Source of the DNA: a virus
Strand: one strand, 5' to 3'
IMG/VR virus record: IMGVR_UViG_3300032326_001134
Location: 1 to 64,000 of that record
DNA: 64,000 nt
In this document: positions 1 to 64,000 of the stretch, one piece after another
Layout of the letters: each line of letters begins with the position of its first letter
Numbering within the stretch: the stretch's first letter is position 1
Translations under genes and position numbers: made by a program
Notes under the pieces: model-generated
Told to the model about the DNA's origin: nothing
What the model saw: the letters and a program-made list of their open reading frames with translations, nothing else
The model's database searches: none

Positions 1-180
1 CCTCCTGCTGAAGAACCACCAGCAGAGGAGCCACCTGCTGAAGAACCTCCTGCTGAAGAACCTCCTGCTGAAGAACCTCCTGCTGAAGAACCTCCTGCTG
101 AAGAACCTCCTGCTGAAGAACCACCAGCAGAGGAGCCACCTGCTGAAGAACCTCCTGCTGAAGAACCTCCTGCAGAAGAA
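1..180 (+). repeat. Coding tandem repeat, 12 x 15 bp encoding (PPAEE)12, continuing off the window edge
   Basis: Units of cctcctgctgaagaa / ccaccagcagaggag read directly. Confidence 0.95.
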
Positions 181-780
181 GAAGAAGCACCATTAACTGT
201 AGAAGAAATTATTTCAGTTATAGAAGATTTAATTGACGGTGGCAATTTAACAGCCGAAGATGCTGAAGCTGTACTAGATGCATTAATGTCTGACGGAGAA
301 ATAACATCTTCTGAAGTAAATAATCTTTCAGAGGCATTAACAGAAGACGGTACTTTCACCCTTGCAGAAAAAGAATTAGTTGCAGATGCACTTATTGAAT
401 CATCAAACGGAGAAGCAATTACTGCGTCAAGCATAGAAGCGGCAGGTCTAGAATACCGTGATCTTCCACCTACAATTCCAGTAGAGGTTAGAGAAGACGC
501 AAATGGAAATCCAGTTGTTATTACAGCAGAAGTTGCATCAGCATTACTAGCATTAGAGTCTCCAGCTGCTTTAGTGGGAGCAATTTCAGGATGCTTTAAT
601 CCAGAAGAGGCTATTGAAGGCTTAACTGAAGAACAGAAATGTGAATTAGGCAAAGCATTGGCAAATATTGGAGCTGATATGTCTCCACAAGAAAGACAAA
701 AAGCTAAAGAAGTTTTGGTAGCAGCAATTCTAGTTGGCCAAGTAATCCTTGGTAGCACAATAATGAGAATAAGGGGGTAA
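1..780 (+). CDS. 5'-truncated large acidic protein with PPAEE repeat linker and hydrophobic C-terminus (possible membrane or virion-associated protein)
   Basis: Frame 1 is open from base 1 to TAA at 778-780; the 286..780 ORF is its C-terminal part; ends VLVAAILVGQVILGSTIMRIRG. Confidence 0.75.
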   Translation, partial: PPAEEPPAEEPPAEEPPAEEPPAEEPPAEEPPAEEPPAEEPPAEEPPAEEPPAEEPPAEEEEAPLTVEEIISVIEDLIDGGNLTAEDAEAVLDALMSDGEITSSEVNNLSEALTEDGTFTLAEKELVADALIESSNGEAITASSIEAAGLEYRDLPPTIPVEVREDANGNPVVITAEVASALLALESPAALVGAISGCFNPEEAIEGLTEEQKCELGKALANIGADMSPQERQKAKEVLVAAILVGQVILGSTIMRIRG

Positions 781-782
781 AT

Positions 783-971
783 ATGAACTGGTTGAAAAAA
801 AGAGTTATAGCTATTCTTAGCGAAAATTTTACTTTTCTAGGATTTTTCGTAGCCTGGGTTGTCCTTGAGGGCAGCGCTAAAACAGTGGTCGGATACGTAA
901 CTTTGGCCTCAGTAGCCATATGGTTTATGACCATAGGGATCAGAGAAAAGGCTGAAAAAGAAGAAGAATAG
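783..971 (+). CDS. Small two-TM membrane protein
   Basis: Two hydrophobic stretches and a charged tail; starts 3 nt after the upstream stop. Confidence 0.7.
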   Translation: MNWLKKRVIAILSENFTFLGFFVAWVVLEGSAKTVVGYVTLASVAIWFMTIGIREKAEKEEE

Positions 972-1004
972 CCATTGTATAAATATCTTTGATATAATAG
1001 TCAT

Positions 1005-1220
1005 ATGAAGAAATTAATTGCTATTGCTTTATCTGGACTACTAATGGTATTATTGAGTTCATGTGGGTATAGCGGACATTACAGATATCCATGCCAAGAT
1101 CCAGAAAACTGGGAAAAAGCAGAATGTAATCCACCAGTTTGTGAAGCCTCACAGACTTGTACAAAAGATGTAATAAAAAATACATCTACGACACCAGAAC
1201 AGGAAATAACAAATGGCTAG
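1005..1220 (+). CDS. Small lipoprotein in the lysis cassette
   Basis: Signal peptide with lipobox LSSC; Cys-rich mature part; TGATATAAT extended -10 at ~990. Confidence 0.7.
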   Translation: MKKLIAIALSGLLMVLLSSCGYSGHYRYPCQDPENWEKAECNPPVCEASQTCTKDVIKNTSTTPEQEITNG

Positions 1221-1623
1221 ACAAAGATTAACACCTGCAGACTTAGATGCTCGTTTAAAATTTATACTTGGAATGATTCTAGGACTAATTCTTTTCTTTA
1301 CAGCAATTGGAATTATTTACGGACTATTGTTTGTAACACAACCAATCGGAGCTCAGTCAGAAAATGATAAAATGTTTTTTAATGTTTTAGGTAGCATTGC
1401 AACATTTATTACAGGAACACTTGCAGGAATTCTTATTGGAAATTCAGGCGCTAAAGATATTATGGCAGCACAACTTGAAAATAAAGAAATGGATGCCAAG
1501 AACACACAGGCGGATAAAAAGCTAGAAGCAGAAATTGACGCAACTGCAGCACGTCTAGCAGCAAAGCCAGACGGAGATATGCCAGCAGAGCAACCAGTTG
1601 ATACAGATTGGGATAAAGAATAA
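1213..1623 (+). CDS. Two-TM membrane protein, holin-like
   Basis: Two TM segments; overlaps the lipoprotein gene and abuts the endolysin. Confidence 0.55.
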   Translation: MARQRLTPADLDARLKFILGMILGLILFFTAIGIIYGLLFVTQPIGAQSENDKMFFNVLGSIATFITGTLAGILIGNSGAKDIMAAQLENKEMDAKNTQADKKLEAEIDATAARLAAKPDGDMPAEQPVDTDWDKE

Positions 1624-2207
1624 TGGCAGAACAAGGCACAGCAGCACGTTTAATTGAAGTTGCTACAGCAGAGATTGGCGTAATTGAGGGTCCAAAAGAC
1701 AACGAAACAAAATATGGAGCTTACACAAAAGCTAACTTTCAGCCATGGTGCGGAAGCTTTGTAAACTGGTGCGCTAATGAAGCAGGAGTAAAAGTTCCTA
1801 ACACAGTTTACACACCTAGCGGTGCAGCAGCATTTAAAAAGAAAGGCGCATGGATTGACGGAGACGTTGCAGATCCAGAGCCAGGAGATATCGCCTATTT
1901 TGACTTCCCTTCAGATGGTGTTGATAGAATTTCTCACGTAGGAATTGTTGTAAAAGATAACGAAGATGGAACAGTCTGGTGTATTGAAGGAAACACATCT
2001 TCAAAAAAAGCTGGAAGTCAAAGAAATGGCGGAGAGGTTTGCAAACAGCTTCGTGCTTACAAAAAGAATAAAGCTGGCGTAATGATTTCTATTGTAGGTT
2101 TTGGAAGACCTAAGTTTGGTGGATCCGTAAAAGCAAAAGCAGAAACTCCTGCTAAAGCAAAAAAGCCAAAAACATGTTCATCATGTGGACAGGCAATTAA
2201 AGAGTAA
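1623..2207 (+). CDS. CHAP-domain endolysin / peptidoglycan amidase
   Basis: PWCGSFV (catalytic Cys), SHVGIV (His) and IEGNT motifs. Confidence 0.88.
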   Translation: MAEQGTAARLIEVATAEIGVIEGPKDNETKYGAYTKANFQPWCGSFVNWCANEAGVKVPNTVYTPSGAAAFKKKGAWIDGDVADPEPGDIAYFDFPSDGVDRISHVGIVVKDNEDGTVWCIEGNTSSKKAGSQRNGGEVCKQLRAYKKNKAGVMISIVGFGRPKFGGSVKAKAETPAKAKKPKTCSSCGQAIKE

Positions 2208-2209
2208 AA

Positions 2210-2434
2210 ATGGATAGTTTAGATAATCTCTCAGACGAAGAAATTTCAAAATCCTACGACTCAGAAAATGAGGAAGAGGATAAATGGGACAATGTAGAAA
2301 AAGCTTGCTGGGCTGGATACAAGCAGGTAGGAATGAAAGACAAAAACGGAAGAAGAGTTCCTAATTGCGTTCCAGTAAAAAAATCTTTGTTTGGCACAGA
2401 TGGACCTCAAACATTAATTCCTAAAAATAAGTAA
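2210..2434 (+). CDS. Small phage protein with CWxGYxxxGMK..G..VPNCVP motif
   Basis: Motif recalled from other phage proteins; clean ORF. Confidence 0.65.
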   Translation: MDSLDNLSDEEISKSYDSENEEEDKWDNVEKACWAGYKQVGMKDKNGRRVPNCVPVKKSLFGTDGPQTLIPKNK

Positions 2435-2510
2435 TAAAAACAGTTGACAATCTATTTTTAATTACGGTATAATTATACAGTAAACCTTAACACCAACAGA
2501 TTAGGTAAAA

Positions 2511-3242
2511 TTGGAACCAAGATATTTTAATGAGATAGAAGACATTAGCCCGTCTTACTATTCTTGGTTTTCAAACAAAGTTGAACCACTATTTGATTAT
2601 CATAATCCATGGGAAGAAACTGAAGAGATTAATTATAAATTAAATAATGTTGGATTAAGATGCGACGATTTCTCACCAGAACATAACTCAAAAAATAATA
2701 TTGTTTTTGCAGGATGTGAGGTTACAATACCAATAGATGTAAAATATGAAGATGGATGGGCTTATAGAGTTCATAATGAATTTTATAAAGATAGGTCTAG
2801 GTTTGTAAATATATCTTACCCAGGTGCCGACTCAAATAGAATAATACATAATGTTTTAAAATATATTAATTCATATGGAAAGCCATCAAAGCTATTCATA
2901 CTTATGCCAGAAATGATCAGAGCGTATGGATGGTGGCCAGAAGCAAAAGGATTTAAGCCAAAAATGTATAGAAAAGAATATGGCGACGTAGAGCACAACT
3001 TAATGGCCTATCCACACGAAGTTTCTCCTAAACTATTAGCATTAAAATATATACAATCAATATTTGTTATAGAGCAATATTGTAAAGATACTGGTATCGA
3101 TTTGTGTTGGACCTCATGGAATTCTAGAACAAATAACTTTTTAAAAAAATATAACTTTGATGGATTTTTTTATATGCCTGGAAGTATGGATCAAGAAACT
3201 ATTTTTAATTATTTCAAAAAGGAGATAGAAAAAAATGACTAA
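2511..3242 (+). CDS. Hypothetical protein, SGNH-like; paralogue of 9162..10121
   Basis: Shared RCDDF..H....IVF.GC motif and YGKP; TTGACA..TATAAT promoter at ~2444-2473. Confidence 0.6.
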   Translation: MEPRYFNEIEDISPSYYSWFSNKVEPLFDYHNPWEETEEINYKLNNVGLRCDDFSPEHNSKNNIVFAGCEVTIPIDVKYEDGWAYRVHNEFYKDRSRFVNISYPGADSNRIIHNVLKYINSYGKPSKLFILMPEMIRAYGWWPEAKGFKPKMYRKEYGDVEHNLMAYPHEVSPKLLALKYIQSIFVIEQYCKDTGIDLCWTSWNSRTNNFLKKYNFDGFFYMPGSMDQETIFNYFKKEIEKND

Positions 3243-3936
3243 TGAAATATGGGCACACTATCAAAAATATTTTGATAGAATAGGAAATTCAATAGACAAT
3301 ATTATTCATGTAAATAATTTTATGACACAAAACGAAATTAATGTTGTAATGGAATACATAAATAAATATAAGGACGATCCAGAGTTTTCTGGTGGAAAAA
3401 CAATTACACTACAAAAAATAAACGAAGAAAATTCTGAATTGTTTGAAATAATTTTAAAGTATGCTGACAGAGTTTACCTTTTAATAGAAGAAAATTATTG
3501 TAAAAAATATAATATTAAAGTAAAAAGATGGCCGTGGAATCCGTTTCATATTGTTAAATGGCAACCAGAAATGGCAAGCGCATTGCATTCTGATTGTCAG
3601 TATCCAGACGGATCTCCACTTATGAAATCAAATTATTTTAAATTAAATATTACTGCTTTAATTTATCCAAATGATAATTATAAAGGCGGAGAGATAGGAT
3701 GGCCAGACTATAATCTAGAAATAAAACCAAAAGCGGGGGACCTGGTTTTGTTCCCAGCAAACAATTCTTATTTGCATTATGTTAATAATGTAGAATCAGG
3801 ATTAAGATTTACATTGCCAACTTGGTATACTTTTGATATTGGAATAGATGTTCCAAACGCAGACTACAACCCAGAAGCTTCTAAAAATTTATGGGTTAAT
3901 GAAGGAGAGGATGCCTCACACTTGAGGCAGTACTAA
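3235..3936 (+). CDS. 2OG-Fe(II) oxygenase, prolyl-4-hydroxylase-like
   Basis: HSD...YPNDNYKGGE...HYV...G.R. Confidence 0.85.
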   Translation: MTNEIWAHYQKYFDRIGNSIDNIIHVNNFMTQNEINVVMEYINKYKDDPEFSGGKTITLQKINEENSELFEIILKYADRVYLLIEENYCKKYNIKVKRWPWNPFHIVKWQPEMASALHSDCQYPDGSPLMKSNYFKLNITALIYPNDNYKGGEIGWPDYNLEIKPKAGDLVLFPANNSYLHYVNNVESGLRFTLPTWYTFDIGIDVPNADYNPEASKNLWVNEGEDASHLRQY

Positions 3937-4517
3937 TGAACCCAGACATAGAAAATAAAATTTTAGATAACATTTTTACACAAGAACAAATAGATAAAAT
4001 CTATAATGCTGTTAACAATTGCCCAAAAGAGAAAATCAAGAATGACAATCCCTGGGGGCAAACTGTATTTTATATAAAAGAGCTTAACTCAAGATTTGAC
4101 GGATGGCCAGATATATTTGATAGAATAGAAGATGTAGTTGAAAAAGAATACGGCAGAAGGATACCTGTATTGGCTATACAGTTTGCTAGATACGACACCT
4201 CTTCTCATATTATGCCAAACTTAGATTTCCATATAGATTCGGTATTTAAAAAACCAATGCTCACATTTGATATACAAATGAAATCAACTATTGATTGGCC
4301 AATAATAGTTAGCAACAAAGAGTATTCTTTAAAAGATAATCAAGCGCTAACTTTTTCTGGAACACATCAGGTTCATTCAAGAAAAAAGGTATCTTTTCAA
4401 AAAGATGATGTTTGTGATATGATATTTTGCCATTTAGAGCATGACTATTTAGAGGATATAAGTACTGATTTTAGAAAATCAATAATGAATTTAGTTAAAG
4501 AGACAAGCAGAAAATAA
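3936..4517 (+). CDS. 2OG-Fe(II) oxygenase-like; paralogue of 10204..10791
   Basis: HID...WPI...HSR. Confidence 0.7.
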   Translation: MNPDIENKILDNIFTQEQIDKIYNAVNNCPKEKIKNDNPWGQTVFYIKELNSRFDGWPDIFDRIEDVVEKEYGRRIPVLAIQFARYDTSSHIMPNLDFHIDSVFKKPMLTFDIQMKSTIDWPIIVSNKEYSLKDNQALTFSGTHQVHSRKKVSFQKDDVCDMIFCHLEHDYLEDISTDFRKSIMNLVKETSRK

Positions 4518-4750
4518 TGCTATATTTAAATACTATTGGGGCCGAAATATTTATTAAAAAATATAAAAATCCTATACGTGATTCTTTTTGGAATAATTAC
4601 GATTTGGTTCTATGGGAAAAAAATAGCTCTGGGTATTTTAATAGAGACGGAATGTACCATTTAAATTCATGGGGAATTCATGAATCATATGGAATTTCTG
4701 ATAAGGGTTTATGGAGGTTGCCAAAAAAATATGTCAAGCATCTTAAATAG
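4517..4750 (+). CDS. Hypothetical phage protein
   Basis: Translationally coupled ORF (TAATG). Confidence 0.65.
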   Translation: MLYLNTIGAEIFIKKYKNPIRDSFWNNYDLVLWEKNSSGYFNRDGMYHLNSWGIHESYGISDKGLWRLPKKYVKHLK

Positions 4751-5042
4751 TTTAGGCGTTGATGAAGATGATTTTGACTGGTGGCATCTTGCTATCTGTC
4801 GTGGAATGAATACAAATTTATTTTACGAAAAGTATGAAATTGATGAAAAAATAGCTCAAAATATAGACGAGGCATGCTTATCCTGCCCAGTGATACAAAT
4901 GTGTTACCAGTCTGGTGTAAAAAACAATGAGCACGGAGTTTGGGGTGGAGTCTATTTAAATTCTGGATCAATAGATAAACCTAGGAATGTACACAAAACT
5001 AAAGATGTTTGGAAAAGGTTGAAGTCAAAAAATGTATATTGA
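4731..5042 (+). CDS. whiB: WhiB-family Fe-S transcription factor
   Basis: W...A.C, CxxCPV...C and GVWGG signature; likely start MSSILN at 4731. Confidence 0.9.
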   Translation: MSSILNSLGVDEDDFDWWHLAICRGMNTNLFYEKYEIDEKIAQNIDEACLSCPVIQMCYQSGVKNNEHGVWGGVYLNSGSIDKPRNVHKTKDVWKRLKSKNVY

Positions 5043-5352
5043 TAAATCTAAGGATCATTTTAAATACGGAATTAATCAATGGACTGGTGACCCCAACAAG
5101 CCAGTTTTTTATACACAAGAAATGGCAAAAGCAATAAGAGGAATTCAAAAGCCAGCAAACAACTTACAGATGGACGTAGTTCAATACCCAGAATTTTTAG
5201 CATTAAGATTGTATGAAGATAATTTTATACAGTTTGAAGGAATTAAAAAAGAAATGGTAATTGATTATGTGGCAAAAATAAAAAAGCTAATAGAGTCATA
5301 TGGAGTAAGATGCGAACTAGAAGGGGTTCCAAGTGAAAGAGTATTACGATAG
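5032..5352 (+). CDS. Hypothetical phage protein
   Basis: ORF overlaps neighbours in an operon. Confidence 0.65.
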   Translation: MYIDKSKDHFKYGINQWTGDPNKPVFYTQEMAKAIRGIQKPANNLQMDVVQYPEFLALRLYEDNFIQFEGIKKEMVIDYVAKIKKLIESYGVRCELEGVPSERVLR

Positions 5353-5536
5353 AGTCTTAATAGTTTTTATTCACGATCTGGGAACTTATGGATCAACAGA
5401 AAAGCTTGGGGCATTTGCGTCTATGGTAAAATATACCAAAAATGAAATTGAGTATGAAGAAATGATAGACAATTCTGAGTTTTCAATTATGGATGAGATA
5501 GTCTTTACACACGAAGAGGAGGAAACAAATGGATAA
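5333..5536 (+). CDS. Hypothetical phage protein
   Basis: Operonic ORF. Confidence 0.6.
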   Translation: MKEYYDRVLIVFIHDLGTYGSTEKLGAFASMVKYTKNEIEYEEMIDNSEFSIMDEIVFTHEEEETNG

Positions 5537-5765
5537 GGTATTGTGTTATTCATGCAATAAAACAAAAAATAAATTAAGCCTAAAGAAATCGGCGCTTTTA
5601 CCAATTAATTTATTGATGTGCGAAAGTTGTACTGTCTCAAAATTTGAGCCAAGATGGCTAATTATACTTGCTGGCAGGCAGCAAGGGTCAGAATTAGTAA
5701 GAGATTTTGTTTTAAAGAAAAGATATATTGGTGTAGAAATCACCGCTTCTGAGTTATTAATTTAA
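5529..5765 (+). CDS. Small zinc-finger protein
   Basis: CYSC and CESC pairs. Confidence 0.65.
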   Translation: MDKVLCYSCNKTKNKLSLKKSALLPINLLMCESCTVSKFEPRWLIILAGRQQGSELVRDFVLKKRYIGVEITASELLI

Positions 5766-5794
5766 TATAAATACTAAGGTATAATTAATGTATA

Positions 5795-6097
5795 ATGAAT
5801 CTGGATCTCACAACTATAATTATTGCCATATTTGCTGCGGTATTGTCTGGCATGGGGACGGCAATTGTTGCTGGTCTGAACGAGAGCAAGAGAGAGAAAA
5901 ATAGACAAAAAGAGCGTGAGCAAGACTTATTAAAAATAGACCTTAAAGATTTAAAAATTGAATTATATCAATTAGAAAAAGAATTAATACAGTGGAAAGA
6001 CAAATATTACACAACAATTGAAGAATTAATTTTAATTAAGTCTGAGCTTGAAAATGCTCTTAGAGAGCTAAATGGCTTTGATTTTGGTGACAAATAA
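5795..6097 (+). CDS. Membrane-anchored coiled-coil protein
   Basis: N-terminal TM, heptad-rich C-terminus. Confidence 0.65.
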   Translation: MNLDLTTIIIAIFAAVLSGMGTAIVAGLNESKREKNRQKEREQDLLKIDLKDLKIELYQLEKELIQWKDKYYTTIEELILIKSELENALRELNGFDFGDK

Positions 6098-6134
6098 GTT
6101 TGCACATATAATTTAAAAATAGTATACTTGTTTT

Positions 6135-6701
6135 ATGACCTGTGTAGTAGCCCTTATTCATGAAAATAAAGTACTCCTTGGCGGAGATGCTGCTGCTTCT
6201 GATGATAAAAGCGGATTAATATTTCAAAGAACTGATCCAAAAGTATTTAAGGTCGGACAGTTTGGTATAGCATTTGTAGATAGCTTTAGAATGGGACAGA
6301 TACTACAGTACAACTGGACGCCTCCAGTCTATAAGCCAACTACAGGATACAGAAATTTAGATAAGTTTATTAGAACAAAGTTTATTGAATCAATTAAAGA
6401 TGCCTTTAAAGAACAAGGTTACGGAAGTTTTGGATCTGGAACAGATGATGGTGATGCTGGTGGAATATTTTTAATAGCTGTCCAGGGAGCTGGAAGAATT
6501 TTTACAATGGATTCAGACTTTCATATAGGTGAAGCAGATGTTCAATATATGGCTGAAGGTGCTGGACAAGAGTTGGCTTTAGGCTCTCTATTTTCCACAA
6601 CGGCAATTAAAACGCCTAGGAGACGTGTTAGGATGGCTCTAGATGCAGCAGCAAAATTTAATATGTCAGTAAGGCCACCATTTACAATAATAGAAATTTA
6701 G
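6135..6701 (+). CDS. Ntn-hydrolase, HslV/proteasome-beta-like protease
   Basis: N-terminal MTCVVA (Thr1 nucleophile), GGD, PKVF, GAGQELALG. Confidence 0.8.
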   Translation: MTCVVALIHENKVLLGGDAAASDDKSGLIFQRTDPKVFKVGQFGIAFVDSFRMGQILQYNWTPPVYKPTTGYRNLDKFIRTKFIESIKDAFKEQGYGSFGSGTDDGDAGGIFLIAVQGAGRIFTMDSDFHIGEADVQYMAEGAGQELALGSLFSTTAIKTPRRRVRMALDAAAKFNMSVRPPFTIIEI

Positions 6702-6716
6702 AGTATAATAAACTTT

Positions 6717-6926
6717 ATGGACATAAACAACTTAAGGCCAGAAAATTATGATATGGCTATGGACATACGTGGCACACCAACCCATGTTTGTCCCTGTGGA
6801 TGTTTTGTATGGAACCTTAAAGTTGTCTTTGAAGATTTTGATATATCTACATACTTTTTAGATATGGAATGTGCAAATTGCGGGACCATAGCAACCGCCC
6901 CTACATTAGAAGACAGGACAGAATGA
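6717..6926 (+). CDS. Small zinc-ribbon protein
   Basis: CPCGC and CANC. Confidence 0.65.
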   Translation: MDINNLRPENYDMAMDIRGTPTHVCPCGCFVWNLKVVFEDFDISTYFLDMECANCGTIATAPTLEDRTE

Positions 6927-7093
6927 GAAAATCAGAAAGACTTAGATTGCTGGAGATGCAAGTAATCAAACTTGAATTTGAATTAGATTTAGTTAACAAC
7001 ATGCTTGCAACTATTTTAGAGGCTAATAACCTAGCACAGCCAGAATTAGACGCTGGAAAATGGTACCAAAGAAGGCTAGATAGAAACTCTTGA
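6923..7093 (+). CDS. Hypothetical protein
   Basis: ATGA overlap with the upstream stop; start MRKSERL. Confidence 0.55.
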   Translation: MRKSERLRLLEMQVIKLEFELDLVNNMLATILEANNLAQPELDAGKWYQRRLDRNS

Positions 7094-7125
7094 CATGTTG
7101 CCTACTAATTTAGTAGAATGTCATT

Positions 7126-8277
7126 ATGAATAAAAAACTAATAAGTGCAATTTCAGCGGTAGCCCTAACGCTATCCATCACTACTATTACCGCAGAGGCT
7201 AAGGCGGACACACAAGCCCCAACGGTAGCTGTATTAGATACAGCAATTAATTCTTCTTTGCCAATTTTTAAAGATAAGATTGCATATGAAGTTTGTATTT
7301 TGGAATGGGCCTCATGTCCAAATGGTCAAAAGTTTATGGAGGGTCCAGGATCGGCAAATCTTCCATTATCAATTTTAAATAATGGTCAAGGATTTGATCA
7401 CGGAACACAGATGGCCTCAGTTGCAGTAAATACTAATCCAAATATTAAAATTGTATTTGTGAGAATTATTGGAAATACTCCGACAGGATCAAGACAGACA
7501 ACTGGCGATGCTGGTATTGCTCTAGCATTAAAATGGGTTCTAGATAATAAATCTAAATTTAATATTCAAAGTGTTGCCATGTCTCAGGCAAATCACGGAA
7601 TTGTTACTACGCAAACAGAGTATTGCCCAGTAACAGCTCCAGTTCGTGGTATGATTTCTTCAATGGTTGCTTCCAATTTACCAGTATTTTTTCCTGCTGG
7701 CAATTCAAGAGACTATTCAAGATTGTCATGGCCAGCATGTATTAACGAATCAATTTCAGTTGGCATGGCAGATCAATATGATGAAATTGACAACATGTCA
7801 AACTACGATAAAAATAGATTAGATTTTTATGCTACTGGAAATATGCGAGTGTCATCAGCAGACGGATCTATTAGAAATGGTGCGGGATCTTCAATTTCTG
7901 CTCAAGTTGCTAGTGCAACATGGGCTGGACTTAAGTTTAAAAACCCTAACCTAACCTACCAGCAGACTCTTGATATTTTAAACAATACCTCAAAATTAAT
8001 TAAGGGTGCAAGAGGACAATCTGGAAAACTTATAGATAGGTCTATATCTATAAGTTACAATCCATCGTCGTACAACCCATCTCCAGTAGTTGTTCCAGCA
8101 ACACCTACAACACCTGTAAAAACCCCAGCGCAGATTGCTGCAGAAAAAGCTTTAATTCTTCAACAGGCAAATACAGCAATTGCTGCTGCTGAGGCTCAAT
8201 ATCAAATAGAATTAAAGGCTGCTGCAGACAAGTTGGCTGCAGTTAAATTAGAATGGAATAAAAAACTAAATGGCTAA
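7126..8277 (+). CDS. Secreted subtilisin-like (S8) serine protease with Ala-rich coiled-coil tail
   Basis: Signal peptide; VAVLDT (Asp), HGTQMA (His), AGN oxyanion motif, GSSISA (Ser); TTGACA..TAGAAT promoter upstream. Confidence 0.85.
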   Translation: MNKKLISAISAVALTLSITTITAEAKADTQAPTVAVLDTAINSSLPIFKDKIAYEVCILEWASCPNGQKFMEGPGSANLPLSILNNGQGFDHGTQMASVAVNTNPNIKIVFVRIIGNTPTGSRQTTGDAGIALALKWVLDNKSKFNIQSVAMSQANHGIVTTQTEYCPVTAPVRGMISSMVASNLPVFFPAGNSRDYSRLSWPACINESISVGMADQYDEIDNMSNYDKNRLDFYATGNMRVSSADGSIRNGAGSSISAQVASATWAGLKFKNPNLTYQQTLDILNNTSKLIKGARGQSGKLIDRSISISYNPSSYNPSPVVVPATPTTPVKTPAQIAAEKALILQQANTAIAAAEAQYQIELKAAADKLAAVKLEWNKKLNG

Positions 8278-8476
8278 CATGACAGTGTTAGAAGAAATTA
8301 TTAAAGAGATTGGCGAGGAGTTGTACCAGAAATGGTACAACGGCCTCGCCATAGAAGATAGAACGGAAGAATCTTCTAAGGCAATGGCTAATAATGCTGG
8401 AGAAACCGCAGTTTGGGTAATCCAAACATTTATGAATAAGTTTAACGCTGCTGCAGAGGAGCTTAAGGATAAATAG
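8270..8476 (+). CDS. Hypothetical protein
   Basis: Coupled ORF. Confidence 0.6.
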   Translation: MANMTVLEEIIKEIGEELYQKWYNGLAIEDRTEESSKAMANNAGETAVWVIQTFMNKFNAAAEELKDK

Positions 8477-9175
8477 TTGTCAAAAAAACCAGTAAGGCAA
8501 TTTAATCAAGGTGAAATATTAAATATTAATTCTGATGAAATTGAGTGTGCACACCTAATTGATCAATCTCAATTAGGTGCTTCACATATCTTCTCAAGCA
8601 GAGAAGAGTATATAAAAACATTGCCATTAAATTGTGATTATATGGAGCTTGGAGTTGCTTGGGGCTACTACTCAGAAATTGTTGCTAAATTAAAAAATCC
8701 ATCTTCAATAGATTTAGTAGACTGGTACAACCAAGATCTAAAATGTTGGTCTTGGAGAAAATTTGGATCATGTCAATGTGAGCCAAAACATGAGCTGTTA
8801 TATACACCTGAAACACATGAGCAATATATCACTAATAAATTTAGTATATATAATAATGTTAATGTGATAAAAGGGAGTGTGCCTCAAATACTTGATAGCA
8901 TAGATAAAAAATACGATTATATATATGTAGACATTTCAAACGAAAGAAAAGTTATTAGAGAAACCTTAAATAAAATAAAAAATATGGTTAAACCAGGTGG
9001 GGTTATTGGTCTAAATGATTACCTGATATATGATGGTATAATTGAGGATGCCCCATACGGAACGTACCAGTCGGTAAATGAATTCTTACTTTTTAATAAA
9101 AATTGGAGTGTTGATGGAATCGCATTACATCCTTTAGGATTTTATGACATATATTTAAGGAGTGCAATTGAGTAA
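8477..9175 (+). CDS. Class I SAM-dependent methyltransferase; paralogue of 30231..30845
   Basis: MELGVAWG, YDYIYVD, KPGGVIGLND. Confidence 0.8.
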   Translation: MSKKPVRQFNQGEILNINSDEIECAHLIDQSQLGASHIFSSREEYIKTLPLNCDYMELGVAWGYYSEIVAKLKNPSSIDLVDWYNQDLKCWSWRKFGSCQCEPKHELLYTPETHEQYITNKFSIYNNVNVIKGSVPQILDSIDKKYDYIYVDISNERKVIRETLNKIKNMVKPGGVIGLNDYLIYDGIIEDAPYGTYQSVNEFLLFNKNWSVDGIALHPLGFYDIYLRSAIE

Positions 9176-10121
9176 CGATGTTGATGATTTTGAAATAACT
9201 AAAGATACAATTTTAAGAAGCTCAGGTGTCGTTGATGTTTTTTCAAATAAATTTGATATTACATTTTTTAATGAATTCCCACCAGGACAAGAGCCTCCAA
9301 GAAAGTTCAGTCAACTTCCATTTAATCACGAAGGTGGCATTGACGATGGGTCAGTATCCTACCAGTACAATTTAGATTTTTTTAGATGTGATGACTTTAC
9401 ATCTGTTCACAAAGAAAAATATCACATAGTTTTTGGCGGTTGCTCTGAAACTGAGGGTGTCGGTGGGAATTTAAATGAGTCTTGGGCACACAAGGTGTAC
9501 ACAGAATTAAAAGAAAAATATGATATAGGCGGATACTACTCGCTAGCAAGATCTGGTAACGGTTGGCATAAAATAGCTTTAAGTTTAATTAATTATGTAG
9601 AAAAGTATGGTAAGCCAACTCATTTTTTTGTAATGCTACCTAACGTTGGAAGAAATTTTTATTGGGATAAAGAGGATAAAACTTGGAGCTATCTTCAAAA
9701 GTATGTAAAAAGATCCTCACCTCGTAAATTTATTAAAGCAGACAACGCTAATAAAACACATAAGCCACATCCAGAAGAAAATATGTTTGATATAGATGAA
9801 TATAAAAGACAGTATATGGAATTTGCCATTGGTTGGAAAATGTTAATTTCGTATTGTAAATCAAATAATATTAAAATTTTATATTCAACTTGGAGTTATG
9901 AAGAAAATAGCAATTTTGAAAATTTTGATAATCAACATAAATTGTTTTTTACCCTTAATTATAATGATTGTATGAAGTTTATAGTGGAGAGATACCCAGA
10001 TCTTAATGTTGTAAAGAAAAAGTTAAAGAAGAGAGATGGACATCTTGGTGATATTGTTCATGAGTATTGGAAATCAGTCTTTATGTATGAAATAGAAAAA
10101 AGAGGACTTTTTAATGATTAA
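9162..10121 (+). CDS. Hypothetical SGNH-like protein
   Basis: GGCSETEGVG...SW and C-terminal DGH. Confidence 0.6.
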   Translation: MQLSNDVDDFEITKDTILRSSGVVDVFSNKFDITFFNEFPPGQEPPRKFSQLPFNHEGGIDDGSVSYQYNLDFFRCDDFTSVHKEKYHIVFGGCSETEGVGGNLNESWAHKVYTELKEKYDIGGYYSLARSGNGWHKIALSLINYVEKYGKPTHFFVMLPNVGRNFYWDKEDKTWSYLQKYVKRSSPRKFIKADNANKTHKPHPEENMFDIDEYKRQYMEFAIGWKMLISYCKSNNIKILYSTWSYEENSNFENFDNQHKLFFTLNYNDCMKFIVERYPDLNVVKKKLKKRDGHLGDIVHEYWKSVFMYEIEKRGLFND

Positions 10122-10203
10122 AAAAATTATATTTTTATACAGAAAAAGAAAAATTAAAAAAGAATTAAATAAAACAAAAAAGTTTATTTATTAAGGAGTT
10201 AAA

Positions 10204-10791
10204 ATGAAATCATTTTATAAAGAAAATGTATTTAGCAGCGGTGACTTTAGTTTAATTAAAAGTCACGTGATCAGTCACATAGAATCCTCAGATGATTTTA
10301 AGTATACAAAAATCTATGGTAGATACTGGAACACTATTCATTTCCCTGAAGAAATAAACCAATTATTAATTAAAACTTCCAGGGATGGATTTGATGTTAA
10401 TAATTTAGAAATAGTATATTCGCAATGCGTAAAGTATCAGATAGTAGATGGAGTTATACCATCTTTAGGAAACCATGTAGATAACTTTTATGCTACTCAT
10501 ACATTAAATATTATTGTAGACTCAACTCTAAACTGGCCCTTAACGGTTGAAGGTGTAGATTTTCCAAGCATAACCAACTCGGCGGTATTTTTAAAAGGAG
10601 ATGAGGATTTTCATAGCAGGCCAGAATATCCATCATCCAGCGAAGATGATTATGTTATAGCAATTTTTGTAAATTTAGCACCAGAAGACAGTGAAATAAT
10701 TAAAAAAACAAAAGAATTTAGAAGTTTGCCAAAAGAAGCCCAAGATGTAATTAGATTAAAGATGACTCCTAACGATGTGAATCTCTATTGA
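10204..10791 (+). CDS. 2OG-Fe(II) oxygenase-like
   Basis: HVD...WPL...HSR. Confidence 0.7.
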   Translation: MKSFYKENVFSSGDFSLIKSHVISHIESSDDFKYTKIYGRYWNTIHFPEEINQLLIKTSRDGFDVNNLEIVYSQCVKYQIVDGVIPSLGNHVDNFYATHTLNIIVDSTLNWPLTVEGVDFPSITNSAVFLKGDEDFHSRPEYPSSSEDDYVIAIFVNLAPEDSEIIKKTKEFRSLPKEAQDVIRLKMTPNDVNLY

Positions 10792-10823
10792 CAATTATAG
10801 GATGATTATATATAATATATAAT

Positions 10824-11129
10824 ATGATAGTCGACGACAACAATTTTGAAAAAGCTATTGCTACCCATAAAGTAATTTTAATTGATTTCTGGGCAGAATG
10901 GTGTAGGCCGTGCAAAATGTTTTCTCCGATTTTAGATGAAATATCTGAAGAATGTTCCATATGGATTGGCAAAATAAATGCAGACGAAAATAAGGAAATG
11001 GTAGAAAAATATAATGTTATATCTTTACCAACTACAATTGTTTTTGAGAATGGCAAAGAAGTAAAGAGAATTATTGGGGCAAAGCCAAAACATTTAATGC
11101 TAAAGGAGATTGAGCAATGGATGAATTAG
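10824..11129 (+). CDS. trxA: Thioredoxin
   Basis: DFWAEWCRPCK active site, cis-Pro motif LPT. Confidence 0.92.
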   Translation: MIVDDNNFEKAIATHKVILIDFWAEWCRPCKMFSPILDEISEECSIWIGKINADENKEMVEKYNVISLPTTIVFENGKEVKRIIGAKPKHLMLKEIEQWMN

Positions 11130-11320
11130 AGCCTGACAATGAATATATAAATCACGTAGAGTTTGAAATATGGCTTAAAAATGGTTATGATCGTGGATGG
11201 GTATCGGACGTATTTTGCAATACACATGATGTACCGCCTATGTCTGACGACGAAATGCAAGAATGGGAAGAGGGCGGAGACCCTTGTTCTTTTCAAGTAA
11301 AAATATATGAATTAAATTAA
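11117..11320 (+). CDS. Hypothetical phage protein
   Basis: C.THD..P...E..EWEEGGDPC motif; coupled ORF. Confidence 0.65.
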   Translation: MDELEPDNEYINHVEFEIWLKNGYDRGWVSDVFCNTHDVPPMSDDEMQEWEEGGDPCSFQVKIYELN

Positions 11321-11422
11321 ACACAACATTTGTGTCACATAAACGTCTTATATATTGTGATATAAATATACCACATAGATTCCTGTACTCATAAGAGGCA
11401 GGTAAAAAGGAGAATAAATTAA

Positions 11423-12424
11423 ATGAACTCATTTAAGAAAGTATCGCTAATCATTGCTGCAGCCCTGACTAGCACAATGCTTGTATCGCCAGCAGCTCAG
11501 GCTAATGCTGGAACTGTCACGTTAACGGTGGCGGGAACTGCAGCAACAGGTGGAACAGTAGTAACAACTCCTGTATCTCTACCAGTACCAGCAGATAACA
11601 GTGTAGATGCAGCAGATGCATTGAAGATCGCCGTAACAGGCGTAGACACTGGAACAGCAGTAACAGCAGTTGCAGTAAATGCAACACTTGTTCCTGCGCT
11701 ATCAGCAACTGGTGCAGCAGTAACAGCATCATCTGGATCCTCAACGCTATCAATTGCAACAGGAACTGGAACATCAGCAGACTTTTATGTATATACTAAA
11801 AGTACAGCAGTAGGATCAGTATCGATTACTCGTGCTGGAACTACAACAGTTTATTATGTACAAGGTACCGCAGGTGCTTTGAACTCAATTACATTAACCG
11901 CTCCTGCCTCAGCAGCAGCAGGTACATCACAGGTGCTTAAGGTATCTGGATTCGACGTGTTTGGTAATCTAAAGGGTGGAGCCACAATTAATACTTTGGT
12001 TTCAAGCTCTGGTGCAGCACTGGTAACAGCGCTAACAACTGACACAACAACAGCAACACTTGGAACAAAAGAGCAGACAGTAACAATTCCTGCAACTGGT
12101 TCAGTAACAGTAGTTGCATATGCAACAGTAGCAGCAGCCGTAACAGGCTTAGCAGCACCAGTAGGTTCTGTAAGCGCTACAATTGCAGTTCGTGATATTG
12201 CTGGTGAATTGTCAGCAAAGAACGCAGAATTAGCAGCAGCTAATGCAGCACTAAAGGCAGCACAGGATGCCCTAGCAGCAGAAAAGGCTGCTCGTGCAAC
12301 TGATTCTGCAACTGCTAAAGCAGCATCAGATCTTGCCAAGGCTACCTATATTGCAGAATATAATGCTCTTGCAAAGAAATGGAACGCCAAGAATCCTCGT
12401 GCAAAGGTAAAGCTAAAGAAGTAA
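11423..12424 (+). CDS. Secreted Ala/Thr/Val-rich surface protein (S-layer/Ig-like beta-rich) with C-terminal coiled coil
   Basis: Signal peptide ending AQA, strong AAGGAG RBS, own terminator; C-terminus resembles that of the subtilase (..KWN.K). Confidence 0.7.
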   Translation: MNSFKKVSLIIAAALTSTMLVSPAAQANAGTVTLTVAGTAATGGTVVTTPVSLPVPADNSVDAADALKIAVTGVDTGTAVTAVAVNATLVPALSATGAAVTASSGSSTLSIATGTGTSADFYVYTKSTAVGSVSITRAGTTTVYYVQGTAGALNSITLTAPASAAAGTSQVLKVSGFDVFGNLKGGATINTLVSSSGAALVTALTTDTTTATLGTKEQTVTIPATGSVTVVAYATVAAAVTGLAAPVGSVSATIAVRDIAGELSAKNAELAAANAALKAAQDALAAEKAARATDSATAKAASDLAKATYIAEYNALAKKWNAKNPRAKVKLKK

Positions 12425-12434
12425 TTCTTTAATT

Positions 12435-12468
12435 TAAAGGGGCAGGGCCGAAAGGTCTTGCCCCTTTA
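12435..12468 (+). terminator. Intrinsic terminator hairpin
   Basis: taaaggggcagggcc-gaaa-ggtcttgcccctttaa. Confidence 0.8.
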
Positions 12469-12492
12469 ATATATAAATGATAGAATGGTATT

Positions 12493-12693
12493 ATGGAATC
12501 AAATAAAAGAACGTTATTAAAAACAGCAAGCTGGGAAACATTTCACCTTGTTGGGGTGTCTGGTGTAATATATCTATTTACCAGAGAATGGGAATATGCA
12601 AGTCTTGGAGCCTTAATGTATATTGGCTGGGAAGCACTTGGTTATTATTTACATGAAAGAGTTTGGGCTAGATTTGGAAATAAAATTAAATAA
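12493..12693 (+). CDS. DUF2061-like small membrane protein
   Basis: RTLLKTASW...YYLHERVW. Confidence 0.75.
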   Translation: MESNKRTLLKTASWETFHLVGVSGVIYLFTREWEYASLGALMYIGWEALGYYLHERVWARFGNKIK

Positions 12694-12886
12694 TGACTTC
12701 TGGTAATTGTGAAATTGCAGGATGCAGTAAAAAAGCAACAAGGATAGCCTTATCAGAGTCAAAAACAATATCAATATGCACAGATTGCTATAATTTACAG
12801 TATAAATCTTAATCAACTAAATGCTATAATATATCTATGGATGGACTTCTAGACCCATCTAAATACAAACCTATAGGAGAAACAAA

Positions 12887-13045
12887 ATGTCAGACGGAAA
12901 AGATTTAAACGGATTTACATCACCAAAGGTAAATAGCTCATCACCATGGGCAACAGAGTCATACACAGAGGCACCAGCTGCTGCTTTCCCAGCAACAGAC
13001 AAGTCATCACAAGATGGCGCAGGACTAAATAACGGCGGTAAGTAA
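12887..13045 (+). CDS. 52-aa low-complexity peptide (not in the ORF track)
   Basis: TGCTATAAT upstream, AGGAGA RBS; MSDGKDLNGFTSPK...GAGLNNGGK. Confidence 0.6.
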   Translation: MSDGKDLNGFTSPKVNSSSPWATESYTEAPAAAFPATDKSSQDGAGLNNGGK

Positions 13046-13047
13046 TA

Positions 13048-13197
13048 ATGTGTTTTGAATGCGGATGCGAATCAGTTGGAAGCACAACAGGAGTCACTCC
13101 AGTTACAGTTACTGATGTTTCAAGAGATGGGGAAGCAGGTTTAACATTAAACATGACTTCAACACCTGAGCAGACAAGACAATTTATTAATGAGTGA
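13048..13197 (+). CDS. 49-aa peptide with N-terminal MCxxCGC (not in the ORF track)
   Basis: MCFECGCESVGSTTGVTPV...; sits between two coupled ORFs. Confidence 0.6.
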   Translation: MCFECGCESVGSTTGVTPVTVTDVSRDGEAGLTLNMTSTPEQTRQFINE

Positions 13198-13408
13198 AAA
13201 CGGAACTGGTATGTCTACTCCACCAAATAATGAACCATCTGGTGCAGTAAGCTCACAAGATGCTGGTAGAAAGAAACCAAGTCAAGGAAAATTTAGATCT
13301 GGTTTCCCTACACAAAAAACACCAATGAAAGTTGATACAAATAAACATGGCATACGCCGTGAAACCAACACAGGCCCAAAGAAAACTGGAAAGCCAAAGA
13401 AGGTTTAA
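13190..13408 (+). CDS. Small basic disordered protein
   Basis: Coupled ORF, Lys/Pro/Gly-rich. Confidence 0.6.
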   Translation: MSENGTGMSTPPNNEPSGAVSSQDAGRKKPSQGKFRSGFPTQKTPMKVDTNKHGIRRETNTGPKKTGKPKKV

Positions 13409-13526
13409 TTATGTGCCAAATGTCAATATGCAGTTCTTCTGAGCTGCATATTGACATTGTAAGAACAATAGATGATCAAATAGATAAAGCAGAAGAAACA
13501 GGAATTATTTAGCAGAAAGAGTTTTA

Positions 13527-14282
13527 ATGATTATTCAAGTAATTGGATTACCAGGGGCTGGCAAGTCTACATTTGCAAAAGAGTTAGCAGATAGAATTAA
13601 TGGTATACATTTAAATGCCGATGAAGTAAGAGCAGAATTAAATAGTGATCTAGGGTTTACGCCAGAAGATAGAATTGAGCAAGCACGTAGAATGGGTGCG
13701 CTATCTAGATTATTAAGTAAACAGGGATATCATGTAGTTGTAGATTTTGTTAATCCAATAAAAGAAACTAGAGATGCATTCGGCAAGCCAGATAAGGTTG
13801 TATGGATGAATCGTAAACCAGTTAGAAATTTTCCTGACACAACGGCAATGTGGGAAACGCCACATAATGTAGATTTAATGTTTGATGATTTAATTGAATA
13901 TACTGATGCTGCAAGAATAGCATGCATAGATTTTCAATTACACGACTGGAGACGTCCTACAACACTGATGCTGGGCCGATATCAGCCATGGCATGAGGGA
14001 CATCATGCGCTATATCAAGAAGCTGGGCAGAGAACAGATCAAGTGATGCTCGGAGTCAGAAATACATACAAGACAAGCGAGAAAGATCCATTAGATTTTG
14101 ATCAAGTAAAAGAGTACATATCAAAAGATCCAGTAATGGAAAAGGCAATGGTTGTTAGGATGCCTAACATTACTAATATTGTATATGGTCGTGATGTTGG
14201 ATACAAAATTGAGCAAGTATCTTTAGGATCAGACATTGAAGCAATTTCTGCAACACAAAAAAGAAAAGAAATGGGAATATGA
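13527..14282 (+). CDS. cysC: Adenylylsulfate (APS) kinase-like domain fused to HxGH nucleotidyltransferase domain
   Basis: GLPGAGKST P-loop and LNADEVR...DLGF...R as in CysC; second domain GRYQPWHEGH. Confidence 0.8.
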   Translation: MIIQVIGLPGAGKSTFAKELADRINGIHLNADEVRAELNSDLGFTPEDRIEQARRMGALSRLLSKQGYHVVVDFVNPIKETRDAFGKPDKVVWMNRKPVRNFPDTTAMWETPHNVDLMFDDLIEYTDAARIACIDFQLHDWRRPTTLMLGRYQPWHEGHHALYQEAGQRTDQVMLGVRNTYKTSEKDPLDFDQVKEYISKDPVMEKAMVVRMPNITNIVYGRDVGYKIEQVSLGSDIEAISATQKRKEMGI

Positions 14283-14367
14283 CGATTATAGAAATAATTT
14301 CTTTATCTGCATTTGCTTTGTTTCTTTTTTATTTTGTATATAAATATGGTAGATATGGTGACGGTGA

Positions 14368-14574
14368 ATGACGGTAACAAGGGCTAGATCGTTTACAAAG
14401 GCCCTAAGTTATAGAATTTGGGGCACACTTTCGTCTTTTGCTGTAGCCTATGTAATTACAAAGAATGCAACACTTTCAGGTGCTATTGCGTTTTGGGAAA
14501 CGGTAGTTAAAATATTTATATATTACGCACATGAGCGTGGATGGAATTATATACAATGGGGAAGAAATAAATGA
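14368..14574 (+). CDS. DUF2061-like small membrane protein
   Basis: RSFTKALSYR...YYAHERGW. Confidence 0.8.
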   Translation: MTVTRARSFTKALSYRIWGTLSSFAVAYVITKNATLSGAIAFWETVVKIFIYYAHERGWNYIQWGRNK

Positions 14575-15845
14575 AAAAGATCTTAAAGCATGCTGGCAAC
14601 ATGTATGAGCTACTAAATTTTGCCGTCACCAGATATAGCAAGGTTAAGGTTAAAGAAAGAATTTTTCATGGTAATGGCACTGGTTACTATGGAAATTTTA
14701 CTTTAAATAAAGATTTATCTGAGTACACTAACTCACAATTTTTAACTAATGTGGGTAAGAAATTTAAAGTAGCCGTAAGGTTTTCTAATACTATATCGGA
14801 CCACGGAACCCCAGAAATTTTGAGGGACAGCAGAGGATTTTGTATAAGGTTTTTTGGAGATAATGAGTCTTGGGATGTGCTTGGGTTAAGCACACCAATA
14901 CAATGGATTGATGTTGTAGAAGACACAATGACATTTCACGACATTATGAATAGAGATACAGCAAGTAATGTCTTAGAGTATGACAATAAATGGAATTTTG
15001 TAAGCAATACGCCTTCTGCTCTTCATGTAATCACTATGATTTACTCTGATACTGGTATCCCTAAAGGCTGGGAGAATATGAATGGATACGGATGTAATGT
15101 ATTTTCTTTAATTAAAGAAGATGGAAAAAGAACTTGGGTTAAGTTCCATTTTAAAACACAACAGGGCAGGGATTTTTATACAGACGAAGAGGCTGCTTTA
15201 GCTTCATTTTATGAGCCAGATCAATACACAAGAAAAATAAATAAGAAAATAAGATCTGGCAATTTCCCAAAATGGAAAGTGGCTATTCAATTAATGGAAG
15301 AAGATCAATGGAAAGACTTTGACTATAATGTTTTTTCTACCACTAACATATGGCCACATAAAGACTTTCCTCTAATTGAGATAGGTGAGTTTGAATTAAA
15401 TTCTTTATCCTCTGATCAAATAGAAGAATTTGAAAAAATGGCATTTGCACCTGGTAATTTGCCAACAGGGATAGGGATGTCACCAGACTATAGCTTAGCT
15501 TTAAGAATAAATGCCTATCCAAAAATGCAACAGGTCAGGCTAAATAAAAAAATAAACGAGCTTCCTATTCATATCAAGAAAGACATGGATCGATACAAGA
15601 ACAATTTTGTTTGGCTAGAGTGCCAAAATAGGCAGGACGAAGAGTATTACTATAGTCAGCCTAGGAACCTATGGAGTTTGTTTGATCAAGATCAAAAGAA
15701 TAGACTATATAAGAATATTGCAAAGCCACTGTCAAAAGCAAACAAGGAAACAATCGACAAGGTAATTGCTCAGTTTAACAAGATACATCCAGACTATGCT
15801 TATGGCGTCGTTAGAGAAATAGAAAATAATGCTAAACAGGATTAA
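14571..15845 (+). CDS. Heme catalase-family protein, divergent
   Basis: ERIFHG (distal His), VRFS, RDSRGF, MNGYG, WVKFHFK, AFAPGN, R...Y proximal ligand (RINAY). Confidence 0.85.
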   Translation: MKKILKHAGNMYELLNFAVTRYSKVKVKERIFHGNGTGYYGNFTLNKDLSEYTNSQFLTNVGKKFKVAVRFSNTISDHGTPEILRDSRGFCIRFFGDNESWDVLGLSTPIQWIDVVEDTMTFHDIMNRDTASNVLEYDNKWNFVSNTPSALHVITMIYSDTGIPKGWENMNGYGCNVFSLIKEDGKRTWVKFHFKTQQGRDFYTDEEAALASFYEPDQYTRKINKKIRSGNFPKWKVAIQLMEEDQWKDFDYNVFSTTNIWPHKDFPLIEIGEFELNSLSSDQIEEFEKMAFAPGNLPTGIGMSPDYSLALRINAYPKMQQVRLNKKINELPIHIKKDMDRYKNNFVWLECQNRQDEEYYYSQPRNLWSLFDQDQKNRLYKNIAKPLSKANKETIDKVIAQFNKIHPDYAYGVVREIENNAKQD

Positions 15846-16283
15846 ATGTAAAATATTTAAACATTTGTATGCTCAAACATCATGTCCATTTACTGGCCTA
15901 ACCTATAACTTATGTAAAAGGTGTGGGTATGCTTATGCTGTTAATTAAAGCTTACATATTAGATCCAGTATTTGTATTTATAAGAACACTATCAATTAAT
16001 GTATATTTATTTACATTCTCATACATCAACTTTATTATTAAGAATCTTGGAATAAACATTAATAATAAAATGAGAAAGAGAAAGCCTTTTGTAATAGTAA
16101 AAGAAAGCATTGTAGCCTGCGTAGCCACATCCATACCTGTTATGATATACTACCTATTATGGATAATTATATTCAATTAGAATTAGATCTATACTCAGAG
16201 ATAGGTTATTCTACTGGAAAATGGTCGGATGATGACGACATGGGAATAACCCCATTTTTAGGCCCAAATAGATAAGGATAGAC

Positions 16284-16664
16284 ATGATATATCACAAACA
16301 CCTATTAGTAAATGCTAAAGTAAAGAACCCTATGAACACAGAGGAACAAGGTATAGAGTTTCTCAGGGATTTAGTAAACCAGATTGATATGAAGATTATT
16401 AAAGGTCCCTTTGCCAGCTATGTAGACAAGGACGGAAACAAAGGTCTTACAGCTATTGTAATGATAGAGACAAGCCATATAGCCTTCCATATTTGGGATG
16501 AGGCAGACCCAGGATTAATCCAATTTGATCTATATACATGCGGTCAATTAAAATTAGATAAAGTTATATCTCTATTTAAAGATACATTTGATGTAGTATC
16601 TTTAGACTATGTCCTATTTGATAGAGAAAATGGATTTAAGGTTGAGGCAGAAGGAAATCTATGA
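16284..16664 (+). CDS. speD: Pyruvoyl-dependent S-adenosylmethionine decarboxylase-like protein
   Basis: GLTAIVMIETSHIAFHIWDE...DLYTCG. Confidence 0.8.
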   Translation: MIYHKHLLVNAKVKNPMNTEEQGIEFLRDLVNQIDMKIIKGPFASYVDKDGNKGLTAIVMIETSHIAFHIWDEADPGLIQFDLYTCGQLKLDKVISLFKDTFDVVSLDYVLFDRENGFKVEAEGNL

Positions 16665-17043
16665 TGGTGGGTAAATAATGAATTCATTGCTTTGGTTTTT
16701 TTTTGGATTAGGTATTGGGTTGGCACTAGATTTTGTATTGGTGCTACATATGCTTAAGCCTATTAAAAATCGTATTGATAAACTTGAATCAGAAGTAAAT
16801 CTTTGAAAGAGTTAAAAGCTTACTGTAAATATTGTGAGACGGTTACAGAGGGCAAGATAACAGCAATTAGAAGGCTTGAGTCAGGAAACTACATGCATGT
16901 AGGAGAATGCTCAGTATGTTGCTATGAGATCAAAAGAATAGTCCCTAAGCCTAAAGAAATTATAGTTGACTAGAATATATACATCATATATACTATATAG
17001 ATCCCAATTAGTGCGAAAAAAGTGCGGCGAGGAGAGAGAGAGC

Positions 17044-17343
17044 ATGTTATTTAAATTTGTAGAAATGTTGATGAGGCCACGGCGCCTCAGAGAGGCCATT
17101 GAGGCAGTTGTTCATGAAAATGACGACATTCTAAAGGCCCTAGAAGAATATGAAAAGAACGATAATCCAACCAATTTATCTTGGGAAGAGGGCGGGCTCT
17201 GGAAGGGCTGGAATTATAATGAGTCAGATGGTAGATATTACTTTGATGACTATGGCACAGAGAACTTTATTGATTTAATAGATAGCTGGAATAAGGTTAA
17301 AAACCTTTATGATGATATCAATATAAATAAGAGTCTATTTTAG
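17044..17343 (+). CDS. Hypothetical protein
   Basis: Likely start MLFKFVE after GGAG; TTGACT-17-TATACT promoter at ~16966-16994. Confidence 0.55.
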   Translation: MLFKFVEMLMRPRRLREAIEAVVHENDDILKALEEYEKNDNPTNLSWEEGGLWKGWNYNESDGRYYFDDYGTENFIDLIDSWNKVKNLYDDININKSLF

Positions 17344-17901
17344 TATACATTTTTCAAGAGCTCTTTTATGCTCATATTTAGATCTAAACATGCCAAAGTC
17401 TCCAGGTAAATGATTTGTGTAGTTTATAGATTTCCATATAGGAGAGTTTTCGCTAGAAACTAGGTGGTCTGGGCCATCAAACAGCTGATTTACATACTCT
17501 GCATCTCTGACCTCTAAAGACATCTCTTTGGCCAAGTAATCTATTACCTCATCTGGGCGGGAAACAAGATCATCGTAATCTATAATGATGTCTGCTTTAT
17601 CTATCATATATTGGTATAGGTTAATATACTCATTTGCAGGGAAGCGATAGACCCCATCTTCAGATTCAAATTTAAATTTCGGGGATTCTGGAAAGGTAAG
17701 AACCAAAGCTACCAATGAATGCATAATCCTATATGGACATCTAGCGATAGATATTATCTTGCTATCTCCTGTATCAGATATAGAGTTAGTCTTAGGGATA
17801 AGAATCTCATCTGGGCTATTTGGATCATATAGCTTTTGCTTAATCAATTGCTGTAGGTAACTTGATCCAGATCTGGGATATGTGAGTATCATATAGTTCA
17901 T
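17335..17901 (-). CDS. Sulfotransferase-like protein
   Basis: YPRSGSSYL 5'-PSB loop; IARCP...S; IDYDDL. Confidence 0.65.
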   Translation of the reverse strand: MNYMILTYPRSGSSYLQQLIKQKLYDPNSPDEILIPKTNSISDTGDSKIISIARCPYRIMHSLVALVLTFPESPKFKFESEDGVYRFPANEYINLYQYMIDKADIIIDYDDLVSRPDEVIDYLAKEMSLEVRDAEYVNQLFDGPDHLVSSENSPIWKSINYTNHLPGDFGMFRSKYEHKRALEKCILK

Positions 17902-18865
17902 AATCCTAGTATACTATATTTAAATTCAGCTATATAGAGCACTGTAGAACCATCTACAATATGCTCTAAATATGCTTCATACCCTAACTTCCCCCCTCAT
18001 ATAAACACCTCTTAAAACCCCCTTAGAAGGCTTTTAATGCCATTTTCTCCAGATGTCTACCAAAGTAAATACTATTAATTAGATAGCAAATGCTATTAAT
18101 ATATATATAGATAGATATACATGTAATTGGGCGATTCCCCACAACTCCCCGTAATGCTCCATTTTGCCCCACATAGACCCATATGGCATATCATGCCAAT
18201 TTTGTCAAGAGCTTTGGGGGAAATGTTATGCAAATGTGATCATATAATGAGTTCCAGGATATATAAACATGTCCCGTAAAGGGCCAAATTTGCCCACAAT
18301 TTTAATAGATTCTATATATGTTTAATAAGATTAATATACATTTTTGGGAGATTTTGGCCAAATTTCAGGGATTTTTTATACATTATCGTAAAGGAGAAAT
18401 TCTGCCCCTATATAGATATAACAAATGGGACAATGTATATCAAACTGTATATACATATACAATCTGATCACACGTCCCAGATGTTAAATTATTTTAATAT
18501 CTATGTATGTCTAGGTTTCTTAGCTTCTTACTGGATATGAAGCCTGTTCCTAGTTTTCTTCTGTTCCTACTTATTCCGCCTGCCGATCCTGCTTGACTAA
18601 TTGATCTTACTTTATTACTTGCCTGCCCTACCAGCTTTGTAACCGAATCCCTGGAACCAGGGATCTGATCTGCCCACTTATTTAATTGACGGGGACTTGG
18701 AAATGGGCCTAGGTCTTTTTTGATCATTTCTTCCTATATGTTATAGTCACTGGACCACACATTGATTCATAGTATTCTTGGAATTTAGACTTCTGTCTCT
18801 TCTCCGCCCGCTTTACTTTTCTAAAAGCTGCCAAGGCATGATTCTTTTCCCGCCTCCTTGGTGTC

Positions 18866-19135
18866 TCAGCAGCCACGTTCGTGAGCCTCGATTACTTCGG
18901 CTAAGTGGCTTGATAGCATTAGCCCTTCGGAGGTGTATCCGTGTTCCCATTCGACATCAAACCTAGTTGCCTGTTGTCTAATAATCTCAGACATAAGAAT
19001 AACTAGTCTATCTTGTGTATAGAGGGGCAAATGATTAACAATTAAATCGGCACATAGAACTGGATTAAACCAATTATTATCTACTGCCTCTGCTAATGCT
19101 TCTGCGATTTTTTCTTCTTGGATTTTCTTTGCCAT
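18866..19135 (-). CDS. Hypothetical early-region protein
   Basis: ORF with purine-rich RBS. Confidence 0.6.
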   Translation of the reverse strand: MAKKIQEEKIAEALAEAVDNNWFNPVLCADLIVNHLPLYTQDRLVILMSEIIRQQATRFDVEWEHGYTSEGLMLSSHLAEVIEAHERGC

Positions 19136-19226
19136 TTCCGCCTCTTTCTAGTCTTAGTGATTTTACCATACTGGGTTGGGAAGGGTCAAGAGCACGTGCT
19201 CCTAACCCCTCCCAATATTAGATAGA

Positions 19227-19367
19227 TTACTTAGTCTTTACTTCTGCTGTAAACTTCACGCCGTTCTTCTCAGCTTCCGCTAGAGCTTGCTTTGCTGCGC
19301 CTGAGAAACGACCACGGACACCTACTGTAATGCCCTTTGACTTTAGATATTCACGCTTTGTTGCCAT
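19227..19367 (-). CDS. Lsr2-like DNA-binding domain protein, 46 aa (not in the ORF track)
   Basis: MATKREYLKSKGITVGVRGRFSGAAKQALAEA aligns by eye with the Lsr2 C-terminal REW...G..V..RGR motif; GAAAGGGG RBS. Confidence 0.7.
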   Translation of the reverse strand: MATKREYLKSKGITVGVRGRFSGAAKQALAEAEKNGVKFTAEVKTK

Positions 19368-19487
19368 TTGATAATCCCCTTTCGAGAGATATAGTTGTTA
19401 TATTTATTATATAGGATATCCACGAATTTGTAAATACCCTCCGTAAGGGAGAAGATTTGCCCTTGCGGTTCCGCCTATTAAGTTGTC

Positions 19488-19886
19488 TTACTCTGACTCC
19501 TCGTCAGAATCCTGATCATCTAGCCAAGTATCTTCATCTAAAGATACTAGTATGTCTCTTTCTGTCATCCAATCAAAGATCGCCTCATCAAGATCCTCTG
19601 CGCCGTATTCAAGGCTGAATGAGTTCTTGTCTAGGTCCTGGACGAACATCCACCAAACATCCTCTTCTGTGAATGTCTGATTAGTTAAATACTCTGAGTC
19701 TTTGCCTGGACTATGTGTATCTAATTTATCTTTGACTACGTCCCAACACCAAACCCAAACCAGGGACGGGAAGACATCAAGTTGATTAATGTTCTCAATG
19801 ATCTGATTTAGTTTAAGATATGTAGTAGTCATACGAGTATGCTCCTGCAAATCCAATTCTTCTTTATACTGGTCTACTGAATTCAT
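19488..19886 (-). CDS. Hypothetical acidic protein
   Basis: ORF in the minus-strand island. Confidence 0.6.
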   Translation of the reverse strand: MNSVDQYKEELDLQEHTRMTTTYLKLNQIIENINQLDVFPSLVWVWCWDVVKDKLDTHSPGKDSEYLTNQTFTEEDVWWMFVQDLDKNSFSLEYGAEDLDEAIFDWMTERDILVSLDEDTWLDDQDSDEESE

Positions 19887-20157
19887 TCTTTTGTGTCCTT
19901 TCGTTAATTGCGAATGCTAAATTATATGTCATAGCATAGACTTCTGTCAATGCGTCCATTTGGCCTTCCCAGTATGTCCGCTCCATACTGTCCATTGCTT
20001 CACCTGATTCATCCTCAGTCTTTTGGGCAATATCCAATTGTGTCTCAGCCTCCAGCATAAGGTTCTTTAGTTCCCCATGCAGGATGTTGGTTCCAGACTC
20101 CCCCATATCTACAAGCTTTTGTAGACGGGGGTGGAATTCAGTATTGATGTCTCTCAT
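19864..20157 (-). CDS. Hypothetical protein
   Basis: Coupled ORF. Confidence 0.6.
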   Translation of the reverse strand: MRDINTEFHPRLQKLVDMGESGTNILHGELKNLMLEAETQLDIAQKTEDESGEAMDSMERTYWEGQMDALTEVYAMTYNLAFAINERTQKNEFSRPV

Positions 20158-20308
20158 TTGCTGCCAGCCTCATATGCAACCTTGTATATCTCAACAAGAC
20201 GTTCATATACCGCCTTGGCGGCTTTATCCTCATTGGACATTGCTGCTTCAAAATAAATAATTTGGTCGGCTTGGTCCTGAAGGTCTTCCTTTACTTCTTT
20301 AGATAGTT

Positions 20309-20500
20309 TCATTCATATACCCTTTCGTTAGTAGAAGAATTCATTATATCAGTAGCCACTGACAATAAATGCCTGGTATTTTCAATCTCTGCTTGTTTAA
20401 CTTTATAGAAATGATGACTATTAACATAGTCAATCTTCTCTAAATCTTGTTCAAGACTAATTAAATGAATATTCATATATGCGATCAATTCATTAGACAT
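20309..20500 (-). CDS. Hypothetical protein
   Basis: Coupled ORF. Confidence 0.5.
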   Translation of the reverse strand: MSNELIAYMNIHLISLEQDLEKIDYVNSHHFYKVKQAEIENTRHLLSVATDIMNSSTNERVYE

Positions 20501-20763
20501 CTTCTGCTATATACCCTTCTGCTAGTAATCCTTCAAAGAAGTTCCATATTTCTAATAAGCCCTCTTTTACTTCCTCAGATACGGCGGTATCGATAGCAAC
20601 TGTTAAAGCTCCACCAAACTCCTGTATATCTCTATAGTTATATCCTAAAATATTACTACCCCCAATTCATTATCTTGTGGTGACTTTGACATTTCTTGTG
20701 CTTCCCCACATTTGCAGGTATAGCGGTGCCAAAAAGGAGTCCATTCCCATTCATGCTTATGTT

Positions 20764-20979
20764 TCATAGGTAGTATTCATCTCCTTCTTTATATCCGTAG
20801 AATTCGTTATATTGTTTTTTTAGTTCCACTGAAGCATATTGCATAAATTGGTTTTCTGCATAATCCGCTCCTGAATCTAAATTATTATAAGACCATTGGT
20901 CAAATAATTCTTCGCCAATTTCTTGCATTATAGCGCCTGTAATATGTTCTGCTATTGTGTCTATAAATTGTTCTGACAT
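20764..20979 (-). CDS. Hypothetical protein
   Basis: Abuts the upstream gene stop. Confidence 0.6.
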   Translation of the reverse strand: MSEQFIDTIAEHITGAIMQEIGEELFDQWSYNNLDSGADYAENQFMQYASVELKKQYNEFYGYKEGDEYYL

Positions 20980-21753
20980 TTATGCTTCCGCCTTTTCTCT
21001 AGATTCCAATAATACACTATGGGTCTGACATTTTGCCATTGCCTCTTCATCTTGCCAAGAGCCTTGGCTACATTCAGAGCAGAATTCTCCACAGTCATCT
21101 TCGCAATAACTTAATGTATCGTAAGATTGACAAGCATAACAACGATTTTCCCATTCAACTAATTCATTTACCTCACCACGGACAATCTCATACTCTCCGC
21201 CCCAGCCTGTTTCTTCCTCAAACTCTAATGTGAGTAGGCTGTTAGGAACAAGATTACTTAGTTTAGTTAAGATAGTTATAGCAGGTGACCAAGCAGTCTC
21301 ATACTTATAGATAACCCAGTTGTCATCACCTTCTGATTTATATTCAATTAGTTCTGTATTTGGATATTCATCTCCGTCACGGACGGCTACATCCCATTTA
21401 GTTCCCCAATTAGAATTATTCCAAGAATACCAATCCTTCTGAGTCTTAGCAAACTCAACAGATTTGCGGAACCAATCAGGGTCATTAGTGTCAATGCCAC
21501 CTCTATCAGGCTGGCAGGCATATTCCTCATCAGTAATTCCGTCATCTTTATATGAGTGGATATTAAAGAAAGCAAAAACAGGATTAGAATAACTGACCTG
21601 TTCAATTTTGGTGGGAAATCCCATAGTAGAAATATCACCCATACCAAATGTCTCTTGTGCTAATGTAAAAGGCTTATTCAATCTATCTTTAATCATATCT
21701 ACCTCAGACTTAGGTCCTTGGATAGTTAATGTGTTATAACACCAATTTGGCAT
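20980..21753 (-). CDS. Api92/YubB-like ferredoxin-domain protein with C-terminal Cys cluster
   Basis: MPNWCYN start, WYSWNNSNWGTKWD and ETAWSPA motifs. Confidence 0.75.
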   Translation of the reverse strand: MPNWCYNTLTIQGPKSEVDMIKDRLNKPFTLAQETFGMGDISTMGFPTKIEQVSYSNPVFAFFNIHSYKDDGITDEEYACQPDRGGIDTNDPDWFRKSVEFAKTQKDWYSWNNSNWGTKWDVAVRDGDEYPNTELIEYKSEGDDNWVIYKYETAWSPAITILTKLSNLVPNSLLTLEFEEETGWGGEYEIVRGEVNELVEWENRCYACQSYDTLSYCEDDCGEFCSECSQGSWQDEEAMAKCQTHSVLLESREKAEA

Positions 21754-21977
21754 TTTATATCCTTTCGCTGATATGTGATTATTATATATCAAAGGACTGA
21801 CAAATGGAAGAATTTCAGGGAAATTTATATGTGATCCGTAACACAGTTTTCTTACCCTCAAGCTTTGGGGGCTAAAGCTTTGTTTTTGATCATGGGCTGC
21901 AGGGACCTCAACGAAAGGAAAAACCCGCTTTATTTAACCCCTTGCCTGCGAAGACTGTTAGGGGCACCCATAAATAT

Positions 21978-22382
21978 TTAAACTAGTATTTCTTCCATTG
22001 CATACTTATCACAGAACACTGACAGGTCCATAGTAAATATTGCATCGTTTTTCATACCGTTAATTTTATTATCTAGATTGTTTCTTTCATCTTCCTCGTG
22101 AAGAGAAAACGTTTGCTGCTTGAAATCAACAATTGCAATCTTGTGCTCATTGTCTAGAATCTGATTAACACTCAGGCCCCATCCAGTTTCCATATTCCAT
22201 TGGTCTCCGATTAATTGACTAATGACAATACGTGTTGCATATGACTCATCATTCCAACGAGGACGTGCTTTAATTACAGCATCCGCTAACTTACCAAGCA
22301 TATTATATCCAGCCCAGTGCCCGTATAGAACAATTGTTTCTCCGTTTGATTGGACGAATCCAAAGTTTGCTCTGTCTCCCAT
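21978..22382 (-). CDS. Conserved phage early protein
   Basis: MGDRAN...LYGHWAG..RW.D.SYA.R pattern. Confidence 0.65.
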   Translation of the reverse strand: MGDRANFGFVQSNGETIVLYGHWAGYNMLGKLADAVIKARPRWNDESYATRIVISQLIGDQWNMETGWGLSVNQILDNEHKIAIVDFKQQTFSLHEEDERNNLDNKINGMKNDAIFTMDLSVFCDKYAMEEILV

Positions 22383-22576
22383 TATATTTCCGCCTTTTCT
22401 AGTTGAGGTGTTTCTTCCTTTTTATTTAATTCTATCATTTCAAATGAGACCTTGTCAAGGGCCTCTTTGTTTTTATTATAGTGGTGGTGACAAAAATAAA
22501 GCTCACCATCTACTAGTTTAATTAGATATAAAGCTTGAGCTGTGCCACATTGATCGCAGCCAGTCCAGGCGCTCAT
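22382..22576 (-). CDS. Small Zn-binding protein
   Basis: CDQC...LYFCHHH. Confidence 0.65.
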   Translation of the reverse strand: MSAWTGCDQCGTAQALYLIKLVDGELYFCHHHYNKNKEALDKVSFEMIELNKKEETPQLEKAEI

Positions 22577-22727
22577 ATCTTGTTTTCTTCAATCATATCA
22601 GACAGTCGATCTAGCAAGAAGGCATCAATATCTGCAATATCAATTTCCCTTAGCTTTTCAATGATTTCCTCACGAGCAAATTTATACCCGTCATCAAATC
22701 CATCTCTATAGTCTGACATAGTTTCTC

Positions 22728-22931
22728 CTAATATCCCGTCGTCTCGTATTCGCTTACATATGATTCTTTTAAATTATACTTGTCACGTATACGGCTTACT
22801 TTCTCAATGCTACCAGTTCCAATGTTGAAAGTCAATGGTGACATTGCGGTTGGGTCTAGTCCTGTTATTTGTGCATCCCAATAGGCCCTCTCCATAGAGA
22901 GCCTATCAGGAGCGGTCAACTCAAAATACAT
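22728..22931 (-). CDS. Hypothetical protein
   Basis: Coupled ORF. Confidence 0.6.
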   Translation of the reverse strand: MYFELTAPDRLSMERAYWDAQITGLDPTAMSPLTFNIGTGSIEKVSRIRDKYNLKESYVSEYETTGY

Positions 22932-23566
22932 TAGTTAACATCCGCATCTTGGACATCGAATGACTCAATTATAACGTCTCCATTATATGAATCAATAGTT
23001 AGATTATCTTGTAAGAAATAGCGGGCATCAAAGTCTTCTACTTCTTCAAGTGGAATATCATAAGTTACTTCTACATTTACTGTAGCGGTAATTGTAACAG
23101 ATTGTTTTGCTTCGTGTCCTAGGATTTCGCATAAGTCGGCAAGAACCTCAGACTTATCATAGTTAGGGTTATACCATCCGTCGGCAGAAAGATTATCAAG
23201 AATCTGACTAATCTGTCCATTACTGATTGATAGTTGGTCTTGCAGGCGTCGGTATGAATCAAGATGAATCTCTAATTCATTTACCTTAAGTGTTGGGTAA
23301 GTTACCTCACCGTTATTAATTGACTTATATGTTACCAATGTGTTGGCATCATATGAGTATGGAACTGTATTTGTTTCCATTTTTTCCCTTTCGTTTGTAG
23401 GTTGTATTGTAGCATCTTCCACTGACACACAGGTAGTATCACTACCGCAAGCGCATATGATTACTGTCACATCGTTAAATGTATATCCTGCTTGCAATGT
23501 ATATTCAATTAAAGCATCACATTCGCTATTGCATACAAATGAGTACTTGGTCCATTTCGTTGTCAT
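22931..23566 (-). CDS. Hypothetical protein; possible internal second start at METNTV
   Basis: ORF directly downstream of a motif promoter; internal AACGAAAGG RBS. Confidence 0.6.
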   Translation of the reverse strand: MTTKWTKYSFVCNSECDALIEYTLQAGYTFNDVTVIICACGSDTTCVSVEDATIQPTNEREKMETNTVPYSYDANTLVTYKSINNGEVTYPTLKVNELEIHLDSYRRLQDQLSISNGQISQILDNLSADGWYNPNYDKSEVLADLCEILGHEAKQSVTITATVNVEVTYDIPLEEVEDFDARYFLQDNLTIDSYNGDVIIESFDVQDADVN

Positions 23567-23670
23567 GCCGAGAATTGTACACTACCCCACTGACATTTAC
23601 AAGGATTCCAGGGATTTTTTTATGTGATGCGTAACACAAAAAATTGGCCTTTAGCTTTGGGGGCATTTTG

Positions 23671-23744
23671 CGATCTGTATGGGACTTGAACCCACGACCT
23701 CTACCGTGACAGGGTAGCGCTCTAACCAACTGAGCTAACAGACC
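23671..23744 (-). tRNA. tRNA-Asp (GTC)
   Basis: GGTCTGT/ACAGATC acceptor stem, D arm, CTACC-CTGTCAC-GGTAG anticodon arm, GTTCAAGTC T loop. Confidence 0.93.
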
Positions 23745-23786
23745 AAATGGTGAGCAGTTTTAAATCTTGCTCAGGATTTTATTTTT

Positions 23787-24791
23787 TTAGAAAGTTGCAA
23801 CCATTCGATACAACTTATTTTTTTCTGCGGTTAAGATTGGGTCAAACCCAGATGCACCAGCCATTAGCGACTCGCCATTACCACGACCAGAACGATAATA
23901 ATCAAGGCGCTCAGTTAGTGCATTGAACGCACCCCATTTAGTTCCCTTGATTGTGGCGTTAGTTGGTGAGTTATGATAAAGGTCATCAATTAGAACAACT
24001 TTATTTTCCCACTTTTTCAAAGCGCCTTTAACGTCTGCTTCAGGCTTTGGGTAGATTGTTTTAATTAACTTAGAGAATTCAGCATCGGTAATTGCTTGAG
24101 AGTAAAGCGCTTTTGCTTGAACTTCGAATTCATCAAAGTATCCAAGCGCAAGACCAAGAGTCTCACGTGCAACTTGAATGCGACCTTCAACAGATTGCGT
24201 GTGGCGAATCTTGAAAGATTGCTTAGCATTCTTCATTGCAAGGTTTAGCGTGTTTTGGCATACAACACGAACAGGAGTAACCGCTGCTTGAACGGCAACA
24301 GAACCATCGTGTGATGTCCATACAATTAGATATAACTTTGTTTCGTCATTGGCGCCTTGTGGGTCAAGAACCATTGTGCGAGGAATATCTACAGTTCCGA
24401 ATACAACTTTGCCCTTTTTAAGAGAACCAGCAGATTCCCAACGGCAGTCAGCATTGGCATCGTGAATTGCATCGGCGAACTGAAATAGTTCTTCATTCTG
24501 AACAGGCTTGTAACGCTTTCCAACAGTAGCAAGAACATCAGTTCCGCCATTGAATGGGTTATCACGCAATACAAGATGAGCATCTGAAACATCATTCCAA
24601 GATTCTGAAATGTGGTCAGTTAGTGGAGATAAACGAACATTCCAATTTGCTAACTTTGCTTCTTCAAGCATTGTTGCGGTTGTAACTTCTTCATCTTGTG
24701 AGAAGATGCGATTTGCTAGATTGTGCCAAGCAGGTGCACCACGTAGAGCGAAAGCAACTTCGCCATTTTCGACTTCGAGATTATGAGCCAT
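23787..24791 (-). CDS. DUF932-family phage/plasmid protein
   Basis: MAH...PAWH, QNEELF, SAGSL..G, SHDGS, TPVRVVCQNTL, IRHT. Confidence 0.88.
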   Translation of the reverse strand: MAHNLEVENGEVAFALRGAPAWHNLANRIFSQDEEVTTATMLEEAKLANWNVRLSPLTDHISESWNDVSDAHLVLRDNPFNGGTDVLATVGKRYKPVQNEELFQFADAIHDANADCRWESAGSLKKGKVVFGTVDIPRTMVLDPQGANDETKLYLIVWTSHDGSVAVQAAVTPVRVVCQNTLNLAMKNAKQSFKIRHTQSVEGRIQVARETLGLALGYFDEFEVQAKALYSQAITDAEFSKLIKTIYPKPEADVKGALKKWENKVVLIDDLYHNSPTNATIKGTKWGAFNALTERLDYYRSGRGNGESLMAGASGFDPILTAEKNKLYRMVATF

Positions 24792-25003
24792 TTTTTACCT
24801 TTCGTTTGTTTGTTAGGTTTATTATAACAGGGGGCACTGACATTGTCTAGATTAGTTAGTCATTTGTCCGAATTGATCCGTGTGAGTAATATCACAAATT
24901 TCAGGGGCTTTTTTTAGCTTGACATAAACGCAAAAATGCCCCCACAGGTTTGGGCGCAGGGAAGATGAGGCGGGATTGAAAGCATAAGATCCCGCCCCAA
25001 GAT

Positions 25004-25216
25004 TTAGATTGCTTTATGAATCTCTTCTGGAAAGAATGCTGCGAATACTTTTTTGTTATCTTGCGTATCAAAAACATATGCTTTGATGTTGCCTTGAAAT
25101 TTATTTAAATTAGTTTTAACTAACTTAGTTAATGATTCACGGTTGTAACTGTTTGCAGAATAAATTGTTAAATCGTGAGCTTTGTTAGCATCATAGATTT
25201 CTACACGATACCGCAT
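25004..25216 (-). CDS. Hypothetical protein
   Basis: ORF with AAAGG RBS and TATACT upstream. Confidence 0.6.
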   Translation of the reverse strand: MRYRVEIYDANKAHDLTIYSANSYNRESLTKLVKTNLNKFQGNIKAYVFDTQDNKKVFAAFFPEEIHKAI

Positions 25217-25288
25217 TGTGTTCCTTTGTTAGTAGGGATACGAAGTATAACATAGGGGGCTAGAGTTTGTCTAGCCCCCATCTGCTAT

Positions 25289-25705
25289 TTAGAGATACTT
25301 AGCAATTTGCTTCATTGTAGAAGCATTTACTGTTTCCTCATCTGTCATTTTTAAGATGGTGAGAGCATTTGTGATGTCCTCTTTCATCTCTTTGTATGTG
25401 TGAGTGTGAATTACCTCAAAGTCCTTTTCAGGTTCAGCAGGGAAATCTCCCTCGCTTACTGTAAGGTCAAAATCAACATTGAGAGTTTTGTTCCAAGAGC
25501 GATAGTTTGTGCGAAGGTTCTCAGCCTTTGAGAACTTAGTCATAGCCCACTTGCCGATTTCCTTACGCCAAGCCTCTTGTGCCTTTTGGAACTTTGCTTC
25601 GTTAGCACCTTGTGTTGCGTAGTTCTTTTCCAGTTCAGCAAGACGATTTTCTAGTGCCTTGATTACTTTGGTTGTTGCTACCTTTACTGTGATTTGTCTG
25701 GACAT
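25289..25705 (-). CDS. Hypothetical helical protein
   Basis: ORF with motif promoter and AACGAAAGGG RBS. Confidence 0.7.
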   Translation of the reverse strand: MSRQITVKVATTKVIKALENRLAELEKNYATQGANEAKFQKAQEAWRKEIGKWAMTKFSKAENLRTNYRSWNKTLNVDFDLTVSEGDFPAEPEKDFEVIHTHTYKEMKEDITNALTILKMTDEETVNASTMKQIAKYL

Positions 25706-25777
25706 TGTTTCCCTTTCGTTAGGTTGTTGGTTGTAGTATAGCAGGGGGGTCTGACAACCCCCCTGCCCTGTGCTTAT

Positions 25778-25921
25778 TTAGTTAGCAGGTGCTGAAGTCC
25801 AACGCTCTGTGCCATTTACATCTAGCAAGATACGATTTACTCCGCTTGGGTGGTTATCAACCGCCTTGATAACTCCTGTGATACCGCTTGTTGTTGTTGT
25901 GTATGTCTGTCCGATTTCCAT
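25778..25921 (-). CDS. Small SH3-like hypothetical protein
   Basis: MEIGQTY...G.I; GAAGGAG RBS and motif promoter. Confidence 0.6.
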   Translation of the reverse strand: MEIGQTYTTTTSGITGVIKAVDNHPSGVNRILLDVNGTERWTSAPAN

Positions 25922-26005
25922 TTGTTTCTCCTTCGTTGTTAGGTTGTAATTATAGCGTAGCCCACCGACATTTCCCCTCATTTCTGAGGGGAGTGTCGTG
26001 TGAGG

Positions 26006-26272
26006 TTAGTCACACTCAGGTAGCCACGCTTCCAAGTGGTGTTGTTCAATAATGGCAGATGCGGGTGCGAATTTATCTCCACGATAATACACGCCTTCAG
26101 GCATTTCGATCAACTTGTTATAGTCCTCGTCATAGTAGGCGTCAATTGCTTCGATGCAAGGTTCTACCATAGATAGTGGAACGGGCGGGTAATGATTACC
26201 CTGTAAGTGATAACCTATTGCTACTTCTAAATCTAATTCATTAGCAAGGTCAAGCGCAGTATTGTATCCCAT
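26006..26272 (-). CDS. Hypothetical phage protein
   Basis: HLQGNHYPPVP...HHL.AW. Confidence 0.65.
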   Translation of the reverse strand: MGYNTALDLANELDLEVAIGYHLQGNHYPPVPLSMVEPCIEAIDAYYDEDYNKLIEMPEGVYYRGDKFAPASAIIEQHHLEAWLPECD

Positions 26273-26274
26273 TA

Positions 26275-26499
26275 TTAGTTACCTTCCTTAATTGTTATTT
26301 CTGCCCAAGTGTTATTTTCATTTGCTACTTTAAGAGTATTAGATTCATTAAGAGCGGCAAGTGTTGCACCCTTGCACATTTCTTGAATTGATTTTTCATC
26401 AAGTGCAATTAAGCGTGGCAATAAGTTTGCAGGTATTTTATCCAAGTCAATAAGAGCCTCGAATACTACTGTGTGTGGAACTTTCATTATGTTTGACAT
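26275..26499 (-). CDS. Hypothetical protein
   Basis: Motif promoter and RBS. Confidence 0.65.
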   Translation of the reverse strand: MSNIMKVPHTVVFEALIDLDKIPANLLPRLIALDEKSIQEMCKGATLAALNESNTLKVANENNTWAEITIKEGN

Positions 26500-26762
26500 T
26501 TGTTACCTTTCGTTGTTTGGATAAGAGTATTATAGCGGATAGGTCTGACATTAACTAATCTATCATCGGCGTGTCTAAAAATTCCAGGGTGATTAATATC
26601 ACACTCTTAACGACACGCCCGACCCCGCAGCTATTGTGGGCGCAATTGTCGACAAATTAGTTTTCTAATTTATTTTTATGTTTGATCTTGCGTGTGTATT
26701 TTTTTTTATTGCGAACAGGTTGCGCCGCATTACTGCGACGCAATTCCTGAATGCGTTTTACT

Positions 26763-26954
26763 TTACTTTGAAGAGAAGTTAGGAACACGATACCCACTCG
26801 CTTCGTGAAATTTAGTTACATCAAATCTTTCATTATCTTTTGCAAACATTTCTGAAAAGTCTGCAACAGTTTTAGAAAAAACAGCGGGGTGAACTTTGTT
26901 GCTAAGATAATTTAAAATCTCAGCGGTTGCAATGTAATCTTTTCGTGTCATCAT
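26763..26954 (-). CDS. Hypothetical phage protein
   Basis: MTRKDY...DN.RFD..KF. Confidence 0.7.
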   Translation of the reverse strand: MMTRKDYIATAEILNYLSNKVHPAVFSKTVADFSEMFAKDNERFDVTKFHEASGYRVPNFSSK

Positions 26955-27184
26955 TTTTGTGTTACCTTTCCATTTCGGTAGAAGTTCTTAGTATGCATTT
27001 TACCAGAGGGCTCTGACAAATTATAGGTTGCGTATTCTTTAGCATCGCCAAAGTCTGAGCATTTATCAAATTCGTGGACGGCAGAAAGAGCATCTGAGAA
27101 ATCCCAAGAGGCAACTCTCTCCCCGTCATAGGCAATAGTTAATTTATACATTAGATACCCCAAATTTCTAGAGCGCAATCGCAA
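26951..27184 (-). CDS. Hypothetical protein; true start probably MYKLTI
   Basis: Coupled to the downstream gene. Confidence 0.55.
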   Translation of the reverse strand: MRLRSRNLGYLMYKLTIAYDGERVASWDFSDALSAVHEFDKCSDFGDAKEYATYNLSEPSGKMHTKNFYRNGKVTQK

Positions 27185-27480
27185 CTCTCTACATCGTAAT
27201 TATTTTCATCGCCAAAGAAAATAAATCCTGCGCCACCGCATTCATCGCAAGCAACTCCGATTACTTCTATTAGATTTCCCATTTATAGTTTTCCTTTCGT
27301 AGTTTGTTAATGTAATTATAGCCTAAGCCACCGACAATTTCGGGAAAGACACGCCCTAGAGCGCACCTTCCTGAAATAATCCGATTTCTAAATCTAGCAT
27401 TTCTGCGGGTGTTGCTTCGGATAAATCTACCCAGCCAGCACCCTGTTCATCTATTCTAAAAATTTCAATGTATCCCATTA

Positions 27481-27681
27481 TTATTCACCAACCTTCACCG
27501 CTATTGTGCGGAATTTATTTCGGAAAGTTCCAGCGTTAATTTCTACTAAATACGCTTCGGTATTATCGCCATACCAAATTCCTTTAGGGTGTTTTTCTGC
27601 TGAGATAATTTCTCCACGCAGAGTTTTTGAGTTGTAAGTCTTGCCAATTAGCAAGTTTTCTATTGTGTATAAGTTAGCCAT
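27481..27681 (-). CDS. Hypothetical protein
   Basis: Motif promoter and RBS; start MANLYT. Confidence 0.6.
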   Translation of the reverse strand: MANLYTIENLLIGKTYNSKTLRGEIISAEKHPKGIWYGDNTEAYLVEINAGTFRNKFRTIAVKVGE

Positions 27682-27929
27682 TGTTAGCCACTTCCTTTCG
27701 TTATACCGCAATTATAGCCTAGGGGTCTGACATTTTTCTACTTACTAGCCAGTAATTCCAAATAATGAGACGCTCAAGCCGTGTGTTTTACATCACATCA
27801 AAATGTCCATTTTGTCTGTCAAATCGACACGCCGTAAATTCCAGGGGTTTTTTAAAATGTGTCTTAAATCACATTTTGCCCCCACAGCTTTTGTGGGCGC
27901 TTCCGCCTTTTGTCAAGGCGACACGCCGT

Positions 27930-28127
27930 CTAGTCTATGTGACCTTCCTCACGCATGTAGTCCTCATGCTCTACTAGACCTATAGCAAAGGCGATAGGGT
28001 CGCAACACTCTAAGATCTCGCTGGCGGTGAAGGTGGATGTCCCTATCTTGTAGGTAGGATATACCTCATCTAGTAATTGACAAAAGCTTTCTTTTATTTC
28101 TAAATCTTTTTCTAATTGTGATTTCAT
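27930..28127 (-). CDS. Hypothetical phage protein
   Basis: LDEVYP...IG...F..S.IL...DPIA. Confidence 0.65.
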   Translation of the reverse strand: MKSQLEKDLEIKESFCQLLDEVYPTYKIGTSTFTASEILECCDPIAFAIGLVEHEDYMREEGHID

Positions 28128-28231
28128 TAGTTTAACCCGTTTTCTCTTAGGTCTTTTATTACTAGGCGAAGCATTAGCAGGGCGGGGATACCGATACCTA
28201 GTTGCACTAGTGTAGTTAGTAGTCTATTCAT

Positions 28232-28420
28232 TTATTTATCTCCAAACATATTAAAGACCTCGTCTAGTTGTTCATCTGTTAAGTGGTCAATCTCAATAGC
28301 CTTAGTAAATCCAAAAACATCTTCTTCTTCGGACATTAGTTTTTCATACATTTCTTCTTCTGCTAGGTGTGCGTATTGGTCTTGCACATCTGCTTGAATA
28401 GTATCCCATTTAGTCATCAT
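28232..28420 (-). CDS. Hypothetical acidic protein
   Basis: ORF in the island. Confidence 0.55.
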   Translation of the reverse strand: MMTKWDTIQADVQDQYAHLAEEEMYEKLMSEEEDVFGFTKAIEIDHLTDEQLDEVFNMFGDK

Positions 28421-29152
28421 TAGTTATTATCCCCTGTCTTGATAGTCATTACATTAGCAGAAAACTTTACTTTCTTCGCTAGGTCGCTAGCATTAAGAGA
28501 GTCGATTAGGTGGTCAATAGCCTTCATCTCGTGGGCTACATTGTCGATACTTAGTAGGCGAGAGCCTTGCCATATTGAGTAAGTGATAGTCATTATCTGT
28601 TCTTCTTTCGTTAGTAGTTATAGTAGGAATTGTAGCGCATAGCGCCGACATTGTATAGCGACACGCCCTAGGGCTAAGTGTTATCTGTATCACATTAGAT
28701 ACAGTTAATACACTCGCAACCCTTAGAGGATAGGAGGACACGCAATAGAGCCTTGCGTGTATAGGTATCTAAACCATACGAGGACTTTACACCACCATTG
28801 TGGAAGTCGTGCACGATAGTGCTGTATAGTGTTTCATTTAGTGTAGTCATTGTAGACCACCTTTCTTAGTAAGACTTTCTTACTTTCTTTATACTATAAG
28901 CCTAGCAGGGGGGACTGACAAAAAGGGGGGTTACTGGCGAGTATTCTAAAAGTATTTTTGTGATATAGGACACACTCACGCTCAAGGACATCTATCTATG
29001 GTCGCACTATTAGACAAATCGGACATTTTTTAGGGTGTGTATCATACAAATAAAATCTCTATTAACATTTTATGAAATCTGATATTGTAGTCGACTAGGA
29101 TTAATAGTATACTTTAGATATAAAAAGCGGGGGATCCCGAATATATAAATAT

Positions 29153-29228
29153 GTTTCTATAGCTCAGTGGATAGAGCGAATGCCTTCTAAGCATTAGGTC
29201 ATAGGTTCAAATCCTATTAGGAACACCA
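29153..29228 (+). tRNA. tRNA-Arg (TCT) with encoded CCA
   Basis: GTTTCTA/TAGGAAC acceptor stem, AATGC-CTTCTAA-GCATT anticodon arm, TTCAAAT T loop, ACCA end. Confidence 0.93.
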
Positions 29229-29529
29229 TATAATCTTAGTTGACTAGAATAATATGATCATATATATAAAAAACGGGGGGACAAATAACTCCAGCAGCAA
29301 TTGGCGTAGCAATTCTTCAGAAATAATAGCGAAGCGCTATATAGTGAAGTAATTCTACGTAGTATATAGATACTATGTCCAGATACTGCTATATAGGTCG
29401 TATATGGTCTATATAGAAATATGGGATATATCCGATTCCGCCCCCATATTTATAATATATTATATCTGCCCATTTGGGCTATATGCAAAAGGGTGCTTCT
29501 ACTTTCGACGCACTTTTTTTCGCACTTAT

Positions 29530-30195
29530 TTAGGATGGTTTGGCTATAAAGTTTTTAAATCTACACCATTGAGATATGGTATATCTTACTCCACTTGTTA
29601 TTGGAGCTACGCCATGCACGTAATGTAGGTTTCCAGGAAATAAAACAACTGAACCCTTTTTTGGCTTAAAGCCATAATCTAATTCTGGGAAGTATAACTC
29701 TCCGCCTTCAAAATCATCATTAAGATATCCAAGTATTGATAGGTGTCCGCTCCACAAATAAGGAAACTGGGCTATTTGATCGTCAAAACTAGAATCTTCA
29801 TAATTTGGGTCATCTATATCTAGAATATCTGTATGTGGGTCTATATACGTTCCAGTTGGATGAGTTATGTATAAAAATGCTTTATCTTTTACTAACGGCT
29901 GTTTATATAGATCTTCTCCTAGGGCTACTAGCTTGTCCCCCATAACTTTTCCAAACATCCATTCTTCTTTTGATGCTAAATGATTTGGTATTTGCTGCAA
30001 AGAGTAGGAGTGTGTCGCTTCTTGATTTGGCTCATACTTTTTCAAAAAAGATAACGCCGTAAGCATTTCATCCTCAGATAAAAAATTTTCTATTGTTTTA
30101 ATATTATCAAGGCCAGTTCCTATAACCTCTGTTATGTTGTCTATTCTCAACAGATCTTTTCTAGGAAAGTAGTTGTCTGGGGTTAGTGGGTGCAT
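29530..30195 (-). CDS. 2OG-Fe(II) oxygenase, prolyl-4-hydroxylase-like
   Basis: HTD...YLNDDFEGGEL.F...HGV...G.RY. Confidence 0.88.
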   Translation of the reverse strand: MHPLTPDNYFPRKDLLRIDNITEVIGTGLDNIKTIENFLSEDEMLTALSFLKKYEPNQEATHSYSLQQIPNHLASKEEWMFGKVMGDKLVALGEDLYKQPLVKDKAFLYITHPTGTYIDPHTDILDIDDPNYEDSSFDDQIAQFPYLWSGHLSILGYLNDDFEGGELYFPELDYGFKPKKGSVVLFPGNLHYVHGVAPITSGVRYTISQWCRFKNFIAKPS

Positions 30196-30230
30196 GTTTA
30201 CATTATAGCATTATTTGCTATAATTGAATA

Positions 30231-30845
30231 GTGCAGCATAAAGACTACGTAGAATTTATACCCTTATCCAACCATGTAATAAAAAATGCAAAATTATATG
30301 CAGACAGGATGTCTTACCTTAAAGACCAAAATCCAATAGACTCCTATTTAGAAATTGGGGCCTTGGCTGGGCTTTATACAGACATGGTAATAGACACCCT
30401 TTCCCCAAAAGATATTACTATAGTAGATCATTTTATGGAAGATGACTGGGACCAAATAAACGATAGAAGGTTTACAAAAGAGTCTCATTACTCCTTTGTT
30501 AAGGATAAATATAAAGACAATAAAAATATTGAAATTATTAAAAAATTTATTCGTACCGAGGATGCCGAGTTAATCTCAAACGGCAAAACCTATGATTATA
30601 TTTATATAGATGCAAACCACGATCTTGATTTTGTAAATTACTGTTTAGATTTTGCTGTTAGTCACCTAAATAGGGGTGGGGTTATAGGGTTTAATGATTA
30701 CATGGTTTATGATCATTTTACTAAAGAATACTATGGAGTTGTTTCGGCAGTAAATAAATTTTTATCACAAAATCCTAATTGGACAGTTAGTGCGTATGTA
30801 GTTGGTCCTGTTATGCATTCCGACATATACATAAAAATGCTATAA
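30231..30845 (+). CDS. Class I SAM-dependent methyltransferase
   Basis: LEIGALAG, YDYIYIDANH, GGVIGFND. Confidence 0.85.
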   Translation: MQHKDYVEFIPLSNHVIKNAKLYADRMSYLKDQNPIDSYLEIGALAGLYTDMVIDTLSPKDITIVDHFMEDDWDQINDRRFTKESHYSFVKDKYKDNKNIEIIKKFIRTEDAELISNGKTYDYIYIDANHDLDFVNYCLDFAVSHLNRGGVIGFNDYMVYDHFTKEYYGVVSAVNKFLSQNPNWTVSAYVVGPVMHSDIYIKML

Positions 30846-30855
30846 TTAACAAAAA

Positions 30856-30928
30856 TGGTCCATAGCTCAATCGGCAGAGCATTGAGCTGTTAACTCAAGG
30901 GTTCCTGGTTCGAGTCCAGGTGGACCAG
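30856..30928 (+). tRNA. tRNA-Asn (GTT)
   Basis: TGGTCCA/TGGACCA acceptor stem, TTGAG-CTGTTAA-CTCAA anticodon arm, TTCGAGT T loop. Confidence 0.93.
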
Positions 30929-30939
30929 CTTATAAAAGG

Positions 30940-31632
30940 ATGCTTATGAAAAAAAATAGTCAAGTAGAGGATGTAAAGTCTAAGTTAAGTTTACACGACG
31001 ATGTAGACTTTAACGAAGAAGGATCTTGGCCAAAACCTTTAGTTTGCATAAAAAATTTTCCTAGGTCTGGGACAACTTATTTAAGGCAAAATCTAACAAC
31101 AAACAATTTTTTGGTTATTAAGAAAAAATGGGACGTTGAAAGAAATATTAATCAGCCTAGTCCAGTTACTATTTTAAGAAACCCAAAAGACTGCATTGTA
31201 TCCAACATAGTGATGTCTCAATTAAAGGGTAAGGACAAAGATCTTCTTTCTAGGGGTTTTATTGGACAAACAAAACAATATAGCTCGTTTCTCGATTCGC
31301 TGCTACTTGATATTGATAATAGGACAACCTATACTTTTGATCAACTAGAAAATAATCCAAAAGGGCTTCTTGAAAGCATCAGTGAAATTTATTCTTTGGG
31401 ATTAATAGAAAATTTTGTTTTTTCAAATCAAATGCCACCTGAAAAATATGTATTGAATTACAGAACCGATGAAATTGATTTATTTTTACCAAGCTCCAAG
31501 ACAGAAAAAGGCTATAACGATGTTTTAGATTTATTTGAACAAGCGGTAGATTTGTCAGATGTAAATAAAAAATACGAAGACCTAAAGGGCATAATTTTAA
31601 ACAAGCAAAAGACTTCTGGATTTAGGGTTTGA
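30940..31632 (+). CDS. Sulfotransferase-like protein
   Basis: FPRSGTTYL (5'-PSB) and ILRNPKDCIVS (3'-PB). Confidence 0.7.
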   Translation: MLMKKNSQVEDVKSKLSLHDDVDFNEEGSWPKPLVCIKNFPRSGTTYLRQNLTTNNFLVIKKKWDVERNINQPSPVTILRNPKDCIVSNIVMSQLKGKDKDLLSRGFIGQTKQYSSFLDSLLLDIDNRTTYTFDQLENNPKGLLESISEIYSLGLIENFVFSNQMPPEKYVLNYRTDEIDLFLPSSKTEKGYNDVLDLFEQAVDLSDVNKKYEDLKGIILNKQKTSGFRV

Positions 31633-31821
31633 CAGATAAATTTATGTAATGTTATACTAACAACGGTTTCGGGGGGTTACACTAAGGAACTCAAATGTAC
31701 CAGATGTAATTTCCCTCCCTATCTTTCTAAGAAGATTTTTAAACTTAGGGGGGAGGGGGGGTTTCCTAAAAAATCTAAATACCCAGATATACATTAAAAG
31801 AATATAATATATAATAGTATT

Positions 31822-32103
31822 ATGAAGTCTGAAAAGACTAGCATAGCTAAACAAAAAGCTTACCTAGCCAGATATATTCAGGAATTAAAATCTAATACTC
31901 CATGTATGGATTGTAAAGAAAGTTTTCCCTATTACGTAATGGATTTTGATCATGTCCGTGGGCGTAAGCAAAAAAATGTTTCAGAATTAATAGTTACCCT
32001 ATCTAAAAAGAAAATAGATTTAGAAATAGCTAAATGCGAGATTGTTTGTTCTAATTGTCATAGGGTCAGAACTCACCAGAGAAAAATTAATAAGTCTAAG
32101 TAG
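31822..32103 (+). CDS. HNH endonuclease
   Basis: CMDC...DFDH...C.IVCSNCHR.R. Confidence 0.85.
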   Translation: MKSEKTSIAKQKAYLARYIQELKSNTPCMDCKESFPYYVMDFDHVRGRKQKNVSELIVTLSKKKIDLEIAKCEIVCSNCHRVRTHQRKINKSK

Positions 32104-32446
32104 TATTCTAGTCAACTAAAACAATAAATAAATTGCTGTAAGCCCTTTTAAGGCACTTTGCAGGTATGTGTATGGCTAGATGGCTAAAAACGTCTTAGAG
32201 GCCCTATAGAGCAATTTGTAGGCATATCCATATAATGTTATCTATCTATCTTTAATGCGAAATAGTTTTCTTACAAATGTATTTATTTTATTATTATGTA
32301 TTTTAAATTCAAGTGAACCTGGGTCATAGTTAGAAGCAGTAAAATGATACCAATTTCCAGCATTTTGTTCACTGCTACCAGTAAATTTAGCAAAGTATCT
32401 TGGGCTCATATATTAATTATACACCTATTTAAACAAACAAACAGAA

Positions 32447-32476
32447 AACCCAATCAGAGGCGGATCCGATTGGGTT
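32447..32476. terminator. Hairpin between convergent transcription units
   Basis: aacccaatc...gattgggtt inverted repeat. Confidence 0.55.
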
Positions 32477-32559
32477 CTGGCATCTAAAGATGCAGTTGTA
32501 TTAGGAGCATAAATGCTTCGACTAGTACTGTATTATTATAAAATAACTTACTATTAAAG

Positions 32560-33981
32560 TCAAGGAAGGATTATTTTTGCCCGTAATGGTTTTTCTACAC
32601 GATAGGTAACTCTATCTAGACCCCTTGGCATTCTTCCATATGTTTTAATTCTAAATTGACTAGACATGCATAATAAAATAATTTTCATTTCAATCATTGC
32701 AAATTGATCACCAATACATTTTCTACTTCCTTCCCCAAATGGGAAATACGCACCCAACGGCAAAGACTTTTCAAACCCATTATTCCATCTATCTGGATTA
32801 AATTTTTCTGGGTCTTTGTATATTTCTGGGTCCCTGTGTGTCGCATACGGGCTAACAACAACAAATGAATTTTTTGGAATTAAAATGTCATCAATAACTA
32901 CATCTTCTTTTGACATTCTAGGCAAGCTCCAAATTGGAGGACAAAGCCTTAATGTTTCTTTTAGTATGCTAGAGCAGACTGGTGCGTCCATAATCTTTTT
33001 AAGAAGATCCTCCTCAGAGCAATTAGAATTGAATATATCTGAAGATTCATTTAATAGCTTTTGATATTCTTTTGGGTTTTGATTTAAATAAGCAAGCGCC
33101 CAGACCAAAGTGTTTGAAGTTGATTCAAAGCCAGCTAAAATAATTGTTATCATTTCATCTAAGACCTGATGTTTAGACATTTTGTTTCCATCTTCGTCAG
33201 TGCTGTTTATATAAATAGAAAGCAGATCGTCCCCATCTAAACTTGATTTAATTTTTTCTTCATAAACATTTTCAACAAATTCATATAAATAAACAGTAGA
33301 GTCTAAAAACTTTTTAAAATATGGCAAATTAAAATTTTCAAATCTTGCTAAAGATGGATCTTGAGTTCTATTCATAGCATCTTGAGAAATAGACACGTTT
33401 CTTTTTACAGTTTCTGAATTTTGTTTTATGTCGACCCCAAAAATACATTTCATAATAATATCTAAAGCCAAAGAATTAATTTGAGACCTTACTTCAATTT
33501 CTAGATCTATTTCTTTCATTTCTTTTATACTTTTATTAGTAATGCTAAGCATTGTAGAAGACATATTTTTTAATTTTTTGTGATCAAAACTTGACATTGT
33601 CATTCTTCTAAAAACAAAATGATCTGGATCTTCGCTCACCAGCAATCCGTTTCCAAGAAGTTTTCTAGGTCTTCCCCAAAGAGGACCTTTTATAAAAGAT
33701 TTTTGTTTTAAAGCCAATACATCCCAAACGCCTTTTGGAGAAAACACATATGTAACTAAATATTGACCATGGTAAGTAGAAAATATTTTTCCGTAATTTA
33801 ACATATTTTTAACAAGAATTTTTGCGCTATTAAAAAAAAATGAATAATAATTGCTTAATATAAAAGTAATTTTAATATTTATATTTTTCTTTTTTACTTG
33901 TTTTTTAGTAATAGGGATTAATGTAGGATCAAACCATTTAGAGTTGGGCCTAAAGAAGGGATACATTTCCTTTTTTAGCAT
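32560..33981 (-). CDS. Cytochrome P450
   Basis: AGFEST I-helix, ETLR (ExxR), PDRW (PERF-like), PFGEGSRKCIG heme-thiolate motif. Confidence 0.95.
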   Translation of the reverse strand: MLKKEMYPFFRPNSKWFDPTLIPITKKQVKKKNINIKITFILSNYYSFFFNSAKILVKNMLNYGKIFSTYHGQYLVTYVFSPKGVWDVLALKQKSFIKGPLWGRPRKLLGNGLLVSEDPDHFVFRRMTMSSFDHKKLKNMSSTMLSITNKSIKEMKEIDLEIEVRSQINSLALDIIMKCIFGVDIKQNSETVKRNVSISQDAMNRTQDPSLARFENFNLPYFKKFLDSTVYLYEFVENVYEEKIKSSLDGDDLLSIYINSTDEDGNKMSKHQVLDEMITIILAGFESTSNTLVWALAYLNQNPKEYQKLLNESSDIFNSNCSEEDLLKKIMDAPVCSSILKETLRLCPPIWSLPRMSKEDVVIDDILIPKNSFVVVSPYATHRDPEIYKDPEKFNPDRWNNGFEKSLPLGAYFPFGEGSRKCIGDQFAMIEMKIILLCMSSQFRIKTYGRMPRGLDRVTYRVEKPLRAKIILP

Positions 33982-35063
33982 TCAAAAACCCCACCATTGC
34001 TCATTATAAAATCATACAACTCAAAATCATGCTGGTTCAATTCTATGATTCTATTTATTTGATCTTTTGTTAAAATTTTTCTAACTTCCGCAGCGGTAAA
34101 ATCTGATTTATTTTTTACAACGTTCCCTAAGTCGGCCACATAATCTTTTTTTACTAAAAGATTAGATGCTTTATTTAAAAACAAATTTCTGTTTTCCACA
34201 GAGCCTATAAGGCTAAAATTATTTAAGCTTTCTTTCCAAAAAGACTCTTTGCCATTTAAATCCATAAAATTATAATTAAAAACTTGAGCAGCAATAAGCT
34301 CAAATCTTGTAATCTTCCCATCCATATATTTATCGACCCAAGAGCAAGATTCTTTTGTCTTTAAATCTGAAGTTATTGTTTTTGTTTGATAATTAGCAAT
34401 GTTGCCTATATTTGTTTCGTCAGATAGAAAGCTGTCAAAATTTTTACTAGTTAAGTTTTTTGTCTTAAATCCAAAGAATGAGTCAGACACCTTGTACCTA
34501 AAATTAAAATAGCTAATTGCTCTATCTATTGGATCCCTAACTATTGTTAATCCGTTTATTTTTTTATTATTTTTTTTATATAAAAAAAACGGGTGCATTG
34601 CAAAGTGACCAGAAATTAACTTTGAATTTAGCATATCGTTTTCATTAACATAATGCATTGTATTCATAAAATTTTGTTCATCTGCAAAAACACTTTTAAG
34701 CTCAGACAATACTGATATACCAGAAGTTTTTGGAATGTGTAAAAAATAAAAACTTTCTCTATTAGAAGCAAAATCTGTATTTATTTTTTTTATAAAATTT
34801 CCACCTTTAATTTTCATTCCATGCTCTAAATCACTAAACTTTAGGTGTCCAGTATATGATGAATTTACAAATCCACTAGTGTAAGATTCGTTTTGATAAA
34901 TACTTTCAATCTCAAAAATATGATTTTCTGGATAAGATATTCCATTAACATAATTAGTCAATTTTTTCTTCCTCTGACGAATACGAAGGGGCTGGACCAA
35001 GTAAAAAACCTTGGTCGTGATACTCAACCATCTTAGATGTCTTATCAGATCCAACAATTTCAT
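33975..35063 (-). CDS. Sulfotransferase family 2-like protein
   Basis: FLHIPKTSG.S, SGHF, T.VRDPIDRAIS.F, N..D..LY. Confidence 0.8.
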   Translation of the reverse strand: MKLLDLIRHLRWLSITTKVFYLVQPLRIRQRKKKLTNYVNGISYPENHIFEIESIYQNESYTSGFVNSSYTGHLKFSDLEHGMKIKGGNFIKKINTDFASNRESFYFLHIPKTSGISVLSELKSVFADEQNFMNTMHYVNENDMLNSKLISGHFAMHPFFLYKKNNKKINGLTIVRDPIDRAISYFNFRYKVSDSFFGFKTKNLTSKNFDSFLSDETNIGNIANYQTKTITSDLKTKESCSWVDKYMDGKITRFELIAAQVFNYNFMDLNGKESFWKESLNNFSLIGSVENRNLFLNKASNLLVKKDYVADLGNVVKNKSDFTAAEVRKILTKDQINRIIELNQHDFELYDFIMSNGGVFEC

Positions 35064-35163
35064 TTGAAATTAAACTTAGCAAATCATAAATTCTGTGAAG
35101 CATTATATAATTTACCATAGGAAGATTATCTTCTATATTTTGACTATCTTGATTTTCAGTCAT
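34954..35163 (-). CDS. Hypothetical phage protein
   Basis: Coupled to the upstream gene; its overlap with the sulfotransferase ORF implies the latter starts later. Confidence 0.6.
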   Translation of the reverse strand: MTENQDSQNIEDNLPMVNYIMLHRIYDLLSLISNEIVGSDKTSKMVEYHDQGFLLGPAPSYSSEEEKID

Positions 35164-35374
35164 TTTTTACCCCTTTAACTATAGAAACAATTTTATCATA
35201 ATATGAAGTTCCTATAAAATTTTTGTAATTACAAGAAAGGCAATATAAATATATTTCATCATTTAAATTTAAATTACAAAGAAGAGAGCCTTGATCCATA
35301 GGACATTCAAGTCTTGGAACAAGGCCCTCCTCAGATAAAGCTATATATTTAGATACGTATTGTATCCGCAGCAA
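35156..35374 (-). CDS. Small zinc-ribbon protein
   Basis: CPMD...CLSC. Confidence 0.6.
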   Translation of the reverse strand: MLRIQYVSKYIALSEEGLVPRLECPMDQGSLLCNLNLNDEIYLYCLSCNYKNFIGTSYYDKIVSIVKGVKND

Positions 35375-35384
35375 ATTTTGCTCC

Positions 35385-35942
35385 TTAAGCTTTAGGGAAT
35401 TGGGTTAACAATTCCTTGGCTTTACCTATTGAGTTAGGCCAAGATGACCAATCGATTCCGCCTTTGGTCATATGATACGTTATCTCTGCATTTGTTACTG
35501 GATCAAATAGTTCCTTATTTGAAACTAAATTAAATTTTTCTTGTCTGTCTATGCCAAGTTCCCCAAGCATATTGATTTGAAAAATTCCATAAGATTTGTC
35601 TCCAGTTGATCTATTGTCGTTTAAAGCCATTGGTCTCCCGTTTGACTCTACACGAGCAACAGCCCAAGCTGTTTTTAAAGCCATTCCTTCAAAACCAACA
35701 GCCCATAAAAGATCTTTTAGGTCCTCAGCTGCAAGCATTTCAGAATGCTTATAAGTGTCATTGCTGAACTTATTTAGTATTTCTCTTTTTAGTTGTATTT
35801 CGGTTTTTTCTGTTTTTACTTCTAAAGCCTGAGTAGCAGTTGGTCCAGGCTGGACGGAAAATAGAAATAATGTTATTATTGCTATTGCGGCCCAGTTATG
35901 TACAACATCACTAAGTCTTTGTTTTACTTTCTCCATTGGCAT
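35385..35942 (-). CDS. Lysozyme-like / lytic transglycosylase protein with N-terminal TM
   Basis: A..ES.G, SYGIFQIN, DP..NA, WSSW; GGAGG RBS; TTGACA..TATTAT promoter. Confidence 0.85.
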   Translation of the reverse strand: MPMEKVKQRLSDVVHNWAAIAIITLFLFSVQPGPTATQALEVKTEKTEIQLKREILNKFSNDTYKHSEMLAAEDLKDLLWAVGFEGMALKTAWAVARVESNGRPMALNDNRSTGDKSYGIFQINMLGELGIDRQEKFNLVSNKELFDPVTNAEITYHMTKGGIDWSSWPNSIGKAKELLTQFPKA

Positions 35943-36021
35943 TTCCTCCTTTAGAGATAACGAACTATAATAATACCATTGTAATTGAAGCAGTGTCAAG
36001 CCAGTCAACTAGAAAGATTAT

Positions 36022-37011
36022 ATGAATATATCATTCTCTACAGTAATTGCTAACCTAAGAACTAAAAACGGATACGGTTATGCCTCAGAGAATATAATAA
36101 AATCATTAAATAACTTAGGACACTTTGTTCCATTTCAAGACCCAAAGTCTAAAGTACAATTAAACTTTTCACAGCCATCACATTTTAAATTACATAAAAA
36201 TCAGTATCAGATTAGCTATACCCCATGGGAGTCAACTGTAATTCCAAATGAGTGGAAGCACTATATGGATTCATGCGACGAGATATGGACAACATCAGAC
36301 TGGTGTGCAAATGTTTTCGAAGATAACGGATACAAAGTTTCAAACGTATACCCGCATGGCATAGATCCAGTTTGGAAACCTTATAAAAGACCAGATGACG
36401 GAGTCATAAAGTTTTTACACATAGGAGAACCAGCACCAAGAAAAGCAGGCCAAATGGTTGTCGATGCTTTTGTTACATTGTTTGCAAATAACCCAAATTA
36501 TTCTTTAACAATAAAAGCTGATCAAATTAATACAACAAGAATTTTTAACAACTACATAGATAAAAACATAATAGGCTCTCCTGAAAAAATATATTCAAAC
36601 ATTAATTTAGTTACAGATGTTTTAAGTATTGAAGAGTTAGTTAATCTATATCACTCTCACAATGTTTTGGTCTATCCAAGTTATGGAGAAGGATTTGGGT
36701 TTATACCATTACAAGCTCTTGCAACTGGAATGCCTACAATATCAACTGGAAAATGGGCACACTATAAAAAATATTTAGGACCATTAGAGTTAAAATCAGA
36801 AACAATAGATTCTCCTTGGCCATTTCCACATAGTGGAAAAGTTTTTGAACCAAACTATAAACATCTACTTGAGCTAATGAGAGATATCTCTTTAAACTTT
36901 AAACCTTATTCAAGTTACTACTATACTCAGTCAACTAATATTCATAAAGAGTATAATTGGGATCAGTTGACTAAGAATGCATTTGAAAGAGTTGTTAAAA
37001 AATTCTCTTAA
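36022..37011 (+). CDS. GT-B (GT4-like) glycosyltransferase
   Basis: PHGID, RKAG, PSYGEGFGFIPLQALATGMP. Confidence 0.88.
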   Translation: MNISFSTVIANLRTKNGYGYASENIIKSLNNLGHFVPFQDPKSKVQLNFSQPSHFKLHKNQYQISYTPWESTVIPNEWKHYMDSCDEIWTTSDWCANVFEDNGYKVSNVYPHGIDPVWKPYKRPDDGVIKFLHIGEPAPRKAGQMVVDAFVTLFANNPNYSLTIKADQINTTRIFNNYIDKNIIGSPEKIYSNINLVTDVLSIEELVNLYHSHNVLVYPSYGEGFGFIPLQALATGMPTISTGKWAHYKKYLGPLELKSETIDSPWPFPHSGKVFEPNYKHLLELMRDISLNFKPYSSYYYTQSTNIHKEYNWDQLTKNAFERVVKKFS

Positions 37012-37094
37012 GGTCTTCCCTCTATAAATAACATTTGATACAATTAGACTTCAATCAAATTTAATTTATCTGCTAGGCGGAGGAAAAGGTCTAT

Positions 37095-39029
37095 ATGTCA
37101 CAAGTAATTAAAAACCCATATGAAAATTTTATTGCGTTATCACGATACGCAAGGTGGATGCCAGAAGAAAATCGTCGTGAAACTTGGGGAGAGACAGTAG
37201 ATAGATATTTTGCGTTCATGCTTGATCATTTGTTTAAAGATCACGCATACGAGCCAAGCACAAAGCTAGTTGAAGAATTAAAGTCCGCAGTTTTTAATAG
37301 AAACGTAATGCCTTCTATGAGATCAGTAATGACTGCAGGTGCTGCATTAGAAAGAGATAATGTTGCTGGATACAACTGTTCATTTGTGCCAGTAGATAAT
37401 CCTCGTTCATTTGATGAGACAATGTATATTCTTATGTGTGGCACAGGAGTAGGATTTTCTGTTGAGTACAAGTATGTTAATAAGCTTCCCGCAATTCCAG
37501 ACTCATTTGAAAAATCAGATACAGTTATTGTAGTAGAAGATTCAAAGCAAGGTTGGGCAAAAGCTTATCGAGAACTACTTGCGTTACTTTGGACAGGACA
37601 TATCCCAGCGATAGATGTTTCTAAAGTCCGCCCCGCAGGAGCAAGACTTAAGACTATGGGTGGAAGATCATCTGGTCCACAACCGCTAGTAAATCTTTTT
37701 GATTTTACTATTGCAAAATTTAAAAACGCAGCTGGTCGCCAACTAAAGCCAATTGAAGCTCACGACATAATGTGTAAAATTGGTGAAGTTGTTGTTGTGG
37801 GAGGAGTTCGTCGTTCAGCAATGATTTCTCTTTCTAACATTAATGATATTGAAATGGCATCAGCCAAATCTGGTAATTGGTGGGAGAATAATACTCAACG
37901 TGCACTTTCAAATAATTCTGTTGCTTACTCACGTAAGCCAGAGATGGAACAATTTATAGCAGAATGGAAAAATTTATATGACTCTAAATCAGGGGAGCGT
38001 GGCATATACAATGTTGCAGCAGCGCAAGCCCAAGCAGCAAAGTATGGACGCAGAGATCCAGATATACACTACGGAACTAACCCGTGCTCAGAAATTATTC
38101 TACGTCCTTATCAGTTTTGTAACCTTTCAGAAGTCGTATTACGTGAAAATGATACAAAAGAAGATATTGCAAATAAAGTAAGACTTGCTACAATTCTTGG
38201 AACTTGGCAATCCACTCTTACGGACTTTAAGTATCTTCGTAAGATCTGGAAAGATAACACAGAAGAAGAACGACTACTTGGAGTTTCATTAACTGGACAA
38301 TTTGGCCATAAGTTTATGTCTGGTAAGCAGGACATTGTTGCTTTAGAAGCTTACCTTATGTCACTAAGAGAATATGCTCGTGAAACAAACAAAGAAGAGG
38401 CTGGAAAAATTGGGATTTCCGAGTCTGCAGCTATTACTTGTGTAAAGCCTTCTGGAACAGTATCTCAATTGGTCGGGGTGTCTTCAGGAATGCATCCATG
38501 GCATTCAAAATATTATATTCGTACAGTTCGTGGATCAAAGGGAGACCCAATTTCTACATTCTTAAAAGAAGTAGGTATTCCAGTAGAAGACGATGTAATG
38601 AAGCCAGCAGACACATACGTATTTTCATTTCCAGTAAAAGCACCAGAGGGTGCAATTGTTAGAAATGATTTAACGGCTTTAGATCACCTAAATATTTGGC
38701 TAGTTTATCAACGTGCATGGTGTGAACACAAACCATCAATTACTGTATCAGTAAAAGAAGAAGAATGGATGGAGGTAGGTGCTTGGGTATACAAGCATTT
38801 TGACGAAGTGTCTGGAATTTCTTTCCTACCCCACTCAGACCATACATATAAGCAAGCCCCATACCAAGAAGTTGACAAAGCAGAATATGATGCACTTGTT
38901 GCAAGAATGCCTAGCAATATAAGATGGGAAGATTTATCTTTTTACGAGACAGAAGACGGTACTTCTGGAAGTCAGACTCTTGCATGCACCTCAGACGGAA
39001 ATTGCGAGATTGTAGATATATCAGCATAG
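37095..39029 (+). CDS. nrdJ: Adenosylcobalamin-dependent (class II) ribonucleotide reductase
   Basis: YNCSF, GGVRRSA, GTNPCSEI, FCNLSE, VKPSGTVS; C-terminal C....C pair. Confidence 0.93.
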   Translation: MSQVIKNPYENFIALSRYARWMPEENRRETWGETVDRYFAFMLDHLFKDHAYEPSTKLVEELKSAVFNRNVMPSMRSVMTAGAALERDNVAGYNCSFVPVDNPRSFDETMYILMCGTGVGFSVEYKYVNKLPAIPDSFEKSDTVIVVEDSKQGWAKAYRELLALLWTGHIPAIDVSKVRPAGARLKTMGGRSSGPQPLVNLFDFTIAKFKNAAGRQLKPIEAHDIMCKIGEVVVVGGVRRSAMISLSNINDIEMASAKSGNWWENNTQRALSNNSVAYSRKPEMEQFIAEWKNLYDSKSGERGIYNVAAAQAQAAKYGRRDPDIHYGTNPCSEIILRPYQFCNLSEVVLRENDTKEDIANKVRLATILGTWQSTLTDFKYLRKIWKDNTEEERLLGVSLTGQFGHKFMSGKQDIVALEAYLMSLREYARETNKEEAGKIGISESAAITCVKPSGTVSQLVGVSSGMHPWHSKYYIRTVRGSKGDPISTFLKEVGIPVEDDVMKPADTYVFSFPVKAPEGAIVRNDLTALDHLNIWLVYQRAWCEHKPSITVSVKEEEWMEVGAWVYKHFDEVSGISFLPHSDHTYKQAPYQEVDKAEYDALVARMPSNIRWEDLSFYETEDGTSGSQTLACTSDGNCEIVDISA

Positions 39030-39069
39030 TAGTATAATATAGAAGGCGAAAGCCAAAAGGAGGCAAAAC

Positions 39070-39270
39070 ATGAATACATACGTAGAACAATTATTAGCAG
39101 CAGCAGGTACATATGGTAGAGCATTTTTGGCAGCAGCCACGGCTTTATATATGACTGGAAACACAAATCCTAAAGATTTACTAGCAGCTGGAGTCGCAGC
39201 CGTTGCACCAGTAATTCTTAAGGCGTTGTCCCCAAGCGATCAAAGCTTTGGATTTAAAACAACAAAGTAA
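39070..39270 (+). CDS. Small holin-like membrane protein
   Basis: Two short hydrophobic helices; P.D..FG tail. Confidence 0.55.
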   Translation: MNTYVEQLLAAAGTYGRAFLAAATALYMTGNTNPKDLLAAGVAAVAPVILKALSPSDQSFGFKTTK

Positions 39271-39334
39271 TACAATAGATTAGGATAGCTCCTGTGCTAA
39301 AATAAGCATAGGAGTTTTCCTATTTTAGGAGATT

Positions 39335-39691
39335 TTGCAAATGGCAGTAAACAAGAATTTTGAAGTAGATCAAAATGCTACTTTTTCTTTTCAAGTTCAA
39401 TATACTTTAGAAGATGAAGTCACACCAATAGATCTTTCCAACGCAACCGCAAAAATGCAGGTGCGAGATACTAAGGGTGGCGCAAAGCTAGCATTCACAT
39501 TAACTTCCCCGTCTGGTGGAATTACCATTGACGAACTAGAGGGAACTTTAAATGTAAAAATGACACCTACTCAAACCAATAAACTGTTTTATCCAAAATC
39601 TTCTTATGACATTATGGTTGTCGATTCTAACGGGAATAAAATAAAACTCCTCGAAGGGTTTTTAACTCTCAGTAGATCGGTAACTATATAA
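39335..39691 (+). CDS. Virion baseplate/tail-associated protein
   Basis: DQ.ATF, PIDL....AKMQVR, YD...LLEG; first gene of the structural block. Confidence 0.7.
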   Translation: MQMAVNKNFEVDQNATFSFQVQYTLEDEVTPIDLSNATAKMQVRDTKGGAKLAFTLTSPSGGITIDELEGTLNVKMTPTQTNKLFYPKSSYDIMVVDSNGNKIKLLEGFLTLSRSVTI

Positions 39692-40143
39692 TGACAGAAA
39701 AAGTAATAGTCACAGAGATAAAGAATAAGGTAATTGTAAAATCCCCAGGGCCACAAGGTCCTGCTGGAAGAACAATATTAAACGGCACATCAGCGCCAGC
39801 AAACAATTTAGGTGTTGCTGGAGATTTTTATTATAATACAACTACTACAGATTTTTACGGTCCAAAGCTATCAGATATAACCTGGAGCGGAGCTACCGTT
39901 ATTAAATTTATTCAAGAAGGCTCAGAATATGCTTATTCAACCTCATGGGAGCTTGCCCAAGTTACTGGACCAGTCAACGGAGTTTATTCAGTAGAACTAC
40001 AACATAACTTAGGGTTTTTCCCAAATGCAACAGTTAAGTCTAGTTCTGGGGACATGTTAGAAACTGGAATAGAATATAATAGTATAGAGAAAATAACACT
40101 GACTATGGCTCAACCATTTTCAGGGACAGCATACCTGTCATAA
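39691..40143 (+). CDS. Tail-associated protein with short collagen-like motif
   Basis: GPQGPAG, G..GDFY....YGPK, HNLG..P. Confidence 0.7.
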   Translation: MTEKVIVTEIKNKVIVKSPGPQGPAGRTILNGTSAPANNLGVAGDFYYNTTTTDFYGPKLSDITWSGATVIKFIQEGSEYAYSTSWELAQVTGPVNGVYSVELQHNLGFFPNATVKSSSGDMLETGIEYNSIEKITLTMAQPFSGTAYLS

Positions 40144-40157
40144 AGGAGAAATAAAAA

Positions 40158-42428
40158 ATGGCAAGATTATTTGCAACTAGCATTAACCTCAATAAAAATG
40201 AGTTACAGAATGCTAGAATTCAAAATCTGTCCTCTAACCCATCTTCACCAGTGGCAGGTCAGATTTATTTTAATACACAAGACAACGAACTAAGATACTA
40301 CGACGGAAACCAGTGGATATCTGGAAGTTCTGTAGAATTTGGCACCACAGCAGCAAGACCTGCTGCAAGCAAAGCTGGACAACTTTATGTTGACACAGAA
40401 GCACATGTTATTTATGTAGACAACAGTACAGCATGGGTTCAGGGAACAGTAAGCCCAGACGATGTTGCTGGATGGATCTCAGATCACAATGATTTAACAA
40501 CAGGTGTTCATGGAGTAACTGGAAACGTAGTAGGAACCTCAGACACGCAAACACTTTCAAACAAGACAGTCTCAGATAACCTACATTTTAATAATGGCAC
40601 CGCTGCTGGATACATAGCAGCTGGTATGGGCGAGCTTGTAATTGATGGTAATAATTCAATTACAATTAATGCTGACCAAGATGTTAATATTACAACAAGC
40701 GCTGGCGACATTATTCTTAATGCCGACGGATCCTCATATATCGGAAGCGCATTACCAGGAAATCGAATTGTAACAGTTGACGAGCTTAATTCTGGCGATG
40801 TTATTCAAACTGTTACTGGAACAAACGAGCAAGTTACTGCTAGTACAGATGTAAATGGAAATGTAACAATAGGCTTACCAGACACCGTATCAGTTCCAAA
40901 CCAACTTAACGTTGGTATCAATACAGTGCTTAGCACTATTGAAGATGGAGAGTTACATGTTTATAAAGCAAATGGTAATGAATCATTAACTGTAACTTCT
41001 AATTCTGTATTAATTAACAATGATATTGAAATTAAAGATGGAAGCGGAAATACTCATTTAAATATTTCTAGCCCATCATCTACAAATTCAGAATTGTCTG
41101 CAGTCAATGATTTAACAATAGCTTCTAATGGAGATATTGACTTAAACCCAACGGGCACAGCAAATGTTAATAATGATCAAATTGTAACAAGAACTGCAAC
41201 ACAAGATCTTTCAAATAAAAGAGTTATAGATACTCTTTACTTTACAGATGGTGTAACAATTGCCAATGAGGGTGAAATTGCTGTTCGTGCTGGAAGCCAT
41301 GACTTTGATGTTCAGGCTAACTACGGAGATCTTAATCTTAAGACAACCGCCACAGGCGCAGATGTTAATTTAAATCCAGATGGCGTAACAAACGTAAACA
41401 GCGTATTAAATGTAAGTGGTAATTTAAACACTACAGTAATTGCTGGTGCTGACTTTGACGGCAGAGATGGGTCCTTAACATTACAAGATGAAACTGGCAC
41501 TTCTCAAATCCATATTAATGGAGCAACAAAGAATATAGAGTTGCTTCCAGTAACTGGATCAAAAGCATTTTATGGCTCAGCAGCAACTGCTGGAAATGAA
41601 ATTGCTAAGATTTCAGACCTTCAAGCTTTATCATCAGGTCTTGATTGGAAGACAGCAGTACATCTTCTTTATGACGCAGCAATTCCAACAATGTCTGGTA
41701 GTGGAGCAAGCCAACTAATTATTGATGGCCATGACCCACTAGGAGATGCAGACAGTGGATATAGAATTCTTATAACTCAGTCATCAAATGCTGGTATACA
41801 TGTTTTCAATAGCACAAGCGGAAACTGGACACTTACTCGTGCAGAAGATGCAGACGCATTTGGTGAACTTATTGGTGCAGCAGTATTTGTAATGGAAGGC
41901 GACCAATACGGCGCAACTTCATGGGTTCAGAATAATCATTACATGACAGATTTTACTGGACAAAACTGGATTCAGTTCTCTGGTCAAGGTACATATGTTG
42001 GCTCTGATTCAATTCAAATTGATGGAAGAGAAATCAATGCAATTGTAGATGGCACTCATGGTCTATATATTGATGGAACTGGAATTAATGTAAAGGTTGA
42101 TGGAACCAAGGGTCTTGGATTTAACGGCAATGGAGAAATTCAAGTTACACTTGGAACAGGTTTAACATACACCCCATATGTCGCACTAGACACAGCTAAC
42201 GGATACGGTGTACGTAAAATTGCTACAACTATTGGAGATGGCGCAACAACAGCATTTCCCGTAGAGCACAATTTTGGCACAAAAGATGTGACAGTTCAAA
42301 TATTTCAAAATAATGAAAGCTATGCTCAAATAGAAGCAGACGTAGAACACACATCAACTTCTGAAGTGACAATTAAGTTTGCACTAGCTCCAAGTAATAA
42401 TGAGTATAGAGTGGTAGTAGTAGGATAA
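40158..42428 (+). CDS. Tail fibre / structural protein
   Basis: G/T/N-rich beta repeats, QTLSNK repeats, C-terminal HNFGTKDV...YRVVVVG. Confidence 0.75.
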   Translation: MARLFATSINLNKNELQNARIQNLSSNPSSPVAGQIYFNTQDNELRYYDGNQWISGSSVEFGTTAARPAASKAGQLYVDTEAHVIYVDNSTAWVQGTVSPDDVAGWISDHNDLTTGVHGVTGNVVGTSDTQTLSNKTVSDNLHFNNGTAAGYIAAGMGELVIDGNNSITINADQDVNITTSAGDIILNADGSSYIGSALPGNRIVTVDELNSGDVIQTVTGTNEQVTASTDVNGNVTIGLPDTVSVPNQLNVGINTVLSTIEDGELHVYKANGNESLTVTSNSVLINNDIEIKDGSGNTHLNISSPSSTNSELSAVNDLTIASNGDIDLNPTGTANVNNDQIVTRTATQDLSNKRVIDTLYFTDGVTIANEGEIAVRAGSHDFDVQANYGDLNLKTTATGADVNLNPDGVTNVNSVLNVSGNLNTTVIAGADFDGRDGSLTLQDETGTSQIHINGATKNIELLPVTGSKAFYGSAATAGNEIAKISDLQALSSGLDWKTAVHLLYDAAIPTMSGSGASQLIIDGHDPLGDADSGYRILITQSSNAGIHVFNSTSGNWTLTRAEDADAFGELIGAAVFVMEGDQYGATSWVQNNHYMTDFTGQNWIQFSGQGTYVGSDSIQIDGREINAIVDGTHGLYIDGTGINVKVDGTKGLGFNGNGEIQVTLGTGLTYTPYVALDTANGYGVRKIATTIGDGATTAFPVEHNFGTKDVTVQIFQNNESYAQIEADVEHTSTSEVTIKFALAPSNNEYRVVVVG

Positions 42429-42429
42429 T

Positions 42430-42831
42430 ATGGCAAAAAAATTCCAAACGCCCATTGCACCACCATCCTTGTCTTCGGACCCTGCTGTTGGTGTGATGGG
42501 ATCCATATATTATAATACTGAAATAAATGCATTAAAGTATTATGATGGAGCCGCTTGGAGACCAATTTCATCTGGTGGTGGAGGTGGCGGAGGCACAGTA
42601 GAAATAGATTCCGCATACTACAATCAGCCAGAAGATGGAGTTTTGTTATATAACACAACTACAAATAATTTAGCAGTATCATACGAAAACGTATGGAGAG
42701 AATTAGCATATAGAACTCAATTTGATAGCCCAATTGACGGAGGAGATTCTTCCACTGGTGATTCAGAATGGGAATTAGTTTTAGATGGGGGTGAATCTGA
42801 CAATAACTCATTCTTAAATGCATACTACTAA
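42430..42831 (+). CDS. Small tail-fibre-associated protein
   Basis: G.IYYNT....L.YYDG..W repeats, poly-Gly, DGG tail. Confidence 0.7.
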   Translation: MAKKFQTPIAPPSLSSDPAVGVMGSIYYNTEINALKYYDGAAWRPISSGGGGGGGTVEIDSAYYNQPEDGVLLYNTTTNNLAVSYENVWRELAYRTQFDSPIDGGDSSTGDSEWELVLDGGESDNNSFLNAYY

Positions 42832-42870
42832 TAATATAAGTATTGTATAATAAGAAGAGGTGGTCAAATT

Positions 42871-45162
42871 ATGAAAACAAAGATTCAAATAAGAAGAGAT
42901 ACGGCTGCAAACTGGGCTAGTAATAACCCAATTCTATCAGCAGGTGAATTTGGCCTAGAGTCAGACACTCAAAAAATTAAAGTTGGTAATGGCTTAGCAA
43001 ATTGGGCAGCCAGACCATATATAAACGTTTTACCATCAGACCTTGCTGAACTTTCACAAGATGCAGTAAATAATGCATTAACTGCTGGTAACGGTATAAC
43101 AAAAGAATACGATGATTTAAATAATACGATCACCATATCAGTAGACACAAGTATTATTGCAAATAAAGATTATGTAGACAATGCAATTTCTGGAGTCTTG
43201 GACGGAGCACCAGGTTTACTTGATACATTAAAAGAATTAGCAGCAGCAATTGATGATGATCCTGCATTTTTTACAAGCGTAGCAACAAATCTTTCAAATC
43301 ACGAAGCAGACACAACAAACATACACGGAATTGCAGATTCAGCAGAACTAGCAACTAAGACATTTGCAGCAGAACTTCTTACAGGATCAACAAAGTCCAA
43401 TATTACAATTACTGGTGATAAAAACGGACTCATAATTACAGCTGAAAATGGAGTAGCAGACTCAACCACATCAGATCTTGCAGAAGGAACAAATCTTTAC
43501 TTTACAGACGAAAGAGCACAAGATGCAGCAAACACTGCAATTGTTGCTGGTGAAGGATTAGATAAAACATACGATGATGAATCCAACACAATCACCCTTG
43601 ATATTGATTCAACAGTAGTAACACTAACAGACACACAAGCTTTATCAAATAAGACTTTAACTTCTCCCGTTATAAACGGAGCAACAGTTGGAGGAGATAT
43701 TATTCCTTCATCTGATGCCACATATGATTTAGGATCTCCTGAAAATAAGTTTAAAGATTTGTATCTATCTGGTGCAACACTTTATCTAGATACAGCCACA
43801 ATAGAACTACACTCTGGAAATATTCAACTTAGCCACAGTGGAAACACTACAATAATACCAATTGGAAACGGGAACCATACAGTAGCCACCCTAGATGGTC
43901 AAGAAACACTATCAAATAAAACTTTAACTAGACCAACTATTAACGGACCAGAGATTACAGAAATTGGTGGAACTCCACGTATTCATGGAATCTATCTTCC
44001 ATCACCACATTTTATTACTTTTGAGGGTGCAACAAATGATGAGTTTGAAACAGTTTTAACAACTGTAAATCCAACAGCAGATCACACAATTGCTTTACCA
44101 GATGCTTCAGGAACAATTGCTTTAACCTCAGACATTGCTGAACTTTCACAGGATGCAATAGATAATGCAATTGTAGCTGGTGTAGGACTTGACAAAGTTT
44201 ACGATGACGAAGCAAATACAATAACACTTGATATAGATTCAACAGTAACAACAAACTCTGGAACACAAACCCTTACAAATAAAACTATATCATTTGCAAA
44301 GGGTACAATTAGTTCCGCTGTGGGATATGACAATATAGAAGGATTTTTTGGACAAAACAACATAGTTGTTCTTCAAGATGCCCTTGATAAGGGTGGAAAA
44401 CTTAATATATCTAACGAGGGTGTTATTACAGTTCCATTTCCTGGAAATGGATATACTACTGGAGTAGCAACGATAGGTGGCGGAACTAGAGTTATCATAA
44501 CAGTTTCTGGAAATAATATTACAGGAACCATTAATCAGTTTAATGATTCTTTAACAGATGCAAACTTTGCTACCACAGATGGCGTAGAGTCTCTTACAAA
44601 TAAAACTTTGACTTCGCCAAAAATTAATGAAGACGCAGTACTTTCAGCAACATCTTCAGAATTAAATATTCTAGATGGGGCTACCATATCAACAGCAGAA
44701 TTAAATTATGTTGAAGGTGTAGTTTATTCAATTCAGGATCAAATAGATGAAAAGGCTCCAACAGATAGTCCAGAATTTACTGGAAACGTAGAGCTACCTT
44801 CAACAACGGTATTTGGTTCAAATACAGGAACAAGCGCAGGAAAATATTTAAGAACAGACGGAACAAACGTTTCCTGGGCATATCCAGTAATTCCTTATGG
44901 AAGCGGTGGATCAGCTAATCCAGTAAATGGACAGCTATTCTTTAATATGGATACACTATCATTACAGATATTTATGGATGGACAGTGGATTAAACTAACA
45001 TCTTATAATATTGATGGTGGAAATCCATTTACAACATCATTTGCAAATACGTTTGACGGAGGAAGTCCTTCAGTAGAACCTACATCATCATTAGATGGAG
45101 GAAATGTTGATTCATTCCCACCTGCTTCAGAAGGAACAGAAACAGATGGAGGAGAAATATGA
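42871..45162 (+). CDS. Tail fibre protein with Mtd-N-like N-terminal domain
   Basis: IQIRRDTAANW...P.L..GE.G.E.DT.K.K.G.G...W; APGLLDTLKELA; QTLTNKT repeats. Confidence 0.8.
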   Translation: MKTKIQIRRDTAANWASNNPILSAGEFGLESDTQKIKVGNGLANWAARPYINVLPSDLAELSQDAVNNALTAGNGITKEYDDLNNTITISVDTSIIANKDYVDNAISGVLDGAPGLLDTLKELAAAIDDDPAFFTSVATNLSNHEADTTNIHGIADSAELATKTFAAELLTGSTKSNITITGDKNGLIITAENGVADSTTSDLAEGTNLYFTDERAQDAANTAIVAGEGLDKTYDDESNTITLDIDSTVVTLTDTQALSNKTLTSPVINGATVGGDIIPSSDATYDLGSPENKFKDLYLSGATLYLDTATIELHSGNIQLSHSGNTTIIPIGNGNHTVATLDGQETLSNKTLTRPTINGPEITEIGGTPRIHGIYLPSPHFITFEGATNDEFETVLTTVNPTADHTIALPDASGTIALTSDIAELSQDAIDNAIVAGVGLDKVYDDEANTITLDIDSTVTTNSGTQTLTNKTISFAKGTISSAVGYDNIEGFFGQNNIVVLQDALDKGGKLNISNEGVITVPFPGNGYTTGVATIGGGTRVIITVSGNNITGTINQFNDSLTDANFATTDGVESLTNKTLTSPKINEDAVLSATSSELNILDGATISTAELNYVEGVVYSIQDQIDEKAPTDSPEFTGNVELPSTTVFGSNTGTSAGKYLRTDGTNVSWAYPVIPYGSGGSANPVNGQLFFNMDTLSLQIFMDGQWIKLTSYNIDGGNPFTTSFANTFDGGSPSVEPTSSLDGGNVDSFPPASEGTETDGGEI

Positions 45163-46226
45163 GTTCAATACAATTAAAAAGAGGAACAGCTTCTCAATGG
45201 TTTACAAAAAATCCAGTATTAAAAAATGGAGAGCTTGGAATTGAATTGGATACCAAAAGAATAAAGCTTGGCAATGGTACAACTCAATGGAGATCTTTAA
45301 GCTATATTACAGTGATACCAGCAGATTTACAAAACACTGTTGGATCTTACCTAGAAGTAGTAGAAAAAGGAAATCCTGGTGGACTAGCAACATTAAATAC
45401 AGAGGGTTACATACCAGACTCTCAAATTCCAGCATCAATTGCAAGAGATGCAGAGATTGTGACAAGCTATAATGAACTTGATGACCTGCCTACATTATTT
45501 AGCGGAAGCTATAATGATTTAACAAATAAGCCAAATTTATTTAGTGGATCATACACTAATCTAACAGATAAACCAGCGCTATTTAGTGGATCATACACCG
45601 ATCTAACAGATAAACCAACAATTCCAAGTTTAACTGGATATGCAACTGAAACATATGTTGGAACTGCAATTTCAAACCTTGTAAGCTCCGCACCAGAAAC
45701 TTTAAATACTCTTAATGAATTAGCAGAAGCATTAGGAGATGATGCTAATTATGCTACAACAATAAGCACAGCTCTTGGGCTTAAGGCCACAATTGAAAGC
45801 CCTACTTTTACTGGAACCGTGGGTGGAATAACAAAGTCAATGGTTGGTTTAGGCAATGTTGATAATACAACAGACGAAAACAAGCCAGTGTCTACACTAA
45901 CACAAACAGCACTAAACTCTAAAGCAGATAAGTTAACTTCAATTTCCGCAAAGTCTGAATCTTATACAGTGCAGACAACAGATTTAGGGAAACTAATTGA
46001 GATGTCTAATGGTGGAACAATTAGCATAGAAGACTCAGCATCTTTTCCAGAAGGATTTACAATAGATATATTGCAAACTGGAAGTTCACAGGTAACGGTT
46101 GCTGGAATTGGAACCACTATAATTAATGCAACACCAGGATTAAAGCTTAGAACACGATGGAGCAGTGCCACTTTGATCAAGAGAAGCCTAGACCTTTGGG
46201 TGCTTTTGGGAGACCTGGCAGCATAA
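45159..46226 (+). CDS. Tail fibre protein with Mtd-N-like N-terminus and conserved C-terminal domain (module 1)
   Basis: IQLKRGTASQW..; LFSGSY.DLT.KP x3; APETLNTLNELA; ends NATPGLKLRTRWSSATLIKR...W...GDL. Confidence 0.8.
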   Translation: MSSIQLKRGTASQWFTKNPVLKNGELGIELDTKRIKLGNGTTQWRSLSYITVIPADLQNTVGSYLEVVEKGNPGGLATLNTEGYIPDSQIPASIARDAEIVTSYNELDDLPTLFSGSYNDLTNKPNLFSGSYTNLTDKPALFSGSYTDLTDKPTIPSLTGYATETYVGTAISNLVSSAPETLNTLNELAEALGDDANYATTISTALGLKATIESPTFTGTVGGITKSMVGLGNVDNTTDENKPVSTLTQTALNSKADKLTSISAKSESYTVQTTDLGKLIEMSNGGTISIEDSASFPEGFTIDILQTGSSQVTVAGIGTTIINATPGLKLRTRWSSATLIKRSLDLWVLLGDLAA

Positions 46227-47032
46227 TGTTAAGAAGATTTGGTAAATCATCAAAAAGAAAAGCTAGGGTTCCAAACTTAGTTAATCTTACATTAAGTCAA
46301 GCCCAATCTTTATTGTCATCTCTTGGCATTAGCTATACAACAAGTATCACAAGCACTAGCGACCAGAGCATTAATGGTAAAGTTAGAGAGCAAAATGTTG
46401 CAGAAAATGAAACTAAATTAGTTGGAGACAATGTTGAGATAAACTATTATTCATTTAGCTTTACTCCTTTTGGATTTACCCCTTTTGGATTCACACCATT
46501 TAGCTTTACCCCTAATTTATGTTTCGTGGTGGGCACAGACATATTAATGGCTGACGGATCTACTAAAAAAATTGAAGACATTGTAATTGGAGATTCTTTA
46601 AAAAGCTTTAATATACCAAATTTAGACGACGACTACGACCCAGATTTAATGAACACAGAGAATGCGTGGATTACGCCATCTACAGATGACTTTATAATCA
46701 CGCCAACCACAGTAACATATATTGGCAGAAGGCCTGTGCTAAAAACAATTAAATTTAATAACCTGCACAGATGCACAGAAAACCATGCTATTTTTGTTAA
46801 CAGAGGTGGAGACTATCAATGGCTAAAGGCAAAAGATGTTCAGGTTGGGGACTCTTTTATTAAATTTGACAAAACTGAAGAAATGGTTTCAAATAAAGAG
46901 ACAATAGATGAGTTAACTGAGGTAGTAGCAATTGACTGTGAAATAAAAGATTTTTATTTTGCTAACGGCATATTGGTTCACAATATTACCGTTACGGCAC
47001 CACCAGGAACTACAACACAATGGGTTTCATAG
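46226..47032 (+). CDS. PASTA domain - (F[GS]FTP)4 - Hint/intein-like domain protein
   Basis: Start at TAATG overlap; VPNLVNLTLSQAQSLLSSLG...G.V..Q (PASTA-like); Hint CFVVGT...TENH...FANGILVHN at 46520-46984; 15-aa tail. Confidence 0.85.
   Translation: MLRRFGKSSKRKARVPNLVNLTLSQAQSLLSSLGISYTTSITSTSDQSINGKVREQNVAENETKLVGDNVEINYYSFSFTPFGFTPFGFTPFSFTPNLCFVVGTDILMADGSTKKIEDIVIGDSLKSFNIPNLDDDYDPDLMNTENAWITPSTDDFIITPTTVTYIGRRPVLKTIKFNNLHRCTENHAIFVNRGGDYQWLKAKDVQVGDSFIKFDKTEEMVSNKETIDELTEVVAIDCEIKDFYFANGILVHNITVTAPPGTTTQWVS
46454..46513 (+). repeat. Pentapeptide repeat FSFTP FGFTP FGFTP FSFTP
   Basis: Direct translation; synonymous codons vary between units. Confidence 0.95.
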
Positions 47033-47128
47033 GATTTACAATTTAATATAAAAGCAGTAAAATGGGGATTGCCAAATAACTGCAAAACCCATATAATAGG
47101 GTAATAGAAATATATCGGAGGTAACAGA

Positions 47129-49489
47129 ATGTCTGTTAGATTGCAATTTAGAAGAGGTACCGCATCAGAGTGGTTTGATGCTGATACTGTATTGGGAGAA
47201 GCCGAAATTGGCTATGAAATTGATACAAAAAAGATTAAAGTTGGAAATGGAATTACAGCATGGAACTCTTTAAGCTACGTAAACGTTGTTCCATCCGATT
47301 TAGTAAACACATTAAATGATTATGTATTAGTAGGAGATGTTGGAAACGCAGGCGGACCAGCAAAATTAGATTCAGATGCAAACTTATTGCTTCCAAATGG
47401 AAGAATAATTTTAGAGGGTGGCACAAACAACGATTATGAAACCACTTTACTTGTAGTAGACCCTACAGCAGATAGAACAATTACTTTTAAAGATGAATCT
47501 GGAACGGTAGCACTACTTTCAGACATTGATGCTGTTATTGGTGGAGCTCCAGGTGCCTTAGACACACTTAATGAACTTGCTGCAGCAATTAATGATGATG
47601 CATCATATGCCGCTACAATAACAAATGCTTTAGCAACAATAACTCAAGGTGGACTAGATCACGTATCTGCTGTTACAAATGTACACGGTATAGCAGACGT
47701 GTCAGAACTTGCAACAAAGACATATGCAGACAATACAGCCACTTCAATATCAAATTCAGCTGTGAGCACACACCTATCTGTAACAACAAACGTACACGGA
47801 ATTGCAGACACTCAAGATTTAATGAGAAAATCTGGATCTACAATGACTGGAATTTTAACTTTAAGTGATGATCCAACATCTAATCTACATGCAGCAACAA
47901 AGAGGTATGTAGATGATCATGTAGACACACACAACGCATCAGGAAACGATGTACATGGTATAGCAGATACAACTGCTCTTGCCACAAAAACTTACGCAGA
48001 TAATACTGCAACAACTATTGCAACAACTATTGCAACAGATGCAATTAACCTATTAACTACTTCTGATATAGAAGAGGGTTCACGTTTATACTTTACTGCA
48101 GTTAGAGCACAAGATGAAGCAAAAAATGTTATGTCAGATGGAGCCAACGAGGTTGTTACAGACAGTCTAGAGGTATCTACAAATGACTTTAACGTTGGAG
48201 AAGTTGCAAAGGGATTAAGAACAACTGATTCATACACTAATCCAATGGCAGTATTTTCAACAGCAGCATCAGATTATGCACAGGTTGCTATTAAAAATAC
48301 AACAAATGCTCCAGCTTCATCTAGCGATCTTATTATTTATGCCTCAAACGGAAATGATGCTTCTGGTTGGATAGACATGGGAATTACTGCACCAACGTTC
48401 TCAGACCCAGACTTTACAATTACTGGTGGTAACGACGGTTATATCTTTATGGAAGCCCCAGTAGGAACAACTGGAGACGGAAATCTTGTTATAGCAACTG
48501 GTGGTAATGGTACACATAACCACATTGTTTTTGCCGCAGGAGGACTACAGTCTAACAATACGCAGATGACTATTTTCCCAGATGAAAATGTTCACATTGA
48601 AATTGATACACCTTCTACATCACCAACAACAGGTGCACTAACAGTAGTCGGTGGAGTTGGTATTCAGGGAGACTTGAATATTAACGGAGATGTTAATATT
48701 GAAGGAACTATTGTTTTTGGAGGAGAAGGCACAACTGTAGAGACATCAAACCTCTCAGTAACTGATCCACTAATTTTCACAGGAGATGGCAACGCATCAG
48801 ACATTGTTGACCTAGGCTTTATTGGAGAATATACTACTGGTGGTAGCACCAAGTATTCAGGTATTGTCCGTGATGCCTCTGACGGAGTTATAAAGGCTTT
48901 TAAACACGCATCAACAAAGCCAACTTCAACCGTTAACTTTGCAGAAGCTGGAATTGAGTATTCAGACATACAAGTTGCAGCAATAAATGCATCATCATTA
49001 ACAGTAGGGGATATTTCAAATACAGAATTTGGATATCTAAATGGAGTAACATCAGCAATTCAAGATCAACTAGACGATAAAGCTCCAACTGATACTCCAA
49101 CATTTACTGGCTTAGTAACAATAGCAGCATCTGGAATAGCATTTGCAGATGGTACTCAAACAAAAGAAGGTGTTCCATCAAGAACTCCAATTATTGCAAA
49201 AACATCAAATTATACTCTTTCATCACTAGCCGAAAGAGACAGCCTAATAGAAGTTGATTCGACAGACCCAGTAACAATCATGATTCCAACAAATTCTGCA
49301 GTCGCTTTCCCAATAGGAACGACATTAGATATACTTGGAGTAAATACAGGATTAATTACAATTCAAGGAGACTCTGGAGTAGCCGTAAACGCTACACCTG
49401 GATTAAAATTGCGTACACGATGGTCTTCATGTACACTACTTAAGCGTGGAGAAAACTCTTGGGTAGTATATGGAGATTTGAAAGAATAA
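47129..49489 (+). CDS. Tail fibre protein with Mtd-N-like N-terminus and conserved C-terminal domain (module 2)
   Basis: LQFRRGTASEW..; VHGIAD repeats; ends NATPGLKLRTRWSSCTLLKR...W...GDL. Confidence 0.8.
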   Translation: MSVRLQFRRGTASEWFDADTVLGEAEIGYEIDTKKIKVGNGITAWNSLSYVNVVPSDLVNTLNDYVLVGDVGNAGGPAKLDSDANLLLPNGRIILEGGTNNDYETTLLVVDPTADRTITFKDESGTVALLSDIDAVIGGAPGALDTLNELAAAINDDASYAATITNALATITQGGLDHVSAVTNVHGIADVSELATKTYADNTATSISNSAVSTHLSVTTNVHGIADTQDLMRKSGSTMTGILTLSDDPTSNLHAATKRYVDDHVDTHNASGNDVHGIADTTALATKTYADNTATTIATTIATDAINLLTTSDIEEGSRLYFTAVRAQDEAKNVMSDGANEVVTDSLEVSTNDFNVGEVAKGLRTTDSYTNPMAVFSTAASDYAQVAIKNTTNAPASSSDLIIYASNGNDASGWIDMGITAPTFSDPDFTITGGNDGYIFMEAPVGTTGDGNLVIATGGNGTHNHIVFAAGGLQSNNTQMTIFPDENVHIEIDTPSTSPTTGALTVVGGVGIQGDLNINGDVNIEGTIVFGGEGTTVETSNLSVTDPLIFTGDGNASDIVDLGFIGEYTTGGSTKYSGIVRDASDGVIKAFKHASTKPTSTVNFAEAGIEYSDIQVAAINASSLTVGDISNTEFGYLNGVTSAIQDQLDDKAPTDTPTFTGLVTIAASGIAFADGTQTKEGVPSRTPIIAKTSNYTLSSLAERDSLIEVDSTDPVTIMIPTNSAVAFPIGTTLDILGVNTGLITIQGDSGVAVNATPGLKLRTRWSSCTLLKRGENSWVVYGDLKE

Positions 49490-49500
49490 AGGAGATATAA

Positions 49501-50787
49501 ATGACTAAAAGATCTGGTAGAAAATCGCAGGCAGCCAATGACTTTATTGAGCCATTAAAGCCTACTATTACAAACGCAGTAAATGTCACTAACAGACCAT
49601 ACAATAATGGATCGGTAGACATTAGTTTTGTCATGAGCCCAGCATCTCCAATAGCAACATCTTATTTAGTTCAAACGGTTGTCCCAGAAGGACAAACCCC
49701 GATAACTGCAACAGGAACCTCGTCACCAGTTACTATTACTGGACTACTCTCTGCAACTAATTATAGATTTACAATAACCGCATCTAATGATATTGGAGAT
49801 TCACCAGTATCTGATCAAAGCTCAGAAGTTTACGTTATAACAACTCCTAAAACTCCACAAACTCCCTCTATATCAAACAACGGAGCAGAAACAAATAACG
49901 TTACTTGGACTGCTACTCAATTTGATGGTGGCTCCGCAGTTACAAACTATGAATTATTAGATGATGAAGGAAGAACCTGGTCATATAACGCATCAACATT
50001 TTCCGCAAATATTAATGATGGAGGAAACTCCTATCAGCGAGTTAAAGTAAGAGCAAGAAACGCCAATGGCGCCTCAGAGTATTCAGAGTTTAGCAACCAG
50101 GTTCAAACAACACCATTTAGCTTTGCACCGTTTGGCTTTACCCCATTTAGCTTTACCCCGTTTGGATTTACACCGTTCGGATTTACACCGTTCGGATTTA
50201 CACCAAAATCAGTCGGAGCAGAAACAATTATAAAATCAAAAGTTCCAGAGGGATTAATATTAGCCCACAATCTAAGCGTAGGAGATGTTTTATATTCTGC
50301 TAACATTGAAGGTATAGATGTTTCAAATACAGCAATATTAGAATATTTACAAAACTGGTCCGCAAATAGCGCATCAATATCTCAAGATGTAGAAACAACT
50401 ATTGTTGCAATGGCAGCAAGAATTTCTTCTGAAGGCTCTGTTGTTATTAATGGAAACAAATACTCAAAGCAACACTTTATTTTAGTAAAAAGAAATAATG
50501 AAATTCAATTCCAGCCATCAGCAGATGTTTTAGAGACAGATTTTATATTTTCACCATCAGAATCAGATTGGGTAGCAGTTACTGATTATAAAATTACAGA
50601 TCAAAGAGAACTTTTAGTTTCAATTGACGTTGAGCCGTTTGATGTATTTTTTACAGACAATGCATTGGTTCATGACTCATATAGAGCCTCAGACGATCCA
50701 AACGTACTGACTTCTAGCGATGAAACATTTAGTGATAAATTAGATGCAATGTATCAACAATGGAGAGATTCTCAAGACCCACAATAG
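49501..50787 (+). CDS. 2x fibronectin type III - (F[GS]F[TA]P)6 - Hint/intein-like domain protein
   Basis: GL...TNYRFTITASN..G.S..S and V.ARNANG.S.YS (FN3); Hint SVGAET...L.VGD.L...SKQH...FFTDNALVHD at 50209-50676; acidic tail. Confidence 0.82.
   Translation: MTKRSGRKSQAANDFIEPLKPTITNAVNVTNRPYNNGSVDISFVMSPASPIATSYLVQTVVPEGQTPITATGTSSPVTITGLLSATNYRFTITASNDIGDSPVSDQSSEVYVITTPKTPQTPSISNNGAETNNVTWTATQFDGGSAVTNYELLDDEGRTWSYNASTFSANINDGGNSYQRVKVRARNANGASEYSEFSNQVQTTPFSFAPFGFTPFSFTPFGFTPFGFTPFGFTPKSVGAETIIKSKVPEGLILAHNLSVGDVLYSANIEGIDVSNTAILEYLQNWSANSASISQDVETTIVAMAARISSEGSVVINGNKYSKQHFILVKRNNEIQFQPSADVLETDFIFSPSESDWVAVTDYKITDQRELLVSIDVEPFDVFFTDNALVHDSYRASDDPNVLTSSDETFSDKLDAMYQQWRDSQDPQ
50116..50205 (+). 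repeat. Pentapeptide repeat FSFAP FGFTP FSFTP FGFTP FGFTP FGFTP
   Basis: Direct translation. Confidence 0.95.
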
Positions 50788-50799
50788 TCAGGATTTAAT

Positions 50800-51447
50800 T
50801 TGTTTAAGCAATTAAAAAAATTACACCTAATGGGACTTTCTGGTGTAAAATATTTTAAGGGAAAACCAATACCCAAATTTAGAAGGTACCCAGAGTATAT
50901 TAAGGGAACCTGGTCTCAATATACTGTTTTTATGGACAAGGGAAACAATTTAGCAATAGAGTGTTTATATAAAGACAATAATAACGAATCTGGAACAATA
51001 GTCATGTCTAATTTTATTAATAATGACTACCCAATCTCATGGGCAACAATTATTATAGATGGATACGATAAAGATCATTACACTGCAGTGACAGATAGAT
51101 TTTATACAAATCCACTACATAGAAGAAAAAAATACCTAGAATCTTTAGCACTTATTGGATACCCAGTATGGTGTACATTCTTTAAAATATTACCAAGACT
51201 TGGACCAGGATATACTGAAGGAACACAAAAAATGGCTTTAAGCGGACTGTCTATGATATCGTCAGCTGCTAAAAAAAGAATAATTTCAAATAGCAATAAG
51301 GCAGAAAAGGTTGTTAAGGGTGGACTCGTAGAAGGTTTAGTTCCTTCTATAAATATGCCAGAAGAACTAGCTGTGTACAAAGACCCAGTGTTCCCAGCAT
51401 TATTTCACTCTATAAGCGTTTGGGAGCCAAATGATAAAAAATATTAA
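50800..51447 (+). CDS. Hypothetical protein, weak GNAT-like motif
   Basis: FYTNPLHRRKKY resembles the GNAT motif A region. Confidence 0.5.
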   Translation: MFKQLKKLHLMGLSGVKYFKGKPIPKFRRYPEYIKGTWSQYTVFMDKGNNLAIECLYKDNNNESGTIVMSNFINNDYPISWATIIIDGYDKDHYTAVTDRFYTNPLHRRKKYLESLALIGYPVWCTFFKILPRLGPGYTEGTQKMALSGLSMISSAAKKRIISNSNKAEKVVKGGLVEGLVPSINMPEELAVYKDPVFPALFHSISVWEPNDKKY

Positions 51448-51994
51448 ATCCATAAATAACGAACTATTATTTTCAGAATATAATAAAATGGTTTCTGAAA
51501 TGTATGAGCACGTATATAAGTTTAGTCCAGGATTAAAACTTGGATTTAAGCCTAAAAAAATATCTTTGGTAGACTATAGAACATTTAACTTTTTTGGCAT
51601 GTATAGTAAAAATATACACTCTTTATATAGAGAAATAAGCGGTATGACAAAAAGCTTATGTGCAGAAAGCAATATTAACTTTGAAAGAAATTCTTTTTAT
51701 TTGCTTGGCAATATAGTTAAAAATGAAACATTGCCAATAGGAACCTATATAAACTTTGCCCCAAACTATAAAACAACTTTTATGGGCCTCTATGTAATTA
51801 GATCAAATAATGATAGAATATCTATAGATAACAAAATACTTGAACTGGAGGAAGGACAATTAATTATGCTAAACTCTGGATCAAAAATTTTATTTGAAAA
51901 TATTAGCGATAATTTAGTAATGTTATCATTTAATATCTCCCCCATAGAATATCTTTATAAACAATACTATCAAAAATGGATACCAATCTCATGA
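51431..51994 (+). CDS. Degenerate paralogue of the 54169..54813 oxygenase, lacking His ligands
   Basis: YRTFNFF...IHSLYREIS vs WREYNVF...IHKLYKNIS; both end ..WIP.. Confidence 0.6.
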   Translation: MIKNIKSINNELLFSEYNKMVSEMYEHVYKFSPGLKLGFKPKKISLVDYRTFNFFGMYSKNIHSLYREISGMTKSLCAESNINFERNSFYLLGNIVKNETLPIGTYINFAPNYKTTFMGLYVIRSNNDRISIDNKILELEEGQLIMLNSGSKILFENISDNLVMLSFNISPIEYLYKQYYQKWIPIS

Positions 51995-52707
51995 TCAATA
52001 TAGAATTTATTCCAAAATTTAGACTGTACAGTAAAGTATTTCCAGAGCCAGTTAGCGTAGCTTCCTCGATACCAGAATGGTGGAAAACACAGGAAAGTCA
52101 TTTAAATAATGATCAAAATGTTTACAGGGGAACAATGCTTCTTACCGTAAAGAAATGTCAATCAGTATTTGACTCAATGACTTTTGGATATTATTTAAAA
52201 TGCCCAACCGATATATCTATAGATGCTACTGGAGACACTTTAAGGGTTCAGCTAACTTCAGATATAATGGGAATGCAGCAACATCTTGTTTCAAACCATT
52301 TAAAAGAACAAATGGCTAAATACCCGATTCCAGAATATTTTCATCCAGAAGTTGTCAGAATACATCCAATGTGGCTGGTGCAAACAGAAGAAGGCTATAG
52401 CTCTTTATTTGTTGCACCAATGCACGGAGACGATTCTCCAATCAAAGCCGTCCCAGGAGTAATAGACACAGACGATTACCCGTCAGACGGATACTTATCT
52501 TTTTTTGTTAAAAAAGGGTTTAAGGGAATAATTAAACAGGGGACTCCAATTATTCAGGTTATTCCTTTTAAACGAGATGACTGGGAAAGCTCTATTAATA
52601 AAGAAAAAGATTCTGACTTTAAAATAAAAGAAAAAAATTTAGGAGTAAGATCAGTTTTTCAAAACGGATACAGAATGAAGTTTTGGAAAAAGAAAACGTA
52701 TAGATGA
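51991..52707 (+). CDS. DUF6065-like beta-rich protein; paralogue of 53410..54168
   Basis: IPEWWK, T.KKC....D.MT.GY, W...T.EGYS, PG.IDTD, I..GTP..Q.IPFKR..W. Confidence 0.65.
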   Translation: MINIEFIPKFRLYSKVFPEPVSVASSIPEWWKTQESHLNNDQNVYRGTMLLTVKKCQSVFDSMTFGYYLKCPTDISIDATGDTLRVQLTSDIMGMQQHLVSNHLKEQMAKYPIPEYFHPEVVRIHPMWLVQTEEGYSSLFVAPMHGDDSPIKAVPGVIDTDDYPSDGYLSFFVKKGFKGIIKQGTPIIQVIPFKRDDWESSINKEKDSDFKIKEKNLGVRSVFQNGYRMKFWKKKTYR

Positions 52708-53435
52708 CAACTAAAATAGTAAACAGGGTTCCATACGAGTCTGACTCTTGGTCATTGATGTCTAACATGAATTTTGAACAAATAGTTAATTTTTCTAATG
52801 TATTTAACAAATGGAAAGAATGGTCATACGTTAAAAATAGCCCATTGCATAAAAAATCTATACTTAAACCAGTAAACATGTATGTGTCTCATTTTTCAAA
52901 TCAGCCAGAAGTAATAAGAATTTCTGACACATCAGCGTATCTAAGATACTATAGTTATGCAGACATACTTATACAAATAGCAGACCCACCAATGGGGCAT
53001 AAGGGTATATTTAAATCTAGTCCAATAAATAGTTTATTTTATGCTACGGATAAATGCTGGTTAAGACAATTTTATCCTTCTCCAAATGAGTACAATATAA
53101 ATAAAAAAAATGCTATATCGGATAGGATGTTTAAAATATATATACCTTGGTTTTTAGACATGGATATAAAATATTCAGTTAAAACAAATAAAGAAGATTC
53201 TTCAATTGTAGCAATAGAAAAAGAAGACTATTTTACAAAAACAAATGACAATGTTATAATAAAAGAAGCAAATTTTGTTGATTTTTATTTTACAAAATCT
53301 GAAAATCATATGCAAGATAAAGTATGCGGATTAATAAAAAAAGATTCGTATTTATTTGATATAGAAATTAAAGCAGATAAAAAAACAATTAAAAAGATTA
53401 TAAGGGAATATGAAAAAAAAAGAATTAAAGGTTAA
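52704..53435 (+). CDS. Hypothetical protein
   Basis: Coupled ORF (ATGA overlap). Confidence 0.65.
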   Translation: MTTKIVNRVPYESDSWSLMSNMNFEQIVNFSNVFNKWKEWSYVKNSPLHKKSILKPVNMYVSHFSNQPEVIRISDTSAYLRYYSYADILIQIADPPMGHKGIFKSSPINSLFYATDKCWLRQFYPSPNEYNINKKNAISDRMFKIYIPWFLDMDIKYSVKTNKEDSSIVAIEKEDYFTKTNDNVIIKEANFVDFYFTKSENHMQDKVCGLIKKDSYLFDIEIKADKKTIKKIIREYEKKRIKG

Positions 53436-54168
53436 ATTTACCCCAGCCTTTATTATGAATACAGAAGGCATATCAGACTATAGTAATTTTAATGAGCCAC
53501 AAGAGTCAAAAAGATATATTCCGTCTTGGTATAAAAAGCTATCTAAATTTTACAAATCAAATAGCATCAGCAAACTACACCCAGTAAACGATAGAGGAAC
53601 GGACGGCAGCGCAGCCTCAACAAAATTATGCATGCCATTTTTTGATGCATTAACATCTGGATACATGTATACCCTAGATTACGATCTTAATGTGAGCCAG
53701 GATAAAAATGGATTTCCTACACTTTCTTGGGAGGGGTCTAATATGATAGTCGATAAAAGATTAATGATAGATGTCCCAGTACCTACACAGCATCACCCAA
53801 TGCATTATGGGTGGAAGGTTAATTGGTATTCAGAAACCCCAAAAGGATATTCTTTGTTAATAACGCATCCATTAAATAGACACGATTTACCATTTACAAC
53901 AATGAGCGGAATAATAGACGCAGACCTTTGGCACACTCCAGTATTTACATCCTTCTTCCTAAAACGCAACTTTATTGGTATAATACCTAAAGGAACTCCT
54001 ATATTTCAAATGATTCCTATTAAAAGAGAAGAGTGGTCTCTTGAAATAGATTATTCAAATGAAAATATAGAACAAAATCAGATTAAGGATGAAAAAAGAA
54101 GATCTTTAATATATGCATATTATAAAAATATAATATGGCAAAGAAAACAATATAGAGGGAAAATATAA
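53410..54168 (+). CDS. DUF6065-like beta-rich protein
   Basis: IPSWYK, TKLC.PF.DA...GY, TPKGYS.L..HP.NR, G.ID.D, IPKGTP.FQ.IP.KRE.W. Confidence 0.65.
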   Translation: MKKKELKVKFTPAFIMNTEGISDYSNFNEPQESKRYIPSWYKKLSKFYKSNSISKLHPVNDRGTDGSAASTKLCMPFFDALTSGYMYTLDYDLNVSQDKNGFPTLSWEGSNMIVDKRLMIDVPVPTQHHPMHYGWKVNWYSETPKGYSLLITHPLNRHDLPFTTMSGIIDADLWHTPVFTSFFLKRNFIGIIPKGTPIFQMIPIKREEWSLEIDYSNENIEQNQIKDEKRRSLIYAYYKNIIWQRKQYRGKI

Positions 54169-54813
54169 ATGGAAAATATGTATATGAATCAGCCAACAGG
54201 TAAAGAGCATAAATTTTTTGAGAGATACTTAGACAATGATCTCCCAGAGCTTGCAGAATTTTTGCAAAACCAATATGCCAATATGGAAACCCTTAAATTG
54301 TCTGGAATAACAAAGGTCACGCCAAGAGATCACTGGCTATCATCTGATAGCGTGTCCACAATCAAATGGAGAGAGTACAATGTTTTTCAGTTTTATCATG
54401 AGTCTATACATAAGCTGTACAAAAATATATCGGAAACTATTAAGGAAGCCTGTGAATACTATGGTATCAACTTTGAAGAACAGAAATACATGGTACAGGG
54501 TTGGTTTAATATTAATTACAATCATAGTGGTAAGCTTGATTGGCATGATCACGGTGGCCCTTATGCCCCGTATTTTCATGGTTACTATTGTGTAAACGCA
54601 GAGCCTTCAACTACTTACTATAGTGTTTTTGGTAATCAGGTAGAGAACCACAATAAAAATAATCGAATGATTATTTCAGAAATGGGTCACCCGCATGCAA
54701 TGGGTGACTGGGACTGGGAAGGTCCTAGAGTAACTATTGCTTATGACATAATGCCTTTAAAAAGCTTAATTACAAACAAGGCAGAGCCACAACATTGGAT
54801 ACCATTACTGTGA
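54169..54813 (+). CDS. Putative 2OG-Fe(II) oxygenase (HxH type)
   Basis: WFNIN...WHDH...GYY...HAM...R.TIAYD. Confidence 0.75.
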   Translation: MENMYMNQPTGKEHKFFERYLDNDLPELAEFLQNQYANMETLKLSGITKVTPRDHWLSSDSVSTIKWREYNVFQFYHESIHKLYKNISETIKEACEYYGINFEEQKYMVQGWFNINYNHSGKLDWHDHGGPYAPYFHGYYCVNAEPSTTYYSVFGNQVENHNKNNRMIISEMGHPHAMGDWDWEGPRVTIAYDIMPLKSLITNKAEPQHWIPLL

Positions 54814-55628
54814 CAAGCAATATTGGAATTTGTATATATTCATATCAAAACAAAAAGCTATTAGACTTAATAGAAGAAATTAAAGAAAAGTCTAGTAAAA
54901 AAAATATGTTGTATTTTTATGTCATAGATCAAAATAATTTGGACAGAACAAGAGGGCTCGACGATCCAGAATTTTATCATTCCATTTCATATAACTATGT
55001 AAAATGGGATTCAATTAAAAGCCCAATTGAATATAAACAACAAGCATTAAACATTTTAAATAAAACATATTATATGCAGGTTGAAGACAACTTAAGCTTA
55101 ATACAAAATTGGGACGAATATGCAATAGAATTCATATCAAACAATAAAAACTCAATTTTATCTGGAAATTCTACCGTCTCGCTAGATAATAAAAACTTGT
55201 TTCAGATAGCAGCTACAAGAACGCCATCAAAACATTTTAATGAGATAAAGTATATAGATAGAAATTTTTTATTTGGTCTTACTGAAGATTTTAAAAAGAT
55301 AGATTACCCTAAATATTTAAAGTACAACGGGGAAGAAGAATCTATTTCAATAGATATGCTAAACAGGGGAATAAAGATTTATAACTTCCCAGATGAATAT
55401 TTATCAATACATAAAGTTGATATAGAAAAAGAATATGTTCCCTTTTCTTTAAACCATAATTATAATAAATTTGTTAGCCTGTATAAGGATCAAGTTAAAA
55501 AGCATTTTGGTTTAAAAATAGAGACATTGCCGTTTGAAGATAGCGATGTCCTGTACGACCCATTGCAGTCTCAAACTGACAAAATTGGTGGGTTAAGATA
55601 TATTAATAAAGTTAAGGAGCTTAGATAA
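54795..55628 (+). CDS. GT60 / Skp1 hydroxyproline GlcNAc-transferase-like protein, divergent
   Basis: I.IYSYQ...L (cf. IASYRD), YYMQVEDN.....NWDE (cf. Y.LQIDSH.RF...WD), GEE..IS; canonical DSH not conserved. Confidence 0.6.
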   Translation: MDTITVTSNIGICIYSYQNKKLLDLIEEIKEKSSKKNMLYFYVIDQNNLDRTRGLDDPEFYHSISYNYVKWDSIKSPIEYKQQALNILNKTYYMQVEDNLSLIQNWDEYAIEFISNNKNSILSGNSTVSLDNKNLFQIAATRTPSKHFNEIKYIDRNFLFGLTEDFKKIDYPKYLKYNGEEESISIDMLNRGIKIYNFPDEYLSIHKVDIEKEYVPFSLNHNYNKFVSLYKDQVKKHFGLKIETLPFEDSDVLYDPLQSQTDKIGGLRYINKVKELR

Positions 55629-56170
55629 TGTTAATAAAAATAGTAGAAGACTTTATAACAGAAGAAGATGCAAATACTTTAATTAATGAAATGAAAAACC
55701 CGTCAGAAAGAAATGAGTATCCTGTATATTACAAAGACCGAAATGGTGGAACCGCATTCCCTTATAATAAAAAAGTTATGTCATTGTTAAAAAAATATGC
55801 AATACATTCAAATAAAATACAAAAAGAATTTTTTGGATTAGAAAAAGATGTTATTGTTACAAAAGCTTTTGGTTCGTTTTGGATGCCTGGAACAAGCGGA
55901 GCCCCACACATAGATGCAATAGAAAAAGAGCCATTTATTGAATACAGTACAGTAATCTATTTAAATGACGAATATGAGGGTGGAGAAATTTATTTTCCAA
56001 GACAATCTTTCGAATATAGTCCTAAAAAATACTCAGCAGTATTTTTTCCAGGAAATAGCATTGACTATGTCCACGGAGTAAAAGAAATAACAAGCGGTAG
56101 TAGATTTACAGCTCTCTATATGCAGTCTACAAAAAAAGACTTTATTGATCCAGATTTTGAAGGGTGCTAG
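55628..56170 (+). CDS. 2OG-Fe(II) oxygenase, prolyl-4-hydroxylase-like
   Basis: HID...YLNDEYEGGE.YF...HGV...G.R. Confidence 0.88.
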   Translation: MLIKIVEDFITEEDANTLINEMKNPSERNEYPVYYKDRNGGTAFPYNKKVMSLLKKYAIHSNKIQKEFFGLEKDVIVTKAFGSFWMPGTSGAPHIDAIEKEPFIEYSTVIYLNDEYEGGEIYFPRQSFEYSPKKYSAVFFPGNSIDYVHGVKEITSGSRFTALYMQSTKKDFIDPDFEGC

Positions 56171-56171
56171 A

Positions 56172-56825
56172 ATGAATTATAAAGAGTTATCACTAGGGGC
56201 AGTATATTATAAAAATATTATAGAAGACCCACAGAGTGTCATCAATAAAATAGAAGAACTAGAGCAAAAAAGAAACGAGTCAGAAGGATACAGGTCGGAG
56301 TTTGTAAAGCCATGGCAAGCATGGGACTATAATAACGGAAATAAAGAAAAAACTATTTTTTGCTGGCAAAAGTTTTTACCAAAGCCTGAAGACATAAAGG
56401 TGGATGACTTGTTCTATAAAGAGCAGTTTGAGATATCTTCAATTCTTTTTGATGGACTAGAAAAAGGACTTAAGCATTATTTTTCTTTATACCCATATGC
56501 AGAAAAAAATATTAAATCTAGAGAAAAAACAATGCATCTTTTAAAATATAAAGAAAGCGGTTTCCTACCAGCGCACTCAGATCATGGAATAAGTAGCAGG
56601 GTATTGTCTGCTCTTTTATATTTAAATGATGATTACGAAGGAGGGAACATAAGATTCCCTCACGCAGAAATAAACATTAAGCCAGAAGCTGGAAGTTTAT
56701 TATTTTTTCCTTCAAACTTTGTTTATGTACATGAAGTAGATGCAGTAACAAGTGGAACAAGATACTCTTTGCCTAACTGGTATCATAATAGAAAAAACGC
56801 ATATTACTCAGATGGAACAGAATAA
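56172..56825 (+). CDS. 2OG-Fe(II) oxygenase, prolyl-4-hydroxylase-like
   Basis: HSD...YLNDDYEGG...FPSN...HEV...GTRY. Confidence 0.88.
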   Translation: MNYKELSLGAVYYKNIIEDPQSVINKIEELEQKRNESEGYRSEFVKPWQAWDYNNGNKEKTIFCWQKFLPKPEDIKVDDLFYKEQFEISSILFDGLEKGLKHYFSLYPYAEKNIKSREKTMHLLKYKESGFLPAHSDHGISSRVLSALLYLNDDYEGGNIRFPHAEINIKPEAGSLLFFPSNFVYVHEVDAVTSGTRYSLPNWYHNRKNAYYSDGTE

Positions 56826-57523
56826 TGTTTATCGTTACAGGATCTAGTAGTGGAATAGGAAATGCAATTGTAAACAGGCTTTTAAAAAACGGACATTCTG
56901 TTTCAGGAATTTCAAGAAACATTCCAAAAAATGGTTCTGGATTTAAAACATATCAAGCAGACGTGTCTGATAAAAAATCAATTATAGAAATTGCAGAAGA
57001 CCTAAAATCACAAAACATAACAGTAAGTGGCTTAATAAATTGTGCTGGCTTATCACAAGATTTTTTTATTGCTGATTGGACAAAAATGCCAGCGGAAGAA
57101 ATTCAATCAATTTTTGGAACAAATATTATTGGAATAATAAACACATGCCAGTCATTTGTGCCATTAATGAATAGTAAGGTTCACACTCCAATTATAAACA
57201 TTAGCAGTCTCGCAGCTCATGCAAATTCAGATATTTCAGTCTATGCATCTAGTAAGTATGCTGTTAATGGATTTACTAGATCTTTATCTAGAGTTTTAAG
57301 AGAAACATCAATAAGGCCAAATTGTATAGCTCCAGGAATGATTAAAACAGAAATGACAAAGCACCTACCAGAAGAAATATTTAATAGAATTTTGTTTTTA
57401 TCTGGTCAAACCCTTAGCAGCAAAACATTTACGACAGAAGATATATGCGATGTGGTAGACATGTTAATTGATGAAAAATCAAACAGCTTAACTGGACAGA
57501 CATTCCACATAGGCGGATACTAA
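56825..57523 (+). CDS. Short-chain dehydrogenase/reductase (SDR)
   Basis: TGSSSGIG, NCAG, NISS, YASSK, PG. Confidence 0.92.
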   Translation: MFIVTGSSSGIGNAIVNRLLKNGHSVSGISRNIPKNGSGFKTYQADVSDKKSIIEIAEDLKSQNITVSGLINCAGLSQDFFIADWTKMPAEEIQSIFGTNIIGIINTCQSFVPLMNSKVHTPIINISSLAAHANSDISVYASSKYAVNGFTRSLSRVLRETSIRPNCIAPGMIKTEMTKHLPEEIFNRILFLSGQTLSSKTFTTEDICDVVDMLIDEKSNSLTGQTFHIGGY

Positions 57524-57547
57524 ACCGCTAAATGGTATAATTTTTAA

Positions 57548-59278
57548 ATGTCATACTATTATAAAGTGCTTAAGGATAGCCCGATTGGGTTTTGGAAGCT
57601 AGACGATAGCTCGACCACGGCAACAGATTATTCTGGTTGTCAAAACAATGGATCTTATTTTGGACCACAGGATAAAAAAAATCCAATTGTTAGCGGAAGC
57701 GACTATTCATTAAGAATAACATCTACGTCTAGCGTAACCTTTCCTTTAATTAAAAATTATTATGGACAAACAGCAAAGGGCGGATTTGCAAATATTAATG
57801 ACGGGGACAACGATTTTTCAATAGAGTGCTGGATATTCCCAAGAGTAGAAACAGACAGCCTTACTACAATTGTTGGAGATAAAGAAAACAATATAGGAAT
57901 TTTTTGGGATAACGGCAATATATATTTTGGGCTGGACACAGACTACCTAGAGTATTCAGTTCCAAATTTTAATAAATCTTTACATGTAGTTTGCACCTAC
58001 AGTGTAAATAAAGCATTTATATATGTAGACGGAGTTCTTTGTGTTAGCAAAACAATATCATCTAATCCATTTACAAACACAGAGATTTCCTTAAAATCTG
58101 GTCCAACGGAAAACTTATTAGATTCATTTTTGATTAATAACGTTGCCGTATACAGATACGGATTACCTGAAAAACAAATATACTCCCACTTTGCAGACAA
58201 CAATAAAGTCATGCCGATACAGATAGCATACCCAGAAAATGGAGAAATATTTTATATATATGACAATACAATGAGAAACTCTTTTTCATTTTCATATCCT
58301 AAAGACAAATCCTGGGAAGACTTTTTAAATCAAGATTTAAATTTAAATAGACTTGAAAACTACATAGAGATATCAAAAACAGACAGCCAGGAAACAAAAG
58401 AAGTTATTTTAAACGATATAATTTCTATGCCATCTGGTATCACAATGGATTCTTCAAAAATATTTTGGAGCGGAGAAAATGGAATTAGGGTGTATACCAG
58501 TTTAGATGATATAGACTATCTAGAATGTAAAAATGGAGAGCCAATACCTCAATACAAGTACTCAGAATTTGATGACCAAAAATTCTTTTACATAAGAATT
58601 GTAATGGCCTCTGAAGACTCATCAAAATATTTGCCCAAGCTGTACAGCCTAGAAGTTAATTTCTATAATGCTCAGATATTATATTCTAAAAATGGTGGAT
58701 CATATATATCAAAAATTGAAAATTTAGATGCAAGCTTTGGCGAAGATGCGTATCCTATTTTAAGCAATAATGGTTTAAATGGAATACTAGTCGATTCTGA
58801 TTCTGGGTTCAATCTAAATACATCAAAATCTATATCAACATTAGAATTTTTTTATACACCAAATACAATTTCTAGCGGAACCATGCTTTCAGCCGACAGC
58901 ACAGAAATTAGCTGGTCAAACAATGGCAGTATAAATAAAAATAACATATCCAGCCTTTATGTAAATGGGATTAATAAGACATCTGAAACACAGGTATCTA
59001 ATATCTTTAAGCCAAAGGACCTACACCATGTAGTCGTAACCCTTACGTCTCCTGTAACCGAAGAAATTATTTTTAATTATAAACAGGCGGGATCTGAAAA
59101 AGCCCTATACCAGTATATAACAATATATGAGTATGAGATGGATGTAAATATAATTCAAAACCATTATGATCTATATATGGAGAAATCAAAATATCAGTCC
59201 AGCGGATCGACACTCAAGGTGTCAGAAAACAACGTAAGCTTATATAATAATGACTGGATAGTGCTCCAAAACTCATAA
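57548..59278 (+). CDS. LamG/ConA-like domain virion protein
   Basis: P.GFWKLD, FSIECWI, HVV.TY, YVDG, VAVY. Confidence 0.75.
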   Translation: MSYYYKVLKDSPIGFWKLDDSSTTATDYSGCQNNGSYFGPQDKKNPIVSGSDYSLRITSTSSVTFPLIKNYYGQTAKGGFANINDGDNDFSIECWIFPRVETDSLTTIVGDKENNIGIFWDNGNIYFGLDTDYLEYSVPNFNKSLHVVCTYSVNKAFIYVDGVLCVSKTISSNPFTNTEISLKSGPTENLLDSFLINNVAVYRYGLPEKQIYSHFADNNKVMPIQIAYPENGEIFYIYDNTMRNSFSFSYPKDKSWEDFLNQDLNLNRLENYIEISKTDSQETKEVILNDIISMPSGITMDSSKIFWSGENGIRVYTSLDDIDYLECKNGEPIPQYKYSEFDDQKFFYIRIVMASEDSSKYLPKLYSLEVNFYNAQILYSKNGGSYISKIENLDASFGEDAYPILSNNGLNGILVDSDSGFNLNTSKSISTLEFFYTPNTISSGTMLSADSTEISWSNNGSINKNNISSLYVNGINKTSETQVSNIFKPKDLHHVVVTLTSPVTEEIIFNYKQAGSEKALYQYITIYEYEMDVNIIQNHYDLYMEKSKYQSSGSTLKVSENNVSLYNNDWIVLQNS

Positions 59279-59341
59279 ATATGAACATTGTCCTGACAAA
59301 ATATGGACATTAACTAAAAAGAATGGTAAAATTGATACACA

Positions 59342-59677
59342 ATGGACATTAAAAGAATAAATCAATCAGTTATTGAAGAGACCACCCTTGGTATATATGT
59401 TTGGGAAATGCCAGATGGAAGATGGATTGGCGACGACGATGGAAACTTTTTATCTATTACTGCAAAAAAGGGAAACAGATCAAAGATAGCTCTTTTGGCG
59501 GACGCAGTCAGAGCACACGGCATATACGAAGGCCAGCCAAAGTTTTTATCAGGACGTAGAAAAATTGATGACGAAGAGTTTCAGCATCAAAAGCAAAGAT
59601 TAGAATGGGGCCTAACACCAGACCCACTGGATATCGGAGTTTATAAAGACTCTTTGAAAAATGGAGGTATGCGATAA
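59342..59677 (+). CDS. Conserved phage protein upstream of portal
   Basis: G.YVW.MPDG.W..D.DGN.L; clean ORF. Confidence 0.7.
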   Translation: MDIKRINQSVIEETTLGIYVWEMPDGRWIGDDDGNFLSITAKKGNRSKIALLADAVRAHGIYEGQPKFLSGRRKIDDEEFQHQKQRLEWGLTPDPLDIGVYKDSLKNGGMR

Positions 59678-61261
59678 ATGGAATTCATTAATGATGACGA
59701 AGTCAGCGCAGAAACTATTGACATATCAAACTCAGCAGATTGGTTTAAGTTTAATAATAAAGAAGTGGTTGTAGACACAGACCCATTTAACATAGAGGCT
59801 CAAGAGCTAAAAAAGGTGAACGGACTTAGTACAACATTCCGTAGAAAAGTTTCAAGAGATATCCAGAAGAGACTTGTGGGTCAAGAAGGAACAGGAACTC
59901 AGCAAAATTTATTGCAGCAAGCAGTCACTGGCTACGCAATGTTCGACCTTGTTCAGCCAGTTTATAATTTAGAATATTTATCAAAGATCTATGAAATATC
60001 CCCATACAACTACGCAGCAATTAATGCAAAGGTTGCCAACATAGTTGGGCTGGGATATTCTTTTGTAGAGACAAAAAAAGCAAACGATGCTTTAGATAGC
60101 ATAACTGACCCTAAGCAGTTAGAACGTGCTCGTAAAAAACTAAATAAGCTAAGACAAGATTTAGACAATTGGCTTGAGGAAACAAACGAAGAAGAAACTT
60201 TTACAGAAACATTAATCAAAGCATATACAGATTTAGAGGCAACTGGAAATGCCTATATTGAAATAGGAAGAACGGTTGCTGGAAACATTGGATACATAGG
60301 TCATATTCCATCTAAGACAATGCGTGTTCGTAGACTACGTGACGGATTTATTCAATTGCTATATGGCAAGGCTGTTTTCTTTAGAAACTTTGGAGATCAA
60401 GAAACACTAAATCCAATAGATGGTGGCCTAGAAAGACCAAATGAAATTATTCATTTAAAGAAGTATACTCCAATGAATAACTATTATGGAATACCAGACA
60501 TAATTGCAGCACAAACGGCAATGGCTGGAAATGAATTTTCTGGAAAATATAACCTAGATTACTTTGAAAATAAAGCAGTTCCAAGATATATAATTACAGT
60601 TAAAGGCGCAAAGCTATCACCAGAGTCAGAAAGAAAACTTCTTGAGTTTTTCCAAGTTGGTTTAAAGGGTAAAAATCACAGATCCCTATACGTCCCGCTA
60701 CCAGCCGATACATCAGACTCTAAAGTTGAATTTAAAATGGAGCCAATTGAAGCTGGAAGTCAAGAAGGCTCATTTGAAAAATATCGCAAATCAAATAGAG
60801 ATGAAATACTATTGGCACACAGAGTTCCAATTAATAAAATTGGAGTTCCAGAAGGAGTAAGCCTAGCATCTGCTAGAGATGCAGATAAAACATTTAAAGA
60901 GCAGGTGTGCGGTCCCGCCCAAGATATTTTAGAGAAAAAAATCAATAGAATTATATCAGAAAAAACAGATGCTCTAGTTCTTGAGTTTAATGAGTTGACT
61001 TTGACTGACGAAGACACGCAGTCTAAAATTGACGAAAGATATTTAAGAATGCAGGTAATTACTCCTAATGAAGTAAGAATTAGAAAAGGAATGATTCCTA
61101 TGGATGGTGGAGACGAAGTGGTTGATTTACAAGCACAGGCAGCAGAAATTAAAGCCCAAGCCTTAAATACTAGAAATAGAACCCAAGAAAGATCTGCAAA
61201 TTCACCAGATAGTTCTGGGGAGGCCAGAAATCCAAAAGGTGAAGGTAGAGTCACTGCTTAA
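59678..61261 (+). CDS. Portal protein
   Basis: TGNAYIE, EIIH.K, YYGIP, YF.N.A.P, I..AHRVP, TPNEVR. Confidence 0.9.
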   Translation: MEFINDDEVSAETIDISNSADWFKFNNKEVVVDTDPFNIEAQELKKVNGLSTTFRRKVSRDIQKRLVGQEGTGTQQNLLQQAVTGYAMFDLVQPVYNLEYLSKIYEISPYNYAAINAKVANIVGLGYSFVETKKANDALDSITDPKQLERARKKLNKLRQDLDNWLEETNEEETFTETLIKAYTDLEATGNAYIEIGRTVAGNIGYIGHIPSKTMRVRRLRDGFIQLLYGKAVFFRNFGDQETLNPIDGGLERPNEIIHLKKYTPMNNYYGIPDIIAAQTAMAGNEFSGKYNLDYFENKAVPRYIITVKGAKLSPESERKLLEFFQVGLKGKNHRSLYVPLPADTSDSKVEFKMEPIEAGSQEGSFEKYRKSNRDEILLAHRVPINKIGVPEGVSLASARDADKTFKEQVCGPAQDILEKKINRIISEKTDALVLEFNELTLTDEDTQSKIDERYLRMQVITPNEVRIRKGMIPMDGGDEVVDLQAQAAEIKAQALNTRNRTQERSANSPDSSGEARNPKGEGRVTA

Positions 61262-61316
61262 TTATTAGGCAACCAGTTATTTGCCTTATATACAATACCG
61301 TTATAAAATTAGGCAT

Positions 61317-62627
61317 ATGAATATTGAAAAATCACACTGGTCTGCTAACGGCGAAGATATCAGCCTGTCTGTTCCTTTTACAAAAGTTAATCGTGAAAAA
61401 AGAACTGTATCTGGTTTTGCAACATTAGACAACCTAGATCAAACAGGAGACGTAGTAACAGCAGAAGCAAGTCTTGGAGCATTTGAAAATTTCCGTGGAA
61501 ACATTCGTGAAATGCATGGATCAAATGCAGTTGGCAAAATGGTTTCATTTAGACCAGAAACATATTATGATGCAAAAAGCGGAGAATTCTACAATGGAGT
61601 TTATGTAGATGCATACATATCAAAGGGATCACAAGATACCTGGGAAAAAGTTTTAGACGGAACACTAACTGGATTTTCAATTGGCGGAAAAATTATTGAT
61701 TCAGAAAATGAAGTAAACAAGTCCACAGGACAACCAGTTCGCTTTATTAAACAATACGCACTTATGGAATTGTCAGTCGTTGATTCACCAGCGAATGAAC
61801 TTTGCAATATTTTGTCTATTCAAAAAATGAATGGTCAATTAATGTTTAAAGGAATAGCTGCAGAAACAGTAACAGAGAATATTTTTTACTGTGAAGAAAG
61901 CGACTCTGTTTTTATGTCAACAGAGCAATCTTACGACTCACCAGCAACTGGTAAACCAGCGGTTTTAATTGGTTGGGTAGAAAGTAAAGATATAAACAAA
62001 GCGAAAGAAATAGAAAAGATTCTTGCTTCATTTAAGAAGTCAAGATTTACGTTGCCTGAAATACAAACAATTGCAAAACAGGCAAACGCAGAAGGAGGTA
62101 ATGAAGTGTCAGAAAACACAGAAACAGTAGCAGTCGAAGAGACTGCTCCAGTAGAAGTTTCAGCCCCTGCAGAAGATGTAGTGGTTGAAGAGACTGTTAC
62201 AGAAGATGTAGTAGCAGATGCTTCTGCCGAAACCGTTGAAAAAGCATCAGACGTCTCAGAGGTCGTTGTTGATGAACCTGATTTTGCAAAAATGTTAGGT
62301 GACTTAAAGGGCTTTTTCTCAGATACTCTAAGCAAGGCTTCAGAAGCAAATGCTGCACAGGTTTCAACTATTAAAGAAACAGTTGAATCTTTTAGCAAGA
62401 GCGTTGAAACTCAAATCTCAGAGTTGGCAGACAAACATACAGAACTCAGCAAAACTGTTGAGAGCATCAAGAACACGATTGATACTGTAGAAAAGCGTGT
62501 CGACGCAGTAGAATCAGAGACTGCAATCAAGAAGTCCTCAGACCTTGGCGGGTCACAGGATGTAGTAGTACAAAAATCAAAATGGAACGGTTCTTTCCTC
62601 GGTTCCGTAAACGAACTATTTAAGTAA
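61317..62627 (+). CDS. Prohead protease fused to scaffold domain
   Basis: R.VSGFA, EMH, GFSIGG, ELS.VD.PAN; acidic coiled-coil C-terminus. Confidence 0.88.
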   Translation: MNIEKSHWSANGEDISLSVPFTKVNREKRTVSGFATLDNLDQTGDVVTAEASLGAFENFRGNIREMHGSNAVGKMVSFRPETYYDAKSGEFYNGVYVDAYISKGSQDTWEKVLDGTLTGFSIGGKIIDSENEVNKSTGQPVRFIKQYALMELSVVDSPANELCNILSIQKMNGQLMFKGIAAETVTENIFYCEESDSVFMSTEQSYDSPATGKPAVLIGWVESKDINKAKEIEKILASFKKSRFTLPEIQTIAKQANAEGGNEVSENTETVAVEETAPVEVSAPAEDVVVEETVTEDVVADASAETVEKASDVSEVVVDEPDFAKMLGDLKGFFSDTLSKASEANAAQVSTIKETVESFSKSVETQISELADKHTELSKTVESIKNTIDTVEKRVDAVESETAIKKSSDLGGSQDVVVQKSKWNGSFLGSVNELFK

Positions 62628-62647
62628 AGGGTAGGTGAAATAATATA

Positions 62648-63700
62648 ATGAGCAATGAATTATTAGAAAAAGCCGTAGCTGCTGATACAACAGTTACAGG
62701 TACATTTGCTTCAAACACTGGAGGAACAGGAATTCACCGTGCATCAGAAGATGGCAACGGAGGATTACTTAATCCAGAACAATCAGCCCGATTCCTAGAC
62801 TACATGTTCGACGCTACCGTAATTGGTAAGGTCGCACGTACAGTCCGAATGAAGTCGGATACAACTGAAATTGATCGCATGGGCGTAGGCGAAAAGCTTA
62901 TGAAGCTTGCGACAGAAGGAGATAACACTAACAGCGCAAACGCTGCAGTGACATTCTCAAAGATTTCTTTGACAACAAAGAAGTTACGTCTAGATTGGGA
63001 ACTATCAACAGAGTCTCTAGAAGACAATATTGAGGGTGCAGACCTAGAAGACCACATTGCCCGCTTGATGGCAACACAAGCAGGTAACGACATTGAAGAT
63101 GTAGTCCTAAACGGAAATACATCACTATCATCAGATCAGCTTTACAAGGCATTTGATGGTGTAGTAAAGAAGGCTAAGGCAGACGCTCACGTAGTTGATG
63201 CTGGTGGTGCAAACATTTCTCGTGCTGTATTTAACAGCGCATTGAAGGCACTTCCACGTAAGTACAAGCAACGCCGTACAGACCTTCGCTTCCTAGCAGG
63301 ATCAAACCTGATTCAGGATTACTTATACTCAACATCACAAAACATCCAGAACGTCAACCCACAAGATATTGCTTCAGGCATTATCCGTGGAGAGGTTGCA
63401 CCTGTTTCAGGTCCAGCAGGATACGTTGCGCCATACGCATTCGGTATTCCAATCGTTGAAGTTCCTCTACTTTCAGAGACACAGGATGGCTCATACTCAG
63501 CAGCATCAGGATCACACGGTGACGTGCACTTGACATTCCCAAATAACGTAGTTATTGGTATCAAGCGTGACGTAACAGTGTACCGATTCTTCTGGCCAAA
63601 GAAGGACTCAATCGAGTACACAATGTATACTCGTGTTGGCGTTCAAATTGAGCAGGCAGACGCTTGGGTAGTTGTAAAGAACGTTAAGGTTGCTTCTTAA
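62648..63700 (+). CDS. Major capsid protein (HK97 fold)
   Basis: Follows the protease; GGLL.PEQ..RF, LEDNIEG, GIP..EVP. Confidence 0.9.
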   Translation: MSNELLEKAVAADTTVTGTFASNTGGTGIHRASEDGNGGLLNPEQSARFLDYMFDATVIGKVARTVRMKSDTTEIDRMGVGEKLMKLATEGDNTNSANAAVTFSKISLTTKKLRLDWELSTESLEDNIEGADLEDHIARLMATQAGNDIEDVVLNGNTSLSSDQLYKAFDGVVKKAKADAHVVDAGGANISRAVFNSALKALPRKYKQRRTDLRFLAGSNLIQDYLYSTSQNIQNVNPQDIASGIIRGEVAPVSGPAGYVAPYAFGIPIVEVPLLSETQDGSYSAASGSHGDVHLTFPNNVVIGIKRDVTVYRFFWPKKDSIEYTMYTRVGVQIEQADAWVVVKNVKVAS

Positions 63701-63717
63701 TAAGAATTAACCAATTA

Positions 63718-63746
63718 AAGGCCCCCAATTAATTTTGGGGGCTTTT
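63718..63746 (+). terminator. Intrinsic terminator after the capsid gene
   Basis: aaggcccccaa...ttgggggctttt. Confidence 0.8.
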
Positions 63747-63797
63747 CATTTGAATTTAGTAATGCTATAATTAAACAACCTAGACTAAGGAGAATAC

Positions 63798-64000
63798 ATG
63801 TCATTCGAGACATTAAAATTAGCTGAAATTAAAAAGATCGCCGAAGACTTTGGCGTAGATATAGACAGCCTTAAAAGCAAGACAGATATAATCGCAGCAT
63901 TGTCTGAAGAGGGAGTAAGTTGGTCAGTTTACTCTAAGACAATAAAGGATGTAGATGACGCAAAAGAAGAAATTGAAGTTTTGCCAAAATTCGATCCTAA
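63798..64000 (+). CDS. 3'-truncated protein with HeH/Rho-N-like N-terminus
   Basis: TGCTATAAT, AAGGAG RBS; MSFETLKLAEIKKIAEDFGV...K.DII. Confidence 0.65.
   Translation, partial: MSFETLKLAEIKKIAEDFGVDIDSLKSKTDIIAALSEEGVSWSVYSKTIKDVDDAKEEIEVLPKFDP

Follow-up and report, generated by a model that had tools for sequence, protein, structure and literature searches.

Why does a virus carry two proteins that end in Hint domains among its fibre genes, and do the ten genes behind them act on the repeats that precede these domains? The question is raised by a 64,000-nucleotide stretch of DNA (hereafter the window) from a 115-kb virus record. The record encodes WhiB, which together with a PASTA domain in the window points to a Gram-positive actinobacterium as the host. 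An initial annotation had proposed that the Hint domains expose the repeats as new C-termini, and that a dedicated set of tailoring enzymes modifies them into a decorated fibre tip or a RiPP-like peptide. Fibre-module proteins in which an F-G-F-T-P repeat precedes a Hint domain, mostly beside hydroxylase and glycosyltransferase genes, appear not to have been described before.

Repeat-Hint proteins of the fibre module

Each repeat-Hint gene lies immediately 3' of a fibre gene (Table 1), an order that is kept in 70+ loci. The two fibre proteins of the window have a C-terminal domain of ~150 aa in common, with 37% identity between the smaller protein and residues 644-784 of the larger one. As initially described, the two repeat-Hint proteins have unrelated N-termini, with a PASTA domain (34 bits, Pfam) in one and two fn3 stretches (Pfam) in the other, and share the repeat and Hint only (32% identity, E 1e-18). 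Translation confirms four and six repeat copies, which end two residues (N-L) before Cys99 (46520) and a single Lys before Ser237 (50209), respectively. The PASTA-type protein probably starts at ATG 46226, which overlaps the stop of the preceding gene; its orthologues in two complete sister genomes, G002 and G003, begin at the equivalent Met.

The repeat is conserved as a peptide rather than as DNA, as codons vary from unit to unit in both genes. Scanning the DNA of the whole 115-kb genome for two-unit F-x-F-x-P gave eight forward matches, all in the two genes, and one match in the reversed control. The search for further proteins with such a repeat before a Hint domain, which the initial annotation had called for, found the architecture with FN3 or PASTA N-termini in 77 IMG/VR loci and in at least 468 database (metagenomic) proteins, every one named 'hypothetical'. 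Copy number ranges from 3 to ~24 across the family, and relatives may have ordinary PT/PV linkers in place of the repeat.

Table 1 Features of the fibre module and of the adjoining gene cluster in the window
Feature	Position	Strand	Basis
Fibre protein with Mtd_N N-terminus, 5' partner of the PASTA-repeat-Hint gene	45159-46226	+	Pfam Mtd_N 54 bits
PASTA-(F[GS]FTP)4-Hint protein, 268 aa	46226-47032	+	ORF translation, Pfam, pairwise comparison
Four F[GS]FTP units, residues 77-96	46454-46513	+	FSFTP-FGFTP-FGFTP-FSFTP
Hint domain, Cys99 to His-Asn253, block B T-E-N-H	46520-46984	+	Alignment; intein/BIL profile matches; Pfam sub-threshold
15-aa tail 3' of the Cys99-type Hint, first residue Ile	46985-47029	+	Translation
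Fibre protein, 786 aa, 5' partner of the FN3-repeat-Hint gene	47129-49489	+	Pfam Mtd_N; shared C-terminal domain
Conserved basic N-terminal peptide, 2xFN3, (FxFxP)6, Hint, 36-aa tail; 428 aa	49501-50787	+	
Six FxFxP units, residues 206-235, then Lys236	50116-50205	+	
Hint domain, Ser237 to His-Asp392, block B S-K-Q-H	50209-50676	+	Alignment, pairwise comparison, profile
Conserved tail Ser393-Gln428 after the Ser237-type Hint	50677-50784	+	
e1, weakly GNAT-like, 215 aa	50800-51447	+	Atlas features search (lead only)
e2, ligand-less paralogue of the e6 family	51431-51994	+	hhalign 97.9%, E 4.8e-13
e3, DUF6065-type, predicted dUTPase-like fold	51976-52707	+	phrog_7084 3e-43; Pfam DUF6065 18.4 bits, sub-cut-off
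e4, distant third DUF6065-type paralogue	52704-53435	+	hhalign
e5, DUF6065-type	53410-54168	+	phrog_7084 6e-38; in DUF6065 alignment
e6, new family, predicted 2OG/Fe(II)-oxygenase fold	54169-54813	+	AF2 pLDDT 91.5; Foldseek
e7, GT60-family (PF11397) glycosyltransferase-like, diverged copy	54795-55628	+	18.3 bits vs cut-off 21
e8, peptidyl-prolyl-hydroxylase-like 2OG oxygenase	55628-56170	+	PHROG 2OG oxygenase 1.5e-15
e9, peptidyl-prolyl-hydroxylase-like 2OG oxygenase	56145-56825	+	PF13640 61.5 bits
e10, classical short-chain dehydrogenase/reductase	56825-57523	+	adh_short 131 bits

The neighbouring enzymes and their linkage to the repeat genes

The ten downstream genes are tightly coupled, as originally stated, all being on the + strand and overlapping or abutting. 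They lie at the junction of the fibre and head modules, which is often home to accessory genes. Sequence comparison supports, at the level of family assignment, that the cluster includes polypeptide-directed enzymes. The solved sequences closest to e8 are Bacillus anthracis P4H and human P3H1, those closest to e9 are P3H1, B. anthracis P4H and Pseudomonas PPHD, and the GT60-family e7 belongs to a group in which 10 of 20 members match PF11397 (best 1.5e-40). A sequence search of Pfam and PDB gave no match for e6; Foldseek placed its predicted structure nearest to 3bvc/2rg4, TlxI, FtmOx1 and prolyl hydroxylases (PHD, PPHD). His126, His128, His176 and Arg187 are near-invariant in the e6 family, whose 1131 relatives are all named 'hypothetical', and the alignment shows the His-x-His segment replaced in e2.

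The initial family calls hold overall, with some revision. The gene that had been left without a family (e4) aligns with the DUF6065 family (hhalign E 2e-4, 129 colinear columns, probability 46%). The DUF6065-like calls for e3 and e5 stand, but the predicted structure of e3 (AF2 pLDDT 90.7) matches dUTPase/dCTP deaminase in Foldseek and VIA-align (Z 9.6-5.9, next matches falling to 4.0); the fold of these proteins is that of dUTPase and not of an oxygenase. To our knowledge, the dUTPase fold has no part in protein modification. The GNAT call for e1 stays weak: Pfam and PHROG gave zero matches, and the GNAT clusters at ranks 8 and 27 of the Atlas features search (0.90-0.91; 136 and 134 shared features) are a lead only. 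e10 is restricted to closer relatives.

The expected co-occurrence of enzymes and repeats was found in part. Of the 114 distinct repeat genes, 77 have a member of these enzyme families as the next gene 3', and this holds at two different places among the fibre genes. Next to FN3-type repeat genes this member is e1, e3 or e6, most frequently e1 (34/114), while the next or next-but-one gene after PASTA-type repeat genes is a P4H-type 2OG gene (PF13640, 30-31 bits), a slot that a sulfotransferase occupies in one relative. Among the partners of the repeat genes, e6 is conserved best; in distant relatives, their closest neighbours are DUF6065 genes. All five genomes that are at least 90% complete and carry e6 also encode repeat proteins, but this is not independent evidence because all genomes represent one phage lineage.

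Alternatively, the ten genes could form an independent accessory island directed at host proteins, other virion proteins or small molecules, while the repeat-Hint proteins mature without them. We consider this less likely, although several observations favour it or weaken the earlier claim of a dedicated cluster. In G002 and G003, 45-60 kb separate the fibre module from the block homologous to e4-e9 (52704-56825), which lies amid homologues of unrelated accessory genes found at 1-14 kb of the window (CHAP, subtilase, APS-kinase-like, a further 2OG oxygenase). No repeat gene occurs within 10 kb in 47 of the 80 loci found through e6, extra 2OG oxygenases are present elsewhere in the lineage (in the window at 3235-3936), and island content ranges from 1 to 12 genes. 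The FN3-type orthologue of G003 has FSFAP followed by (FGA)6, almost without Thr-Pro, and the enzymes are still present. Furthermore, one bacterial P4H relative (4iw3) is known to have a host-type target, EF-Tu, which it hydroxylates. An independent island is, however, at odds with the adjacency at two fibre positions and with the single DUF6065 gene that remains immediately 3' of the FN3-repeat-Hint gene in G002 and G003. In addition, the repeats and PT linkers are rich in Pro/Thr, like the polypeptides on which GT60 and P4H families act. A dedicated tailoring role of the cluster is plausible but unproven.

The Hint domain as a probable removable cap

As single sequences, both ~155-aa Hint domains match Pfam below gathering scores. 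Their identity was corroborated by a profile built from 23 C-terminal domains, which matches solved inteins, such as gp41-1 (7.5e-8), and the solved BIL domain 2lwy (1.2e-7) across N- and C-terminal blocks. Position 1 is Cys or Ser in 58 of 58 distinct aligned domains that are otherwise 16-27% identical. Cys-type proteins end in His-Asn-Lys-stop, one residue past His-Asn, and therefore the N-terminal junction alone can matter. The Hint is absent from 9 of 72 distinct orthologues, which stop 1-7 residues past the repeat, often at Arg/Lys (e.g., ...FTPR-stop); these are not frameshifts, as the following gene begins ~40-50 nt downstream. Their ends resemble the predicted cleavage product ...FGFTPK, so that comparison lends good support to self-removal of the Hint. 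This domain thus probably caps the protein C-terminally and cleaves itself off, which turns the repeat into the new C-terminus, as had been suggested from the window.

It is quite unlikely that the Hint is instead catalytically dead or slow and is retained on the stalk end for docking or a structural role. Such a role would suit the non-canonical Gln that replaces the block-B His in many Cys-type relatives, the Asp that replaces the terminal Asn in Ser-type Hints (that of the window included), and the fact that one Hint-ending protein, from an Erwinia jumbo phage, is annotated as virion structural. A stand-alone Hint-like protein without nucleophile is also encoded beside some repeat genes (L047:680-1291). 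A dead domain is difficult to reconcile with the strict Cys/Ser at position 1, and with Hint-less orthologues that stop where cleavage would fall.

Cholesterol resolves the Hint esters of Hedgehog proteins. By this precedent, the (thio)ester that the Hint forms at the stalk end might be taken by another nucleophile (virion lysine, wall precursor, lipid), which would anchor the C-terminus covalently, and the 36-aa tail of the Ser-type Hint might recruit the acceptor like the Hedgehog sterol-recognition region. The succession of binding module, extended Pro-rich linker and reactive end does resemble a C-terminally anchored tether, and the tail is conserved after the Ser-type Hints of the window's clade. 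Such a transfer is nevertheless improbable: no acceptor is apparent, the tail is absent from Cys-type Hints, and Hint-less orthologues, whose C-terminus is plain, have an unchanged set of neighbours, and hence no covalent adduct can be essential. Less credible still is true splicing, in which Ser237 to His-Asp392 would be excised and the repeat joined to the tail from Ser393; His-Asp-Ser is invariant in the window's clade, but other Ser-type Hints have a variable +1 residue and tails of merely 3-6 aa, Asp stands in place of the terminal Asn, and the Hint-less orthologues lack the tail as well, which indicates that it travels with the Hint and not with the protein that hosts it. The RiPP-like reading, with the repeats as core peptides freed and tailored by the cluster, is very unlikely even though short repeated units adjoin tailoring-type enzymes, as the first 75-205 residues form conserved, folded PASTA/FN3 modules with a conserved N-terminal peptide, the genes always lie downstream of fibre genes in a structural module, the repeat can be swapped for PT/PV linkers, and Pfam/PHROG scans revealed no protease, recognition-element/leader or export gene.

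Relation to known systems

Hedgehog/Hog and BIL domains share with the phage Hints a HINT fold C-terminal to varied N-terminal 'adduct' domains, Cys/Ser at position 1, the [ST]xxH block and an expected cleavage of the N-junction without splicing; for BIL, the profile match adds to the likeness. In contrast to both, the phage Hints reside in fibre-module proteins, always right after a pentapeptide aromatic-proline repeat; the Cys-type stops just past His-Asn, and many members carry the Gln and Asp replacements. They also lack the sterol-recognition region of Hedgehog. Peptidase_S74-type C-terminal intramolecular chaperones of phage tail spikes and fibres are self-cleaving through a Ser-Lys dyad, and the S74 domain serves trimerisation of a beta-helix. 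They, too, are C-terminal fibre-module domains that are autocatalytically removed after their job, as is predicted for the Hint, and have orthologues with and without the domain. Fold and chemistry are unrelated, however, with a predicted HINT acyl shift instead of the dyad; the segment before the phage Hint is low-complexity and not beta-helix, and the repeat-Hint proteins gave no Pfam match to S74. Pre-toxin HINT domains carry their cargo, a toxin, downstream (PMC3482391), whereas the phage Hints have neither a toxin nor other cargo there. Protein gp110 of the Erwinia jumbo phage pEa_SNUABM_2 (phrog_38766, 'virion structural protein') is likewise repeat-bearing and fibre-like with a C-terminal Hint (Cys1, T-H-E-H, V-H-N; only 28% identity over the Hint), and its gene adjoins tail-fibre genes. 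Yet collagen-like G-X-Y repeats plus a middle domain stand in for the FxFxP directly before the Hint.

The enzymes recall the Skp1 Hyp-GlcNAc pathway of Dictyostelium and Toxoplasma (PhyA/P4H1 plus the GT60 enzyme Gnt1) in that a P4H-like 2OG oxygenase and PF11397/GT60 are encoded together, and the structural comparison of e6 also brought up Dictyostelium PHD. Here, however, the setting is viral/prokaryotic, the putative substrate is a tandem repeat and not a single Pro, additional families (e6, DUF6065, SDR) are present, and e7 scores under the Pfam cut-off. In mycobacteriophages, glycosylation reportedly affects subunits of the capsid and tail tube; the transferases are of other families, and neither hydroxylases nor Hint domains take part. 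Actinobacteriophages do decorate virion proteins with glycosyltransferases of their own (Freeman et al. 2023, as cited in PMC12582341). Mimivirus encodes collagen together with its own lysyl hydroxylase/glycosyltransferases (PMC9546862), and PMC3634087 mentions a prolyl 4-hydroxylase of PBCV-1; both resemble our case in combining a repeat protein with suited modification genes in one virus, but these giant viruses of eukaryotes have collagen or PAPK repeats, unlike the tailed phage with its FxFxP and Hint cap.

Proposed maturation

Exposure of the repeat and the polypeptide-directed enzyme families are what we retain of the initial interpretation. As the best, if tentative, explanation we propose that both repeat-Hint proteins are accessory proteins in the tail-fibre module of a freshwater actinobacterial phage and bear a capped, cleaved and enzyme-decorated stalk. 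Each would consist of a short conserved N-terminal peptide, a wall/glycan-binding module (PASTA or two FN3), the (FxFxP)n stalk and the HINT domain, which may serve as a removable cap over a sticky hydrophobic tail. An N-to-S or N-to-O acyl shift at Cys99 or Ser237 would be followed by hydrolysis of the (thio)ester by water and loss of the Hint, so that the mature protein would stop one or two residues past the repeat (...FTPK or ...FTPNL). Less certainly, the neighbours may be a variable accessory set of protein-modifying enzymes, comprising two peptidyl-prolyl-hydroxylase-like oxygenases, one to three 2OG oxygenases of the new family, a relative of GT60 polypeptide GlcNAc-transferases, DUF6065 proteins with a nucleotide-binding fold, an SDR and, in relatives, a sulfotransferase. 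These enzymes might add hydroxyl groups and sugars to the Pro/Thr-rich stalks, both in the two proteins described here and in similar ones associated with fibres, and the outcome would be a decorated virion adhesin.

A family of Hint-capped repeat proteins

The proteins at 46226-47032 and 49501-50787 share only their FxFxP (F[GS]F[TA]P) repeats and C-terminal Hint domains, over which they align with 32% identity (E 1e-18). Their composition, PASTA with four units in one and two FN3 stretches with six units in the other, is as the initial annotation had described it. The codons of the repeat vary from unit to unit and, genome-wide, the repeat is confined to these two genes. Single-sequence Pfam searches gave matches to Hint families below the cut-offs. 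A profile of 23 C-terminal domains (A6) matched PDB entries of the gp41-1 intein (7.5e-8), the bacterial intein-like (BIL) domain 2lwy (1.2e-7) and the Pho RadA intein (1e-6), in alignments that take in both ends, i.e., N-terminal block A and C-terminal block G. Block B, [ST]xxH, is present in the window as T-E-N-H and S-K-Q-H. Judged by this similarity, the nucleophile and block B, the C-terminal domains belong to the HINT superfamily.

Repeats placed directly before a Hint proved widespread in phage and metagenomic proteins. In IMG/VR, the FN3 protein as query found 77 loci (30-86% identity), and the repeat and Hint part retrieved at least 468 proteins with FN3 or PASTA N-termini from 5.8 billion proteins, all of them named 'hypothetical'. 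The FxFxP repeat is kept in all these proteins, with FGFTP as its commonest form and 3 to ~24 copies, and one phage often has two or three repeat proteins with differing N-termini. When the region was compared with cultured phages by megablast, nothing matched; the architecture was not found in cultured phages, in which protein matches were at the level of the Hint only (Erwinia, Dickeya and Yersinia jumbo phages). A literature search found no description of the FGFTP repeat or, from phage fibre modules, of repeat proteins capped by a Hint; the initial annotation likewise knew of none for the arrangement. The repeat-Hint family is real, large and undescribed, and is assembled from known kinds of parts.

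In the cultured jumbo Erwinia phage pEa_SNUABM_2, gp110 (L261:1990-3432, + strand; 'virion structural protein') combines collagen-like G-X-Y repeats with a C-terminal Hint that has Cys1, T-H-E-H and V-H-N-T, and its gene adjoins tail-fibre genes. Phage fibre-like proteins with a C-terminal Hint therefore also exist outside the lineage studied here.

As DNA, three FGFTP units occurred in one of 185,579 species genomes, on a 7.6-kb contig of a metagenome-assembled genome (MAG) that bears the same phage module, so the repeat is not apparently a host-protein motif. This contig (L086, CAZCOL010000080.1), which sits in the bin of a Ferruginibacter (Bacteroidota) MAG, has a module of fibre, repeat-Hint and 2-oxoglutarate (2OG) oxygenase genes; it is probably a mis-binned phage fragment and no clue to the host. 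In relatives, the repeat shades into, or gives way to, ordinary Pro-rich linkers (PV, PT, poly-Pro), and because of this grading we read it as an extended low-complexity stalk of unusual aromatic content. In the complete sister genome G003, the protein at the PASTA position (C1:103045-103938, - strand; L254) has kept its N-terminus and is rich in PT linkers, with PTPVPTP between Cys-rich modules instead of FGFTP and Hint; the FN3-type protein has an FGA repeat, almost without Thr-Pro. A strict DNA pattern of two Phe-x-Phe-x-Pro units is blind to such FGA-type and to Tyr-containing repeats, and the lack of matches to it in the related genomes G001, G004 and G005 is uninformative given these blind spots and the incomplete records.

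Features of the window discussed in the text
Feature	Position	Strand	Description
CHAP lysin	1623-2207	+	accessory region 1623-14282
2OG oxygenase	3235-3936	+	accessory region; PF13640
WhiB-family protein	4779-4952	+	42 bits, exceeds cut-off
Subtilase	7126-8277	+	accessory region
APS-kinase + cytidylyltransferase-like protein	13527-14282	+	accessory region
Fibre protein	42871-45162	+	Mtd_N N-terminus (Pfam)
Fibre protein	45159-46226	+	Mtd_N N-terminus (Pfam); PASTA-repeat-Hint gene directly after
PASTA-repeat-Hint protein	46226-47032	+	PASTA (34 bits), four F[GS]FTP units (46454-46513), Asn-Leu, domain Cys99 to His-Asn253, 15 residues
Fibre protein	47129-49489	+	Mtd_N N-terminus (Pfam); FN3-repeat-Hint gene directly after
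FN3-repeat-Hint protein	49501-50787	+	two fn3 stretches, six FxFxP units (50116-50205), Lys, domain Ser237 to His-Asp392, 36 residues
e2	51431-51994	+	e6 paralogue without the His-x-His segment
e3	51976-52707	+	phrog_7084 (3e-43, full length)
e4		+	distant third DUF6065-type copy
e5	53410-54168	+	phrog_7084 (6e-38, full length)
e6	54169-54813	+	2OG-oxygenase fold (AF2 pLDDT 91.5)
e7	54795-55628	+	PF11397/GT60, 18.3 bits, under cut-off 21
e8	55628-56170	+	shorter e9 relative; PHROG 2OG family (1.5e-15); H-I-D ... H ... R
e9	56145-56825	+	PF13640, 61.5 bits (cut-off 27); H-S-D ... H ... R in translation
e10		+	classical SDR
Portal	59678-61261	+	HK97-type; 57% identity with Streptomyces phage portals

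Predicted self-removal of the Hint domain

Comparison across the family makes it likely that the Hint removes itself from the repeat proteins, and so lends good support to the cleavage idea of the initial annotation, in which the Hint exposes or activates the repeat as a new C-terminus. All 58 distinct Hint domains begin with Cys or Ser, with overall identity otherwise 16-27%. Cys-type relatives terminate in His-Asn-Lys-stop, which leaves the N-terminal junction as the sole one with anything to release. The Hint is missing altogether from nine of 72 distinct orthologues, which end 1-7 residues beyond their final repeat, typically with Arg or Lys (...FTPR, ...FVPR, ...FSPPFR); they are real short forms, as the next gene begins ~40-50 nt further on. 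The predicted cleavage product of 49501-50787 would have the same kind of end, ...FGFTPK. Three features count against simple cleavage: the block-B His is replaced by Gln in many Cys-type members, the terminal Asn by Asp in the Ser type, and the Ser-type Hints of the window's clade are followed by a conserved tail of 36 aa.

This tail (50677-50784, + strand; orthologues L001-L036) has a conserved acidic and aromatic segment, helical-looking by eye, and its His-Asp-Ser junction with the Hint is invariant; it is missing from Cys-type and Hint-less forms. When the proteins were considered as splicing-competent class 1 inteins, for which a terminal His-Asn and a Cys, Ser or Thr at +1 of a continuing host protein are expected, His-Asn was found to be followed by Ile in 46226-47032, and His-Asp by Ser in 49501-50787. 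Splicing is unlikely because of the Ile at +1 in the PASTA protein and because Hint-less orthologues are also without the tail, i.e., have no C-extein. In L047 (680-1291, + strand), and as the same family in L086, L109, L115, L059 and L066, a free-standing protein of ~200 aa resembles Hint block A at its N-terminus; it begins with Met-Gly-Phe, without the nucleophile, and is encoded between a Cys-type repeat-Hint gene and a gene for an oxygenase of the prolyl 4-hydroxylase (P4H) type.

Varied N-terminal domains ahead of a C-terminal HINT, with cleavage at the start of the HINT itself, is also the plan of Hedgehog/Hog and BIL proteins. Other phage fibres carry self-cleaving chaperone domains that are similar in function and unrelated in fold.

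Fibre operon and host

The source record, of which the window is the first 64 kb, is a 115,110-bp IMG/VR virus with an estimated completeness of 92% and a GC content of ~35%. WhiB proteins, one of which is encoded in the window, are a usual marker of actinobacteriophages. From this gene, the Streptomyces-phage-like portal and the presence of PASTA in a structural protein, we infer a Gram-positive host, probably a freshwater actinobacterium.

Every gene in 42871-61261 lies on the + strand; the ten overlapping or abutting genes e1-e10 (50800-57523) that follow the FN3-repeat-Hint gene are succeeded by genes for a LamG protein, a small protein and the portal. A promoter scan gave no excess over shuffled sequence, and a terminator scan no convincing intergenic + strand terminator. 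The fibres at 45159-46226 and 47129-49489 have a C-terminal domain of ~150 aa in common (37% identity), at residues ~202-355 of the former and 644-786 of the latter. The pairing of a fibre with a subsequent accessory gene is kept across the lineage, which suggests that the repeat-Hint accessory proteins dock on this shared domain.

Enzymes encoded downstream

The solved sequences nearest to e8 and e9 are Bacillus anthracis P4H and human P3H1, with Pseudomonas PPHD also for e9; e8 had no Pfam match and matched solved P4H sequences at 3e-4. Only these nearest solved relatives point to peptidyl-proline as the substrate. For e7, 10 of 20 aligned homologues match PF11397 (best 1.5e-40), so the family belongs to GT60, of which the window's e7 is probably a diverged member; Asp residues D45, D72 and D107 are nearly invariant in the family and are candidates for a metal-binding motif of the DxD type.

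The model of e6 matched 97 PDB structures at E<=0.001, all 2OG oxygenases among the matches listed; the best were two structural-genomics 2OG-type proteins, TlxI, FtmOx1 and prolyl hydroxylases. Conservation reaches at least 90% at His126, His128, His176 and Arg187, a set that would supply the metal triad and the basic 2OG-binding residue of this double-stranded beta-helix fold. The 1131 relatives of e6 are unnamed, and the contigs of the 120 listed do not exceed ~120 kb. No sequence-level family was found for e6: its profile was unproductive against PDB sequences, and Pfam searches with family members gave only noise.

Against DUF6065 (PF19541), e3 and e5 scored 18.4 and 14.7 bits, under the Pfam cut-off of 26.6. 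A model of the DUF6065 type (pLDDT 90.7) has a dUTPase/dCTP-deaminase fold according to two independent aligners: the top 22 VIA-align matches are dUTPases or dCTP deaminases (Z 9.6-5.9, next 4.0), and Foldseek gave 3e-4. On the strength of this fold, the idea that the DUF6065 proteins are oxygenases was rejected. By eye, the segments G-[VI]-I-D-x-D and G-T-P-I-x-Q of e3 and e5 resemble dUTPase motifs III and IV, from which it is possible that these proteins bind a uridine nucleotide, the donor class of GT60 enzymes. Profile searches of the DUF6065 and glycosyltransferase families against PDB sequences yielded nothing useful, and a literature search on DUF6065 found no description. For e1 there is only a weak GNAT lead, and no relationship to the e6 or DUF6065 profiles was detected.

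The P4H and GT60 pairing mirrors the modification of Skp1 and, to our knowledge, was known until now from eukaryotic Skp1 and giant-virus collagen. In Mimivirus, collagen is a repeat protein that the virus both encodes and modifies with its own hydroxylase and transferase (PMC9546862), and PBCV-1 P4H (PMC3634087) is a precedent of the same sort. Mycobacteriophage virions are glycosylated according to work cited in PMC12582341.

Relationship between enzymes and repeats

It is tempting to propose that the enzymes act on these stalks, a reading that we put forward tentatively. The view of the initial annotation that they form a dedicated tailoring cluster is plausible but has partial support only. 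A member of the enzyme families follows repeat genes at two fibre positions. Directly downstream of 114 distinct repeat genes lie e1 (34), e6 (21), e3 (15), e4 (4) and P4H-type (3) genes, and at the second fibre position a PASTA-type repeat-Hint gene is followed by a PF13640 oxygenase, directly or past one small gene. In distant relatives, the neighbour set shrinks to a single DUF6065 gene or to between one and three paralogues of e6. However, in the complete sister genomes G002 and G003 the e4-e9 block is 45-60 kb from the fibre module, among homologues of the accessory genes at 1-14 kb of the window, which include several unnamed paralogues, and a single DUF6065 gene remains beside the repeat gene. 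Co-occurrence is likewise divided: these neighbours recur, and all five genomes that are at least 90% complete and carry e6 also carry repeat proteins, but 47 of 80 loci retrieved via e6 have no repeat ORF inside 10 kb. Since all genomes belong to one phage lineage, co-occurrence is weak evidence. The FGA repeat of the G003 FN3-type protein, with hardly any Thr-Pro, also counts against a tie, although PT linkers abound in the protein at the PASTA position of that genome.

In one relative (L231:9206-9931, + strand), a Sulfotransfer_2 gene (32 bits) lies directly after a repeat-Hint gene and is followed by an e6 oxygenase gene. With the conserved APS-kinase-like gene of the lineage, this indicates that sulfation may be in the repertoire.

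A more far-reaching version, which we consider improbable, is that a Hedgehog-style Hint couples a hydroxylated, glycosylated, extensin-like aromatic-proline stalk to an acceptor on the virion or host wall. A phage-encoded Hyp/Thr glycosylation pathway would thereby build a covalently tethered, decorated adhesin, with the e6 family and the dUTPase-fold proteins in further catalytic roles. The RiPP-like multi-core peptide, initially offered as an alternative, is unlikely, as Pfam and PHROG scans of the ten genes gave no leader/core recognition element, protease or export domain and the 'leader' would here be a conserved PASTA or FN3 module in a fibre operon.

Implications

If cleavage is shown, HINT domains would join the short list of self-removing maturation modules in phage receptor-binding machinery, and a large family would be defined among proteins that are now all 'hypothetical'. 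With the linked enzymes, a pathway of prolyl hydroxylase and GT60 would be indicated for the first time in a tailed phage, and actinobacteriophage virion glycosylation would reach fibre-associated adhesins. The analysis itself makes three uncharacterised families accessible to testing: the e6 oxygenases, DUF6065 with its dUTPase fold, and e1. Variation in repeat copy number could adjust the reach or the host range of freshwater actinophages, which are abundant.
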